Origin: an uncultured Desulfosarcina sp.
Lineage (GTDB): Bacteria > Desulfobacterota > Desulfobacteria > Desulfobacterales > Desulfosarcinaceae
Direction: 5' to 3'
DNA length: 64,000 nucleotides
Assembly (NCBI GenBank): GCA_963674945.2
Contig: CAXXWQ010000003.1
Location: 1,568,001-1,632,000, forward strand
Part shown: one piece after another, positions 1 through 64,000 of the stretch
Layout: each line of letters starts with the position of its first letter
How positions within the stretch are numbered: the first letter of the stretch is position 1
The notes under the pieces: model-generated
Database searches by the model: none
The model's input: the letters and a program-made list of their open reading frames with translations, nothing else
What the model was told of the DNA's origin: nothing
Position numbers and translations under genes: made by a program

Positions 1-2513
1 TCATATTGGGAAACATTCAGCTGGAGTTGTACCGGGAAAATTTCACCATTTTTCCGCAGATGGCGCGTCTCGATTGTCTGTGCACGTATATGGCGAAGCT
101 TGACCATGAGATCGGCGTAACGACCGGGTGTGTAATCCGGGTCGATATCGAAAACCGTCATATGGCAAAGTTCTTCTCTCGTATAGCCGAGATTACGGCA
201 GACCTGCTCATTGACATCCAGCAGTCGCCCCTTTTCGTCGACGCGATAAATTCCGACAGAGGCCTTGTCGAAGATAAACTGGGTCAGCCGCAGGGAAGAC
301 TCCATCTCTCTTCGCCAGGTAATATCCATGGTCACACCGTAAAAGACGACGCTGCCGTCAACCTTTCGTGGGACTGAACTGCATTCGATCCAGATCTCCT
401 CCCCTGAAACTTTTATGAAGCGTCCCTCATAGTACCAGGGTTTGACACGCTCCACGGCATCCTTGACGGACGCCACGAAACGCGGTCGATCCTCCTCGGG
501 CAGGCAGGCCACAAAATCATCGAAAAAATCCTCCGGTTCCGAATCCAGCCCGAGCAACGCAATGGACTTTTCCTTAATCACGCTGGTAACCGCATTGGGT
601 TCCAGTGTAAATTGATACACGACGCCGGGAACATTGGATACCAGGTCTTTCAGACGCTCTTCACTCTCCCGTAACACCTGCTCCATTTGTTTTCGTTCAC
701 TGATGTCCTGAACGAATGCCACGTGGAGTTCCAGGCCCTCGTACCGGACCAGTTTTTCAATGACCTGAATGGGAATGACGTTGCCGTTTCTGTGCCGGTG
801 AAAAACGTCGCTGATTTTCGTTCCCACCTCATTCAATATGGCCCTGCCCTCTGCCCAGTGAACGGGGTCGAAGCCTGGGGTGAAGTCGAAAACCATCATC
901 CGGCGCAGTTCCTCCCTGGAGTACCCCAGGCTTTGAGAGCCCTGTTCATTCACATCCAGGATTTCGCCCTCAGGCCCCATGCGCCAGATTCCGATGGGAG
1001 CATTGTCGAAGATAAACTGGGTCAGGCGCAAGGCGTCTTCCATTTCCTTGCGGCGGGTGATGTCCCAGGCGATGCCCAGAACACCGGTCACCGCCCCGTT
1101 GTCATTGCGCACCGGGGTTTTGATGGTGTTAACCACGAAGTTTTGTCCGTTTACGAAAATGGTTTCCTCGATTTCTTCCGGCCTGCCCCCGGCAAGGATC
1201 CTGGCATCATCCTTCCTGTATTTTTCCGCAAGCTCACGGGGAAATAGATCGAAATCCGTCTTTCCGGCAATCTCGTCCTCATGGATGTTCATATTATCGA
1301 CAAAGCTCCGGTTGCAGGATACGTAGACCGAATGCTTGTTTTTGAAAAAAACCCTCTGGGGAAGGTTGTCGACGAGGGTCCTGTATTTTGCTTCGCTTTC
1401 CCTCAACACCCGGTTCAGCCGGGACATCTCAGACACTTTGGTGTTGATCTCAGCCGTCATGACATTGAAGGCGTGGGCCAGTTTTCCGATTTCATCCCGG
1501 GCGCTTATCGGGGCTGTCACATCGAATCTGCCTTCCTCGACATGTTTCATGGCGTCCATCAAATGGGTGATGGGCCCCAAAATGGTCTTATTCAGGCCGA
1601 AAAAGCCAAGGATAACAACCAGAAGGGGAACGACAAAAAGAAAGATGACAACCATTGTAAGGCTGCGCCGGCTTGCCCTCTCCAGTCTTTCATCGGCGTG
1701 ATCGAGATCGGATTGCACGTCCCTTACAGTTGAATCGATTTCGGTTTTTTTCACGGCCAGATCAAAATCGGCTTTTGATCGTTGGATCCGTGTTTCAAAG
1801 AGGGAAAGCGTTTTTTCCGATTCAACAATCAATGTTTCAAGGGATTCGATTTGGGCAAACAGATCGGCAAACAGATCGGCAATACCGCCGTCCGGGTCGA
1901 TCAACTGCAGTTGGGAGGAAACGAATCGTCTGTTTTTCGTGACCACGCCTTTGTCCTCTTCCGAAACGCTTCGGGATATGAGGCCATTCATGGAAACCAG
2001 CGTCAATTGGTTCAGGCTTTTCAGAACATAGGGTGCCAACGCCAGATGTTCGGCGGCGTCAACCCCCAGAACCTTGTCCATCTGGGCGATTGCCAGCACA
2101 GTGGCGATTTTATCATCCAGTTTATAATAGAGGGTATTGATTTGCGTTCGGATGTCGCTATAGGCGCGATCGATTTCTGCGCGTGCCTGTTCTTTCTCGG
2201 CAATCAAACCGACAAGCCGTTGTCCGGATTTTACCAGGGTGCTCTGTTCCTTCATCTGCGATCCGGGTGGATTGCGGAACTGGTCGACGGTAAGCGGAGG
2301 AACATGGCCGGAAGCCATGATGTCCGAGATCGATCGAATCAACGCATTTTTCCACTTTACGAACTCCCGGACACCGGCCAGTTCTGCATTCACGTTATCG
2401 CGAACGCGCAAACTGAACGAAACCTCCCGATGGGTCCAGATCGTCATGGCGGCCAGAATGACAAATACAAAAAAAACCGCTGCCCCCACCGTGATAATTT
2501 TCTTTCGAATCAT
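1..2513 (-). CDS. Membrane sensor with HAMP and multiple PAS domains (probable histidine kinase); 3' end runs off the window start
   Basis: Not in the ORF track because it has no stop inside the window. Read manually from ATG 2513: MIRKKIITVGAAVFFVFVILAAM (TM1), second TM, HAMP (GPITHLMDAMKHVEEGRFDV..RDEIGKLAHAFNVM), then repeated PAS/PAC ends (DITRRKEME, DISERKQME). The + strand ORFs here are antisense shadows. Confidence 0.88.
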   Translation of the reverse strand, partial: MIRKKIITVGAAVFFVFVILAAMTIWTHREVSFSLRVRDNVNAELAGVREFVKWKNALIRSISDIMASGHVPPLTVDQFRNPPGSQMKEQSTLVKSGQRLVGLIAEKEQARAEIDRAYSDIRTQINTLYYKLDDKIATVLAIAQMDKVLGVDAAEHLALAPYVLKSLNQLTLVSMNGLISRSVSEEDKGVVTKNRRFVSSQLQLIDPDGGIADLFADLFAQIESLETLIVESEKTLSLFETRIQRSKADFDLAVKKTEIDSTVRDVQSDLDHADERLERASRRSLTMVVIFLFVVPLLVVILGFFGLNKTILGPITHLMDAMKHVEEGRFDVTAPISARDEIGKLAHAFNVMTAEINTKVSEMSRLNRVLRESEAKYRTLVDNLPQRVFFKNKHSVYVSCNRSFVDNMNIHEDEIAGKTDFDLFPRELAEKYRKDDARILAGGRPEEIEETIFVNGQNFVVNTIKTPVRNDNGAVTGVLGIAWDITRRKEMEDALRLTQFIFDNAPIGIWRMGPEGEILDVNEQGSQSLGYSREELRRMMVFDFTPGFDPVHWAEGRAILNEVGTKISDVFHRHRNGNVIPIQVIEKLVRYEGLELHVAFVQDISERKQMEQVLRESEERLKDLVSNVPGVVYQFTLEPNAVTSVIKEKSIALLGLDSEPEDFFDDFVACLPEEDRPRFVASVKDAVERVKPWYYEGRFIKVSGEEIWIECSSVPRKVDGSVVFYGVTMDITWRREMESSLRLTQFIFDKASVGIYRVDEKGRLLDVNEQVCRNLGYTREELCHMTVFDIDPDYTPGRYADLMVKLRHIRAQTIETRHLRKNGEIFPVQLQLNVSQY

Positions 2514-2532
2514 CTCTTCAGGAATCCTTCGG

Positions 2533-3051
2533 TTATTTTTCTTTCCAGAACCCGCATCCCACCCAGGCTTTTCGCCCGTCTTCGAGGACGATCCCCTTGA
2601 CATACGAGATCTTCGTCTGCAAGCTTTTCGTAAACGGATTCAACCAATCATATTCGATCCATCCCTCTCCGTTCTCTTCGATCATTTGAGCGATCTCATG
2701 GAAAAGCAGCCGGCCGTTGGGAGTTCTGAGATTCCACATGTTTTTCCCGAGAAGTTCGGGACGGATTCCATGGCCGCAACATATCGCCTCCTGCCGTTCG
2801 ATATCGTAACAGTGGATGAAGATATAAAGCTTCCTTTCGTGGTCGAGAAAGGCCGAATTGGTTTGAAGGGCATGTTGTACGGAGGCCATGTCGCCCGAAT
2901 GTTTCAGGATATAATCGTGGGCCGCTTCGACAATCTCCTTTGTTTTCAAGGCGACGGGCTGCAGCCTCTCGGATTCACCGGCGTTTGGTTGGGTAGATGC
3001 AATGATGGACAGAAAAATAACGGCCAATACGAAATATGACGGAAATTTCAT
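2533..3051 (-). CDS. Secreted single Cache-domain protein, probable periplasmic partner of the downstream sensor
   Basis: Signal peptide MKFPSYFVLAVIFLSIIAS; sCache-type motifs LLGKNMWNLRTPNGRLLFHE and GEGWIEYDWLNP..K..YVK; 19 nt upstream of the sensor start. Confidence 0.8.
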   Translation of the reverse strand: MKFPSYFVLAVIFLSIIASTQPNAGESERLQPVALKTKEIVEAAHDYILKHSGDMASVQHALQTNSAFLDHERKLYIFIHCYDIERQEAICCGHGIRPELLGKNMWNLRTPNGRLLFHEIAQMIEENGEGWIEYDWLNPFTKSLQTKISYVKGIVLEDGRKAWVGCGFWKEK

Positions 3052-3720
3052 GTCTGTCTCTTCTTCCTTTTTCGTTTCTCCACCGGCAATTAGACGATGA
3101 ACGTGGCCCCGGCACGGGTGGTGCGCGTTCACCTCAATAATTCGCGGTAATGCAACAATCCCATCACACTTGCTACAAATTACTTTGGATCTGAGTCTTC
3201 TGAAGTGGAATAGATGAACGGTTGGCGTATCGGAAAAGGGGATGGAACAGGGAAGTTGTGCCCTGAAATAACCAGAATCAATAAGAGACTCTCTTCAGCA
3301 AACCACATGCGGTTCGTGGTATTCCACTTGATGGACGCTATCGCTTCAAAACCAAACCGAGGTATCATGAAAAATGCTACCATCGCAAGACAATGGGCGC
3401 AATGGCCATGACAGGACCTCGGAGACACAGCTTTTACTTTTTATTTCACTTGCTATCAAAAAGATTAACAACTACATGAGTCAAAAGTCAAAGCCCAATT
3501 TCAAAACGACAGAACTTTGATTACAGGAACGAAAGCCAAACAGAAGAGTTTCGTGGAAATTGCCGGATCGGAAATGATGCCATTAAAGGCGTTCGTATTG
3601 TGCTGTTTCTAAGAAGACGAAGCGAAACAAACGCATCCTTCGACGATGGACATTCGGTGTTCGAAGTGTAAAATCACGCTTGTGAATTACTGTCAGGCAG
3701 GATAGAACGTCGTCCTGAAG

Positions 3721-4044
3721 TTAATGAACTGTACTGACCCGCCTGTCACCCGCCCGGATGGTTTCATGATCGCGTGCCCCATGGGGGGTATCAACGGGCA
3801 CCATCGTATTTTGGGCCAGGCAATGCCGGCATTCAACGCCTTTTGTATTTTGATAATACAGAATATACGTGGTGGTCAGGCCCCCTATGATCAAACCAGG
3901 AATGACGGAAAGCACCAATACCACCATGGTGGCAATGGCCCCGAATATCGCCACCAACCCGGAAAACAACCCCAACCCGATTTGATTGGGCTCCCCGATG
4001 ATCCCGCAACGGGTGCAAACCAATTCCCTTTTATTTAAAAACAT
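3721..4044 (-). CDS. Small membrane protein with CxxC - hydrophobic hairpin - CxxC (LITAF-like zinc-ribbon topology)
   Basis: CTRC ... two hydrophobic segments ... CRHC; GAGG-like RBS upstream. Confidence 0.55.
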   Translation of the reverse strand: MFLNKRELVCTRCGIIGEPNQIGLGLFSGLVAIFGAIATMVVLVLSVIPGLIIGGLTTTYILYYQNTKGVECRHCLAQNTMVPVDTPHGARDHETIRAGDRRVSTVH

Positions 4045-4164
4045 CCGCCTTATCCTCAACCAAATGATAATTTTTCACATCGCAGAGAGGATATCGGCAT
4101 TTTTCTTCCAAACTGAAATGAAAAGTCCTTGAACGATAGAGATTCTATTGGTCTTGCCAATTAT

Positions 4165-4317
4165 GATGGTCTCGCAAAAAGTCGCTGTTCAGACAGATTC
4201 GTAAAAAGCCCGAGATATAGGCTTGCGAGTCCTTACGGAATGAGGTGTCCCTATCGTACGCCGCAGTAACGAAGGATGAAGCGCAGGCGCCGATATCGGG
4301 CTTTTTGCGAATCTGTC
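4165..4317. repeat. MITE/REP-like intergenic element with terminal inverted repeats
   Basis: GACAGATTCGTAAAAAGCCCGA (4192-4213) versus the reverse complement of 4296-4317 (21/22 identical); an extra similar half-end GATGGTCTCGCAAAAAGTC at 4165-4183. Confidence 0.7.
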
Positions 4318-4319
4318 AA

Positions 4320-5726
4320 TTATAAATCAGGCCACCGTTTATCCCATGGCCTCACCATCTCATAGCCGTGGGCCGCTTGCAAAACAAGGTCGTCACGATG
4401 CCGGGGGGCGATGATCTGAAGGCCTGCGGGCAACCTGTTCACCGTCAGACCTGCCGGAACCGATGCAGCCGGATGTCCTGAAAAGTTGAACGGGAAGGTA
4501 AACGCAACCGTCCCCAGCAACGGAATGGATATCCCATCGATTTCGGAAGGAGGCGGGCCTTTGGCCGCAAACGCCTCCGTCGGCATTGTTGGTGTGAGAA
4601 GAAGATCGTACTCGTCGAAAAGAACCTCGAGGACGGCGTTCAGCTCGGCCCTGCGCCGCTGGATGGTGGTGAGATTGGCTACCGTCATCTTGCGGGTCTG
4701 ATCCAACACGGAAACCAGCGTGCGGCCGATCCGGTCTCTTTCCTTTTCCAATATTCCTTCCAGTTGCGCATAGATATCCGTAGCGACCAGAGATGACCAC
4801 GCATCCCCCGTATCGGGAAGACTGCCGGACCACAGCTCCACCCGATGGCCCATCTCCGTGAAAGCCGCAACGGCTTTCTCCACGCAGGCCATGATCTCTT
4901 TATCCACGACCGCATGACCCAAACGCGGGCTGAAGGCGATTTTCAACCGCTCCGGAAAGTTGTCAAGCGTTGCCAGGTAAGACACCGCAGGCAGAGGAAG
5001 CGAATAGGGATCCGCAGGATGAGGGCCCATTGTACAGTCCATGTAAAGTGCCGCATCCCGCACGGTTCGGGTCAGGGGCCCCATGACAGTCATCAAACTG
5101 ATACTGATATGGGACGACGGGCCGACGGGAATTCTTCCGAAGGAGGGCTTGAACCCGAAACACCCCGAATAGGATGCCGGAATCCGGATGGATCCGCCGG
5201 CATCGGAGCCCGTACAAAAGGGAACCATTCCACCGGAAACGGCAGCAGCCGAGCCGCCGCTCGATCCCCCTGGTGTGTGTTGCCGGTTCCAGGGGTTGCG
5301 CGTGACGCCATGAAGCCTGTTTTTTGTAAAACCGGTAAATCCGAACTCGGGTGTATTGGTTTTCCCCACAACGATGGCACCGGCCGCTTTGAGCCGGGCC
5401 ACCTGAACCGAATCGATCCGCGCCATGTTGTCCTTGAAAGGAATGGATCCGAAACTGGTGACCAAACCGGCGCTGTCTTCCAGATCCTTTACCCCAAAAG
5501 GCAGGCCGGCCAGGGGGCCGCATTTTTTCCCCGCAACGATCATTTCGGTCATGGCGTCGGCTTCGGCAAGGGCCTCTTCCGGACGCAATGCCACAAAAGC
5601 ATTCAAATCGGGGTTGATTCGATCGATTCGATCCAGTGTATCGCGCATCACTTCCAACGGGGAAATCTCCTTTCCGGCGATACGTCTTGCCAATTCCCAG
5701 GCAGGTTTATGGCAAAGTGACATCAT
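4320..5726 (-). CDS. Amidase signature family protein
   Basis: GLPFGVKD, GKTNTPEFG, TPGGSSGGSAAAV, GSDAGGSIRIPAS; RBS AAAGGAGC before ATG 5726. Confidence 0.93.
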   Translation of the reverse strand: MMSLCHKPAWELARRIAGKEISPLEVMRDTLDRIDRINPDLNAFVALRPEEALAEADAMTEMIVAGKKCGPLAGLPFGVKDLEDSAGLVTSFGSIPFKDNMARIDSVQVARLKAAGAIVVGKTNTPEFGFTGFTKNRLHGVTRNPWNRQHTPGGSSGGSAAAVSGGMVPFCTGSDAGGSIRIPASYSGCFGFKPSFGRIPVGPSSHISISLMTVMGPLTRTVRDAALYMDCTMGPHPADPYSLPLPAVSYLATLDNFPERLKIAFSPRLGHAVVDKEIMACVEKAVAAFTEMGHRVELWSGSLPDTGDAWSSLVATDIYAQLEGILEKERDRIGRTLVSVLDQTRKMTVANLTTIQRRRAELNAVLEVLFDEYDLLLTPTMPTEAFAAKGPPPSEIDGISIPLLGTVAFTFPFNFSGHPAASVPAGLTVNRLPAGLQIIAPRHRDDLVLQAAHGYEMVRPWDKRWPDL

Positions 5727-5946
5727 GGTTGCTCCTTTTCCGATCCGCCGCAAAGCGTTTGAATGGGTGCTGTCTCAACGTGGCTGGTCAAAAACCAATA
5801 CATGATGGTGGCGTACCAGTCAATTGGGTTGTTTTTCGTACGTCCTCTGTTTCCGAACGCCAACTGATTGCGTTTGGGGATGATTATCAGAATCCCAATA
5901 AAAAACGCTTGACAAATGAGGTGTGCAATACCCAAGGTGGTCGAAA

Positions 5947-5961
5947 TGGCATGATTGTCGC
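5947..5961 (+). promoter_or_regulatory. Candidate sigma-54 (-24/-12) promoter for the acetoacetyl-CoA synthetase
   Basis: TGGCATGATTGTCGC has the GG-N10-GC spacing; lies about 220 nt upstream of ATG 6179. Confidence 0.4.
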
Positions 5962-6178
5962 GCTCATATCCGTCGGCGGTATCATGGTGGGGATTTTACA
6001 GAAACAGGACTTGTTATTTTCACATATGGCGTCGCGGCCGCGAACCTTACCAATGAGAAGTGAGCACTGCCTTTTTACGAATGCGCGCCGATACGAAACC
6101 ACATTCCCGACGTCACAATCGTTGCCCCGTTCCTTCGATTCAAACAAAGCCGTAACCTTTCATATTTTTGGAGGCAGC

Positions 6179-8140
6179 ATGAATCAATCAAAAATCCTCT
6201 GGCAGCCCAGAAAAGAAGATATTGAGAATTCGAACATGGTCCGATTCATGAAAGAAGTGAATACCCGGTACAACCTCTCTCTTTCCAGCTATCAGGAATT
6301 GTGGCAATGGTCCGTCGACAATATCCCCGAATTCTGGAGATTGTTCTGGGAGTTTGCCCACATCATTCACAGCAAACCCTATGGCCAGGTGGTGGATGAC
6401 CCGGCCAGGATGCCGGGGGCCAACTGGTTTGCCGGTGCCGAGCTGAACTTTGCCGAAAACATGCTGCGGTACAGCGATGACCAGAACGCCCTGATCTTCC
6501 AGGGGGAAGGCCAACCTCTCAAGTCTTATACCTACGGCGAACTCTACGATGAGGTCAGCCGCATGGTGCAGGCACTGAAAGCGGTCGGAGTGACCAAAGG
6601 CGACCGGGTGGCCGGCTTCATGCCCAACATGCCGCAAACCATCATCGCCTTGCTGGCGGCTGTGAGTGTAGGGGCCATCTGGTCCTCCTCTTCACCGGAT
6701 TTCGGTATCAAAGGTGTGCTGGATCGCTTCGGGCAGATCGAACCGAAAGTACTCATTACTGCCGACGGCTATTTTTACAACGGAAAATCCTTCGACAGCC
6801 TGGAGAAGGTTGGTGGTATCCTGAAACAACTGCCCATGGTGGAAAAGGTGGTGGTGGTCGATTATATCTCTACCGGTGCGAATCTGGCAAAGGTGCGCAA
6901 TGCCGTCTCCTGGGAAGACTTCCTGGCGCCCTGTTCACCTGAAAAGATCGACTTCCTGCAAGTCCCGGCCGGACACCCCCTATACGTCATGTACAGTTCC
7001 GGCACCACGGGCAAGCCCAAGTGCATGGTGCAGAGCCATGCCGGCATTCTCATGAACCAGCTCAAAGAGCACCTCTTGCACTGCAACCTTATGCGGGAGG
7101 ATGTGCTGTTTTACTTCACCACCTGCGGATGGATGATGTGGAACTGGCTGGTCTGCGGATTGGGTGCGGGCGCTACCCTGGTGCTGTTCGACGGATCGCC
7201 CTTCTACCCCGGCCCGGAAGTGTTGTGGAAGATGGCCGAACAATTGGGCATCACCATTTTCGGTACCAGTGCCAAGTATATCTCGGCATTGTCCGACGCC
7301 GGATACAAGCCGGGCAAGGAGTGCAACCTGGAAAAGCTGCGGATGATCTGCTCCACCGGTTCTCCGTTGGCGGTGTCGAGCTTCGCGTATGCCTACCGGG
7401 AAATCAAAGCCGATATGCAATTGGCTTCCATCAGTGGCGGCACGGATCTCAACGGCTGTTTCGCACTGGGCAATCCCATGGTTCCCGTCCATGCGGGAGA
7501 ACTTCAGGGACCAGGATTGGGGCTCAACGTGCGCGCCTTCAACGATGCCGGAGAGGCGGTAGTGGATGAAACCGGGGAACTGGTCTGCACCGCGGCGTTT
7601 CCCAGCATGCCGGTCTATTTCTGGAATGACCCGGACGGTGAGCGATATAAAAATGCATACTTCACCAAATACCCGGGTGTGTGGACCCATGGCGACTTTA
7701 TCAGCATCAACAGTCAGACCGGGGGCATCACCATTTACGGCCGCAGTGACGCCACGCTCAATCCCGGGGGCGTGCGCATCGGCACCGCGGACATCTACAC
7801 CGCGCTGGAATCATTGGAATCGGTGACGGACAGTGTCGTGGTGGGACAAAAGTGGCAGGACGATGTGCGGGTCGTGCTTTTTGTCACCCTGGCCAAAGGC
7901 GTCCAACTGGATGAAGCCCTGGTGAAAGAGATCAAGACGATGATCCGGACCACCTGCAGTCCTCGCCACGTTCCGGCCAAGGTGATCCAGGTGCAGGAGA
8001 TCCCTTACACGATCAACATGAAAAAAGTTGAATTGGCCGTACGCAACGTGATCCATGGAAAGCCGGTAACCAATCGCGACGCCCTTGCCAATCCGGAGTG
8101 CCTTCACCAGTACGAAAATCTGGATCAATTGAAGGAGTAG
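6179..8140 (+). CDS. Acetoacetate--CoA ligase (acetoacetyl-CoA synthetase)
   Basis: YSSGTTGKPKCMVQ AMP-binding motif, FTTCGWMMWNWL, SISGGTD, GRSDATLNPGGVRIGT; GGAGG RBS before ATG 6179 (the ORF-track start at 5636 is over-extended). Confidence 0.93.
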   Translation: MNQSKILWQPRKEDIENSNMVRFMKEVNTRYNLSLSSYQELWQWSVDNIPEFWRLFWEFAHIIHSKPYGQVVDDPARMPGANWFAGAELNFAENMLRYSDDQNALIFQGEGQPLKSYTYGELYDEVSRMVQALKAVGVTKGDRVAGFMPNMPQTIIALLAAVSVGAIWSSSSPDFGIKGVLDRFGQIEPKVLITADGYFYNGKSFDSLEKVGGILKQLPMVEKVVVVDYISTGANLAKVRNAVSWEDFLAPCSPEKIDFLQVPAGHPLYVMYSSGTTGKPKCMVQSHAGILMNQLKEHLLHCNLMREDVLFYFTTCGWMMWNWLVCGLGAGATLVLFDGSPFYPGPEVLWKMAEQLGITIFGTSAKYISALSDAGYKPGKECNLEKLRMICSTGSPLAVSSFAYAYREIKADMQLASISGGTDLNGCFALGNPMVPVHAGELQGPGLGLNVRAFNDAGEAVVDETGELVCTAAFPSMPVYFWNDPDGERYKNAYFTKYPGVWTHGDFISINSQTGGITIYGRSDATLNPGGVRIGTADIYTALESLESVTDSVVVGQKWQDDVRVVLFVTLAKGVQLDEALVKEIKTMIRTTCSPRHVPAKVIQVQEIPYTINMKKVELAVRNVIHGKPVTNRDALANPECLHQYENLDQLKE

Positions 8141-8310
8141 AACTGGATTGTTCTGGTGGCAGTGCGGGTATAGTTTGGGATGCAGGGGCGTATTTATATT
8201 TCTTTCCTACTCCTTTAGACGCTGCCAAAACATTGTTCTGTACTACTGAAAAGGTCAGCTACAGCGAAATATAGGAGAAGTAAGCGAAAGATGTGATTGC
8301 AGGATGGACG

Positions 8311-8349
8311 AAAAAGGGACTCCATTATACGCCTGATGGAGTCCCTTTT
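8311..8349 (-). terminator. Intrinsic terminator of the cold-shock gene (potentially bidirectional)
   Basis: AAAAGGGACTCCAT-loop-ATGGAGTCCCTTTT hairpin flanked by A/T tracts. Confidence 0.8.
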
Positions 8350-8367
8350 GAATCAAAAGACGAAACG

Positions 8368-8568
8368 TTAGACGACTGTAACGTTCGCTGCGGCAGGCCC
8401 CTTGGGCCCCTGACCAATGTCAAAAGAGACCCGGTCACCTTCTTTGAGGGATTTGAATCCGGTTGCGTTGATTGCCGAATGATGAACGAAAACATCGGGT
8501 CCATCTTCCTGCTCGATAAAACCGAAACCTTTACTGTCATTAAACCACTTTACGATACCGCTTGCCAT
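8368..8568 (-). CDS. csp: Cold-shock protein (CspA family)
   Basis: [15 protein letters not shown] (RNP1), DVFVHHSAI (RNP2); 66 aa. Confidence 0.97.
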
Positions 8569-8872
8569 ACTAATTTTCTCCTAAAAAAAATGAATAATTG
8601 TTTCAAACGTGAGGTACCAGATTTTCGAATAGGTAAATCCCCGGTATGAAACAGGGACCGCCAACACCGGCGATCCTTTATGATCGTTACACAATATAGC
8701 ATAATTCAGTAATAGCAAGTGAATAATTGCCTTTATGGAAAAACATTCATTTTTAGTAACCGTTTGTCCTTTCCACGACCGTAAAGCAATCGGCGCCCGG
8801 CGCCCCCGTAATCGTCCGGACGATCTGTAAACGCCTGTAGTGGAAAAGCCGGCACCGCGGTGGAAAAATCTT

Positions 8873-9790
8873 TCACTTCATCATCAGGAGGCTCAGTGCC
8901 ATTACAATCATGCCCCCAACGAGGCCGAAGAGGCTATCGTGACCTTTTCCATACGCCCTGCTGGTGGGTAATAACTCATCAAGACTGATGTAAACCATTA
9001 TCCCGGCGACACCGCCAAATAAAACGCCCATAAACTGGGTTGGGATAGCGTGCGTGTCGCCCCCGACAAACAGACGAAGCACAAGGTATGCGACACCGGC
9101 ACCGACGGGTTCGGCCAATCCACTGAGGAATGAATAGATAAAGGCCTTCTTTCGGTTACCGGTGGCATAGAAGATGGGCACCGACACACTGATACCTTCC
9201 GGGATATTGTGAAGTGCGATCGCAATGGCAATGGCGACACCCAAAGCAGGATCTTGCAAAGCAGCCAGAAATGTGGCCAGCCCTTCCGGAAAGTTGTGGA
9301 TACCGATTGCCAGCGCTGTAAACAGCCCCATTCGCAAAAGCTTTTTGTGCCGCTTTTCGTCCTCGTGTAATGTTGAAACCAGCATGCATTCATCCGCAGA
9401 CACACCGGAATAACTTTCCGGCACCGGGGCGCAGGGATCGTGCAGCGGCGCCGTTTCTGCCTCAGTAGGCGTTTCATGGGGGTTTTCGGCGGCCGGAACG
9501 AAATTGTCGATCAGACCAATCAAGAACATTCCACCGAAAAAGGAAGCCGCGTTGACCCAATGCCCCCAATAATCGCCATATTGCCCGGTTAATGATTCCA
9601 GTCCTTTGAAAAATATCTCAACAAACGAGACGTACAGCATCACCCCGGCAGAAAAACCGGTGGCCACCGACAGAAATCTGTAGTTTGTCCGCTTTGCGGT
9701 AAATGCAACGATACTTCCCACACCGGTTGCCATTCCGGCAAACAGGGTGAGCCCCAATGCCATCCAGACATCATTCATCTCATGCCCCAA
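8873..9790 (-). CDS. zupT: ZIP-family zinc transporter ZupT
   Basis: [37 protein letters not shown] motifs. Confidence 0.93.
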
Positions 9791-10050
9791 TGATAGTTAA
9801 AATTTTGATAGTATTCTCTTACTGTACGCATTATTGTTGTTTCATAAATTCCCTGACCGTGTTCATAAAGGACTGCAAGGTTGGGGAAATCCGCTTGCCT
9901 TTATACCATATCAATATGCTGCCGGCGGAACATGTTGTCGTCTTTAAGCGCCGTTTGACCCTAACTCATTGCATATGCTATAAGATTTGGTCAATATCTT
10001 TGTAAAACCATATAAGTTCACTAGTCATATCCATAATGCAGGAGTCGCCA

Positions 10051-11169
10051 ATGGGCCGCAAAGACGACACCGTAACTTGCAATGTAAAGGACTTCCGCCT
10101 GAAAAAGGGATGGTCTCAGCAGGAACTGGCCGATGCGATCGATGTGAGACGGCAGGCGGTTTATGATATCGAATCAGGCCGCTACCTGCCCAACACGGGG
10201 ATTGCCCTGAAATTGGCGAAGGTGTTCCGTTGCCGGGTGGAAGATCTCTTCGTCGATCAATCGCCGCCGGAAATGGCGCCTGTGCATGTGGTGAATGGTG
10301 AAGGCGAACCATCAACGCGCCTGGCCCTGGGCCGTGTACGCGATCGGTTGGTCGGTCTGCCGCTGCAAGGATCGGAATCGGTTCCCTTTGGCCTGCGGTC
10401 GGCGGACGGTCTGCTCAACCCGGACAAGAAGAGCGCGTTCATCCTGTCTCCTTTCGACCGCGTGGAAAAAACGATTATCCTCATGGGGTGTGATCCGGCC
10501 TTTGAGATCCTTGGTCAGCACGTTACCCGATTGGTGCCGGAAGCACGGGTCCACTGCCGTTTCGCCTCCAGTCATCGGGCGTTGAACGGCCTGGCCGAGG
10601 GAATCACCCACGTGGCCGGCACCCATCTGCACAACACCGGTAAGACCGAGTCCAATGTGATTGTGGCCCGTCAGAAACTGGCCGGTGTGAACTGCAGCAT
10701 ATTGGGCTTTTCACTCCTGGAGGAGGGCCTGATGGTGGCCAGTGGAAATCCCCTGGGCATTCGCACTGTTGCCGATCTGGCCCAACCCATGGTGCGGTTT
10801 GTCAACCGGGAGCCGGGGGCCGCACTGCGTGTGCTTCTCGACGACCGGTTGAAGAGCGACGGCATAGACGGCGACGCCATCAACGGTTATCAAAACGAAG
10901 TTAAAACCCATCGCGAAGGTGCCTACCGCATCGCCTGCAATGTGGCCGATGCCGCCCTGGGGCTAAGGGCCATTGCCGAAGTGTTCAACCTGGGATTTGT
11001 CCCCATCACCGCCGCCCGCTGTGATCTGGTGATTCCCAATGACCTGACCGGTCACCCGACGGTGAAAGTCCTGCTGGATGTCCTGCAATCCGCGCCTCTG
11101 CGACGGGAGATCGATGCACTTCCCGGTTACGAGAGTTCCGTCACCGGCAATTCCATTGCTAAATTGTAA
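10051..11169 (+). CDS. Transcriptional regulator: XRE HTH plus C-terminal molybdate/tungstate-type periplasmic-binding-like domain
   Basis: N-terminal SQQELADAIDVRRQAVYDIESGRYLPN; C-terminal HVAGTHL, RFVNREPGAALRVLLD, ADAALG, ALPGY typical of PBP-like domains; GGAG RBS before ATG 10051. Confidence 0.85.
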   Translation: MGRKDDTVTCNVKDFRLKKGWSQQELADAIDVRRQAVYDIESGRYLPNTGIALKLAKVFRCRVEDLFVDQSPPEMAPVHVVNGEGEPSTRLALGRVRDRLVGLPLQGSESVPFGLRSADGLLNPDKKSAFILSPFDRVEKTIILMGCDPAFEILGQHVTRLVPEARVHCRFASSHRALNGLAEGITHVAGTHLHNTGKTESNVIVARQKLAGVNCSILGFSLLEEGLMVASGNPLGIRTVADLAQPMVRFVNREPGAALRVLLDDRLKSDGIDGDAINGYQNEVKTHREGAYRIACNVADAALGLRAIAEVFNLGFVPITAARCDLVIPNDLTGHPTVKVLLDVLQSAPLRREIDALPGYESSVTGNSIAKL

Positions 11170-11330
11170 TTCTGGCGGCAGGAAGAAAGACCGCGATTGC
11201 CCCCTGCAAAAAAAGGGCTTCCCGGCCTACGCCCCATCCTTTTGCGGAATGCACGGTTCCGATGGCTTCATTATCAATTTCCGGATCTTCCGCGAAATCC
11301 GCCGCCGTTGGATCATTGAGCCCGCCCTGA

Positions 11331-12155
11331 TCAAAGCCGGTCCACGCCATCCGTGTTCCACCAGATCACCGCCCAGCGCACAACCTTTGCGTAAGGCAGC
11401 TTCCACTGGCCGTTTTCCCGTACCAATGTGCGCGAGAGGTACTTTCGCAGCCGGTCTTCTTCATCCCGCGTCATCCCCTGCAGCATCCAGCGCATGGCGT
11501 TCAGGGCATCCTCCACATCCTGATAGGTTTTTTGCATGGTGTTGCAGATAAAGGTCAGATCGGCAAAAATCCCCATTTGCCGCAGCAGGTTGACCAGCAC
11601 GATGTAATCGGCGCCGGGGCTGAATTCCCGGCCGGCGGCCTCGAAGATCCTGCGGTCATGGGGGCCATCTCCCACCATGGCCGACAACACGACCCGATGG
11701 GATGCATGGCGCTGGATCTTGATAATGGCGCCTTGCAGATCATCGACGATCAGGGAACGGGAGGCGATGGCAACGTCATGCACACCGATTCCAAGGGTAT
11801 CCCAGTCATCTTCCCACCGACCGTCGACAATCCGTATATTATCGATCCCTTCCTGCTTGCAGCGCGTTTGGAGCAGCTCGCGCATCCGAGCAGAGGGGTC
11901 CATGGCGGTCACACGCTTGACCCGTGGCGCCATGGGAATCGCCAGCGTACCGGCCGCACTGCCGATGTCCAGAACGCGCCACGCCGGACGGGGCTTTACG
12001 ATGCTCATGAACTGACTGGCGTAATTTCCGGTTTGGGCATGCCGGGAAAACTCCGGCGCGCGTCTGTCCCAGAACCCGGGATCACGTGCCGACTTGAATC
12101 GTCGATCATGCCCTTCTCGCCATAAGGCGTTCCAGTCGATATTCGGTAAATTCAT
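11331..12155 (-). CDS. Class I SAM-dependent methyltransferase
   Basis: FWDRRAPEF, VLDIGSAAGTLAIP, DVAIASRSL. Confidence 0.88.
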   Translation of the reverse strand: MNLPNIDWNALWREGHDRRFKSARDPGFWDRRAPEFSRHAQTGNYASQFMSIVKPRPAWRVLDIGSAAGTLAIPMAPRVKRVTAMDPSARMRELLQTRCKQEGIDNIRIVDGRWEDDWDTLGIGVHDVAIASRSLIVDDLQGAIIKIQRHASHRVVLSAMVGDGPHDRRIFEAAGREFSPGADYIVLVNLLRQMGIFADLTFICNTMQKTYQDVEDALNAMRWMLQGMTRDEEDRLRKYLSRTLVRENGQWKLPYAKVVRWAVIWWNTDGVDRL

Positions 12156-12394
12156 AGACCACTCATGATACAAAGATATACAGAAGGATAGATTCTTTTA
12201 ACGTCAAATGTATTTTTTTGAATTATTAAAATTCGATTTGAAAGTCAATGGGCAAGCCTACCAAAACAACAATAACGCTTATTTTTATTGAGATTTGGAT
12301 TATTCCTTGATTCTTGCACACAAAAAAGATAAGTGTGTTTATCACGACGTATCATACTTTTAATTTACAAAACTTTCTTCAGGACATGTGCCCC

Positions 12395-13162
12395 ATGAAA
12401 AACCTTGCGGTTGAAAACCTGAGTTTTGACTACCATACCCGTCCGGCGCTCCGCCATATCGATTTTTCCGTTACACCCGGTACCATCTGCGGCCTGCTCG
12501 GCCCGAACGGTTCGGGCAAAAGCACATTGTTCAAGTGCATTAACGGCTTATTACGCCCCAAACAGGGCCGAGTGATGATTGGCGGAAAATGCGTCGGACA
12601 GTTGTCCCGCGGCACCATCGCCGGGATCATGGCGGTGGTGCCCCAGCAGACCACTGTGGCATTCGCTTTCTCGGCCCTTCAGATGGTTCTCATGGGGAGG
12701 GCGTCTCGGATAGGTACGATGGGCCGTCCGTCGAAAAATGATGCCCTCAATGCTGCATCCGTGTTGGCCGATCTGGGGATCGCACACCTGAAGAATCGGC
12801 CCTTCAACGCCCTTTCCGGCGGCGAACGACAGATCGTACTGATAGCCCGTGCCCTTTTTCAGTCTCCGTCGATACTGCTTCTGGATGAACCCACGGCCCA
12901 CCTCGATTTTAAGAACCAGTACCATATCATGGACATGGTCCAGGACTTGACCCGTAGACACCATCTCACGACCCTGGTCACCCTCCATGATCCAAACCTG
13001 GCGGGACAGTATTGCCGACAACTGGTCATGTTGAAGCAAGGACGGATACAGCGCAAGGGGAGCACCGCGGATGTGTTCAAAGAATCGGCCATCGAGGCCC
13101 TGTACGACATGAAGGTCTTTATCCAGAATGGCCGTCGCGGACGAGTGTTTGTCATGCCGTGA
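12395..13162 (+). CDS. ABC transporter ATP-binding subunit (iron-chelate/cobalamin type)
   Basis: Walker A GPNGSGKST, LSGGERQ, LLLDEPTAHLD, LHDPNLA. Confidence 0.93.
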   Translation: MKNLAVENLSFDYHTRPALRHIDFSVTPGTICGLLGPNGSGKSTLFKCINGLLRPKQGRVMIGGKCVGQLSRGTIAGIMAVVPQQTTVAFAFSALQMVLMGRASRIGTMGRPSKNDALNAASVLADLGIAHLKNRPFNALSGGERQIVLIARALFQSPSILLLDEPTAHLDFKNQYHIMDMVQDLTRRHHLTTLVTLHDPNLAGQYCRQLVMLKQGRIQRKGSTADVFKESAIEALYDMKVFIQNGRRGRVFVMP

Positions 13163-13225
13163 TTTCTCTCTTCTCTTCTCGATTCACAAAAAGGGAATGA
13201 AACGCAACCAGAACCAGAGCGAACC

Positions 13226-14242
13226 ATGACCAGAACCAGAATAACCTTCAGCTTGGCGGTTGTTGCCCTGCTCTCCACCATTCTCACCGCTGTGGCGGTG
13301 GGGAAGTACCCGATCGGTCTGACCACCGTCGGACGGCTGATCATCGATCTGTTTGCTGCACAGAAGATCGGTGTCCATCTGGACACACCGGCGCTGGTGC
13401 TCTGGACGGTCCGTATGCCGCGTATCCTCATGGCGATTCTGACGGGTGCAGCGCTGGCCGTCGCAGGCGTGGTGTTTCAGTCCCTGTTTAAAAATCCACT
13501 GGTCTCTCCCTCCATCCTGGGGGTCACCTCCGGCGCCAATTTCGGTGCCGCGCTGGCCCTGTTATGGCTTGGCGGCGACGCCACCATGCTACAAGGATCG
13601 GCCTTTGTCTGGGGCTTGATCGCGGTGGGACTGGCCTATCAGATTGGCAAACGCGGCGACAATTCAATCACCACCCTGGTGCTGGCCGGAGTGATTGTCT
13701 CCGCGCTGTTCATGGCCGGTCTTTCCTACATCAAATGCAAGGCGGATCCGCTGGGCCAGCTCCCGGCGATTGTTTTCTGGACCATGGGAAGTTTCACCAG
13801 CGTGATCTGGAAAGATGCCGCCTGGGGCGCGGGGTTGATCCTTCCCGGACTGTTCCTGAGCTATTTTCTGCGGTGGGGCCTGAATCCGATGGCGCTGGGT
13901 GAGGAAGAGGCCCTGTCCCTTGGAATTGACGTCCCCGTGAGGCGGGCGATTCATATTCTCATCGCAACATTGATGGTGGCAGCCGCCACGGCCTCGTGCG
14001 GCAGTATCGGCTGGGTGGGGCTGGTCATTCCGCACATGGCCCGGCTGATCATCGGCGCCGACCACGATGTGCTGGTTCCTTTCGCCGCCCTTTTGGGCGG
14101 GCTCTTCATGCTGTGCATGGATACCCTGGCCAGAATCCTGCCGGGTGGAGAAATCCCTGTGGGTATTCTCACCGCCATCGTCGGCGCGCCGTGTTTCGGA
14201 TATCTGCTGCTGCGCAACCGGCGCAACCCATGGGAGGAGTAA
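13226..14242 (+). CDS. FecCD/BtuC-family ABC permease
   Basis: RMPRIL, QSLFKNPLVSPSILGVTSGA, GEEEALSLG, IGWVGLVIPH. Confidence 0.93.
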   Translation: MTRTRITFSLAVVALLSTILTAVAVGKYPIGLTTVGRLIIDLFAAQKIGVHLDTPALVLWTVRMPRILMAILTGAALAVAGVVFQSLFKNPLVSPSILGVTSGANFGAALALLWLGGDATMLQGSAFVWGLIAVGLAYQIGKRGDNSITTLVLAGVIVSALFMAGLSYIKCKADPLGQLPAIVFWTMGSFTSVIWKDAAWGAGLILPGLFLSYFLRWGLNPMALGEEEALSLGIDVPVRRAIHILIATLMVAAATASCGSIGWVGLVIPHMARLIIGADHDVLVPFAALLGGLFMLCMDTLARILPGGEIPVGILTAIVGAPCFGYLLLRNRRNPWEE

Positions 14243-14275
14243 CGGTTTTCACAACGACCGACAGGACGGATCTAA

Positions 14276-15394
14276 ATGGATGTAGCAACGGCCAACAGGC
14301 AAAACAAAAGCGGATGCATGCGTCTTTTCATATTTCTTTTCGTGTTGACGTTCACTGTCGATGCCGGTTTGCTCACCGCACCTTCATACGCCGCCGATGA
14401 AGTCGACAAGCCAGACACGCGCATGATCGTGGACCGAACGGGGAGAGAGGTTCGCATCCCCGCCTATCCCCAACACATCGCCTGCCTGTTCGGTCCCAGC
14501 TATGAGAAACTCCTTGCCCTGGGCGCCGCGGATCGGGTGGCCATCGTACCCAACCTGGCCCTGCCCTGGAATTACCAGTTGAACCCCGGCCTCAAGCAAA
14601 TACCGGTGATCGGCAATTACGCGGCCCCCAGCGTGGAACAACTCATGGCCCTGGGCATAGACCTGGTGATCTACCATCCCTATGCCAAACAGATCCAACG
14701 CTTGAGCGCATCCGGTCTTCCGGTGGTGGTGGCCTATGACGGGAGAAAGCGCCCCTTTACGCTCGAAGCGTTTATCGAGGACGGGTATGATCAGATTCGA
14801 TTTTACGGCGATGTGCTGGGAGGCCGGGCAGTACCTGCCGCCGACGCCTACCGCCGCTATGTGGATGAACACATCCGGCATGTACTGGCCGTCACGCGCA
14901 CCATCCCGGACGCCCAACGCCCCCGGGTGTTCTATATTTGCGGTCGGGTTCAAGGCATATCCAATACCCAGTCCCGATTTTCCACGGCCTTCTGGTTGGT
15001 TGAAGCCGCAGGCGGCAGGATGTTGACCCATGACGATGCGGCTTACTTTATCACGATCACCACAGAAGAGCTGATCGCCTGGGACCCGGAAGTCATCGTC
15101 GTAAGCACGGCCCCCTCCGCCGATATGATCACCAAGGATCCTCGCCTGCAGAACACCACCGCCGTGAAGACCAACAGGGTCGTTATGAGTCCGGAAGGTC
15201 AATTTTACTGGAGTCATTTCAGCAGCGAGTCGTTTCTGTGCATCCTGTTCCTGGCCAGACAATTCCATCCGGGCCGATTTGCGGCCATTGACCTGATGCA
15301 GGAGCTTAAATCTTACTATAACACCTTTTATCATTATCCGCTGTCGGATGACGAGGCCCGGCGCATACTGAATCACCTCCCGCCGGCGCCCTGA
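14276..15394 (+). CDS. ABC substrate-binding protein (helical-backbone metal-chelate class)
   Basis: Signal peptide, IVDRTGREVRIP, EELIAWDPEVI, AVKTNRV, HPGRF..D...Y..FY C-terminus. Confidence 0.88.
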   Translation: MDVATANRQNKSGCMRLFIFLFVLTFTVDAGLLTAPSYAADEVDKPDTRMIVDRTGREVRIPAYPQHIACLFGPSYEKLLALGAADRVAIVPNLALPWNYQLNPGLKQIPVIGNYAAPSVEQLMALGIDLVIYHPYAKQIQRLSASGLPVVVAYDGRKRPFTLEAFIEDGYDQIRFYGDVLGGRAVPAADAYRRYVDEHIRHVLAVTRTIPDAQRPRVFYICGRVQGISNTQSRFSTAFWLVEAAGGRMLTHDDAAYFITITTEELIAWDPEVIVVSTAPSADMITKDPRLQNTTAVKTNRVVMSPEGQFYWSHFSSESFLCILFLARQFHPGRFAAIDLMQELKSYYNTFYHYPLSDDEARRILNHLPPAP

Positions 15395-15426
15395 AACGTG
15401 CTGAAACCCAAAAAGGGAAACACCAA

Positions 15427-15931
15427 ATGAGATGCACGATCTGCGAGAGAAAATGCGATATTAACGACGGCGGTATCGGCGGATGCGGAATGATGACCTG
15501 CATCGACAACGAAATTCAGGAACGCTACCCGGACCGATACCTGGTGGCCGTGGACACGGCCATCGAGTCCATGCCCATGGTCCACTTCCACCCCCGGGGC
15601 AAGTTTCTCCAGGTGTGCACGGTGGGCTGCAATTTCAATTGCAGAGGGTGCGTATCGGATATTCCATCTGTATCCTTATCGATCCACGACCAATCCCGAT
15701 TGGATTCTGGGACTCATGGGCCTTGCCAACATCATTCATCCAGAGATTTTTGCCTTCGACCTGAAACAGGAGGCGGAAGAATTCTACCAACAATTCTACA
15801 ACATGCCATTGGAAGAAGGACACCGACACGCGGCTGCAGCACGGCCGAAAACCGCAGGCCGAACGAATCAGCAACATAGGAGCCCATCTCATGCAAAAAA
15901 ACTGGACCAAAACCGCCAATCCGACATTTGA
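15427..15931 (+). pseudogene. Internally deleted radical SAM / substrate-binding-protein fusion gene
   Basis: The 5' part encodes CTICERKC..GCG and CTVGCNFNCRGC (CxxxCxxC). From about 15656 another frame encodes RIFHLYPYRSTTNPDWILGLMGLANIIHPEIFAFDLKQEAEEFYQQFY, a binding-protein C-terminus. The two parts are joined out of frame. Confidence 0.75.
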
Positions 15932-16550
15932 TCGCAATGCGGCATTGCGCATGAATGAAATCGCCAGGACGGTCTTTGCACCGATCTATCCGGTCATTGC
16001 GCAAAACGCCATCGCCGCCACAGGCATCCGGCAGGGCATATGCCTGGATCTTGGCAGCGGGTCGGCCATGCTGGCCATGGCCGTGGCCCATCATGCACCG
16101 CAAATGCAGGTGATCTCCTTCGATGCCTCACCTTATTCCACACAAATCGCCATGGACAACATTGCCGCGGCCGAGCTGAAAGATCGGGTCCGGTGTGAAA
16201 CCGGGGATGTGCATGCGCTGCCGTTCTCCGACGGCGACGTCAGCCTGATTATCAGCCGGGGTTCCATGTTTTTCTGGGATGATCTGGAAAGTGCCTTTCG
16301 CGAGATCTACCGTGTCCTGACCCATGGTGGCGCCACCTACATCGGCGGCGGGTTTGGCAATGCGACGCTGAAAAAGCAGGTGATTGCCGAAATGCTGAGA
16401 CGGGATCCCACATGGGATTGCTATGCCCGCAAGAAGACCGGTAAAGACGGCTTAAATCGTTTCAAAAAAATGTTCCAGAACATCGGCTGCCAAACCCATC
16501 GAATCATCGATGACGAGACCGGATTCTGGATTGTGATGTCCAAATCGTAA
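15891..16550 (+). CDS. Class I SAM-dependent methyltransferase
   Basis: CLDLGSGSA, GDVHALPF, LIISRGSMFFW, IYRVL..GG.TYIGGGFG. Confidence 0.9.
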   Translation: MQKNWTKTANPTFDRNAALRMNEIARTVFAPIYPVIAQNAIAATGIRQGICLDLGSGSAMLAMAVAHHAPQMQVISFDASPYSTQIAMDNIAAAELKDRVRCETGDVHALPFSDGDVSLIISRGSMFFWDDLESAFREIYRVLTHGGATYIGGGFGNATLKKQVIAEMLRRDPTWDCYARKKTGKDGLNRFKKMFQNIGCQTHRIIDDETGFWIVMSKS

Positions 16551-16592
16551 AAGCCGTCCCACGCCATCGGCCTTTTTGCCTGGCGGATAGAC

Positions 16593-16629
16593 CGCAAGCC
16601 CTCTTCTCACAACGGGAAGAGGACTTGCG
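16593..16629. terminator. Stem-loop downstream of the methyltransferase
   Basis: CGCAAG.CCTCTTC ... GAAGAGG.CTTGCG inverted repeat; no clear U tract. Confidence 0.4.
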
Positions 16630-16783
16630 CGAGGTGGGGAAAGATGGCTTTACGCCGCCTGTTTTCCTTCCGTAATCCGTATTTCTTGTTCTTCGCCAGC
16701 CTCTTCGCCACCATCACGACCATTTTTCCGATCGTCCGCAACCTTTAAGGACAACTCCCATTTAAGACGTTTATAAATTACAT

Positions 16784-16833
16784 TTGACTTTTTTAAAATT
16801 ATTAATATATAGGTGACATATGTTTATATGTCA
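16784..16833 (+). promoter_or_regulatory. Promoter with palindromic operator upstream of the TonB receptor
   Basis: TTGACT at 16784, AT-rich -10 region, perfect inverted repeat TGACATAT-gttt-ATATGTCA (16814-16833). Confidence 0.6.
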
Positions 16834-16931
16834 TTATTAAACGTAAAATAACGGCATCACAAGCATTGCCATAATGGTTTATGTTGCGTGTTATATTCTT
16901 TTAAACATTTATAAATTAAGAAACGGAGAGG

Positions 16932-18950
16932 ATGATGAAAAGTCTGGAGTGGAACTGTATTGTAATGTTAATCATACTCATCGCGATTTCCGCCATCTCC
17001 GTCGAAGCGGACGAGACCAATCCGAACGACGACGACAGCACCGGTGTATTCACACTTGGAGAAGTGACGGTCCGCGCCCAGGGGGAGCCCCAGATGGGCA
17101 GCGTGGACCGGTTGGATGAAGCGATGCTGCGAGAACTCAACCGGGACGACCTGACCGAAGCCCTGGATCTTATGCCCGGGGTGACGGTCACCCGCACCGG
17201 CGCCCGTTATGAACGCACGGTGTCCGTACGCGGCATGGATGTCAAACACGTGCCGCTGTTCATGGACGGAATTCCCGTTTATGTCATGTACGACGGCTAC
17301 TCCGATTTCGGCCGTTTCACCACTTTTGATATTTCTCAGATCGAGGTATCCAAGGGTGCCGCTTCGGTACTTTATGGTTTCAACACCATGGGCGGCGCCA
17401 TCAATGTTGTGACCAAACGGCCCGAAAAGCCCTTCGAGGCAAACGCCGGTGCCGGCCTGGCCAGCGGTGACACCACCAGAGCCTACGCCAATATCGGGAG
17501 CAATCTGGACAAATGGTACGTCCAGGGCGGGGCCAGTTATCTTGATCGCGATTACTACAAGCTCTCCGATGATTTTGAGCCTACGGATACCGAAGATGGA
17601 GATCAGCGCGAAAACTCTTACACAACCGACAAGAAAATCAGCTTCAAGGTCGGATTCCGGCCAACCGGTGAGGACGAGTATGCCATCAGCTACAGCAAAC
17701 AGGAAGCGGAAAAGGGGAATCCGGTCTATACCGGCAACGACCCTACCCAACGCGTTCGCTACTGGCAGTGGCCCCAGTGGGACAAGGAGAGTTACTATTT
17801 CAATTCCAAAACGGGCATAGGCGATCAAAGCTATATAAAAACAAGGATCTACTACGACTGTTATGATAACTCACTCTTTTCTTTTGACGACGACACCTAC
17901 TCCACCCAGAACTATCGGTCGGCATTCAAGAGCTGGTACAACGACGATACCTACGGTGGCTCCCTGGAACTTGGCACCACGCTGCTGGGCCACAACAGCC
18001 TCAAAGCCGCGTTGCACTACAAGCGGGACCGGCACAAGGAGCATGATAATGACGAGCCCAAGCGAACCTTCCGGGACGAGTATTTCTCCATCGCCGCTGA
18101 GGACACCATCGGCGTGACCGAAAAACTCACCGCCCGGCTGGGCGCCAGCTACGACTGGCAGAAGGCCCTGGAAGCCGAGGACTACGACAGTGACACCGGC
18201 ATCATTTCCGATTTTCCCACAAAAAACGCCTCTGCCTTCAATCCCCAGGCCGGATTGTTCTACGATTTCACGGACAATAGCACTGCGTACCTGACCGTTG
18301 CGCGCAAAAACCGATTTGCCACTCTGAAAGACCGTTACTCCTACCGGTTCGGCACCACCCTGCCGAATCCGGATTTGGACCCTGAAATCGCCGTCAATTA
18401 TGATCTCGGGTTCGAGACCAGGTCCAACCGTATCTCTTTCGGTGGCGCCTTGTTCTTCAGCAACATCGAGGATTACATCCAGTTCGCCACCATCCCGGAC
18501 CCAAACGACCCCACGGCGACCATACAGCAGAACCAGAATATCGGCGAAGTTCGGATCTACGGCGCCGAAACCAGCCTGGTCGTCCGTATCACCGACAACC
18601 TGCGTGGCGGGATCAACTACACCTATACCGACTGGGACAACCGAAGCAACGATGACAAGCTCATCGGTATTCCCGAGCACAAGTTCGTGGCCTATGCCAT
18701 CTGCACCCTGTTCGACCGATTGGCTCTGTCGGCGGATTCGACCACCTATTCCGGCCAGTACAGCTCTTCCAACGGTGTGCGTGAAACCGACAGCTACACC
18801 GTCGTCAATGCCAAAGGGGCGGTATCGCTGTTCAAGGGATTGGCCGTGGAAGCCGGTGTCAACAATCTGTTCGACGAAAACGATGAAATCGAAGAGGGCT
18901 ACCCTGAGGAAGGCATCAACTATTTTGCCAACCTGACCTACAAGTTTTAG
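16932..18950 (+). CDS. TonB-dependent outer-membrane receptor
   Basis: Signal peptide, TonB-box-like LGEVTVRA, plug motifs (MPGV, VRG, DGIP, IEVSKGAASVLYG..MGGAINVVT), NPDLDPE, GVNNLFD, C-terminal YKF. Confidence 0.95.
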   Translation: MMKSLEWNCIVMLIILIAISAISVEADETNPNDDDSTGVFTLGEVTVRAQGEPQMGSVDRLDEAMLRELNRDDLTEALDLMPGVTVTRTGARYERTVSVRGMDVKHVPLFMDGIPVYVMYDGYSDFGRFTTFDISQIEVSKGAASVLYGFNTMGGAINVVTKRPEKPFEANAGAGLASGDTTRAYANIGSNLDKWYVQGGASYLDRDYYKLSDDFEPTDTEDGDQRENSYTTDKKISFKVGFRPTGEDEYAISYSKQEAEKGNPVYTGNDPTQRVRYWQWPQWDKESYYFNSKTGIGDQSYIKTRIYYDCYDNSLFSFDDDTYSTQNYRSAFKSWYNDDTYGGSLELGTTLLGHNSLKAALHYKRDRHKEHDNDEPKRTFRDEYFSIAAEDTIGVTEKLTARLGASYDWQKALEAEDYDSDTGIISDFPTKNASAFNPQAGLFYDFTDNSTAYLTVARKNRFATLKDRYSYRFGTTLPNPDLDPEIAVNYDLGFETRSNRISFGGALFFSNIEDYIQFATIPDPNDPTATIQQNQNIGEVRIYGAETSLVVRITDNLRGGINYTYTDWDNRSNDDKLIGIPEHKFVAYAICTLFDRLALSADSTTYSGQYSSSNGVRETDSYTVVNAKGAVSLFKGLAVEAGVNNLFDENDEIEEGYPEEGINYFANLTYKF

Positions 18951-19124
18951 AAAGACATGGTCATTTCAGACGCCATCGGGATCGGGATCCGTGCCGTTCA
19001 TGCTTGACGGCGGTGTATGCGGGGCGGAAAAAACCTGCGTCTGGAACGAAAGACCGGAACCAACCACACGGCAGAGGGAACGAAAGATACCCGCAGACAT
19101 TAAAAAACGACGACAGGAAAGAAA

Positions 19125-19487
19125 ATGAAAGAACAGGATGAAGCGTATTTATGGCAAAGAATAAAAAAAGAAGTGGGAGTGAATGGAAAGGGCGGGAAGA
19201 AACCACGGCAAATCATAAATGAACCTTCATTTCCAATCAATCACAAACGCGCATGGCATTTGTTGTATAAATGGTCTGGATTAGGCTGGTATGACTACGA
19301 AACAACGGTAGATCTTGGTTGGGTTACACCAAAAGGCGATGGAATTCAGTTCCAGCAGATATTTTACAAGTCGATCCAGAACGAATGTCTCCAGCGGCCG
19401 CGACGCGAAAGCTTCGATCAAGCTGCGGAACGACGAATATCGCTTTTCCGGAAAGAGACGTCAACTCACTTCGTACTTTTTCCATAG
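19125..19487 (+). other. Chimeric ORF: phage-like hypothetical 5' part fused to unrelated DNA
   Basis: A-rich Trp-rich N-terminus (HKRAWHLLYKWSGLGWYDYETTVDLGWVT) with an ATGA overlap to a short upstream frame; composition changes near 19335. Confidence 0.35.
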
Positions 19488-19649
19488 GGTGGCGATGGGT
19501 CATACGTCCCGCATCCGGTGGGGGGATAGTGGAATCGAATTAAGCATTTCAATTCCTGTGCGGTGAAGCCGTTCGGCTCGCGTTTTCCCTGATCGATCCG
19601 AATGTTCGCCGAAGCCATATTTCACCGCGGCGAACATCGGTGGCAGACA

Positions 19650-21083
19650 TCAGATGCTGACGTACACAGCCTTGGTATTGAAATATGGCTCAATGCCCTT
19701 CCAGCCACGTTCGGCGCCCCATCCCGATTGCTTGTGGCCGCAAATCGGCATCGAGGCATCCGCGCCGAGCACGCAGTTCACCCAGATCTGTCCGGCGCGA
19801 AGGCCGTTGACGAAACGATGGGCGCGACTGAGATTTTCGGTCCAGATGGCGCCTGCCAGGCCATAATGGGTATCATTGGCGGCAGCGAGCACTTCGTCCT
19901 CATCATCGAATGGAATCACGCATCCTACCGGTCCGAAAATTTCCTCCTTGACCACCCGCATGTCCGGTGTGGTGTTGGTGAGGATGGTGGATTCGTAGAA
20001 AAAGCCGCGGCGATCCATGGGCTTGCCGCCGGTCCTGACCTCGGCGCCTTGCGCGACAGAATCGTCCACAAGTTCCTTCACTCGCTGACGCTGCTTCTCG
20101 CTGATCAACGGACCGAGAATGGTTCCCTCTTCATCAGCGCCTCCCATCGGCAGCGACTGCGCGAAAGCGACCAGTCCATCAACGACCTGCTCGTAAATGC
20201 CGCGCTGAACGTAAATGCGTGACGTGCAGCTGCAGTTCTGACCGGAGCCGGCCAGCAGGCCCATGCCGGCGCTCATGATCCCCTTTTCGAGATTGGCATC
20301 GTCGAACATGATCAGCGGCGACTTGCCACCCAGTTCAAGCGTCAAGCGCTTGAGGTTGCCGGCGGCCGCTTGAACGATCATGCGACCGACTTCGGTAGAG
20401 CCCGTGAACCCGACCTTGTCGACGCCCGGATGCGCAGCCAGCGCAGTGCCGGTGGTCGAACCATAGCCGGTAACGACGTTGAGGACGCCGTCGGGCAGGC
20501 CCGCTTCGCGAAAAATGCTTTCAAGCTGCAGCGCGCTGAGCGGCGTTTCTGAGGACGGCTTCACTACGCAACTGCAGCCGGCAGCGAGCGCCGGCGCGAC
20601 TTTCAGCATCGCGATGTAGAACGGACCGTTCCATGGAACGATGGCTCCCACGACGCCGACCGGTTCGAGTTGCGTGAAGGTGTGCAGTTGTTCCGGCGCG
20701 CCGGTGAGACCGGCGGAGGAGAGTTGGCCCGATTCGCCGTGGATCTTGGTAACCCAGCCGGCGTAATACTTGAGCAGATCGAGCGACTCTCGAATGATTA
20801 TGCGCGCGCCCATCATAATCATGCCGTTGTCACGTGATTCGATTGCTGCGAGTTCCTCAAGACGATTTTCGATGATCTGTGCCGCACGCCACAGAATATC
20901 GGCCCGTTCCTTGGCGGGCAGTTTGCGCCAAACGCCATTTTCAAAAGCCTCCCGCGCCCGCGCTACCACGCCGTCGAGAGTTGCCTGGTCAGAGTCGATG
21001 ACCTCGGCAATCTGCTCTTCAGTCGCCGGATTGAGGACCGGGATCATTGTGCATCCTGATGTAAGGCTGTCTTTGGTTTCCAT
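19650..21083 (-). CDS. NAD(P)-dependent aldehyde dehydrogenase (phenylacetaldehyde-dehydrogenase-like)
   Basis: EPVGVVGAIVPWN, FTGSTEVG, LELGGKSP, GQNC (catalytic Cys), EEIFGPV. Confidence 0.95.
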   Translation of the reverse strand: METKDSLTSGCTMIPVLNPATEEQIAEVIDSDQATLDGVVARAREAFENGVWRKLPAKERADILWRAAQIIENRLEELAAIESRDNGMIMMGARIIIRESLDLLKYYAGWVTKIHGESGQLSSAGLTGAPEQLHTFTQLEPVGVVGAIVPWNGPFYIAMLKVAPALAAGCSCVVKPSSETPLSALQLESIFREAGLPDGVLNVVTGYGSTTGTALAAHPGVDKVGFTGSTEVGRMIVQAAAGNLKRLTLELGGKSPLIMFDDANLEKGIMSAGMGLLAGSGQNCSCTSRIYVQRGIYEQVVDGLVAFAQSLPMGGADEEGTILGPLISEKQRQRVKELVDDSVAQGAEVRTGGKPMDRRGFFYESTILTNTTPDMRVVKEEIFGPVGCVIPFDDEDEVLAAANDTHYGLAGAIWTENLSRAHRFVNGLRAGQIWVNCVLGADASMPICGHKQSGWGAERGWKGIEPYFNTKAVYVSI

Positions 21084-21542
21084 ACTGCCTCCTTCGTGGT
21101 TTGAAACGCGGGTTTTTTAATTCGAACGGGAAATCCGTGTATTGCGTCGATACCATCGCGTTGATATGATCTAAAAATTATTTAGGCAAAGTTTATTCTA
21201 TTATTTTGTCCAATTTCTGTTAAATATAAACTAATATGACTTAAATGGCAAACAAAATAATTTTATTATGTCAATTAAAAGTACGGATGCTCTCACAAAA
21301 CAAATAAAAAGAGACCGATTTTGGGTTGTCGTTCGTGCAATGGAACCATGAGTCTGCGGGGCCGCCGTTGGCAATGCCCACGGTATGATGAATGTCCCCG
21401 TGAATATGTAGAATTACCGGAAGATTTGGGGCGATGGTGTGAATTTAGAGTGGCAACTCAGTCCTTGGGATTACCGGACACGCCCAATTGTGCTTATTCG
21501 ATACTGTCCAGAAAAATGGTCCAGCCCGACATAAGGGAGATA

Positions 21543-23852
21543 TCAGTTATCCAAAGCCTTTCTTACATGGACTGCCAAGGTTTGAAGTGAAAACGGTTTT
21601 TGAATAAAGTTGATACCCTCGTCAAGGACACCATGGGGAGCGATGACGTCGGCCGTATAACCAGACATGAATAATAATCTGAGTTCCGGGACAATGGGTG
21701 CTAACGCTTTCGCCAATTCCCGACCGTTCATCTCGGGCATGATCACATCTGTCAGGAGCAAGTGAATCCTGCCGATGTGTTTCTTCGCCAACTGAAAGGC
21801 TTCTCCCGGCGTCGAAACGTCCAATACCTGGTACCCCAAACGTTTTAGTGACGTTTTCGCCATGTTTAAAATAGCATGATCATCTTCCACCAACAGGATG
21901 GTTTCGTCTCCTTGAGCTAATTCCTGGGGCATACGGCTTTTGATTTGTGGTTCCGCAGTGTCAGCCGTGTGCCTGGGAAGATATATCTTGAAAGTGGTGC
22001 CATTTCCAAGTTCACTGTCAACGTTGATGTACCCATTGTTCTGTTTTGCAATACCGTAGATCATGGCCAACCCGAGACCGGTTCCCTCGCCTTTTTCCTT
22101 GGTGGTGAAAAAGGGCTCGAAAATTTTTCCTTGCGTCTCCATATCCATGCCATGCCCGTTGTCACTGACCGCCAGCATCACGAAGTCACCGATTGTTGTG
22201 TCCGAATGCTGCGCACAGTAAGCTTCGTCAAAGCTGACGTTACCCGTTTCGATAGCGATTCGTCCCTGGCCGTCGATTGCATCCCGGGCATTTACGCACA
22301 AATTGGCCAGTATCTGGTCAATCTGGGAACTGTCCATCTTGACCGGCCATACACCCGATCCCGGCAGCCAGGTGATATCGATGTCTTCCCCAATCAAACG
22401 TTTCAGCATATTAAGCATTCCCGCAACCGTCTCATTTAAATCGAGTACCCGGGGGGTGACGACCTGCTTCCGGGCAAAGGTCAGCAGCTGGCGAGTGATA
22501 TCGGCGGAGCGTCCGGCGGCATTTCGGATCGTTTTGATTGCGTCATAAAGTGGATTGTCTTGATTCAACTGTTCCAGAGAGAGTTCGGCATGGCCGATAA
22601 TCACACTCAGCATATTATTGAAGTCATGAGCCACGCCGCCTGCCAGCCGTCCCACCGATTCCATCTTCTGAGCCTGATTCAGCTGGTTCAGAAGCTTCTT
22701 CTGTTCTTCTTCTGACCGTTTGCGTTCCGTGATGTCTTGAAATGTCCCCACAAGGAAGTTTTTTTCTTGCTCTGTAATTCGTCTCAGGCCCCGTACCTCA
22801 GTCCATAAACGTTTTCCTCTTGCGGTTATGACTTCAGCTTCGATCGTAAAAGTAGACCCATTGTTCAAAGAATTCGATACCGCATCTCTGAGCTTCGGGA
22901 TGTATTCTGGAAGATAAAATGTGAGTCCTTCTTCAAACCCGGGGTTGTAATCGATAGGAACTTCGATAATATGTTTAATCCCTTCCGTCCAAAGTAATAA
23001 ATCAGTCTCCGGATTGGCCTTCCATCCTCCTACGCGAGCGATTCGTTCTGTATCGTTCTGGAAAAACAAGGTCTCTTTCAGCTTTTCCTCTGCCCGTTTG
23101 CGTTCCGTGATGTCCCGACCGATACCCAACACGCCAACCAAATTGCCTTCGGAATCGAACATGGGGGTTTTAATGGTATCCAGCAACGCACGGCGGCCAT
23201 CGCCGGCAAAGGTGATCCACTCCTCATTGCAGATAGGTTGTCCGGCTGCCATCGCCCTGCGGTCATTTCCCCTGAAAAAGTCCGCCAACTCTCTGTCCAC
23301 AAAGTCGTAATCCGTCTTGCCGACAATATCCTCTTCCTTTGCGCCGAAACAACGCTCGAACATTTTGTTGCAGGCCAAATAAACGCCATTTTCATTTTTT
23401 AACCAGACCAGATCAGGAATTGTCTGCAACAGAGTGTGGAGACGGGCTTCGTTCTCCAAAATGGATTCTTTCATCCGTTTCAGGGGTGAGATGTCCCGAA
23501 CGATTTCGAGGCATGAATCCACTCTCCCTTCGTCATTTCGGATGGGTATGGCTGTGTTTAACCAGATCCGAATTTCACCTGTCGGCTCGCGAACAGTTCG
23601 TTCGGCGTCATGAGATTTTTCATCCCTGAAGGCTTCTCTGACGGGGCACCCTTTGCATGGCGCGTCACGAAATTCATAGATCCTGTAACATTTTCCAGAG
23701 GAACTACCGAACTGATTCCGCATGAAATCATTCTGAAAAAGGATATTGTAGTCCCGGTCCTGGATGGTCAGACCATATTCCAGGGAAGTCATTAGGGCCT
23801 TAAAAATACTTTTTTCTGAAATCGGAGGTGTTTTTTTCTTTTTATCCATCAT
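21543..23852 (-). CDS. Cytoplasmic hybrid sensor histidine kinase (three PAS domains, HisKA, HATPase, receiver)
   Basis: [55 protein letters not shown]. Confidence 0.95.
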
Positions 23853-24400
23853 CTTCTTATATGAAATTCGTATACGGCAGTATGATCGGAATCTAATTTC
23901 GTCTTCATCGTGTCAAATATCTTCTCACAATCTAACACGCTTGTTTCAAGAGCCAGTAAATTACCGGCCAATCATGAAAATAAGTTCACTCCTGAACGAC
24001 ATATGGGCCTTCTCAGGCACTTAAGATTCGAATTATAAATTCAGCGGGCGAGGATAACACTCAAGTTTGAGGCTGGTTGTTTCACACTTAGAGGCTCTAT
24101 GTCATTCCATATAGGTCGGATCCCGGTCATATCAGAATATGCATTGCCGCATGGAGGGCCTGAAGAAAAATAACGCACTGAATTTTATAAAATTGATTAT
24201 AGGAAAAGGATTGTTGAAAGGTCAAGTAATTTGAAAAAGGGTCATTTGGTTGGACAAGAACGGGCAAAGTCCTTGCTTCGCTATAGGATGTTTCACGAAC
24301 CGCCCGTGCCACGCTACCGTTAACGCCGGATCATCTTACGATTTGGTTCAGATGAAGCGTTGAAGGCGCAACACAAATTGAATAGTGTTCATTTTTTATC

Positions 24401-24458
24401 TTGACAGACCTTGTTTGATAAATTAACCATACATCATACATATGATGTATGGTTAATT
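24401..24458 (+). promoter_or_regulatory. Promoter and long palindromic operator upstream of the GntR gene
   Basis: TTGACA at 24401; perfect 18-bp inverted repeat AATTAACCATACATCATA-ca-TATGATGTATGGTTAATT (24421-24458). Confidence 0.8.
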
Positions 24459-24553
24459 GCCCGCACGATTCAGTCGCCAGAATGCCTCAAGCTCGCCCGC
24501 AAAGCTCCCATAGTCCGGCATCGTTTCCAAGGATACAGTAAGGACGACCACCC

Positions 24554-25279
24554 ATGAATGCCAAAAAAACGACTTCCCTGAATACCCCTGTTGGCCAGAG
24601 TTCCGTCGTAGACCTGGTTATTGAGCGTATCAAGGAAGCAATTATGGCCAGGGAACTCAAGCCTGGAGACTACCTGCCCACCGAAACGGAACTGGTCACC
24701 AATTTGGGCGTAAGCAAGACCAGTGTCCGGGAAGCCATAAAAATGCTGCAGGCCCAGGGGGTGGTCGAGGTGCGACGTGGCCGGGGTACGAAAATAAACG
24801 AGGACGTTGGCGAAGGCGTAATCGTTCCCCTGATCTATCAGTTGCTGTTGGCCAGAGGGACAATCCAGGAAATCATCGACTTCCGTATGATGTTCGAAGA
24901 GGCCTACACCATCATGGCTGTCGACCGTGCCACTTCAGATGACATTTCCCGAATCGCCACAACGGTAGAGGATTTAGAACTGGCAATCGCAGAAAACCGA
25001 CAGACAGCCATTGAAGATCTCGCTTTCCACTTCGAAATGTTACGCAGCACCCATAACCCGCTGGTCATTCGGGTCGGTGAAACCATTATGGAATTATTCC
25101 GGGTGTCCATCGGTTACTCCGTCAAGCACCATCCCGAAATTGCCTTGCGCGACCATAAGGCAATATTCGAGGCATTCCTAAAAAAAGATAAGCGGCGGCT
25201 TCGGGAAGTGATCCAGGGAAGCTTTGAAGCTTGGAAACACGGTTTAGAAATGACCAAGCCGGGCATCGATATGAACTGA
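24554..25279 (+). CDS. GntR/FadR-family transcriptional regulator
   Basis: LKPGDYLPTETEL..LGVSKTSVREAI..L...G.VEVRRGRGT; FCD domain D.AFH, THNP, DH. Confidence 0.93.
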   Translation: MNAKKTTSLNTPVGQSSVVDLVIERIKEAIMARELKPGDYLPTETELVTNLGVSKTSVREAIKMLQAQGVVEVRRGRGTKINEDVGEGVIVPLIYQLLLARGTIQEIIDFRMMFEEAYTIMAVDRATSDDISRIATTVEDLELAIAENRQTAIEDLAFHFEMLRSTHNPLVIRVGETIMELFRVSIGYSVKHHPEIALRDHKAIFEAFLKKDKRRLREVIQGSFEAWKHGLEMTKPGIDMN

Positions 25280-25355
25280 ATGCCCGGTAACAATTTGGAA
25301 AAGGTGCGCTCAAAATAGGCTTCCAGGCAAACGATACATTACAAAGGAGAGCCGG

Positions 25356-26201
25356 ATGAACGAACCTGAAGAAAGCATTCGCGACGAACTTTCGAATCGT
25401 GCTTTTAAAATCCGTCGCAACGCTTTGCGAATGGGCGAGGTGCAGGGCCAAGGGTACATCGGCCAGGCACTCGATATCGCCGATGTGCTATCGGTCGCCT
25501 ACTTTCATGCCATGAAGTATCGGGCCGATGATCCAAATTGGGAGGGGCGCGATCGCTTTCTGTTATCAAATGGCCATTACGCCATCGGCCTGTACGCGGC
25601 ACTGATGGAAGCCGGTATCGTTCCCGAGGAAGAGCTTGAAACCTATGGTAGTGATGACAGCCGCCTGCCCATGTCGGGAATGGCCAGCTACACGCCTGGC
25701 ATGGAGATGTCCGGCGGATCCCTTGGCCAAGGTCTTTCCATTGCAGTGGGACGAGGGCTTGGTCTAAAGCGTAAAGGGTCGGATGCCTTTGTTTATACCT
25801 TGTTCTCGGATGGAGAACTGGATGAAGGTTCTGTCTGGGAAGCACTCATGTCCGCCGCTCATTGGAAGCTCGACAACCTTATCGCCATTGTCGACGTGAA
25901 CAACCAACAGGCCGATGGTCCCTCCACTCAGGTGATGGCATTCGAGCCGCTGGTCGAAAAAATGGAAGCATTCGGTTGGTACACCCAGCGTATTGACGGG
26001 AATAACCTGGATGAAGTGATCAACGCCTTTGACGCTGCCCGCAGCCACGCAGATCCGTGTCCGCGCATGATCATTTGTGATACGCGGCTGGGCCGCGGAG
26101 TACCCTTCCTCGAAGAACGCGATAAAAACCATTTCATCCGTGTTGATGCGCACGAATGGAAACTCGCGCTCGAAGCACTTGAAGCCGGGAGGCGCGCATG
26201 A
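25356..26201 (+). CDS. Transketolase, N-terminal (ThDP-binding) subunit of a split enzyme
   Basis: RDRFLLSNGH, GGSLGQG, SDGELDEGSVWEA...DVNNQQADG ThDP motif. Confidence 0.92.
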   Translation: MNEPEESIRDELSNRAFKIRRNALRMGEVQGQGYIGQALDIADVLSVAYFHAMKYRADDPNWEGRDRFLLSNGHYAIGLYAALMEAGIVPEEELETYGSDDSRLPMSGMASYTPGMEMSGGSLGQGLSIAVGRGLGLKRKGSDAFVYTLFSDGELDEGSVWEALMSAAHWKLDNLIAIVDVNNQQADGPSTQVMAFEPLVEKMEAFGWYTQRIDGNNLDEVINAFDAARSHADPCPRMIICDTRLGRGVPFLEERDKNHFIRVDAHEWKLALEALEAGRRA

Positions 26202-27196
26202 ACGATACCGCCGTGAAACGACGCCTGAAGACCTCGGCGATGATCGCCTCCATTGCCGACGAAGACCAGCCTTCCAGGACCGCTCCCTTCGGCCATGCGC
26301 TCAATGAACTGGCGCGCACGAACCCGGACATCATCGGCATGACCGCCGATCTCGCCAAATACACCGACCTGCATATTTTTTCCGAGGCCTTCCCCGATCG
26401 ATTTTATCAGATGGGGATGGCTGAGCAACTCCTGATGGGTGCTGCCTCCGGGTTTGCCCATGAAGGGTTTCTTCCTTTCGTGACAACCTACGCTGTTTTT
26501 GCTTCCCGACGAGCATTCGAATTTATCCACCAAACAATCGCAGAGGATAACCTCAACGTGAAGATCGCCTGCGCCCTGCCCGGTCTCACCACCGGGTACG
26601 GCCCCAGTCACCAGGCCACTGAAGATCTGGCGCTTTTTCGTACGATGCCGAACATGGTGGTAATCGATCCCTGCGACGCCCTGGAGATTGAGCAGGCGGT
26701 GCCGCAGATCGCCGGACACGACGGGCCTGTGTATATGCGCCTGCTTCGCGGCAAGGTTCCGTTGGTACTGGACGAATACAATTACCGGTTTGAACTTGGT
26801 AAGGCAAAGCTTCTCCTCGAAGGCGACGACATCCTGTTCATTTCTACCGGATTCATGACAATGCGTGTGCTGGCGGCGGCCAAAAAACTGCAAAATGAAA
26901 ACATACATGCCGCGGTGCTGCACTGCCCGACCATCAAGCCGCTGGACCGTGAGGCCATCGTCCAGGCCAGCAGCAAACCGGGTCGTCTTGTGGTGGTGGC
27001 GGAAAACCACACTGTGATCGGCGGCCTTGGAGAAGCGGTAGCAGGCGAATTGCTCCGTGCCGGGGTTGCACCCAAATTCCGGCAGATCGCTTTGCCGGAT
27101 GACTTCCTCGATGCAGGCGCACTCCCGACCCTTCACGACCGCTATGGCATCTCGACCGAGGCCATCGCAAACACGATTACGGAATGGTGCAAATAG
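26198..27196 (+). CDS. Transketolase, C-terminal subunit of a split enzyme
   Basis: ADLAKYT, MGMAEQ, GPSHQATED, TIKPLD, ENH..IGGLG; ATGA overlap with the upstream subunit. Confidence 0.92.
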   Translation: MNDTAVKRRLKTSAMIASIADEDQPSRTAPFGHALNELARTNPDIIGMTADLAKYTDLHIFSEAFPDRFYQMGMAEQLLMGAASGFAHEGFLPFVTTYAVFASRRAFEFIHQTIAEDNLNVKIACALPGLTTGYGPSHQATEDLALFRTMPNMVVIDPCDALEIEQAVPQIAGHDGPVYMRLLRGKVPLVLDEYNYRFELGKAKLLLEGDDILFISTGFMTMRVLAAAKKLQNENIHAAVLHCPTIKPLDREAIVQASSKPGRLVVVAENHTVIGGLGEAVAGELLRAGVAPKFRQIALPDDFLDAGALPTLHDRYGISTEAIANTITEWCK

Positions 27197-27248
27197 CAGG
27201 AACATCCTGGCGCTTGCTGTATCTGCGAGCAACCTTTGCGATAAACCG

Positions 27249-27335
27249 ATTTCAATCCTTTTTCTCGCTTTTGATCTTTCCAGTTATTTGACCGGTAGTG
27301 ATTTGGAAGTAAACGGCGGCTCTTCGATTTACTAA
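27249..27335 (+). pseudogene. 3' remnant of a short-chain dehydrogenase gene
   Basis: Encodes ISILFLAFDLSSYLTGSDLEVNGGSSIY*, the classic SDR C-terminal motif, with no upstream body. Confidence 0.7.
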
Positions 27336-27415
27336 GGAAGGCTTTTTCCAATCCATTTATCATCGCTGCGAAATCAACGCAGTCCAAACTTACCCGCAAC
27401 CATGAGGAGGTATCT

Positions 27416-28393
27416 ATGAAAAAGTTCATGAAAACAGTGACACTGGTTATGGTGGCAGCCGTACTGCTGGCAGCTCAGGTCCAAGCCGAGGAGATTGTAT
27501 TCGCCCACGGGGCCAACCCTGGCAATCCTCGTTATGATGCCGCAAACATGTTTGCGGAACTCGTGTCGATTTACTGCCCCGATCTGACCGTCAAGGTCGC
27601 TCCGTCGGCAACCATGGGAGACGATGCTGAAATGCTCACGTCCGCCAGTGCCGGCGTGATCGAAATGACCGCCAATTCCCAGGGGCCCATGGCCCAGATC
27701 GTTCCCGAAGTGGGCATGCTCGGCCTGCCGTTTTTGTTCAGCGGCCTTCCCAATGCCTGGGCGGTTCTGGATGGCGACATCGGCAAAATCATCGACGAGA
27801 AGGCACAAAAGGCCAATCTCAAGGTGATTACTTTTTGGGACAACGGCATCCGCCACGTGACCCATGTGAGTAAATTTATTGCCACACCGGCAGACATCAA
27901 GGGAATGAAAATTCGGGCCCCGCCGGACCAGGTGACCCTGGATATATTTAAGGCGCTGGGGGCCAACCCGGCTCCCCTTGCCTGGTCGGAGTTGCCAACG
28001 GCACTAAGAGCAGGCACCTTTGACGGACAGGAAAATCCCCTGACCAACATCTATTCTGCCAAGCTTCATGAAATTACGCCGTATATCACCCTGACCGGCC
28101 ACAAATATGAAGGGACGCCGATTGTTGCCGGTCTCGGTTGGTGGAAATCCTTGTCCAAAAAGCAGCAATCCTGCATCGAAACGGCCGCCAAGGAAGCCGG
28201 CTGGTATCAGCGGGGCCGCAGTCTGATGGACAATGCGAACTTGCAGAACGTGATGGAAAAAGAGGGCGCGAAGTTCAAGTCTGTCGACCAGAAGGCTTTT
28301 GCCGATGCCACGGCTTCGGTCTACACCAAGTACGAGAAGGAAATCGGGGATTTTGTCGGTAAACTGAAAAAGGCCGCCAGAGGCGGCAATTAA
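27416..28393 (+). CDS. dctP: TRAP transporter solute-binding protein
   Basis: Signal peptide, WDNGIRH, GMKIRAP, FDGQENP, LTGH; GAGGAGG RBS. Confidence 0.93.
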   Translation: MKKFMKTVTLVMVAAVLLAAQVQAEEIVFAHGANPGNPRYDAANMFAELVSIYCPDLTVKVAPSATMGDDAEMLTSASAGVIEMTANSQGPMAQIVPEVGMLGLPFLFSGLPNAWAVLDGDIGKIIDEKAQKANLKVITFWDNGIRHVTHVSKFIATPADIKGMKIRAPPDQVTLDIFKALGANPAPLAWSELPTALRAGTFDGQENPLTNIYSAKLHEITPYITLTGHKYEGTPIVAGLGWWKSLSKKQQSCIETAAKEAGWYQRGRSLMDNANLQNVMEKEGAKFKSVDQKAFADATASVYTKYEKEIGDFVGKLKKAARGGN

Positions 28394-28410
28394 GCAAGGA
28401 TTGTAAGACC

Positions 28411-28935
28411 ATGTCCAAATTCTTACGTATTCTGCAATTGCTCATTACTTTCATCTATTGGACCGGGTCGGTCATCGTTGTCGCCACGATATCGTGCATG
28501 TTTCTGGCACTCTTCGTCAACGTGGTCTTGCGGTATGCGTTTGGAAGCGGCATTGCCTGGGCATACGAGATCCATAACATCCTGTTCCCCTGGCTGGTTG
28601 CCGGGGGAGCGGTGATGGCCGCCGCCAAAGGCAGTAACATTGCCGTCAGAGCAATGGTCGACGCGTTGCCATTGTTCGTACAGCGCATCGTGGCCGTCAT
28701 CGTCCATGGCTTTGTCTCGGTTTTGTGTGTTGGGGTTGTCTATTCGTCGAAACCCATCGTCAAGGCCGCACAATACAGTCATCTGGCGGAGACGGGAATA
28801 TCGCAGATGTATGGCTACTGGAGCCTGCTCTATGCCTTTTCGGCGATTGCATTGATTTCCGCATTTTTCATGGTTCGACTACTCATAGGGAAACAGGCGG
28901 ATGTGTCTGACCCCACAGCCGCCAGTTTCAGTTAG
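28411..28935 (+). CDS. dctQ: TRAP transporter small permease
   Basis: Four TM segments, NVVLRY, W.YE; lies between dctP and dctM. Confidence 0.88.
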   Translation: MSKFLRILQLLITFIYWTGSVIVVATISCMFLALFVNVVLRYAFGSGIAWAYEIHNILFPWLVAGGAVMAAAKGSNIAVRAMVDALPLFVQRIVAVIVHGFVSVLCVGVVYSSKPIVKAAQYSHLAETGISQMYGYWSLLYAFSAIALISAFFMVRLLIGKQADVSDPTAASFS

Positions 28936-28948
28936 GGGAGACCTCATT

Positions 28949-30205
28949 ATGAGCGGTATTCTTATATGGTTGTTTCCTCTCTTGTTGCTGGTATCCGTAC
29001 CGGTTGCGTTTGCGATGCTGGGTGCGTCAGGAATTATTTTAATGATCGACGGTAAGCCCTTGGCCGTTATCGCCCAGCGTCTGTACACACCGACCCAGAG
29101 TTTTCCCATGCTGGCGATCCCCTTTTTTATTCTGGCCGGCAGCTTGATGATGTCGGGACGCTTCGGTGAACATCTGGTGAATTTTGCAAAATTGATGGTC
29201 GGTCGCTTCCGGGGCGGCATGGCCCATGTCAGCATCGTCGGTTCGGTGATGTTTGGCGGTGTTTCCGGCTCGGCCGTGGCCGATGCCTCCGCACTCGGTA
29301 ACGCCTTGATACCGGTGCAGGTGAAAAACGGTATCAGTGCCGGCTTCGCCGGTGCCATCAATTCCGCCTCATCCACCATTTCGGTGCTGATTCCCCCGTC
29401 GATTCCACTGATTCTTTACGGGCTCGTATCCAACGAATCCATTGTCAACCTTTTCGTCGCGGGCATTCTGCCCGGTGTCATGTTAGGCGCCGGTATGCTT
29501 TTGCTCAGTGGGCTCATCGCCAACATAAGAAAACTACCCACGGCGGAAATCGAAGGCGGCTGGAAGAGTTTCCGCAAGGAGTTGGTGCATGCAGTGCCGG
29601 CGCTGTTCATGCCGGTCCTGGTGGTCGGCACACTGCGTTTCGGAATTGCCACACCGACGGAGGTGAGTGTTATTGCCGTCGCCTATGCCATCCTTGTGGC
29701 AGCGCTGATCTACCGTGATCTTACCTTGAGAACCCTGTTGTCGGCGATCACCGAAACCGGGATCATGACCGGTGCCGTCATGCTGATCATCATGGCCTCT
29801 TCGGTCATTCAGTGGATCCTGACCCGTGAACAAATTCCTCAGCAGCTGACCGTATGGCTGACGTCATCCATAAGTCAGCCGTGGATGATCATCCTTGCGT
29901 TGAACGCCATCATGCTTCTGGTAGGGACCTTTCTCGACCTTCCGGCTGCGATCTTGCTGCTCGGCCCTCTATTCACGAATATCGCCAATGCGATTGGACT
30001 CGATTTGGTGCAGCTGGGACTGGTGATGGTGGTTAACCTGGCAATTGGTCTTTACACACCGCCAGTCGGAACCACGCTGTTCATTTCATCAACGATTGCG
30101 AGAACACCCATCGGCGCGATTGTCAAAGAACTCATTCCGTTCTACCTTCTCGCCATCGGCGTGCTGGCCCTGATCAGCTATGTTCCGGCACTGTGCCTTT
30201 ACTAG
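28949..30205 (+). CDS. dctM: TRAP transporter large permease
   Basis: LAIPFFILAG, SGSAVADA, IPPSIP, TPTE, TPPVG. Confidence 0.93.
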   Translation: MSGILIWLFPLLLLVSVPVAFAMLGASGIILMIDGKPLAVIAQRLYTPTQSFPMLAIPFFILAGSLMMSGRFGEHLVNFAKLMVGRFRGGMAHVSIVGSVMFGGVSGSAVADASALGNALIPVQVKNGISAGFAGAINSASSTISVLIPPSIPLILYGLVSNESIVNLFVAGILPGVMLGAGMLLLSGLIANIRKLPTAEIEGGWKSFRKELVHAVPALFMPVLVVGTLRFGIATPTEVSVIAVAYAILVAALIYRDLTLRTLLSAITETGIMTGAVMLIIMASSVIQWILTREQIPQQLTVWLTSSISQPWMIILALNAIMLLVGTFLDLPAAILLLGPLFTNIANAIGLDLVQLGLVMVVNLAIGLYTPPVGTTLFISSTIARTPIGAIVKELIPFYLLAIGVLALISYVPALCLY

Positions 30206-30259
30206 TAAACCGTAGTTTATGATAACCCATTCATTCTTTTCAGAGTAAAGGAGTCTAAG

Positions 30260-31021
30260 ATGTTTCAACTGACTGACAAAACGGCCATCATCACAGGCGC
30301 AGGCTCTCCGCGGGGCCTTGGCCGGGCTATCGCTTTAGGGATGTCTCAGCAAGGCGCCAAAGTCGCGGTGTGCGACGTCGACCTGGAGGGGGTAGAGAAG
30401 GTGGCCGCCGAAATCCGAAAAAACGGTGGTGAGGCGTATGCCTGCCGGGTGGATGTGACCCGTCCCGATGAAATCGCAAAAATGACCGAAGACCTGCTCA
30501 AGCGTTGGGGGCACATCGACATCCTGGTGAACAATGCCGGCATTACCCAACGCACAACGGTTATGGAAATGACCGAAGAAGATTGGGACCGGGTGATCGA
30601 AGTGAACTTGAAAGGGACCTTTCTGTTCACGAAAGCCGTACTCCCAGCAATGATTTCCAAAAAATATGGCCGCATCATCAACATGGGGTCCGTCTCCGGA
30701 AAACGGGGGGGCGGTGTTTTTGGCGGAGCACATTACTCCGCTGCCAAAGGCGGCGTTCATGTCTTTGCCAAAGCACTGGCAAGGGAGGTCAGCCCGCTGG
30801 GGATTACCGTGAATTCAGTGGCACCGGGACTGATGGCTACCGATATTCGGGGTGGACTGGAAAGTCCCGAGGAGCAAGTCCGCATGTCCGCCGACATCCC
30901 CTGTCGACGGATGGGAACCCCGGAAGAGGTGGCCGCGGTGTTCTGTTTTCTCGCCTCTGACGAAGCCGCCTATATCACTGGTGAGGATATCGGTATCTCC
31001 GGTGGCGCGCACATGTATTGA
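30260..31021 (+). CDS. SDR-family oxidoreductase
   Basis: TGAGSPRGLG, LVNNAGI, YSAAK catalytic motif. Confidence 0.93.
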   Translation: MFQLTDKTAIITGAGSPRGLGRAIALGMSQQGAKVAVCDVDLEGVEKVAAEIRKNGGEAYACRVDVTRPDEIAKMTEDLLKRWGHIDILVNNAGITQRTTVMEMTEEDWDRVIEVNLKGTFLFTKAVLPAMISKKYGRIINMGSVSGKRGGGVFGGAHYSAAKGGVHVFAKALAREVSPLGITVNSVAPGLMATDIRGGLESPEEQVRMSADIPCRRMGTPEEVAAVFCFLASDEAAYITGEDIGISGGAHMY

Positions 31022-31106
31022 TGGACCGATTGTCTCTAATTTTGCGCCTGGGACAGACAAAAGCCGTCGTCAGGCGATGGGAACCTATTCCGGAAAGGCA
31101 TGACGG

Positions 31107-31952
31107 ATGAACAATCCCGTGTTGATCAGCACGGCAGCCTTTGACGGCTACGATCTGGGCACAGCCATTGCGGAGATTGCCGCGGCAGGCGCAGACGGCG
31201 TGGAAGTCGCCTTTATCGAAGGCTACACCGATCCATTTACCGAAGAGACCTTCAGCCAGGCCTATGCCGATGAGATCCGCCAGCACCTGGCGGAGCATGA
31301 CACCTCCTGCCGCTCCTTTTCAGCCCACATGGATCTGACCAAACCCAATGCCGTGGAGATTTTCAAGCGGCGGATGGCGTTCGCCCGTATGATCGGGGCG
31401 GATACGATTATCACCAATGCCGCCCCCATGGCCAAAAAAGAGGAATTCATGACCAACATACGGGAACTGGGCCAAATCGCCCGATCACTGGGCATTATGA
31501 TCGGGCTCGAAAATCCCGGCGATGGGAAGGCCAATGTGATCGATACGGCGGAGAAGGCCGGTCCGGTCATTACTGAACTTGCTCTCGACCGGGTCGTTCT
31601 GAATTACGATTTCGGCAATTTGATCTCCCACTGCTTCGAAAAGGTCAAGCCCGAAGAGGATTATCGTCTCGCACTGCCGCAAACGGGACATTACCATATA
31701 AAAGACGTAGCACCATATGAACATGGCTGGGTATTCACAGCCATCGGAGACGGCATGATCGATTATGGGACCGTCCTCTCCGCCATTGCTCAGGATAAAC
31801 GAGAATTGAGTGTATCGCTGGAAATTCCGCTGCGCCTGAAAAGGGCTTCCGATGCCCGCCCCATCCGTTCCGAGGCGCCGGTAGCGCTGGAAACCATTCG
31901 CGAGGTGCTACGACGATCCATGAAATTTGTCCGTCAGGCCATGGCCGTCTGA
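31107..31952 (+). CDS. Sugar phosphate isomerase/epimerase (xylose-isomerase-like TIM barrel)
   Basis: GLENPG, NYDFGN, YHIKD, IGDGMIDY, SLEIP metal-binding pattern. Confidence 0.82.
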   Translation: MNNPVLISTAAFDGYDLGTAIAEIAAAGADGVEVAFIEGYTDPFTEETFSQAYADEIRQHLAEHDTSCRSFSAHMDLTKPNAVEIFKRRMAFARMIGADTIITNAAPMAKKEEFMTNIRELGQIARSLGIMIGLENPGDGKANVIDTAEKAGPVITELALDRVVLNYDFGNLISHCFEKVKPEEDYRLALPQTGHYHIKDVAPYEHGWVFTAIGDGMIDYGTVLSAIAQDKRELSVSLEIPLRLKRASDARPIRSEAPVALETIREVLRRSMKFVRQAMAV

Positions 31953-31975
31953 CGAACCGCTAAAAAGGAGTTCTC

Positions 31976-32980
31976 ATGCAAAGAATAATCAACGACCCCA
32001 ATCAAGTTGTCGAGGACATGCTGAAGGGATTTGTCCAATGTCATGCCGATCTGGTCTCTCCCACCGGCAACCCGAGGGTATTGAAATACAAGAATGCGCC
32101 GGTTGCCGGAAAGGTGGGCATCGTGACCGGGGGCGGCTCCGGACACAAACCGGCGTTCATCGGATACATCGGCAAAAACATGGTCGATGCCGTTGCCGCG
32201 GGAGAGATATTTTCATCACCATCTGCAAGGGCTTTTTACGACGCCTTCAAGGCGGCCGATGCCGGCAAGGGGGTGGCTTGTTTATATGGCAACTACGCCG
32301 GGGACAACATGAACGTAAAAATGGCCATGGAGCTTGCCGAGGATGACGGAATCCGGGTCAAGACCGTTGTTGCCAACGACGATGTTCCTTCGGCCCCGAA
32401 AAATGAACGGGAAAAGCGGCGGGGCGTCGCCGGTGAAGTTCTCATGTGGAAGGTGGGTGGTGCCAAGGCGGCCCTGGGCGGTGACCTGGATGAAGTGATC
32501 GCTGCGGCGCAAAAAGCGATTGACAACACGCGTAGCATCGGCATCGGTCTGACGCCCTGTACCATTCCCGCCGTCGGTCATCCCAACTTTTCCATCGAGC
32601 CGGGAAAAATGGAGGTCGGTATCGGACATCATGGGGAACCCGGTATCGAAGTGAGGGATATCAAACGTGCGGATGAGATGGCTGCGATAATGGTGGATAC
32701 GGTTCTCCCGGATTTGCCGTTTATCGAGAACGATGAAGTCGTCGTCCTCGTCTCCGGCCTCGGCGCCACACCCGTTATGGAGCTGTACATCCTGTTCAAC
32801 AAAGTCGCCGAAATTCTCAAAGACAAGCGGATCAAGATTCATCGGTCCTATGTGGGGAATTATTTTACTTCTCTTGAGATGATGGGCGTCACCCTGACCG
32901 TCATGAAACTCGATGACGAACGAAAGAAACTGGTGGATATGGAAGCCGATTCCATGGGGCTCAAACAGTTCAAGGAGTAA
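31976..32980 (+). CDS. dhaK: Dihydroxyacetone/erythrulose kinase, DhaK subunit
   Basis: TGGGSGHKPAF, NYAGDNMN, RRGVAG, GIGHHGEPG, TSLEM. Confidence 0.9.
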   Translation: MQRIINDPNQVVEDMLKGFVQCHADLVSPTGNPRVLKYKNAPVAGKVGIVTGGGSGHKPAFIGYIGKNMVDAVAAGEIFSSPSARAFYDAFKAADAGKGVACLYGNYAGDNMNVKMAMELAEDDGIRVKTVVANDDVPSAPKNEREKRRGVAGEVLMWKVGGAKAALGGDLDEVIAAAQKAIDNTRSIGIGLTPCTIPAVGHPNFSIEPGKMEVGIGHHGEPGIEVRDIKRADEMAAIMVDTVLPDLPFIENDEVVVLVSGLGATPVMELYILFNKVAEILKDKRIKIHRSYVGNYFTSLEMMGVTLTVMKLDDERKKLVDMEADSMGLKQFKE

Positions 32981-32985
32981 CGACG

Positions 32986-33627
32986 ATGCAAACGTTTTCC
33001 AACCAGGATGGTAAAGCGGTCGTCGAAGCGATCATTAAGGTCATTCAGGACAATACCGCGTTTCTCAGTGAAATTGATGGTGCCATCGGTGATGGAGACC
33101 ATGGTGTCAACATGAACAAAGGCGTCACCATGGCAAAAGAACAGCTGGCGGATCAGGACTTTGATTTTACCAGTGGAATCAAAGTGGTCAGCGATGTGAT
33201 GATGAACGACATCGGCGGATCGATGGGGCCTTTGTACGGCATGTTTTTCCGGCAGATGTTTCGTGTTATCCGTAACCGGGAAACGATTGACGGAGAAGTA
33301 TTCAAGGAGATGCTGAACCGTGCCCTCGCGTCCTTGAAAGACCTCGGCGGCGCGAAAGTGGGGGATAAAACCCTTCTGGATACCCTCGATCCGGCCGTAG
33401 CTGCATTTTCGGATCAGTTTGACAGGGGGCAGGATTTTTTCTCCGCCCTGGAAGCCATGAAGGTCGCTGCTGAAAAGGGAAAGGACTCCACGGTGGACCT
33501 GGTTGCGAAAGTCGGCCGGTCCAGCCGGCTGGGAGAACGCTCCAGAGGGGTTCTGGATGCGGGGGCCACCTCCTGCTGGCTGATTCTGGGCGCCATGGCC
33601 GATACGATCCTGTCCGTGGCGAAATAG
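32986..33627 (+). CDS. dhaL: Dihydroxyacetone/erythrulose kinase, DhaL subunit
   Basis: IGDGDHG, GGSMGPLYG, GDKTLLD, GRSSRLGERS.G..DAGA. Confidence 0.9.
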   Translation: MQTFSNQDGKAVVEAIIKVIQDNTAFLSEIDGAIGDGDHGVNMNKGVTMAKEQLADQDFDFTSGIKVVSDVMMNDIGGSMGPLYGMFFRQMFRVIRNRETIDGEVFKEMLNRALASLKDLGGAKVGDKTLLDTLDPAVAAFSDQFDRGQDFFSALEAMKVAAEKGKDSTVDLVAKVGRSSRLGERSRGVLDAGATSCWLILGAMADTILSVAK

Positions 33628-33719
33628 TCGATCCTTTTTTTCGTTGGATGATTGTGCATCAACGATTTGATCCGGTGCGAGAAGAATGGAAAAGAGCACC
33701 GGCGGTAAAGGAGTCTGGT

Positions 33720-34163
33720 ATGAAGAAAATCGCCTTGGGCAGTGACCCCAATGCTGCCGGGTTAAAGGAAATACTGAAAAAGCGGATCACCGAACTGGGA
33801 TACGAGTGGGAAGACTATGGCAGTGATGATCCGATTTATGCCAATGTCGCCTTTGATGTAGCCCATGCGGTTGCATCCGGGAAGCATGAACGGGGGATCC
33901 TGATGTGCGGCACCGGTATCGGCATGTGCATCGCGGCCAACAAGGTTCCAGGGGTTCGAGCAGCATTGTGCTCTGACGTTTACTCCGCCGAGCGGGCTGT
34001 CAAAAGCAACAATGCAAACATTATGACGCTGGGCGAGCAGGTGACCGGGTCTGAGCTTGCGAAGTCCCTGGTGAAGGTTTGGCTGGAATCACGGTATGAA
34101 ACAGGGACGAGGTCGGAACCAAAGGTGAATCGGATTGATGAATACGATCAGGATCGAAAATAA
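33720..34163 (+). CDS. rpiB: RpiB/LacAB-family sugar-phosphate isomerase (ribose-5-P or erythrulose-4-P isomerase)
   Basis: IALGSD, GILMCGTGIGMCIAANKVPGVRAA, SNNAN; AAGGAG RBS. Confidence 0.85.
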   Translation: MKKIALGSDPNAAGLKEILKKRITELGYEWEDYGSDDPIYANVAFDVAHAVASGKHERGILMCGTGIGMCIAANKVPGVRAALCSDVYSAERAVKSNNANIMTLGEQVTGSELAKSLVKVWLESRYETGTRSEPKVNRIDEYDQDRK

Positions 34164-34189
34164 GGAATTGGCAATGTTGATTATTGCGG

Positions 34190-34382
34190 TAACAGCTTGT
34201 CCTTGGGACCGGGTGAGCAGGCGGAAAAGTCGGCGTCTATGCGGACCCTTGAAGCATTGTATAAGAAGCGGAAACGCGCTGGGGAACCAGCCCGATTCGA
34301 TCAAGTAACCTGTATTATCGATGACCGCATAGCAGCAGTTCCGGCGGATTTGGATGTCGATTCCGATAAAATTGTTAACCAT
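34190..34382 (-). pseudogene. Truncated DUF429-like RNase-H-fold nuclease gene ending the defence operon
   Basis: ATG 4 nt after the res stop; MVNNFIGIDIQIRRNCCYAVIDNTG..IESGW has the N-terminal hGhD pattern of this fold, then loses protein-like character after about 35 codons. Confidence 0.5.
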
Positions 34383-34386
34383 TTGA

Positions 34387-37300
34387 TTAGTGAACCATCG
34401 CGCTGAACAACTTACCAAGATAATGGTCCTTATCCTCACTCATAAACAGGACATGATTATCTTCAAATTCCTGGCTGGTCAGCCCCCATTCCAGCTCTTT
34501 TTGCTTGGTCAAGGAAAGAATAAAGCTGTTCAATATAACCGTCGGATCGCCAAGGCGTTTTTCGATCTCTTTGATAGTCTTATGAAATTCGATCTTCTTG
34601 CTCCCAGGCCCTTCCTGGCGAAGACCGTGGGGCTCTATAAAAGATATGTATTGTTTCTCGTTCTCAACCATCCACAAGATAAAATCCGGATAAAAGCTGC
34701 CAGCTTCAAAAAAGCCAACACCCTTACCCCTACTTAAATTGCGCAGCAGGTAAATTTCCTGGTCTTTTTCTTTAAATTGGGTTTCTCGATCCATGCAATA
34801 TTCATGAAGCGCCATGACAAATTTATACTCACTCTCATTTAGAGCCACGGGAGAGACCTTGATAGAGGATCCTTTGCTGATGTGAAAAAGAGGTTCATAT
34901 AAATGGGTGTCGAATCTATGCGCATGAATATGACCAATTTTTAACGGCTTATTTTGCGGCTTTTTCAAATCATCTCGTATATTCTGAATATCCTCAATTA
35001 GCTTTCTCTCCGAAGCATCGACGATGAATTGATAACCATCGGCTTCATCCGGAAAATTGTCGTCGGTCTTATCCAACTCTCGGATTTCAAGGCGGGGTTC
35101 GATAAAAGCCCGGTGGTTCAGGTCGTAGAAGCGGTCACAATAGCGTTTCATCAGCTCTGTGGCGATTTGTTGCCATAATGGCACATTGCCATAACGAGTG
35201 GCAGCCATATTATCTGATGGAATGAGCAGCGTATACCAATCGGACGCTTTTAATAGATCGAGGATTCCGGCTTTTGATATGTTCAGGTTGTGCCTTCCCC
35301 TGAGCCGCTTGTATTGTTCCAGTTCAAAAAACAGATCGTCTGTATTCAGAAAGCTGAGGTGGGTTTGGGTCAATACGGCCGTTTCCTTTGTGCTTTCCTG
35401 CTTTTTCCCCTTTGACTGAACTGTTTGAATGCGCGGATACCAATCAGATTCCACGTTGATTCGGGCATGAAGATCTTTTTGGTCACCAAGTGTCGGCACC
35501 GATCCATCATTTTTAAAGCTGTACTCCTGACCATCATCGCGCTTTTTCTTGGGTCGGACGATCTTCAGTTTTTTGCCGACTCCATAGGTAATATTAAGCG
35601 GAACCTTGAAGATTTCCTTTCGTTCGTTGCCGGGAAGCCCTTCTTCCTTGAGAAAATCTTTGAACCGTTGCATAAAATCCGCTTTGATCCCAAAAACATT
35701 CAGGCGTTCAAGGTCATCGATGTGCGCCGGCTTTTTGAAAATTCGTACGTGACCGCTCCGTTTCAGGCTCCAGTCGTAGCCTTTGAGGCGAACGCCCCTG
35801 CCGAACAACTGAATAATCTGAGCCCCTTCGCTTTTTCCCACATGCATCAACCCCATCGTGCTCACGCGCCAACAGTCCCACCCTTCAACGAATTTTTTTG
35901 ATCCGATGAGCACGTTAATGGGCGAGCTGGATTCATTGACCGTCGCGAACATCGCGCTTGAAAAATCGCTCTCGGCGATGCTGACATCAATGCGTGCTTT
36001 TTTCACATTTTTGCAAAGCCCAAGGGCATCTCCCACATTGATCAACCCAAAAGGCTCCTCGGCGGTCCCTACATACATCGCAATTTCACCACTATCGCCC
36101 TTGATGCGATCCAATCTCAGGCGTCCGCCACCCGGGCAATTAAAAAGCCGCAGCAAAATGTCACGATAGATGGTGCTGCCGGTTTCGGTGCCTGAGCTTA
36201 CCTGTTCGGTCAAATAAACAAAGGAACCTGAGAAAATGTCGTTTCCGTTTTCATCAAGCAATCCCGTATCTTTCCCGGCTTGGAAGATGATGTTTTCAAT
36301 GATTTGGGTAAAATCTTGGGGCTGTCCCAAAAAGTTGGACAAAAACTCAATTATTTTGGCCACATCGGAAGCAACGGTTTTCTCATCCTTGGAACCTGTG
36401 GCCTTGACCACGCTTGATCCGACAAATACCCAAAGCGGTTTTTCGATGTTAAAGGGAAGCAGTTCGGCTTTCTTTTGCTCGTAAATCCGTAGTTGCTGGT
36501 AAAACTTGAGCAGACAGGCAGTCAGATATGTAGCCTGGGCTTGTTTAAATCCTTTGCTCAGATTCAGGATATGATAGTCCTTGCCAAAGCCGTCTTCGTA
36601 AAACCAGCGGTAGGAGTAGTCAAACAGGGTACACCTGGCATAGCTGTTCTCGATCTTTTTATCTTTGGAAGCAGTCACCGACTGGGCGAAGGTGGCAGAA
36701 TATTCAATGGTGAAGCCCCTTTCACACAGCATATTGCGTCGGGTGAACCAGGCCCCTTCCTCCTTGCCGCTCATTCCACGATGCCCCTCGTCAACCAAAA
36801 GCAAGTTTTCTCCACCCAGGTTGCGCGTGGCTTCGGTATTGGGGCCGGCGCTGTCCGCCAGTTTGGTAATTTCCATTACGTCGACCCGTCTGAGTCGTGT
36901 ATCCGATGTCATAAAAAGGGCATCCCGACCCGGTATATAACGTTGGGCATGGATGCCGCTTTGGCGAAATTCCTTTAAATGCTGTTCACTCAGCCGCTCA
37001 TTAGGGGTCAGCAGGATCACCCGGGACAGCTCGCTTTCACGTCCTGCGCGTTTGGCATAATGCCTGAACTGGAGCAGATTAACGTGCATGATCAAGGTTT
37101 TGCCGCTGCCGGTGGCATTTTGAAAGCAAAGCTTGTTCAGGTCATCCAAGGCAAAAGGCTCAATATCCTCAAACGCATCCCAATGGTCATTGAATTGCTT
37201 TAGAAATCCATTCAGATCATCCAGCAAGGCAAGTGGATCAGTAAAATAACGGTCCAGATAGATTTCGGTGAATAGCAGCGTCAGCCATTGAAAGTATTTC

Positions 37301-37638
37301 CAGATCACGGGTCGGCTGCGTTTTTCGTTGATGGCAAGGGTGTGGCGACCGATGTTATCCTCGTAAATCCGCAGTTGCTCCCGAGTCATTACCGGCAGGG
37401 ATAAATCAAGGGCATTGGCCAGGTTGAAAAAAAATTTATGGGTATTGCTCGCGTCCATTCCCTCCAAAAGCGGGTCACGGATCGACTCGGCCAATATATG
37501 GAAGGGACGCATCTTTTTTCCGCCATCATCCTTGTACGCAACAAACGGATCGACGCCGAACAGGCTGATCAGCCACTGGTTCAGAATAAGCTTGTCTTTG
37601 AAATGATGCCGTTTGGGACCGTTTGATCGTTTTGCCAT
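34387..37638 (-). CDS. res: Type III restriction endonuclease Res subunit (SF2 helicase-like plus nuclease)
   Basis: NATGSGKT, LLVDEGH, EYSAT, EGWD, Q.FGRGVR, C-terminal FYPDFILW..FIEPHG PD-(D/E)xK-like motif. Confidence 0.9.
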   Translation of the reverse strand: MAKRSNGPKRHHFKDKLILNQWLISLFGVDPFVAYKDDGGKKMRPFHILAESIRDPLLEGMDASNTHKFFFNLANALDLSLPVMTREQLRIYEDNIGRHTLAINEKRSRPVIWKYFQWLTLLFTEIYLDRYFTDPLALLDDLNGFLKQFNDHWDAFEDIEPFALDDLNKLCFQNATGSGKTLIMHVNLLQFRHYAKRAGRESELSRVILLTPNERLSEQHLKEFRQSGIHAQRYIPGRDALFMTSDTRLRRVDVMEITKLADSAGPNTEATRNLGGENLLLVDEGHRGMSGKEEGAWFTRRNMLCERGFTIEYSATFAQSVTASKDKKIENSYARCTLFDYSYRWFYEDGFGKDYHILNLSKGFKQAQATYLTACLLKFYQQLRIYEQKKAELLPFNIEKPLWVFVGSSVVKATGSKDEKTVASDVAKIIEFLSNFLGQPQDFTQIIENIIFQAGKDTGLLDENGNDIFSGSFVYLTEQVSSGTETGSTIYRDILLRLFNCPGGGRLRLDRIKGDSGEIAMYVGTAEEPFGLINVGDALGLCKNVKKARIDVSIAESDFSSAMFATVNESSSPINVLIGSKKFVEGWDCWRVSTMGLMHVGKSEGAQIIQLFGRGVRLKGYDWSLKRSGHVRIFKKPAHIDDLERLNVFGIKADFMQRFKDFLKEEGLPGNERKEIFKVPLNITYGVGKKLKIVRPKKKRDDGQEYSFKNDGSVPTLGDQKDLHARINVESDWYPRIQTVQSKGKKQESTKETAVLTQTHLSFLNTDDLFFELEQYKRLRGRHNLNISKAGILDLLKASDWYTLLIPSDNMAATRYGNVPLWQQIATELMKRYCDRFYDLNHRAFIEPRLEIRELDKTDDNFPDEADGYQFIVDASERKLIEDIQNIRDDLKKPQNKPLKIGHIHAHRFDTHLYEPLFHISKGSSIKVSPVALNESEYKFVMALHEYCMDRETQFKEKDQEIYLLRNLSRGKGVGFFEAGSFYPDFILWMVENEKQYISFIEPHGLRQEGPGSKKIEFHKTIKEIEKRLGDPTVILNSFILSLTKQKELEWGLTSQEFEDNHVLFMSEDKDHYLGKLFSAMVH

Positions 37639-37641
37639 GCG

Positions 37642-38085
37642 TTAGGTATCCTGCGATTGAATCGCGTTTAGAACTTTTAACTTGAGCGCTTCGTTGTCTT
37701 CATCGCCGTTTATAATGGCACTGATAATTTCCTTGAGCAGCTCTTTATCAATATTTCCCGCCGCAACATGGTAGCTGATATTTTCCATTTCCCTGAGAAA
37801 CTTGGTGGCAATGAACACATAGCCGTTGTGGAGCAAAAACTGGGCACCCAAGGAAAGCGCCAACCGCTTGTTGCCGTCCTGAAAGCAATGAAATTTATTG
37901 GTACTGAAAAACAGATGGGTGAGTTTATCCTCGAAACTGGGGTAATAGTCGTCATTTTGAATGTGGGCTAAAACGCTTTCCAACTTGGCGAGGTCAAGAT
38001 GGCCAATAATACCGCCACCGCTGACCTCAACGGTCCGTTGATGCACGTCGATGGCCTGCTCGATGGTGAGATAGACAATCGCCAT
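37642..38085 (-). CDS. doc: Death-on-curing (Doc)-type Fic-fold toxin
   Basis: YLTIEQAIDVH, HCFQDGNKR motif; 147 aa. Confidence 0.88.
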   Translation of the reverse strand: MAIVYLTIEQAIDVHQRTVEVSGGGIIGHLDLAKLESVLAHIQNDDYYPSFEDKLTHLFFSTNKFHCFQDGNKRLALSLGAQFLLHNGYVFIATKFLREMENISYHVAAGNIDKELLKEIISAIINGDEDNEALKLKVLNAIQSQDT

Positions 38086-38088
38086 GGC

Positions 38089-39108
38089 TTACCGGTCCTT
38101 CAGCCGTTTCATCACATCCTGGGCGTCTTCGAGGCGTTCCTGCAACTCCTTGCTCTTTTCACCCAGGAAGCGTTCAAAATCCTCGGCCCGGATCGGTGCG
38201 ATATACTCCTCAAGCTGTTTATGCAGTGCATCTCGAAAAGCCAGGTCACGGCTGGCCATTTTGTTGCGTGCGCTTTCAACCAGAGGTTTCCAGAGGGGTT
38301 GAGATTCAAATTCTTCAAACAGCGCATCGACCTCCCATGAGTTCAGCTTGCGACCTTTCTTTTCCGATTCAGATCGAAGGGCATCGGCAAAGCCGTATTC
38401 ATAGGCGGCCACAAGGTCCAGGACTTCCGCGTAGAACGTGTCCCGCACCTTTTCCTTTTCCTTGAGTTTTAGTATTTTTCGGTATTCCTTGGCCTTTTCA
38501 CGAAAAATGCTGATATAAATTTTATCCGTATACAGGGGGTATTTGAAATTTCCCATATCTACGTAATTCTTTAAGGCATCCGTGAATTGCCGGCGATAAT
38601 TTTCGCCCTGAAACCATGCGATAAGAAATCCTTCATCGCGCTGGTTGATGTACTTTGTGCCACCACCGGTACGTTGATTGATGGTGTCGATAACGATGTC
38701 CAATATCATCTGGCGCAGCAACCGTGCTCGTTCACCCTCGGTAATCAGCATGGCCAGATTAAGGAATGCCCGAAAATCGAAAACGCCCAATTGAGGTGTT
38801 TTTATGTTAACGAAACCAATTTCGTTAACATCCTGCTCCGAAACTGCCTTTTTAAAATTTTTCAAACGGTTACCACGCAGTACCGCATAACCGTTCTGTC
38901 GCAGTTCATCTCCAAATTTTTCGATATAATTATCGATAGTCCGGGTTGTAACCTCGAAAAACGTTGCCACCTGCTCTTTGACAACCACGGTTTTTCCCTC
39001 AAAAGGGATGCCTTTGATGCGGGAAGCTTTCTCGATTTCCTGTAGGGCATAAGGATTATTGAGGATATTCTGCCGGTCCACCATCGAGTTGGTCAGGTCT
39101 TTGGCCAT
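38089..39108 (-). CDS. 339-aa putative DNA-binding protein / candidate Doc antitoxin
   Basis: Start MAKDLTNS 1 nt after the mod stop; HTH-like EQVATFFEVTTRTIDNY; C-terminal amphipathic helix ending VMKRLKDR; 3 nt before the doc start. Confidence 0.75.
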   Translation of the reverse strand: MAKDLTNSMVDRQNILNNPYALQEIEKASRIKGIPFEGKTVVVKEQVATFFEVTTRTIDNYIEKFGDELRQNGYAVLRGNRLKNFKKAVSEQDVNEIGFVNIKTPQLGVFDFRAFLNLAMLITEGERARLLRQMILDIVIDTINQRTGGGTKYINQRDEGFLIAWFQGENYRRQFTDALKNYVDMGNFKYPLYTDKIYISIFREKAKEYRKILKLKEKEKVRDTFYAEVLDLVAAYEYGFADALRSESEKKGRKLNSWEVDALFEEFESQPLWKPLVESARNKMASRDLAFRDALHKQLEEYIAPIRAEDFERFLGEKSKELQERLEDAQDVMKRLKDR

Positions 39109-39109
39109 C

Positions 39110-42100
39110 TTACACGTCCTCCACGTCCCACATCCGTTGCATGAAATCTTCCTCGATGAGACGGACCTTCCAGTTTTCCCCTTCCAGGCGAAGGTTGGGC
39201 AGGTTGTTGGAACCGTTGACGTAGATGGTATCATATTCAAAATCGCGCGGATTGATGCGGATAGTCTTGAACCATTCGTCCAGCATCAGGTTGTCTTTTT
39301 CCTGGTCTTCAGTCAGTTTTCGCCAGACAACCAGGATCTTTTCGTTTTTACCGTTATCTCCCGGCACCCAACCCTCTATTTTCCGGAACCACCACGGACC
39401 GTCAGGCGTCTGCTTGCGGCCGGCCATCTTCAAACGTGTATGCTTGTCATCCGGCAGTTCAGGGTCCGGCTCTCGATAGAACTCTGCGGAAAAGGCCTGG
39501 GGCGCGTCCATGTGCTCGACACGAAGCCCTATGAGATAATTGAACGTCTCGATCAGGTCCACATTGCGGACTTCATATTCGTCCGTGCCCGGTTTCTTTA
39601 CTTTGAGCTGATAGGCCGTGGGGTCGATAAAGCTATCGATATTCAGCAAACTTCGGCTCCCACGGGTTTCCGTCTCCAGCATATAGTGGAGCATGTATTC
39701 TTCGCGCAGTTCCTTGCTTTTGGCAATGGCTTTGGCGCGGGTTTCATCTTGATTGAATTCGAGGTTGTTTAGGCAGTCTTCGTAAGATTCGAGGCGCACG
39801 ATCTTCAAAAGTGCACTCACACTATCCTTCGAACGAGGTATACCAGACTTCCAGTCGCTCGCATAAAAAGCTTTGAGGACTCGAGGCTTCATTAGCCAGT
39901 CGAAATAATGCCCCATTTCGACCAAAAGGAACTTACGGACTCCCCCGTCTTCACGATTAGCCTGAATGACCGCATGGGCCGAACTTCCACTGCCACCAAA
40001 AAAGTCCGAAAACCAGCTATTGGGCTTGGTGGATTGTACAATGAACTTTTTTACGAATTTGGAGCTTTTGGGGGACAAGAATAGTCCTGATTCTCCGAAC
40101 ATGTTTCCAAGTTCTGCCTCGCCGTCATTGTATTCATAAAAAACGCTTGTTCCAATATTGGTTTCCACTTCGTGCAGGAAACCTTTAGTCCTTGGGACCT
40201 TCTTTTCGGCCTCACCCCAAGCAATTCTATTATCTGCCTGTAGTGATTCAAATGAACGGCGATTTTCTTTTTTTGGATCGGGTTTTTCAGGAAACTTCCA
40301 ACCACTCTGAGGGTGGGGGCAAGTTTTTTTTGTAACAGGATGAATTGGTTTATAATACCTATAGTTTGGGTGGTTCGGGTCCTTTGTGGTTGGTGATTGC
40401 TTGGAAGCAGGCGCACTCGTGGGGATTTCGCTCCATACCCATATATGAGCTGCATTTGCCTCTGCCTCTTCTTCGGGAACAAACCTACCATCAGAACCAC
40501 GGTACTCTGCTCTATTATAGGGATAAAGACCTCGCCAAGGATCCTGGCGTTTCGCCTGGGCATCCCACTCCTTGCCGTTGATCTCTACCTTTTCCCGGTA
40601 TTCCTGCTTGTGCCGCAAATACAATTCCTTGATTTCTCTTTCTATGTTAGCGATGGAGGGATAATCTGGGTTCAGTTTATTCACTAACTCCATAACTTCC
40701 GAGAATCCGGGTTTGGGTTCACGGAACATCTCTTTATCGGCTTCAACAGCAGCTCGATCCTTCGCGTAAACCTCCACATATTCGTGATTTGTTGAATAGT
40801 TTGGTAGCTGGCTATTTGCTGTAGCCTGAGTCCAGATAAGCTCTTCTATGTGGTTCTCATCTCCAAAAATCTCGTCCAGCGTATGTTCCAATAAAGTTCT
40901 TTCAGTTTTATCGATACTCACAAACAGCGCTCCGTCCTTGCGAAGAAGCGAGTAGCAGGCCCCAAGTCTGTCCCGCATCAGGGTTGCAAACGAAGAATGT
41001 TTATAGTTGTTTTTATAAGGAATAGAGCTACTGTTAGTATTATATGGAGGATCGATGTAGATAGATTTGATTTCTTCTCCGAATTGCTTCGCGGCGAGGT
41101 TGAGCGCGTGAAAATTATCGGAGTGCATCATCACGCCAGTGAGGCTACTGTCGAGGTTTTCTTGAGCAGCGAGGAGTTGTTCTTGGAAGTCACTTTGAAA
41201 TAGTGATGTATCGACCGGAAGCTTCAGATTTTTTCTTAAGAAGTCGATGTTCAGAGGTTCTGAATAGCCTTCAATCTTATCGATTGACAGGAGAGAAACC
41301 CACGCACGTCGTTGTTCATCGTTTGCGGCGATAGTCGGAAAGTGCTCTTCCGGGATCCTGTCTAATGAGATGCAAAAGTGGCTATCAACAACCATCTTCT
41401 TTTTCAACCAAAGTATTTTCTGGAAGTCCTCAAGCTGGGCAAGAAAATCGATCAGCTTGCTCGCGATCCTGCGCAGCACCTTGATTTTGAAAAGATAGCT
41501 TTGGACAGCGGGTGCTTTGGCATTTTCGATATCATCAAGGCGCATCACTTCGTTTTTAATGTAAAAGTTCAGTTCCCGACTCAGGAACCCGCTGAGGTCT
41601 TTATGGATAAAATAGTCCATTGTATTGCGGGCCGTATATTGGTTCACGTACTTGGCCAGTAGAGTACGATCTTTTTGCTTGTCGGTCGGGATCGGAACGT
41701 TTAACAGCCGGGCAAATTCAGCAGCGCCTTTCATTCCATCAAGGCAATTCAAAATCTTTTTCACCGCCTCATCCATCCGTTTGCGCTGCCATACTGCGTC
41801 CTGGCCGCTTTTCTTAGAATCGGGCCGGTATTCGAAACGGATGATCAATTCACCGTTTTCCAGACTAACGGGATTGTCTTCATGGAGGATAAAATAGCGT
41901 TTTTGGCCGTTGGCGGCCTTGATATTGCCGTGCTCGCCCTCCGTGGCATCGACAATGCGAAAATGAACCCGCATGGGAGACCCCGCCTGATGGACGGATA
42001 TCGGATCGATCTTTCCTTCGGCTTCCCTGGCCTTGCTCAGATCAAAGGTAAAGTCGGTGAAATATTCACTGGTCTTGATATAGTACTGATCCTTGTTGGC

Positions 42101-42580
42101 CCAGTGCAGATAGACCTCGCTGCCGTCATAAGGCACGGCGTAGGGGGCGGCTTTGCTGGCACTTTCCCGGGCATAGTAGCGTTTGGAGAGAAAATCGCCG
42201 TTGTCATAGTAGCGTTCGAAAAAACGATAAAGGTGATCGTAAATCTCTCCCTCGGCGGTGGCTGTGTCCATGGCCGACTCCCAGCGGGCCTTGGCTTCCT
42301 TGACCTTGGGAGCCTCCTCGGGTTTTTCCGCACCGTACTGGCGGGCGGTTTCGATCTCATCCAGATACGCCTTCTTCAGATCGGCCTGTTTTTCCGATGA
42401 CGTCTCGCCGAAAGCATCGGCGATAATCTGCAGTAGGTCCTCATCCAGAAATCGGCTGACCTCATCGGCCTTGGCGTGCATGATCCGGTAAAACCCGAAA
42501 TCCAAATCCGGTTGGTTTATCTGAAATAACTCTTTCAGAAGGGTCAAAAGCTTCTGGCGTTGTTGATCGACAGTGGGCAT
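39110..42580 (-). CDS. mod: Type III Mod subunit, beta-class amino-methyltransferase (probably m6A)
   Basis: DLDFGFYRI, NTMDYFIHKDL, motif IV IYIDPPYN preceding motif I DFFGGSGS, LESYED.LNN. Confidence 0.92.
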   Translation of the reverse strand: MPTVDQQRQKLLTLLKELFQINQPDLDFGFYRIMHAKADEVSRFLDEDLLQIIADAFGETSSEKQADLKKAYLDEIETARQYGAEKPEEAPKVKEAKARWESAMDTATAEGEIYDHLYRFFERYYDNGDFLSKRYYARESASKAAPYAVPYDGSEVYLHWANKDQYYIKTSEYFTDFTFDLSKAREAEGKIDPISVHQAGSPMRVHFRIVDATEGEHGNIKAANGQKRYFILHEDNPVSLENGELIIRFEYRPDSKKSGQDAVWQRKRMDEAVKKILNCLDGMKGAAEFARLLNVPIPTDKQKDRTLLAKYVNQYTARNTMDYFIHKDLSGFLSRELNFYIKNEVMRLDDIENAKAPAVQSYLFKIKVLRRIASKLIDFLAQLEDFQKILWLKKKMVVDSHFCISLDRIPEEHFPTIAANDEQRRAWVSLLSIDKIEGYSEPLNIDFLRKNLKLPVDTSLFQSDFQEQLLAAQENLDSSLTGVMMHSDNFHALNLAAKQFGEEIKSIYIDPPYNTNSSSIPYKNNYKHSSFATLMRDRLGACYSLLRKDGALFVSIDKTERTLLEHTLDEIFGDENHIEELIWTQATANSQLPNYSTNHEYVEVYAKDRAAVEADKEMFREPKPGFSEVMELVNKLNPDYPSIANIEREIKELYLRHKQEYREKVEINGKEWDAQAKRQDPWRGLYPYNRAEYRGSDGRFVPEEEAEANAAHIWVWSEIPTSAPASKQSPTTKDPNHPNYRYYKPIHPVTKKTCPHPQSGWKFPEKPDPKKENRRSFESLQADNRIAWGEAEKKVPRTKGFLHEVETNIGTSVFYEYNDGEAELGNMFGESGLFLSPKSSKFVKKFIVQSTKPNSWFSDFFGGSGSSAHAVIQANREDGGVRKFLLVEMGHYFDWLMKPRVLKAFYASDWKSGIPRSKDSVSALLKIVRLESYEDCLNNLEFNQDETRAKAIAKSKELREEYMLHYMLETETRGSRSLLNIDSFIDPTAYQLKVKKPGTDEYEVRNVDLIETFNYLIGLRVEHMDAPQAFSAEFYREPDPELPDDKHTRLKMAGRKQTPDGPWWFRKIEGWVPGDNGKNEKILVVWRKLTEDQEKDNLMLDEWFKTIRINPRDFEYDTIYVNGSNNLPNLRLEGENWKVRLIEEDFMQRMWDVEDV

Positions 42581-42602
42581 GTTTTATCTGCTTTCCTTTC
42601 GC

Positions 42603-45491
42603 TTACTGGACTCGCCAGCGGATGGTAAACAGGGTTTCAATTCGAGTTTTCTGCTGCATGCGCTGCTCCAGGGCATCGATCAGGCGATCTCGTTTTTCGG
42701 CGATTTCGTCTTCCACATCAAAAATTCGCTGGCGTAGGGAGCGCTTTTTTCCTTCCAATTTTCGAATCTGATCCTGAAAGGCGTACTGCTCCTGCATGGT
42801 CACCGCCATTCTGGCCTGACGGCCGGTCGCCCGGATTTGGGATTTAATGTCGTCCAGTTCCTTTTCCGCAGCCACCACCATGTCGTCGGCCCATTTTTCG
42901 AGCTGCTCTCGTGCCTCGTTGAAATGGCGGTTGTTGGTTTCCAGGGAACGGGAGATGGTGGCCCGCACATGGCGCTGGGCATCGGCATCCAGCCGTTCCT
43001 GAACCGCATGATCCGGGCTACCCGTTGGCGTTTGAGAAGCCCCACAGGCAAACAGACGTTGGCAAACCTCCTGGTCCAATGGCTGGCCATCATCCCTGAA
43101 GCCGGAAAACAATAGATACTCTTCACGGTCAAAAGAATCAATACACAGGCGTTGCAGGGTAAGCCAACCGTCACCACCCTTCAGCGCTTCCACCATGGCA
43201 ATACGGGTAGGATGATTGGAAATATTGAAAGTGACTTCTGCTGTGGGCGTGGGCAGCCGAGCACCGGTACGGATGACGTGGTCCCCCAATGGATGGCTGA
43301 GCCTGTAAAGAAATGCGCCAGGAATATTGGCCTTGGATTTGGAGATCAGATGATATCGGCCCGTGTCAACCACCGGCAACGGCGAATTATGCAGGTCGAA
43401 CCATAATTCTTGGTCATTGAATGCCGCGTGTGTTTCCAGCATGAAGCGGGTCAACTCCCAGAACATGCGGCCGACATGATCCAGTTGCTGCCGGGTTCCA
43501 TTCAAATTGACCTTCAGGCGGGCATGGACATCCTCGTCAAAATGTTCCAGCAAAATTCGACGAGTGTCGCTTAACCGGCTCTGGATCATTTCATCCAATT
43601 CTGTTTGCAAAACAGAAAAGGCGGCATCGATGGCCTCGGGGGTCCGGCATTGTTGATAAATCGCCAGAATGCGGCGCTCGAAATCGACACCGGACTCAAT
43701 CGTGCCCAGCACTTCATCCGACGCACCGAAAATTCCGGAAAACAGACTGAACTTTTCTTCCAGCAGCTCGTGAACGCGGCAATCGGCGGCGTTTCTTTGA
43801 TTGAGGAAATTGATCACCACCACATCGTGTTTTTGACCGTAGCGATGACATCTGCCGATACGCTGTTCAATCCGCTGGGGGTTCCAGGGCAAATCGAAAT
43901 TAATGACCAAAGAGCAGAATTGCAGGTTGATTCCTTCAGCAGCGGCTTCCGTTGCCAAAAGCACCTGGGCTGAATCGTGGAAGGTTTCAATAATGGCTGC
44001 GCGAACATCCACCGGCCGGGAACCGGAAATGCGACCCGTATTCCGGTTTTTATCCAGCCAACGGTTATAGATTTCGGTGGTATCCGGTTCGCGGTTTGTA
44101 CCGTTGAAGGTAAGCACCTTACCGGCATAGCCGTTGGATTCCAAAAAATCCTTCAGATAGGATTGGGTACGGCGGGATTCGGTAAACACCACCGCTTTCC
44201 GTGAACCTCCGATCTCCGTCATATTTAAAAAGCCAATTTCCAGAGCAGAGAGCAGCGATTTGGCTTTGGTGTCCACGCCGATACTGTTCGCCCACAAAAT
44301 GAAACGATCCAATTCCTCGATTTCTTCATTGAGCTTGTCGATGTCAATTTCCGTGGCTTCGTTTTCATCTACTGCTTCTTCGTTATCGACGATATCCCCA
44401 AGCTCCTCCTCATCCTCTAACAATTCGTCTAACAGATCATCGTCGATCTCCTCATCGCGAATAATCCGGTCGACGATACCGGCATTTTCCAAAAAATCGG
44501 ATTTAAGCCGCCGTAACCGGTCACGCATGATTTCGAGAGTTCCCGCAACAGCCCTCGGCGACGATGCAAGGACTTTTCGGACGATGAGCGTAATCAGGTG
44601 GCGTTGCCTTCTCGGCAAAGCGTAGCTCTCATCGCGCTGAAGAAATGATGAAATCGCCAGGTATAAGTTGTGTTCGTGATCGGAGGGTTTGAAACGACGT
44701 GTAATAAGCCTTCTTTCCGTATATTTGACGTATTCCAATACCTGGCTGCGCAACGTTCGTGAGCAGAAGGCCTGCAACCGCTCTCTCAAACCTTCAAGAT
44801 CCCCTCCCACATTGACGTATTGTGTCCGGAAGGATGGTAAATCGCCAAACAGGTTTTCGTCGATAATGGTGGAAAGACCAAAGAGTTCCAACAAGGAATT
44901 TTGAAGTGGCGTAGCTGTCAGGAGAATCTTGCGGCGGTTATGGAGAGCCCGTCGCAAGTTTTGACCCATCCGATTGCTTTCACGGTAAGTATTGCGAAGC
45001 TTGTGCGCTTCATCGATCACCACCAGATCCCAAGGAATGCATTGAAGCTCACTTGCCCGGCGACTGGCGTAATGGAATGAACAGATTACCAAGGCATTTG
45101 TATCAAACGGGTTGGGATTCCCATTCAAGCAGGCATTGCGGTAACTTTTTGCATCCAGCACCACAGAAGAAAGGTTGAATTTCTCCTTTATTTCCATCTC
45201 CCATTGTTTGCGCAATGAAGCAGGGCAGATGACCAGCAGCTTCCGGCGTCTTTCCGCCCAATACTGACAAAGAACCAAGCCGGCTTCGATGGTTTTTCCC
45301 AAACCCACTTCGTCAGCCAGGACAACACCTTTCGAAATAGGGGAACGCAGGGCGAACAACGCCGCTTCTATTTGATGTGGATTTAAATCCACGCAGGCAT
45401 CAAACAAGGAGCGGGAAAGTCGATCGACGCCTTGACCGCCATTTCGGGATAATTCGTGCGCAAAGTATTTTGCATGATAGTCGGTTATCAT
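42603..45491 (-). CDS. SNF2/RapA-like helicase-ATPase
   Basis: LADEVGLGKT, VVIDEAH, LLTATPLQN, EAAAEGINLQ, DLPWNPQRIEQRIGRCHR; acidic linker; C-terminal coiled coil; GAGG RBS before ATG 45491. Confidence 0.93.
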   Translation of the reverse strand: MITDYHAKYFAHELSRNGGQGVDRLSRSLFDACVDLNPHQIEAALFALRSPISKGVVLADEVGLGKTIEAGLVLCQYWAERRRKLLVICPASLRKQWEMEIKEKFNLSSVVLDAKSYRNACLNGNPNPFDTNALVICSFHYASRRASELQCIPWDLVVIDEAHKLRNTYRESNRMGQNLRRALHNRRKILLTATPLQNSLLELFGLSTIIDENLFGDLPSFRTQYVNVGGDLEGLRERLQAFCSRTLRSQVLEYVKYTERRLITRRFKPSDHEHNLYLAISSFLQRDESYALPRRQRHLITLIVRKVLASSPRAVAGTLEIMRDRLRRLKSDFLENAGIVDRIIRDEEIDDDLLDELLEDEEELGDIVDNEEAVDENEATEIDIDKLNEEIEELDRFILWANSIGVDTKAKSLLSALEIGFLNMTEIGGSRKAVVFTESRRTQSYLKDFLESNGYAGKVLTFNGTNREPDTTEIYNRWLDKNRNTGRISGSRPVDVRAAIIETFHDSAQVLLATEAAAEGINLQFCSLVINFDLPWNPQRIEQRIGRCHRYGQKHDVVVINFLNQRNAADCRVHELLEEKFSLFSGIFGASDEVLGTIESGVDFERRILAIYQQCRTPEAIDAAFSVLQTELDEMIQSRLSDTRRILLEHFDEDVHARLKVNLNGTRQQLDHVGRMFWELTRFMLETHAAFNDQELWFDLHNSPLPVVDTGRYHLISKSKANIPGAFLYRLSHPLGDHVIRTGARLPTPTAEVTFNISNHPTRIAMVEALKGGDGWLTLQRLCIDSFDREEYLLFSGFRDDGQPLDQEVCQRLFACGASQTPTGSPDHAVQERLDADAQRHVRATISRSLETNNRHFNEAREQLEKWADDMVVAAEKELDDIKSQIRATGRQARMAVTMQEQYAFQDQIRKLEGKKRSLRQRIFDVEDEIAEKRDRLIDALEQRMQQKTRIETLFTIRWRVQ

Positions 45492-45499
45492 TTGGCCTC

Positions 45500-45595
45500 G
45501 CAATATCCAAAAGCGTTTTCAAATCCCTATCGATAGATTGCCAATCCCGGTTTAAGTTGATGGTGTGGATCATCACCATATGACCATCCATGGTT
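45500..45595 (-). pseudogene. mcrC: 3' remnant of an McrC-like (type IV restriction) gene
   Basis: TMDGHMVMIHTINLNRDWQSIDRDLKTLL resembles the McrC C-terminus (E. coli, from memory: INGFDIGLCTVNLGQEWPCIHQELLDIF); abuts the SNF2 start. Confidence 0.65.
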
Positions 45596-46485
45596 TTACC
45601 ATAGAGGTGCAAAAGAACAGGTAACAGTATTAAAGAAGGTTGGATTTCTCATCCCCCGAGCCAACGTTCCGATTAATTGTAATACTTGGAAAAGTGAACG
45701 AATGTGCAAAACAAAATTTAGTATACAGCATTCCGGGTGTCAATCGTTGTTTACAATCGGGCCTAACGTTAACATCTATAATTCAAAGGAAATCGTTCAG
45801 ACTACCTTGGTCGTCATGTTTTCCTACACCCAGCCATATTATTTCCCTAACTCATGAATTTCCAAATTTGACAGCGCTGACTAAATCTGAGAATCACCGG
45901 TTGAGTATCGTTGTCGAGAAGACCAAATTCATCAAATTTATAGCGCGCTACACCCTTATAGTGAGATGGGGTCTATTTTTCCTCTCATTTTTTATACCCC
46001 CTACCCCCATTAGCATCGTCCTCATCGTCCAAACCATCTAATATTGCTCCATCAGTCAGTCTTGAAACAGTAATCCATACCATTCATATAATAGGTTCAT
46101 TCAGTTGCTCTCCGCCTATATTCAGAGGTGATTACTCAATCGGTTGTTTAGAGGATATTTTATAGTAAATTAGTGTAACCTGCAAATTCTCGATTGTCGG
46201 GTTCTCTCGGTGGAGATATTGATAAAAGACCCATAGCACAACAATTCATAGCCTATCATACAGGGCGGCTTGTCACCACGACAGGTCGCCTTTTTCATTT
46301 CCAAACACAAGGAGACCACTATGCCAAAATCCGTAGAGATGTAATAAGATTTTTTGGATTATTTTGTCCGTCTAAACCATTTATTGAAAGGCTCAACATT
46401 ATAGTCGTAAGCGGTTTATTAACCCCATCTTCACAAAATTGTTCAGGCATGGCAATGTGTTTCCCCAAAGAAAGGAGAAGATATC

Positions 46486-46815
46486 ATGCCTGAAGACTAT
46501 GATTCATTCGATTCCAAGCAAAGGCGAAAATTTTGGGAAAATCATATCGAGAAATGGAAGATCAGCAGCCTAAGCCAAAGGGCCTATTGTAAAAAAAACG
46601 ATCTCATTCTCCATCGGTTTTACGATTGGAAACGGCGCATCATGCCCGTTGATAAAACCCGAGTTACTTTTTTGCCGGTTGCGCTCAACGGATCAGCGAC
46701 GAGGAAACATCCATCCGTTCGTATTCATACCCCCAACGGATTTACCATCGAAGTCGATGATCAAAACGGATCGATAGAAATCAACAAGCTTGTTGCAATG
46801 GTGGCTACATTATGA
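46486..46815 (+). CDS. tnpA: IS66 accessory protein TnpA
   Basis: FW..HI..W..S.LSQRAYC......FY.WKRR, FLPV. Confidence 0.88.
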   Translation: MPEDYDSFDSKQRRKFWENHIEKWKISSLSQRAYCKKNDLILHRFYDWKRRIMPVDKTRVTFLPVALNGSATRKHPSVRIHTPNGFTIEVDDQNGSIEINKLVAMVATL

Positions 46816-47159
46816 TGTTGCCCACCAATCCCAAAAGGGTCTTTCTGGCCGTGGGTAATACCGATATGCGCAAATCGATCAACGGGCTTTCGGTTTTGGT
46901 GGAACAGGCCATGGATTTGAATCCCTTCGAAGGGGACCTGTTCGTCTTCTGCAATCGGCGTCGGAACATGATAAAAATTTTATACTGGGATAAAAATGGA
47001 TTTGCTCTCTGGCTCAAACGGCTGGAGAAGCACCGTTTCCACTGGCCAACAACCACAAAAGAAGTCGTTTCCCTTAGTGCGAAAGAACTGGAATGGCTTC
47101 TCGCCGGACTGGATTATACGAATGCTCATGTGCGTTTAAACTACCGTTATGCAAGCTGA
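46812..47159 (+). CDS. tnpB: IS66 accessory protein TnpB
   Basis: TDMRKSINGL, FVFCNRRR..IKILYWD.NGF.LW.KRLE. Confidence 0.95.
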   Translation: MMLPTNPKRVFLAVGNTDMRKSINGLSVLVEQAMDLNPFEGDLFVFCNRRRNMIKILYWDKNGFALWLKRLEKHRFHWPTTTKEVVSLSAKELEWLLAGLDYTNAHVRLNYRYAS

Positions 47160-47222
47160 GAACATCCACCTGGAAGTAAAATAAGTGTGTACAAATTCAA
47201 TTGGTTATGCTATGTATCAGGC

Positions 47223-48782
47223 ATGCTTTCGGAATCGAACAACCTGCCCGATGACGCCCAATCGCTTAAGGAGATTATCTCTTCTCAGCAGCAGCAAATC
47301 GACCATCTGCAAGAAATGGTACGTCTGCTGAAGAACGAGCTGTTCGGTCGCAAAAGTGAAGTTTTGCCGGCCGTCAATCCCAACCAACTCCAGTTGTTCA
47401 AACCCGACGAAACCGCAGAGCCCGTCCTTGCCGATGACGACATCACCGTCCCGGAGCACACCCGCAAAAAGCGTGGCCGCAAACCGTTGCCTGAGGATCT
47501 GCCCCGCGTCGAGGTCCTGCACGATATCCCTGAGGCCGAGAAACGGTGTGCTTGCGGAGTTGAACTGAGCCGTATCGGCGAAGAGACCTGTGAGAAGCTC
47601 GATTATATCCCGGCAAAAATCCAGGTGATCCGTCACATCCGCCCCAAATACGCCTGCAAGGCCTGCGAAGGCGTCGAGGATGACGGCCCCACCGTTAGGA
47701 TCGCTCCGCCGCCAGAACAACTGATTCCCAAGAGCAACGCCACTGAGGGACTGCTGGCCCACATCGCTGTCTCAAAATTCGCCGATGCGCTTCCCCTGCA
47801 TCGCCAACAAAAGATATTTGACCGTCTGGGCGTTGACATCTCACGGTCAACCATGGCCAATTGGATGATTCAGGCCGCCGGTTGCTGCCAGCCGATCGTC
47901 GAATTGATGCATCAGGAGATTCGAAGCGGTCCTGTGATCAATATCGATGAAAGTCCGTTTCAGGTGCTTCAGGAACCGGGCCGCAGCAATACAACAAAAT
48001 CGTATATGTGGGTGTTTTGTGGCGGCCCGTTGGATGCCCCTGTGGTGCTTTACCAGTATCATCCCACCCGTAGTGGGAAGGTAGTGCAAGATATGATAGA
48101 AGACTATTCGGGCTATGTTCAAAGCGACGGCTACAGCGGCTATGATCAGCTGTCCCAAAAGCAAGGGATCATCCATTTAGGTTGCCTGACCCATGCCCGA
48201 CGTAAATTTGTCGAGGTGAACAAAGGGCGCAAGGCGCGCGGCAAACAAAAAGCAGCCAAGGGGCTTGCCGACGAGGCGCTGGATTACATTGGCGCATTGT
48301 ATGGCATAGAACGGTATGCGCGAGACAAGGATTTGTCGTATGAACAGATCCGTGACCTGCGACAGGAAAAGGCCAAGCCGATTCTGAAACAATTTAAAAC
48401 CTGGCTGGACACCTACCATTGGCAAGCTCCTCCGAAAAGCCTTCTCGGCAAAGCGATCCAATATTGCCTAAACCAATGGGACAAACTGGTTGTCTATATC
48501 AATGCCGGATTTCTGAAGCCCGACAACAATGTGGCTGAAAATGTCATCCGGCCATTCGTGTTGGGTCGCAAGAACTGGCTGTTTTCCGGCGCGCCCCGGG
48601 GTGCGGAAGCCAGCGCCACCTTCTTCGGTTTGATCGAAACGGCCAAAGCCAATGGGCTGGAACCCTATGCCTATCTTCGATACCTGTTCGCCAAACTTCC
48701 GCTGGCCAGGACGCGGGAGGACCATCTGGCGCTTTTGCCAAAAAATATCGACAAACAGACGCTGGCGATCCTTCGCTATTGA
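47223..48782 (+). CDS. tnpC: IS66 DDE transposase TnpC
   Basis: LFGRKSE, GRKPLP..LPR, Zn-finger cysteines, IDES, QSDGY, CLTHARRKF, DNN.AE..IR, GRKNWLF. Confidence 0.96.
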   Translation: MLSESNNLPDDAQSLKEIISSQQQQIDHLQEMVRLLKNELFGRKSEVLPAVNPNQLQLFKPDETAEPVLADDDITVPEHTRKKRGRKPLPEDLPRVEVLHDIPEAEKRCACGVELSRIGEETCEKLDYIPAKIQVIRHIRPKYACKACEGVEDDGPTVRIAPPPEQLIPKSNATEGLLAHIAVSKFADALPLHRQQKIFDRLGVDISRSTMANWMIQAAGCCQPIVELMHQEIRSGPVINIDESPFQVLQEPGRSNTTKSYMWVFCGGPLDAPVVLYQYHPTRSGKVVQDMIEDYSGYVQSDGYSGYDQLSQKQGIIHLGCLTHARRKFVEVNKGRKARGKQKAAKGLADEALDYIGALYGIERYARDKDLSYEQIRDLRQEKAKPILKQFKTWLDTYHWQAPPKSLLGKAIQYCLNQWDKLVVYINAGFLKPDNNVAENVIRPFVLGRKNWLFSGAPRGAEASATFFGLIETAKANGLEPYAYLRYLFAKLPLARTREDHLALLPKNIDKQTLAILRY

Positions 48783-49164
48783 TTCTTCTCTTACTTTCTA
48801 CCGGCCGGTTCACAATCGTCTCCCATACACATTTTCATTGCCAAGCCTATGATGTCATAATATCTGGGCTATGTGAAGATGGGGTTTATTTGACCCTTAC
48901 TTATAGTCAACATCGTTTGTTTCTTTAATTAATTTGAAAACCATTACTTCAACTACTGAATTTGGAGAATTAGGATAATTTATCATCCTTGCTTTTTGGT
49001 GCAATTCTTTGCGTTCGGAATCTGTCTTATCTGCCAATTTTTCCATGGCCTTTTTAGACATGATGACAAAGAAAGTTTTGGTAGTGCATTCAATGCAATA
49101 ACGATACAACCCATATTTTACATTCCTTAAGGAAGCGTCTTCACCACATAAGGGGCATTTAATC

Positions 49165-49329
49165 TTACTCATCGTCGTCTCTCTCACTGGATTGTTCTGT
49201 TGGATCTGGGGCTTCAACAGGTTGGACTTGATGGCAGGTTATGGGAATAGGCTTAAAAGCGCAAGGGCAGTGTGTTTTATCTGACTTCGGTAGCTTCTTT
49301 TGCGTCGGTCGGAACCGGATTACATTCAT
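49165..49329 (-). CDS. 54-aa hypothetical protein (below the ORF-track cutoff)
   Basis: GGGAGG RBS, MNVIRFRPTQKKLPKSDKTHCPCAFKP...ERDDDE*; its end overlaps the start of the zinc-ribbon gene (ATGAGTAA). Confidence 0.45.
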   Translation of the reverse strand: MNVIRFRPTQKKLPKSDKTHCPCAFKPIPITCHQVQPVEAPDPTEQSSERDDDE

Positions 49330-49368
49330 GGCCGTTCCTCCCTGTAGGTCTAAACTGCTATTTTGATA

Positions 49369-49545
49369 CTATTTGGCGGGGTCTTCTTCTGGAGACTCCT
49401 CTCTCCAGTCAATCCCATTTTCCTGCAGATGCTTTTCCGCAGACTGTTTAATTACCGATGAGATGGTGATGAATTGTTTATCAGCCAACTTTTTAAGAGC
49501 AACCTTCATTCGCGGATCGACTTTGACAGAGATGATTGGTTGCAT
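49369..49545 (-). CDS. Ribbon-helix-helix (CopG-like) DNA-binding protein
   Basis: MQPIISVKVDPRMKVALKKLADKQFITISSVIKQ: beta strand plus two helices. Confidence 0.7.
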   Translation of the reverse strand: MQPIISVKVDPRMKVALKKLADKQFITISSVIKQSAEKHLQENGIDWREESPEEDPAK

Positions 49546-49626
49546 ATCAGTTATACATCCCAAAAATCAGACCCGTCAATATCATACCCATCTATGGGGT
49601 GATCGTAACAAGGCGGCAAGAAGACT

Positions 49627-51165
49627 TTAGCCGAAAATCTCTTCGTATTTTTGTTCAATCGCTTGAATTTCACGGTCAGTTAGTTTTGCAAATTCCTTTT
49701 TTTGTCCGCGTTTTGAAAGCTTACCGCTATTTTGAGACAAGAAGCGAATGAGCAAGTCAACAAGATTATCAGGCATATCAATGTGGTTTTTAATGAATTC
49801 ATTTAGCAGGTCATATTTTTTTATATATTCCACCTCATCAGGAAGCGTTTTATTTACAGTTTCCTCAACGCATTCAAAGAAAAACTCAGCCTGTTTTGTT
49901 GCATCAAAATATCGATATAGATCGATGGTCTCGTTTAGAACCTCAACATTATTATTCTCTGTTGGTCGCCATTCAATCAGATCGAGGCGCGGTTTTGAGA
50001 AATGCTCAAGTATTTTACGGTATTCATCTATACGTTCCAAAATGACAGCAGATACGGGAAATATTAATCCTTTTGGAACAAAGTCTTTCTCAGCCAGAAC
50101 ATGGTGAAATAAATAACGGTGAATCCGGCCATTTCCATCTTCAAATGGATGGATAAATACAAAACCAAAAGCGATCAGTGTCGCGATTAGGACCGCATCG
50201 AAATCATCCTTGCAAAGAAGCTCATATGTTTCGATTAACCCGGTCATGAGCGCTTTTAAATCATCCGGCCTGGCAGAAATATGATCAGGCATTGGCATGC
50301 CTGAGCTACGATCATGTTCTCCAACAAAACCGCCTTCCATGCGTATCCCTGGCTCAATAAAACGATTGTCTGCGATAACAATTCCTTGCAGATATTCCAG
50401 TTCAGGAATGTTGAGCTTACGCTGCCCGGCTTCGCCAATTATTCTTCCCCATCGTTCGATCCGGCTGTGAGGCGGGGTTTCCCCTTCAATCGTATAAGAT
50501 GCCTTGGAATCCTCAAACAGCAAAAAAGCCGAAGCGCGGCTCAGTAGAACGGGATGGGTCTGGCCAATATTTTTTATGGCTGTTTCGGATAGTTTCTTGC
50601 CTATATATTGCTCAAGCTTTTTTGTTTTTCGGATCAAAGGGCAAAAATCGCGCGTTCCCGGCAAATTGTTGCGAACCCGATGGCGTTTAGACGGATATGA
50701 TTTCCCTTCATATTGTAGTTTGCTGTTAACGAGAGGAACAAAATTTCCTGCCTGCGCATCTTCAATATCAAGGTGTTGCCCACGTAGCCATTCCCACAAA
50801 AACCATAATTTGCGGCTATACATTCCGGTAGGCTCTGAGCGGATGATTTTCTCAATATCTATGGCTTCAATATCTTGAAACAAGGTATTGAGGACCGCCA
50901 GGTCAATGCCCTCATACTTAAGCGCAAAGGTCAAATGCCCATATAACGTGTCTTCAGGCCTGTGGCGCGGTGTAAAGATATGCCAGCGCTCATAATCGTA
51001 TTTTTTATGTTTCGTCCCAATGGCACAGAGATAGTCCGGCATCGGAACTTTCAGATCATGAGCCTGAATTAGCGCGGAATATCCAGCCAAACGGGCTCCC
51101 TCTTCCAACGCCGGGAAGCCATGAAAAACAGTTACATTCTGTGAAAATTGATTATAGATCGCCAT
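49627..51165 (-). CDS. Large Fic-family protein (AMPylase-type motif, intramolecular inhibitory motif)
   Basis: HPFEDGNGRIHR canonical motif; SYTIEG fits (S/T)xxxE(G/N) N-terminal to it. Confidence 0.9.
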   Translation of the reverse strand: MAIYNQFSQNVTVFHGFPALEEGARLAGYSALIQAHDLKVPMPDYLCAIGTKHKKYDYERWHIFTPRHRPEDTLYGHLTFALKYEGIDLAVLNTLFQDIEAIDIEKIIRSEPTGMYSRKLWFLWEWLRGQHLDIEDAQAGNFVPLVNSKLQYEGKSYPSKRHRVRNNLPGTRDFCPLIRKTKKLEQYIGKKLSETAIKNIGQTHPVLLSRASAFLLFEDSKASYTIEGETPPHSRIERWGRIIGEAGQRKLNIPELEYLQGIVIADNRFIEPGIRMEGGFVGEHDRSSGMPMPDHISARPDDLKALMTGLIETYELLCKDDFDAVLIATLIAFGFVFIHPFEDGNGRIHRYLFHHVLAEKDFVPKGLIFPVSAVILERIDEYRKILEHFSKPRLDLIEWRPTENNNVEVLNETIDLYRYFDATKQAEFFFECVEETVNKTLPDEVEYIKKYDLLNEFIKNHIDMPDNLVDLLIRFLSQNSGKLSKRGQKKEFAKLTDREIQAIEQKYEEIFG

Positions 51166-51502
51166 ATTTGTGAATTCCAATTTTAATTGCGTGGATTATT
51201 ATCACATGAAAAATGATTATTGTCTATGAATACCGATTAAATATTATGTTTTTATATGAAAAATAGTTTTTTGCATGAGGTCTTACCGTTTGCGAAGATT
51301 GTTTTTGTGCCCACCGTTACCAGGGCAGGATTTTTATCTTGGAGCCCTCTGAGACGTGATATAGGATAAAGTTGCGTATCAGGTCGAGGAACCGTTTTTT
51401 TCAAAGATGTTGTTATAGAAGGACATCTTGAACCGTAGGTTCTGAAAATGCCGAAAACGCCGGTGTGGAGAAAAACGAAAATGGAAAAAGGTGTACCAAT
51501 TT

Positions 51503-53958
51503 CAGGAAACTTGATTTCCTAATTGTTGCATATGGCAAGCAAAACATAATGTAAGTGGTTGAAAAACAGAAAGATAGGAGTCTGAATCCAGCAGGCCGGT
51601 AAGGTATTGCAACCGGAAAATGAACATGGCACCTTTAACCTTATTATCTTGGCGGATAAATGAAAGGAAAAGGATGCCATGCCTCAACAGATACTACCAC
51701 TTATTCCTCGGGGTGCAAGACAAATCAACGGGCTTGTCAGTGTATTTCGTGACGATACGACCTGGACCTATTTTCTATCGACCGTTCCGATTTATTCTCA
51801 CAGACAAGGCGATCAACGAATGTTTCGGATGATAACAGCCCAACTGGTTGAATCCGGAGCTTGCCGCCAGATCGATATCCAAAACACATTCGGCGTATCC
51901 AAGAGCAATGTCATCCGATCCGTGAACAAACTCAGGTCCGGCGGCGCCGAGGCATTTTTCGTTCAGCGGCGGGGACGACGCGGCGGCAAGGTTTTCAAAC
52001 CTGAGGTGCTTGAACAAGCCCAACGTTTACTGGATCAAGGGTGCTCGAAAAAAGATGCCGCCCTGGAACTTGGCATTAAATACGATACGTTTCGCAAAGC
52101 TATAGATGATGGTCGGTTAATCGAATCAAGGATTGGTGAACCGTGTCTAACCAAATCAGATCGGGACATGGTCGACATGGCTGCTGCCGATGGTATGGGG
52201 ACGGCTTGCAACCGAGTCGGGGAACGCATATTGGCATCATTGGGCAAAATGGTTGGTGCGCCGGTTCGTTTTGACAGATGCCTGGACGTTCCCAAAGCAG
52301 GCGTTCTTTGTGCGATACCGTCATTGGTGGCAAACGGGTTGTTTACCGGCGCAAAACAGTTCCTCGGCCAAGTCAAAGGCTATTACACGATCTTTCATGT
52401 CTTGTTGCTGCTTTCGTTTATGGCCTTATGCAGGATCAAGACGACAGAAAAAATACGAGGCCATGCTCCGGGAGAATTTGGTAAGTTATTGGGCTTGGAT
52501 CGTGCACCGGAGGTTCGCTGTTTGCGTTACAAGATGGATGCGTTGAGCGCAGACCACGGCGCGGAAAAGTGGGCCGCATACCTCGGTAAATACTGGATGG
52601 AACAGGCGCCCGAATCGGTTGGCGCGCTTTATGTTGACGGGCATGTACGTGTTTATCATGGAAAATTGACCCGACTACCGCGCCGCTACGTGTCCCGGGA
52701 ACGATTGTGCATGAGGGGCATTACCGACTATTGGGTTAACGATGCGATTGGCCGACCTTTTTTTGTCGTCGAAAAGCAGATCGATCCTGGATTATTGGCG
52801 GTTTTAAGAGACGATATCGTTCCCCGGTTGTTGCAAGACGTTCCGAATCAACCCGGTTTGCAGCAACTACAAGAGAACCCATGTTTATGCCGGTTCGTTC
52901 TTGTTTTCGACAGGGAAGGATATAGTCCCGCATTCTTCAAGGAAATGTGGGATCGCCATCGAATCGGCTGCATGACGTATCATAAGCATCCTGGTGAATC
53001 ATGGCCGGAGCATTGGTTCACCGAGCATGAAGTTGCGATGCCAAACAAAGAGGTGGTGAAGATGCGGCTTTGCGAAATGGGTAGTTTGGTGGGATCTGGT
53101 AAGGGTGCAACATGGATGCGACAAGTGCGAAAACTGACCGATTCCGGACACCAGACCAGCGTAATCAGCACCGCTTTCGATTTGCCGCATACTCAATTGG
53201 CAGCACGCATGTTCAGCCGGTGGTGTCAGGAAAACTTTTTCAACTATATGATGCAACATTTTGATATCGATGTGCTTTTAGATTATGGTGTCGTTGAATT
53301 TCCTGATACCGAACGGGTAATCAACCCCGTTTGGCGGCAATTGAATCAATCCCGTAATTCGTTGCAGAACAAGCTACGATATCGTCGTGCCTGTTTTGCC
53401 GAGATGACCATTCACCCTGAAAATGAAGACAAACCGGTAAAGTTTAAGAAGTGGATAGAGAAAAAGGCCGAGCTGTTAGAAGAAATCGAAAAGATGGAGT
53501 ATCAACTCAGCGAGTTGAAAGAAAAACGAAAACAGACAAGTAAACACATCACGTGGGGAGAACTTGAAGCAAAAGATAAATTTTTACGTTTACAACCGGG
53601 CAGAAAACGCCTGATGGACACGGTTCGTATGATTGCATATCGTGCAGAGACGGCAATGGTTGGGTTGCTCACGGGTCCGACGGTAAACTCGTCGGATGCA
53701 CGGAGTCTTCTCCAGACACTGTTCCAGACCGAAGGCGATGTACTGCCCGATATTGAAAATCAGCAATTGAATATACGATTGCACGGCGCTTCGTTCCCAG
53801 CGGCCAATCGGGCTCTTTGCCAACTGTTTGCGCATCTGAACAGTGCGCAGGTAAAATACCCCGGTACCGAGCTGCAAATGATATTCGAACTAAATGGCTG
53901 CAGCACCTCAAATCATGCCGGAGGTGTCACATAGTTTTCCCGGAGATGCAGTGTTCTG
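51503..53958 (+). mobile_element. Insertion sequence of uncertain family, 2456 bp
   Basis: Ends CAGGAAACTTGATTTCC / (reverse complement) CAGAACACTGCATCTCC form imperfect IRs; 5-bp duplication AATTT at 51498-51502 and 53959-53963. Confidence 0.72.
51679..53934 (+). CDS. Putative DDE transposase, 751 aa, with N-terminal HTH domains
   Basis: YVDGH, LVFDREG, RWCQENFF as candidate D-D-E; fills the IR-bounded element. Confidence 0.8.
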   Translation: MPQQILPLIPRGARQINGLVSVFRDDTTWTYFLSTVPIYSHRQGDQRMFRMITAQLVESGACRQIDIQNTFGVSKSNVIRSVNKLRSGGAEAFFVQRRGRRGGKVFKPEVLEQAQRLLDQGCSKKDAALELGIKYDTFRKAIDDGRLIESRIGEPCLTKSDRDMVDMAAADGMGTACNRVGERILASLGKMVGAPVRFDRCLDVPKAGVLCAIPSLVANGLFTGAKQFLGQVKGYYTIFHVLLLLSFMALCRIKTTEKIRGHAPGEFGKLLGLDRAPEVRCLRYKMDALSADHGAEKWAAYLGKYWMEQAPESVGALYVDGHVRVYHGKLTRLPRRYVSRERLCMRGITDYWVNDAIGRPFFVVEKQIDPGLLAVLRDDIVPRLLQDVPNQPGLQQLQENPCLCRFVLVFDREGYSPAFFKEMWDRHRIGCMTYHKHPGESWPEHWFTEHEVAMPNKEVVKMRLCEMGSLVGSGKGATWMRQVRKLTDSGHQTSVISTAFDLPHTQLAARMFSRWCQENFFNYMMQHFDIDVLLDYGVVEFPDTERVINPVWRQLNQSRNSLQNKLRYRRACFAEMTIHPENEDKPVKFKKWIEKKAELLEEIEKMEYQLSELKEKRKQTSKHITWGELEAKDKFLRLQPGRKRLMDTVRMIAYRAETAMVGLLTGPTVNSSDARSLLQTLFQTEGDVLPDIENQQLNIRLHGASFPAANRALCQLFAHLNSAQVKYPGTELQMIFELNGCSTSNHAGGVT

Positions 53959-53988
53959 AATTTTGTCCCACTCGACGAATACAGACGT

Positions 53989-54025
53989 AAAAAAGGGCTT
54001 AGGAAATGTCCTAAGCCCTTTTTTT
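53989..54025 (-). terminator. Intrinsic terminator downstream of tRNA-Met
   Basis: AAAAAAGGGCTTAGGA-aatg-TCCTAAGCCCTTTTTT perfect hairpin immediately beyond the CCA end. Confidence 0.85.
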
Positions 54026-54029
54026 GGTT

Positions 54030-54106
<77 letters not shown>

Positions 54107-54207
54107 TCAATTGTAAAAAATGAATATAGGGGAAATCCCTCTTTTTGTCAAGATATGAATTAAGAATCCGACCGTTTTCTTCTTTTTCTCGTGAAATGAT
54201 TGAACGG

Positions 54208-54522
54208 CTATTGGCCGGCCCAGGCCATGAGCTTGCCTCGGATGGCCCTGCGCTGGGCCTCATTTCCGGAACATTGCACCAACACCTGCTTGTCCCGCCC
54301 GGTGTGGCCGGATACGATGGAAATCGATGATTTGGCAACGCCCAGCCCCTTGGCCAGAAATGACTGGCAGGCCTTGTTGGCGGCATTGTCCACCGGTGGT
54401 GCCGTAAGCATGACCTTGAGCCTGTCGCCGTACACCCCCACCACCTTGTTTCTCGACGACCGGGGCTGGACACGGATCTTGAAGGTCAGTCCGCCCGGTT
54501 TTTCATTGATTTCAAAAGGCAT
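54208..54522 (-). CDS. yggU: DUF167/YggU-family protein
   Basis: IRVQPRSSRN, LTAPPVDNAAN, IVSGHTGRDK. Confidence 0.9.
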   Translation of the reverse strand: MPFEINEKPGGLTFKIRVQPRSSRNKVVGVYGDRLKVMLTAPPVDNAANKACQSFLAKGLGVAKSSISIVSGHTGRDKQVLVQCSGNEAQRRAIRGKLMAWAGQ

Positions 54523-54967
54523 CGGATTCTGTTTCTTCTGCCGGTCGACTCATTTTTTTAATCAACTCCCGGATGAATCCCGGCGGGCGGACCACCTTTC
54601 CCTGGTCGTTGATAAACGCATGGCGGGTGGTACCGGTGGTGTGAACCACGGTGCCATCCTCATTGGTGATGGTGTAGTCGAACTGAATGCCGGCGCGAAA
54701 TCCGGTATTGACTTTCGTCTCGATGACGAGCAGGTCGTCGTATCGCGCCGGATGGACATACCTGCAGGTGACTTCGGAAACGGGGAGCATGAGCCCCTGG
54801 GCCTCGATCTTCTTGTAGGGCAGTCCCAGGTGGCGGAACAATTCGTTTCTTCCCATCTCGAACCAGCGAAGGTAGTTGGCATGGTAGACGACACCCATGG
54901 TATCCGTGTCGCCGTAGATTACCCGATAGGTCGTCCGGTGGGTCAGAGCAGGTGTATGAGAATCCAT
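54512..54967 (-). CDS. Acyl-CoA thioesterase (YbgC/4HBT family)
   Basis: RVIYGDTDTMGVVYHANYLRWFEMGR, PARYDD. Confidence 0.92.
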   Translation of the reverse strand: MDSHTPALTHRTTYRVIYGDTDTMGVVYHANYLRWFEMGRNELFRHLGLPYKKIEAQGLMLPVSEVTCRYVHPARYDDLLVIETKVNTGFRAGIQFDYTITNEDGTVVHTTGTTRHAFINDQGKVVRPPGFIRELIKKMSRPAEETESDAF

Positions 54968-54983
54968 GAAAACCTGTAATTGT

Positions 54984-55589
54984 TTAAGAGGACAGCGCCG
55001 CGCTGAAAATATTTTTGAGTTCGTCATAGGAGGTGGTAACGGGAAACTGGGGAAATTCGTCGATCACGTTCTGGGGAGGAGAGAACAAGATGCCCTGGTC
55101 CGCCTCCTTGAGCATTTCCACGTCGTTGTAGGAATCACCCATGGCGAGGACTTTGTAATTCAGCTCCTTGAATGCCAGGACAGCCTTTTTCTTCGCGTCT
55201 TTCTGTCGCAGGTTGTAGCCGGCGATGGCGCCCTTTTCATCGATGGTGAGATCGTGACAGAGCAGCGTGGGCCATCCCAACTTCTCCATCAATGGACGGG
55301 CAAATTCCACGTAGGTGTCCGACACGACGATCACCTGGGTTCGAAAGCGCAACCAATCCAGAAACTCCCGTGCGCCGGGAAGCGGATCCATGGTGGCAAT
55401 CACGTCGGTGATGTCCGAAAGTTTCAATCCGTTGGCATCCAAAATTGACAGGCGTCGCTTCATCAGCGCATCGTAGTCGGAGATGTCCCGGGTCGTGAGG
55501 CGAAGATCGTCGATCCCGGTACGCTCGGCCACGCTGATCCAGATCTCCGGAACGAAAACCCCTTCAAGGTCTGAACAGACTAGGTGCAT
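54984..55589 (-). CDS. thrH: Phosphoserine phosphatase / homoserine phosphotransferase
   Basis: DLEGVFVPEIW, TTRD, SDT, GDSYND; TAAGGAG RBS; downstream of hom. Confidence 0.93.
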   Translation of the reverse strand: MHLVCSDLEGVFVPEIWISVAERTGIDDLRLTTRDISDYDALMKRRLSILDANGLKLSDITDVIATMDPLPGAREFLDWLRFRTQVIVVSDTYVEFARPLMEKLGWPTLLCHDLTIDEKGAIAGYNLRQKDAKKKAVLAFKELNYKVLAMGDSYNDVEMLKEADQGILFSPPQNVIDEFPQFPVTTSYDELKNIFSAALSS

Positions 55590-55612
55590 GTCACTCCTTA
55601 AAAAGTGAGGCA

Positions 55613-55777
55613 ATTTCAAAATGTCCCCTCGGACTCAATATCGGCGTTGGGGCGAGCTGTCCAATCCTCGAAATACTAGATGTATGTCTGCGGTTGGTCG
55701 CCTCACCCCGCCTTCGGTCTTCGCCTTTCGGCTAGGCCCCGACACGTAATCTTGAGCCCGATTGAACATCTTGAAAT
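55613..55777. repeat. MITE-like intergenic element with about 29-bp imperfect terminal inverted repeats
   Basis: ATTTCAAAATGTCCCCTCGGACTCAATAT versus the reverse complement of 55749-55777, ATTTCAAGATGTTCAATCGGGCTCAAGAT. Confidence 0.65.
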
Positions 55778-55870
55778 CACCGCAAATGATCTTGAATTTT
55801 TATCAAAACCGTCCGAAATCCGATTTTTTGGGAACTCGTTGATCAAGGCAAATAAGAGATCTTTTTTATA

Positions 55871-55919
55871 AAAAGCTTTTCCCCATTTTGACCATCGGTG
55901 AAAATGGGGAAAACTTTTT
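55871..55919 (-). terminator. Hairpin terminator after hom
   Basis: AAAAG.TTTTCCCCATTTT ... AAAATGGGGAAAA.CTTTT inverted repeat. Confidence 0.7.
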
Positions 55920-55925
55920 AGTTCA

Positions 55926-57242
55926 TCAGTCTTGCGCCCCGTCGTCTTCGATGCGAATCAGCATGGGATCGCCGGCCACCACCTCCAAAGAGGCGATCTC
56001 GGTGAGTGCACGGGCCACAGCCGCCTCCCGGGCATGATGGGTCAGCATGACCACCGGAACGGAACCAGTGGTTTTCCTGCCCTTCTGGTGGACGGATTTC
56101 AGACTGATCTCATGCTTCCCCAGGATGCCGGAAATCGCCGCCAGGACACCGGGGCGGTCCACTGCATCGAAACGAAAATAGTAATTGGTAACGATATCGT
56201 CCATGGGCATGACGGGGATAGGCCGGATCGTGTCCGGCTGAAATCCCATCACCGGTATCCGTCCCGCCTTTCCTGTGGCCAGATTTCTGGCGATATCCGC
56301 CAGATCCGACACCACCGCGCTGGCCGTGGGCATCATTCCCGCGCCGTGGCCGTAGAGCAGGATATCCTCCACCGCATCGGCGGATACACTGATGGCGTTC
56401 AAGGTGCCGTTGACGTTGGAGAGCATGTTGTCGAAAGGAATCATGGTGGGATGCACCCGTGCCTCGACGGCCTTCCCATCGAATTTGGTGATGGCCAGAA
56501 GCTTGATCCGGTAGCCGAACTGGGCGGCAAATGCGATATCCAACGGTGTGATCTTGGAAATGCCCTCGATGTAGACATCATCGAAATTGATCTTCATACC
56601 AAAGGCCAGCGCCGATAAAATCGCAAGTTTATGGGCCGCATCATGCCCCTCCACGTCCAGGGTGGGGTCCGCTTCCGCATATCCCTTTGCCTGGGCCTCG
56701 GCCAGGGCCGTTTCAAAATCCACCCCTTCGTCGGTGATCTTGGAGAGAATATAGTTGCAGGTGCCGTTGAGAATCCCGGTCATGGAATGGATGCGGTTGC
56801 CCACCAGCGATTCCCTCACCGTCTTGATGATGGGCATGCAGCCGCCGACGCTGGCCTCATAGGCCAGGTCCACGTTCTTTTCCGTTGCCGCGGCGATGAT
56901 GGCATTGCCATGCTTTGCCAAAAGCGCCTTGTTGGCGGTCACCACATGCTTTCCCCTGTCGATGGCGTCGAGGATCAACGCCTTGGCAATGCCATCGCCG
57001 CCGATGGTCTCCACGACGATATCCACGCCGGGATCGGCGATGGCCGCTTTCGCATCCGGAATCATCACGCCGGGCTTGAGAGAAAGGCCGCGATCCGTTT
57101 CCATGTCGATGTCCGCCACGTATTTCAGATTCAGTTGCAACCCGACGCGATCGCGAATAATATCTGCATTTTCCAGCAAAAGACGGGCCACACCGGTTCC
57201 CACGGTGCCGCAACCCAAAATTGCAATGTTGACCTGTTTCAT
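55926..57242 (-). CDS. hom: Homoserine dehydrogenase with C-terminal ACT domain
   Basis: LGCGTVGTG, HVVTANKA, YEASVGG, GILNGTCN, GYAEADP, DRPGVLA; start MKQVNI at 57242. Confidence 0.96.
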   Translation of the reverse strand: MKQVNIAILGCGTVGTGVARLLLENADIIRDRVGLQLNLKYVADIDMETDRGLSLKPGVMIPDAKAAIADPGVDIVVETIGGDGIAKALILDAIDRGKHVVTANKALLAKHGNAIIAAATEKNVDLAYEASVGGCMPIIKTVRESLVGNRIHSMTGILNGTCNYILSKITDEGVDFETALAEAQAKGYAEADPTLDVEGHDAAHKLAILSALAFGMKINFDDVYIEGISKITPLDIAFAAQFGYRIKLLAITKFDGKAVEARVHPTMIPFDNMLSNVNGTLNAISVSADAVEDILLYGHGAGMMPTASAVVSDLADIARNLATGKAGRIPVMGFQPDTIRPIPVMPMDDIVTNYYFRFDAVDRPGVLAAISGILGKHEISLKSVHQKGRKTTGSVPVVMLTHHAREAAVARALTEIASLEVVAGDPMLIRIEDDGAQD

Positions 57243-57406
57243 GTCCGGTTCATTCCTGATATGCGTTGGTGATCGGTCATTCTCCCGATGACAAAATACC
57301 TTATTTCTTATGAGCCCGATAGTAAAGTCAATAATAAATCGGTGCGAATTGACATTGAAGATTCCGATCTCATTATATCGAAATAACCAATTGAAGGTAT
57401 AGGAAC

Positions 57407-59140
57407 ATGACCGTTGATAAACCGGAACTGACATGCGCCACTTTGATATACCGGAACTTTGCCGATTATCAAAATCGCTTTCTGCACATCAGCCGCCGGG
57501 CTGCAAAACGCTTCATGGGCCGAGAGTGGACAAAACTCCAGGCAGACAACACGGAAAGGCTTCACCTATACACAACAGCGGTCGACCAAACGGTGGATGA
57601 AATTCGAAATCTGTTGAAAAATGATACCACCGACATGACCGTCTGGACGGCCGTCAAAAAAGCCTTTGCCGTTATCATCGACACGACGAAGGACCGGGCT
57701 ATTGCAGAAACCTTCTTCAATTCGACCACCCGTCGCATCTTCGGGACAATCGGCGTAAATCCCAGGATCGAATTCATTCATGAAGAGCATCCGTCCGTTC
57801 TGTCACAGCCATCCGGTTCCATTTACAAATCCCATGCAGTACCGGAAAACCCTGAATCCGTTATTCGGCAAATCCTCATGGACGGTGAGGAGATCCAATT
57901 ATCGACCGACGCCGGCGAAAAGGCCCTGCCACGGATCGTCAGTCGGATCAGCGCCCATCTGAAAGCGATGGGGGATGACAATCGCACGGTTCGTATCGAT
58001 ATGATCCGCCCTACGTTCTACCGGGGGCAGGGTGCCTATCGGATCGGGCGAATCGTGGCGGGTGACCGGATTACGCCGTTGGCAGTGGCCCTGCTCCACC
58101 CGGTCCATGGCGTGGCCGTGGATGCCCTTTTGATGGATTCGGATGCGGTAAGCATCCTCTTTTCCTACACCCGATCGGCCTTTCATGTGGACACCAAGGA
58201 CCCTTGCGAACTCGTGGCGTTTCTCCAATCCATCATCCCAGGGAAACCCCAAGCCGAGATCTACTCGTCCATCGGATATTTCAAACACGGCAAGACCATC
58301 CTCTACCGGGACCTTTGCCGCCGCACGGCCGAATGCACCGATGAACGGTTTCGCATATCTCCCGGCAAAAAAGGAATGGTCATGGTGGTCTTCGACATGG
58401 CCGGTTACGAGATGGTGGTCAAGCTGATCCGGGACCGTTTCGAAAATCCCAAGAAGGTTACCCGCACCAAGGTAATGCAGCAGTACGACTTCGTCTTTCA
58501 TCACTATCGCGTGGGCCGGCTCATCGAGGCCAACGGTTTCGAGCGCCTCACTTTCGAACGCTGCTGGTTCTCAGAGGATCTCATCCAGCTGCTTTCCACC
58601 GAGGCCAAAGAGACCGTTCGCGTGGAAAAGGATCGGGTGGTTCTCGAGCATGCCTACCTGGAACGAAAGGTAAGGCCCCTTGACATCTACCTGGAGGAGG
58701 AAAGCCCGGAAAATATGGACGATGCCGTGGTGGATTTCGGAAACGCCATCAAGGACCTTGCCTATGCCAACATCTTCCCCGGCGACATGCTTTTGAAGAA
58801 TTTCGGCGTTACCCGCCATGGCCGTGTGGTCTTTTACGACTATGACGAAATCGTTCCATTGACCGCGTGCCGGTTCAGAAAGATCCCCCAACCTCGGTCC
58901 TTCATGGAGGAGATGGCGGACGAGCCTTGGTACACCATAGGGGAGAACGATGTCTTTCCAGAGCAATTCTCCCGGTTTCTCGGCCTCAGCCCACGGCACA
59001 AGGATCTGTTCTTGCGCCGGCACGCCGATCTTCTGCAACCGGAGTTCTGGATCGACATCCAGAAACAGATCCGCGCGGGACACATTCGGCACGTTCGCCC
59101 GTATCGATCACGGTATCGATTGGATCGGCCGTCACCGTAA
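57407..59140 (+). CDS. aceK: Isocitrate dehydrogenase kinase/phosphatase
   Basis: AETFFNS, KHGKT, PGKKGMVM.VF, NIFPGDMLLKNFGVTRHGRVVFYDYDEI. Confidence 0.95.
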   Translation: MTVDKPELTCATLIYRNFADYQNRFLHISRRAAKRFMGREWTKLQADNTERLHLYTTAVDQTVDEIRNLLKNDTTDMTVWTAVKKAFAVIIDTTKDRAIAETFFNSTTRRIFGTIGVNPRIEFIHEEHPSVLSQPSGSIYKSHAVPENPESVIRQILMDGEEIQLSTDAGEKALPRIVSRISAHLKAMGDDNRTVRIDMIRPTFYRGQGAYRIGRIVAGDRITPLAVALLHPVHGVAVDALLMDSDAVSILFSYTRSAFHVDTKDPCELVAFLQSIIPGKPQAEIYSSIGYFKHGKTILYRDLCRRTAECTDERFRISPGKKGMVMVVFDMAGYEMVVKLIRDRFENPKKVTRTKVMQQYDFVFHHYRVGRLIEANGFERLTFERCWFSEDLIQLLSTEAKETVRVEKDRVVLEHAYLERKVRPLDIYLEEESPENMDDAVVDFGNAIKDLAYANIFPGDMLLKNFGVTRHGRVVFYDYDEIVPLTACRFRKIPQPRSFMEEMADEPWYTIGENDVFPEQFSRFLGLSPRHKDLFLRRHADLLQPEFWIDIQKQIRAGHIRHVRPYRSRYRLDRPSP

Positions 59141-59409
59141 AGGCCTCGACAATCGCCCATTTAGGGTTTATCTTTTAAATTACTGCTGTCGTTCTTCGGC
59201 TTTGCAGAGCGAGCAGAAATTCAGATTCCACTTATCCGTTCGCGTTCATTTCGTTTTACAAGGTCCGCGGCACCCGTTCGAATTGTCCGTTCGTTTCATT
59301 CCTTCACGATGCCATGCGAGATCCAGGTCGCGGCCGAAACCCCATGATCCATGCGTTCACGTTCCAATCCGGCTACCATGCAATGGTAGCGAAAAAAAGG
59401 AGGAATCAG

Positions 59410-61017
59410 ATGAGCAATTTCAATTCACCCGATGGCATTCTGGTCACCGGGCCGGTCACCGTTGAATACGAACAGATACTGACACCCGATGCACTGACCT
59501 TCGTCCGCGACCTTTCCCGGACATTCGAGACGCGGCGAAGGGAACTGATGGCACGAAGGGAGGACAGACAGGCAGACATCGATGCCGGCAAGCTGCCCGA
59601 TTTTTTGCCTGAGACGAAAAAAATCCGCGATGGCGACTGGAAGGTCGCACCGGTTCCACCCGACCTCATGGACCGCCGCGTGGAGATTACCGGCCCTGTG
59701 GACCGAAAGATGGTGATCAACGCGCTCAATTCCGGCGCAAAGACCTACATGGCCGATTTCGAAGACAGCCACAGCCCCACCTGGACCAACACCATGGACG
59801 GCCAGATCAACCTTCGTGATGCAGTCAACCGGGCCATCGAATTCACCAGCCCGGAAGGCAAAGTCTATCGCCTCAACGGTCGAACCGCCACCCTCATCGT
59901 TCGCCCCAGGGGCTGGCATCTCGTGGAAAAACACGTAGCCGTGGACGGACAGCCCGTATCGGGCAGCCTTTTTGACTTCGGTCTCTTCTTTTTCCACAAC
60001 GCGGCAAATCTCGTCCGGCGGAAAAGCGGACCCTATTTCTACCTTCCCAAGATGGAGAGTCATCTGGAGGCGCGGCTCTGGAACGATGTCTTCGTCGCCG
60101 CACAAAAGGCCCTGGGGATTGCCACGGGTACCATCAAAGCCACGGTGCTGATCGAAACCATCATGGCCGCCTTCGAGATGGAAGAGATCCTCCATGAACT
60201 CAAGGAACACAGCGCAGGCCTGAACTGCGGACGCTGGGACTATATCTTCAGCTTCATCAAACGCTTTAAAAAGGTTCCCGGATATCTCTTTCCGGACCGG
60301 GCCCAAATCACCATGACCCGCCACTGCATGCACGCCTACTCCCTTCTGGCCATTCAGACCTGCCACCGACGCGGAGCCCATGCCATCGGCGGTATGGCCG
60401 CCCAGATTCCCATCAAGGAGGATCCGGACAAGAACCGCGAGGCCCTGGAAAAGGTCCGTGCCGACAAAACACGGGAGGCCACCGACGGTCATGACGGCAC
60501 CTGGGTTGCCCATCCGGGCCTGGTACCCATCGCCATGGAGGAATTCGACAAGGCCATGCCGAACCCGAATCAGATCGATCGCCTGAGAGAAGACGTCCGC
60601 ATCACCGCGGCGGATCTTTTGAAGTTGCCCGAGGGGACCATCACCGAATCGGGCATGCGCACCAACATCAGCGTGGGCGTCCAGTATATGGCAAACTGGT
60701 TGGATGGCTTGGGTTGTGTTCCCCTCTACCATCTGATGGAGGACGCCGCCACCGCGGAGATCTCACGGGCGCAGCTGTGGCAGTGGGTCCACAGCGATGA
60801 TGCGGCCCTGGACGACGGAAGGACGATCACGCTGGACCTGTTTCGCACCATGCAACAGGAAGAGTTGGCGAAGATCGAACAAGAGGTGGGCAAGGCCGTT
60901 TTCGATAAAGTCCCCTATGGCCGTGCCGCAGAACTGTTCGAAGAGATCATCGCCGCCGACCAGTTGGCCGAGTTCTTGACGACAGTCGCATATGAACACC
61001 TAAAAGAACCCGTTTAA
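59410..61017 (+). CDS. aceB: Malate synthase A
   Basis: RRVEITGP, ADFEDS, YLPKMESHLEARLWND, GLNCGRWDY, MEDAATAEISR; AGGAGG RBS. Confidence 0.97.
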   Translation: MSNFNSPDGILVTGPVTVEYEQILTPDALTFVRDLSRTFETRRRELMARREDRQADIDAGKLPDFLPETKKIRDGDWKVAPVPPDLMDRRVEITGPVDRKMVINALNSGAKTYMADFEDSHSPTWTNTMDGQINLRDAVNRAIEFTSPEGKVYRLNGRTATLIVRPRGWHLVEKHVAVDGQPVSGSLFDFGLFFFHNAANLVRRKSGPYFYLPKMESHLEARLWNDVFVAAQKALGIATGTIKATVLIETIMAAFEMEEILHELKEHSAGLNCGRWDYIFSFIKRFKKVPGYLFPDRAQITMTRHCMHAYSLLAIQTCHRRGAHAIGGMAAQIPIKEDPDKNREALEKVRADKTREATDGHDGTWVAHPGLVPIAMEEFDKAMPNPNQIDRLREDVRITAADLLKLPEGTITESGMRTNISVGVQYMANWLDGLGCVPLYHLMEDAATAEISRAQLWQWVHSDDAALDDGRTITLDLFRTMQQEELAKIEQEVGKAVFDKVPYGRAAELFEEIIAADQLAEFLTTVAYEHLKEPV

Positions 61018-61091
61018 AAACGCCGCCGAAGGCCCGTTACCGGCGTTTTCAAACGGATTCTTTCCTTCAATAAAGACAAACGGGAGGAAAA

Positions 61092-62429
61092 ATGAAAACC
61101 ATCGAAGAAAAAGCCGAAGAGATTTGTGATCGACTCACATGCCATGAAGTCGTACCGGATGAAAGGGAGGGGTTGGCGGCGCACTGGGCAAATGACCCAC
61201 GGTGGGAAGGAATCGTTCGCCCCTATTCGGCCGAGGACGTACTGAAACTTCGCGGCAATCTGACCGTGGAATATACCTTTGCCAGAATCGGCGCCGAACG
61301 CCTGTGGTACCTGATCAACCATGAGGACTACGTAGCGGCCCTGGGGGCACTTACGGGAAATCAGGCGGTCCAGCAGGTGGAAGCCGGCCTGCTGGCCATC
61401 TACCTGAGCGGTTGGCAGGTCGCCGCCGACGCCAATCTGGCCGGAGAGATGTATCCCGATCAGAGCCTGTATCCCTCCAACAGTGTTCCGGCCGTGGTCC
61501 GGCGCATCAACAATGCCCTTCGCCGGGCAGATCAGGTGCAGGTCCTCGATGGCAGGAAACGGGGACCTTACTGGTTCGCCCCCATCGTGGCCGATGCCGA
61601 GGCCGGATTCGGAGGCCCGCTCAACGCCTTCGAACTGATGAAGCAGATGATCGAAGCAGGCGCCGCCGGCGTTCACTTCGAGGACCAACTCTCGTCCGCG
61701 AAAAAATGCGGACACATGGGCGGCAAGGTGCTTGTCCCCACCCAGGAAGCCGTTGCCAAGCTTATCGCGGCCCGACTCGCGGCAGACGTTTGTGGCGTTC
61801 CCACCATCATCCTGGCACGCACCGACGCCGACGCGGCAAAACTGCTCACCAGTGATATCGACGAGCGGGATCGTCCGTTCATTCTCGATCAGCCACGGTC
61901 CAGCGAAGGATTCTTCTACATACAGAACGGAGTGGAGACCGCCATCGCGCGGGGTCTGGCCTACGCTCCCTATGCAGACATGATCTGGTGCGAGACATCC
62001 AAACCCGACCTGGACCAGGCAAAACGTTTCGCCGAAGGCATTCACGAAAAGTTTCCCGGAAAGCTTCTCGCCTACAATTGCTCCCCTTCGTTCAACTGGA
62101 AGGCCAATCTCGATGACACCACCATCACCAAATTCCAGCGGGAACTCGGCGCCATGGGATACAAATTCCAGTTCGTCACCCTGGCAGGATTCCATGCCCT
62201 GAATCTGGGAATGTTCGACCTGGCCTTGAACTATCGGAAGACCGGCATGTTGGCCTACTCGCGATTTCAGGAAGAGGAGTTTCGTTTCGGCAAGGAGGAT
62301 GGCTATATGGCCACCACTCATCAGAAATTCGTGGGGGCCGGTTATTTCGATCGGTTAATGGATACCATCAGCAGTGGCCTGTCTTCGGTGGGGGCCATGT
62401 CAGGCAGCACGGAGGAAGATCAGTTTTAG
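61092..62429 (+). CDS. aceA: Isocitrate lyase
   Basis: [20 protein letters not shown] signature, [20 protein letters not shown]. Confidence 0.97.
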
Positions 62430-62465
62430 AAGATCGTTTCATCTTTCAAACGATATAAAAAATAG

Positions 62466-62498
62466 AAAAGGGAAATCGTATAAACGGTTTCCCTTTTT
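62466..62498. terminator. Bidirectional intrinsic terminator after aceA
   Basis: AAAAGGGAAATCG ... CGGTTTCCCTTTTT between convergent genes. Confidence 0.75.
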
Positions 62499-62510
62499 AT
62501 CTTTTTCCCT

Positions 62511-62654
62511 TCAAGAAACCATACAACCACATGAACATCGGTTGTTGTTCATCTGGCAAACCGAATCGTGCTCTTTGCCTTTCATGCAATCGTCGTAAAG
62601 TTTCTCGCAGTTCCTGAAACATTTTCTTTTATCCTTGTTTTCTTTACGGCTCAT
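62511..62654 (-). CDS. 47-aa cysteine-rich small protein
   Basis: GGAGG RBS 6 nt before ATG; MSRKENKDKRKCFRNCEKLYDDCMKGKEHDSVCQMNNNRCSCGCMVS (7 Cys). Confidence 0.6.
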   Translation of the reverse strand: MSRKENKDKRKCFRNCEKLYDDCMKGKEHDSVCQMNNNRCSCGCMVS

Positions 62655-62903
62655 TGTACGCCTCCAGTATAATAAAAAGTGGTTCCGTAGAATCAAATGT
62701 GAAGACGATTCTATTACCAACTTTTTGTAAAATAATCATCGGTCGGAAAAACACCATGAGTGTATTTTTACCGTCGTAAAAAGATGGTATTTTTAAAATT
62801 AAAAAACAATATATTATAACTTGCTTTTTTATCTAAAATGCCAATAATGGTCAGTATTATCGTGTACGACAACGATTCATCATCTATTGCAAAGGAGAAT
62901 TGA

Positions 62904-63233
62904 ATGCCGGCAAAGAAAAAAGTAAACGGTGCCAAATTGATTCAAATGGTAGAAAACGGAACCCATCAACGGGAGATCATGAAAGCGTTCAAGTTTAATA
63001 CAACCGCCCAACTAAAGAGCCATTTGTTGGATGCACTCACCAATGCCGGTAAGGCACCGCAAATAAAAGCCGGTAGAGGAAAGAAAGCGGCTTCCGAAAC
63101 AAAAGAGGTTCTTGTCAGAAAAAGTGGTAGCGTGATCATTCCCAAGTCCATGATTGAAACCATGGAGTTTTCCCAAGGGGATAAGTTCATCGTCAGAAAA
63201 ACGAAATCGGGAATCTCATTGCGGAAGGTGTAA
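62904..63233 (+). CDS. AbrB/MazE/SpoVT-type DNA-binding protein
   Basis: C-terminal VRKSGSVIIPK......FSQGDKF.VRK swapped-hairpin pattern; AAGGAG RBS. Confidence 0.8.
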   Translation: MPAKKKVNGAKLIQMVENGTHQREIMKAFKFNTTAQLKSHLLDALTNAGKAPQIKAGRGKKAASETKEVLVRKSGSVIIPKSMIETMEFSQGDKFIVRKTKSGISLRKV

Positions 63234-63311
63234 AGAAAACTTTTTTGCTCCAACAAAGAATATAAAACGGCTTTATTTTACCGTCTTCTTTTCAAAAAGA
63301 ATCAAAGAAAA

Positions 63312-64000
63312 TCATAACATCTCCGGTGTAAATGAAACAACACGATCGATGGATGCCGAATCGGTAAAAAGCATTGCCAGTCGATCGATTCCCAGGGCAT
63401 TTCCCGCCGCCGCGGGCATTTCGGAAAGTTCCCGAAGAAACGGCTCGGCGGTGGGATATTTCTTCTTTCCCGTAGCCATTCGGCGCTGGTTTTCCATCTC
63501 GAAACGATACCGCTGTTCTTCTGGGTCGGTCAACTCGCTAAAGGCGTTACACAGTTCGATGCCGGCAATGTAGAGTTCGAACCGCTCTGCAACGTTGGAA
63601 TTTTCGGGTTTGCACCGTGCCAATGCGCCGCACCGGGCCGGGTAATCGTAAAGGAAAATGGGCTTTCGCAGACCGAGGGTGGGTTCGATATGGACTCCCA
63701 TGATCTCGTCGAAGAGATCTTCTTGCAACGCCTTTTCCGCCGTCATCTCACCGTGGCGGACGAATGCTTCGGAAACGGTGAGTCGTTCGAAGGGGGGCGT
63801 CAGATCGATCCTGTGGCCCTGGTAGGTCAAGTATCGGCCGATCCCCAATCGATCCGCGATGAACCGAATGAGTTGTTCACACTGCACCATCATGTCCTGG
63901 TAATCAAAGCCCGCCACATACCACTCCAGCAGCGTCATCTCCGGCAGGTGAAATCTTCCACGCTCCCCTTTTCTGAAGCACCGGCAGATCTGAAAAATCT
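63312..64000 (-). CDS. epmA: EF-P lysine aminoacylase (3' part; 5' end outside the window)
   Basis: FRKGERGRFHLPEMTLLEWY, AERFELYIAGIELCNAFSELTD, GNALGIDRL. Confidence 0.93.
   Translation of the reverse strand, partial: IFQICRCFRKGERGRFHLPEMTLLEWYVAGFDYQDMMVQCEQLIRFIADRLGIGRYLTYQGHRIDLTPPFERLTVSEAFVRHGEMTAEKALQEDLFDEIMGVHIEPTLGLRKPIFLYDYPARCGALARCKPENSNVAERFELYIAGIELCNAFSELTDPEEQRYRFEMENQRRMATGKKKYPTAEPFLRELSEMPAAAGNALGIDRLAMLFTDSASIDRVVSFTPEML

Follow-up and report, generated by a model that had tools for sequence, protein, structure and literature searches.

A Doc toxin and a large partner with a predicted DdrC-like body form a mobile two-gene module that may respond to DNA breaks

Two genes lie between mod and res of a type III restriction-modification (RM) operon in an uncultured Desulfosarcina sp., one encoding a Doc-family toxin and the other a much larger protein (hereafter, the partner), and their position raises the question of whether they guard this RM system or form a unit of their own. 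The window analyzed here is a stretch of 64,000 nucleotides. On its minus strand the operon runs SNF2 helicase (DrmD-like, 966 aa; 42603..45503; NF038318 DrmD_b, 662.6 bits, under the cut-off of 950), type III mod (1156 aa; 39110..42580; PADLOC MTase_III, E 1e-177), the partner gene (339 aa; 38089..39108), doc (147 aa; 37642..38085) and type III res (1083 aa; 34387..37638; PADLOC REase_III, E 7.4e-179). The spacers are 1 nt (mod/partner), 3 nt (partner/doc) and 3 nt (doc/res), and these coordinates, together with the length and C-terminal end of the partner, agree with the original prediction made from this DNA. The partner starts at the ATG at 39108; an in-frame TTG upstream, at 39240, overlaps mod, and both the homologs and the PADLOC model begin at the ATG, not at the TTG. 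Between mod, partner, doc and res there is no room for a small antitoxin ORF, as had been noted. The partner is single-copy in the source genome.

As a type III variant the host operon lacks DUF4391, which many related loci carry in the order SNF2-DUF4391-Mod-Res. An assignment to DISARM class I, for which DrmD must occur with DrmA, DrmB, DrmC and DrmMI, was rejected: the SNF2 protein scores below the DrmD cut-offs, and the operon comprises SNF2, Mod, the pair and Res only. The GC content of the operon is 46-50% vs about 54% around it, and the stretch adjoins transposase-like genes and a tRNA-Met gene (54030-54106) that may mark the edge of an island. A 517-aa ORF (49627-51180) lies some 4 kb upstream of the operon, flanked by transposase-like genes; from its HPFEDGNGR motif we take it to be a Fic protein. 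Also nearby are a three-gene element (46486-48782), presumably IS66-like, and a second gene that we take to be transposase-like (51679-53934). A scan of 34000-46200 for promoters and terminators gave counts near the shuffled expectation (17 vs 13.6 and 18 vs 14.3) and was uninformative.

The toxin is of the Doc type, as had been predicted. It scores 44.8 bits on TIGR01550 DOC_P1 (cut-off 38.65), P1 Doc and E. faecalis Doc match it at E 2.6e-5, and its catalytic motif, HCFQDGNKR (residues 66-74; 37864..37890, minus strand), conforms to the family motif HXFX(D/N)(A/G)NKR described in PMC13034048. Among aligned homologs, H66, D70, G71, N72 and K73 are found in 68/68 and R74 in 67/68. E. coli Doc is reported to phosphorylate EF-Tu (PMC10440598, PMC9207808), and by analogy with the family the window Doc is predicted to be a toxic EF-Tu kinase that arrests translation. 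An extra conserved C-terminal segment of about 20 residues (37642-37710) has no counterpart in ordinary Docs; E132 occurs in it in 68/68 homologs, L134 and L136 are also conserved, and it may contact partner residues 275-305.

The adjacent genes match, at near full profile length, PADLOC PDC-M59A (E 9.6e-103; partner residues 3-338 on profile positions 2-334/338) and PDC-M59B (E 3.5e-38), so the pair is a catalogued candidate. PDC-M59 is a phage defence candidate of PADLOC-DB 2.0, from the PDC set of Payne et al. (10.1101/2024.01.29.577857), which consists of predicted candidates. It is not named in the main text of that paper; the supplementary tables may annotate it. In the literature searched we found no published test or characterization of PDC-M59 or of its mechanism, fold or tail. 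Nor did the literature searched on PDC-S13 and on Doc in anti-phage defence with RhuM and ORF6N yield a characterization of the pair, and the main text on DefensePredictor holds none. As far as the consulted part of a cold-seep study goes, PDC-M59 is not among the eight candidates tested there (10.1101/2024.09.26.614923). The original prediction had called the arrangement uncharacterized, which holds for the print record searched, while the pair itself already had a name. Of the grounds for refutation listed there, a match to a described system therefore applies by half, the named system being a predicted candidate.

Relatives of the partner are numerous (at least 7,892 among 8,000 scored candidates). 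A scan of species genomes confirmed 482, of which the best 80 were kept, and the sample therefore leans to close relatives. In these best 80 of 482, doc lies directly downstream of the partner at 76 loci; of the four doc-less loci, two stop at contig ends, one has a NUDIX gene next and one has res next. The same coupling is seen in viral loci (45 examined, including two at contig ends and three with truncated partners), where doc follows all 40 full-length partners with downstream sequence and none of the three broken ones. In a class sample of 301 genomes, doc accompanies 8/8 other full-length partners and 0/6 broken partners.

The genomic contexts of the pair are diverse. Among the best 80 of 482 relatives, the site is between mod and res in 17 (one of these without doc), within a type I RM operon in 6 and within a BREX-like operon in 2. 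A further 18 have an RM gene on one side, no more than three genes away, 25 have none and 12 loci are too short. The embedding seen in the window thus recurs: an RM or BREX operon encloses 25/80 loci (best 80 of 482), in many cases with spacers of a few bases. By raw count, 25 of the 68 informative loci in the same best 80 of 482 lack an RM or BREX gene up to three genes away. The partner keeps 70-80% identity whether it sits in a type III, type I or BREX operon or at a non-RM site (best 80 of 482); the neighboring Mods are mostly about 30% like the window Mod, over short stretches. The pair also occurs in prophages, and in the Streptococcus satellite Javan319 (L093:7245-8705) it sits between the repressor and the integrase, with doc unannotated. 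The label "CiaB protein" carried by streptococcal satellite partners was discarded, as no family scan supports it. We conclude that the partner and doc form a conserved, widespread mobile two-gene module.

Inspection of related res loci bears on the original proposal of a dedicated guard for this type III system. The window Res type occurs in 23 of 301 genomes of the host class. At 23 other res places, mod is directly upstream in 10, the pair in 1 and another gene in 6 (L326, L329, L331, L339, L340, L344; RhuM/PDC-S05 twice, a HEC-01-like gene once), and 6 are uninformative. Because 1/17 informative loci has the pair and the others have mod or different genes, the slot before res is a hotspot for accessory genes, where the pair is an optional passenger, and this is evidence against a PrrC-like guard of this Mod/Res. 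A partner that watches the Mod/Res complex would fit the 17/80 loci between mod and res (best 80 of 482) and also P0243, a 639-aa homolog in which a C5 cytosine methyltransferase is fused to a complete partner, tail included. Against this, the same protein is found at type I (6), BREX (2) and non-RM loci (25) in the best 80 of 482, beside Mods that mostly bear little likeness to the window Mod, and 16/17 informative res loci do without it; PrrC itself is found almost exclusively with type I RM (Payne et al., 10.1101/2024.01.29.577857). A module that moves among type III, type I, BREX, phage satellite and non-RM sites makes such a guard very improbable, and this part of the original prediction is not upheld.

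The partner ends in a helix (residues 308-339; 38089..38187, minus strand; residues 308-338 in the model) with the motif V-x-x-R-L-K-D at its end. The recurrent stretch is the last ~10 residues. The motif was counted for distinct Docs having 200 bp or more of upstream sequence, with a pattern written after seeing the sequences; it is present in 157/166 partners and also ends the upstream ORFs of 12/13 close sister Docs that have no large partner (about five lineages, not independent) and of 0/36 distant Docs (one shattered partner, L163, being counted among these). Elsewhere it occurs at 10 of 23,585 other ORF ends, nine of which are the same sister-Doc upstream ORFs. The motif-bearing ORFs before partner-less sister Docs encode 42-70 aa or, once, a 287-aa repeat protein; the small antitoxins of distant Docs end in other motifs. 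In a quick tree of 84 Docs, those with a large partner and those with a mini-antitoxin share one branch (SH-aLRT 96). Mini toxin-antitoxin (TA) pairs with the same tail are borne by prophages (L202-L218, e.g., L203:4786-5468 and L212:4102-5609); their Docs often have long C-terminal extensions, and their small ORFs have no Pfam family.

Phage proteins of 249-280 aa match partner residues 5-244 (HHalign 99.65%, 218 columns) and stop before the tail region, and no doc was found within 2.5 kb at 10 loci of these tail-less homologs. At two loci (L127 and L201, where sequence errors are possible) an intact doc stands behind a partner reduced to its tail-bearing part. Given this distribution across sister-Doc ORFs, tail-less and doc-less homologs, broken partners and tail-bearing fragments, we read the tail as a portable neutralizing element, and the last helix is likely Phd-C-like and blocks Doc. 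Such elements have precedents: Phd is described as neutralizing through its C-terminal helix (PMC9207808), and in PanA-PhdC/Doc the C-terminal Phd-C helices on a Panacea body are reported to neutralize Doc, the tail fused to SUMO being sufficient (PMC10440598). The tail had already been proposed as a Doc blocker in the original prediction, and the mini-antitoxins of sister Docs and the PanA precedent strengthen that proposal. What is new here is the portable tail motif common to the partner and to unrelated ORFs before sister Docs.

The body of the partner is less easily placed. Compared with Pfam and NCBIfam, the partner has no family above cut-off and no Phd/YefM, AbrB or Panacea match. Its N-terminal domain (residues ~26-147; 38668..39033, minus strand) is predicted to be an ORF6N/KilA-N-like winged helix resembling the N-domain of DdrC and the Dachshund/Ski domains. 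Partner relatives match PF10543 ORF6N (best E 2e-8; atlas 0.92); the window partner itself has no match, one phage homolog is above the cut-off and several partners fall at 1e-5 to 0.07. BFVD neighbors include KilA-N and antirepressor rows, and the proteins closest in sequence are ORF6N proteins from phages that carry the annotation of transcriptional regulators. These relatives and the predicted fold lend support to the DNA-binding body that had been proposed, and we infer that the body binds DNA.

RhuM was rejected as a family label since there is no Pfam hit and HHalign gives 2% to a neighboring RhuM; to judge from the sequences, kinship to RhuM/PDC-S05 is at most remote. PDC-S13 is weakly matched by 44/71 members of the partner alignment (best E 7.5e-9; window C-domain E 0.0013) and PDC-S22 by 17/71, so these single-gene candidates may share the C-terminal domain described below. 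The weak PDC-S05 and PDC-S13 matches among partner homologs would suit a reading with no TA pair at all, in which Doc is a kinase of low toxicity that modifies either the partner or something else, and the effector is the partner, much like RhuM, which occupies the same mod-res slot in relatives and is reported to defend alone (PDC-S05; 10.1101/2024.09.26.614923). The poor direct RhuM comparison speaks against this reading, as does a tail that tracks Doc across unrelated upstream proteins, and we give it as little credence as the guard.

In its predicted fold the partner body (residues ~26-275) is a match to Deinococcus DdrC in both domains, a likeness that is new here. For the AlphaFold model of the whole partner (pLDDT 78, pTM 0.46), DdrC is the best PDB match in Foldseek (E 1.6e-3, thus above 0.001), and in VIA it is the sole chain among 48,161 with Z>=8 (Z 10.1, 197 residues aligned in order, model 27-305 on chain 9-228, rmsd 15.6 A; next unrelated chain 5.9). 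The signal is clearest in the C-terminal helical domain (residues 151-275; 38284..38658, minus strand), to which the model, Foldseek, VIA and conservation assign a predicted DdrC-CTD fold. Residues 150-275 folded alone reach pLDDT 91.6 and pTM 0.84, and the top five Foldseek rows are all DdrC (TMq 0.59-0.67; in the best rows TMq 0.65-0.67 and rmsd 2.6-2.7 A; E 0.034, also above 0.001; next unrelated row E 2.6). VIA gives Z 12.9 among Foldseek's 122 candidates (rmsd 2.4 A, 111 aligned) and, in the wide search of 48,161 chains, Z 10.4 for DdrC vs 6.2 for the next (rmsd 2.4-3.1 A over the C-domain comparisons), values within the range rated uncertain for helical bundles, where a Z under about 13 possibly reflects a common helical arrangement. 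The N-domain alone is a weak match to the DdrC NTD (8u1j; Z 6.2, rmsd 3.6 A, 90 aligned).

Sequence comparison gives no match to DdrC at E<=10 (partner protein and three shallow profiles vs solved structures), and a search of solved structures by sequence and profile returned nothing meaningful, DdrC included. DdrC and the partner are 11-17% identical, and the partner differs in having about 65 extra C-terminal residues and a coupled toxin; both have the same domain order in the model, a Dachshund-like winged helix followed by a helical bundle. We find the match persuasive because the two domains match separately and in order, and because the other neighbors of the partner N-domain, Dachshund and Ski, are those reported for the N-domain of DdrC (PMC9303277). 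No published link between DdrC and phage defence or toxin-antitoxin systems was found in the literature searched.

DdrC, an asymmetric domain-swapped dimer, is described as using a conformational switch to bind nicks or ends in pairs, with R128, R142, R164 and K170 of its CTD as core DNA-binding residues (PMC11347143). In 71 aligned partner rows, K or R stands at R172 in 87%, at K189 in 80%, at R210 in 97% and at R222 in 94%, and by their order and the range offsets of the structural match R172, K189, R210 and nearby basic residues are plausible counterparts of the four DdrC residues. The nick-specific residues of DdrC, R14 and R81, lie in the N-domain, where the match is weak, and no counterparts were assigned to them. 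On the predicted fold, the partner probably dimerizes on DNA as DdrC does. Tail-less, doc-less ORF6N proteins of large phages (L294-L318) share both partner domains, and by extension from their sequences this family is possibly DdrC-like as well.

The conservation of the body informs the choice of trigger. Mean column identity over the same 68 loci is 77% for the partner vs 64% for the toxin, and identity over the whole body stays at 70-80% in many phyla among the best 80 of 482 species-genome relatives. Since conservation is higher in the partner than in the toxin, and since the partner is often found in operons without promoter room, it fits a fixed ligand better than an operator. The DdrC-like fold, absent from the original prediction, suggests DNA breaks as the likeliest signal. 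Breaks are favored because the sole characterized structural relative is a break sensor and the body outlasts the toxin in conservation, and also because embedded copies lack an operator of their own and the module favors nuclease operons of any type.

A close rival is passive release after antitoxin decay, since the closest sequence relatives of the partner are annotated as regulators. The pair would then be an ordinary type II TA system with an unusually large antitoxin, in which the tail blocks Doc and the body is a repressor or a passive DNA anchor; element loss or host shut-off would let the antitoxin decay and free Doc, giving addiction or non-specific abortive infection. The ORF6N/antirepressor-type relatives, the sister loci that manage with tail-only mini-antitoxins and the carriage of the pair by satellites and prophages all agree with it. 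It sits less well with a body that is better kept than the toxin across many phyla (best 80 of 482) and with the 25/80 loci (best 80 of 482) inside RM/BREX operons, where few-base gaps often leave no operator of its own. We regard this reading as possible, if rather doubtful.

Unlikely, in our view, is a sensor-antitoxin triggered by a phage protein instead of breaks, whether a DNA mimic or a body homolog from the phage that forms mixed dimers. Phages do encode tail-less body homologs, DNA mimics could target a DNA-binding surface, and Panacea bodies have been proposed as sensors (PMC10440598). Against such a trigger stands the narrow range of large phages from which the tail-less homologs were recovered (55-81% alike), whereas the pair is spread over many phyla.

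We therefore return to DNA breaks and, at less than even confidence, tentatively favor a type II TA pair whose antitoxin is a DNA-bound, DdrC-like sensor, most likely of breaks. In the proposed mechanism the partner and doc are inherited together and, as the loci surveyed show, have entered RM and BREX operons as well as satellites and other locations. Doc, with its intact kinase-type motif, would stop translation as its family does, and the partner tail would bind and block Doc as Phd-C does; on the tail motif distribution and the family analogies, these two steps taken together are probably right. The body would dimerize on DNA like DdrC. Breaks made by phage nucleases or by overrunning restriction would then switch the dimer and free Doc, leading to dormancy or abortive infection as a back-up layer. 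This break trigger is the least supported step and, though conceivable, stands at somewhat below even chances. The pair may thus arrest growth when the DNA of the cell is cut. The broadest form of the proposal is a little more doubtful again, namely that PDC-M59 is a DNA-break-triggered TA defence in which a DdrC-fold dimer frees Doc, and that DdrC was domesticated from a large family carried by phages and islands.

A catalogue entry found in thousands of protein clusters would in this way gain a concrete mechanism. If the body senses breaks, the pair would provide a direct route from a DNA lesion to a translation-arrest toxin via a conformational sensor, without an SOS or protease relay, and this would explain why the module settles in all kinds of nuclease operon. 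Irrespective of the trigger, the match in fold suggests widespread relatives of DdrC on mobile elements, though DdrC is said to have no homologs outside Deinococcus (PMC11347143). The tail, for its part, is likely a short Doc-neutralizing motif grafted onto unrelated bodies.

Of the known systems, PDC-M59 has the same composition as the window pair, with both genes at full length. Phd-Doc of phage P1, Salmonella and E. faecalis resembles the pair in its Doc motif and family score and in an upstream antitoxin gene with a C-terminal helix. It differs in that the 339-aa window partner has ORF6N-like and DdrC-like domains and no Phd/YefM or AbrB domain, in contrast to the small upstream antitoxin of those types in Phd-Doc, and in that the window Doc has about 20 extra conserved C-terminal residues. 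PanA(Phd-C)-Doc of Corynebacterium doosanense shares a globular body with C-terminal helices, helices that alone are reported to neutralize Doc, on a body proposed to be sensory (PMC10440598); the window body, with no Pfam hit, is not Panacea. PrrC in EcoprrI is likewise a toxin gene nested in an RM operon and is controlled by type I RM, whereas the window pair brings its own likely antitoxin, moves among unrelated hosts and has no near-exclusive link to one RM type. PDC-S23, whose models match RhuM proteins at the N end and Doc at the C end, likewise joins Doc to a DNA-binding body and is found in that operon slot; both PDC-S23 and PDC-S05 differ in being single genes, with at most remote kinship to the window partner. 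Shedu offers a precedent for DNA-end sensing in defence and is described as a nuclease, not a TA pair (10.1101/2023.08.10.552762). Taken together, the pair likely works like a Phd-C/Doc type II TA system but is not a member of Phd-Doc.
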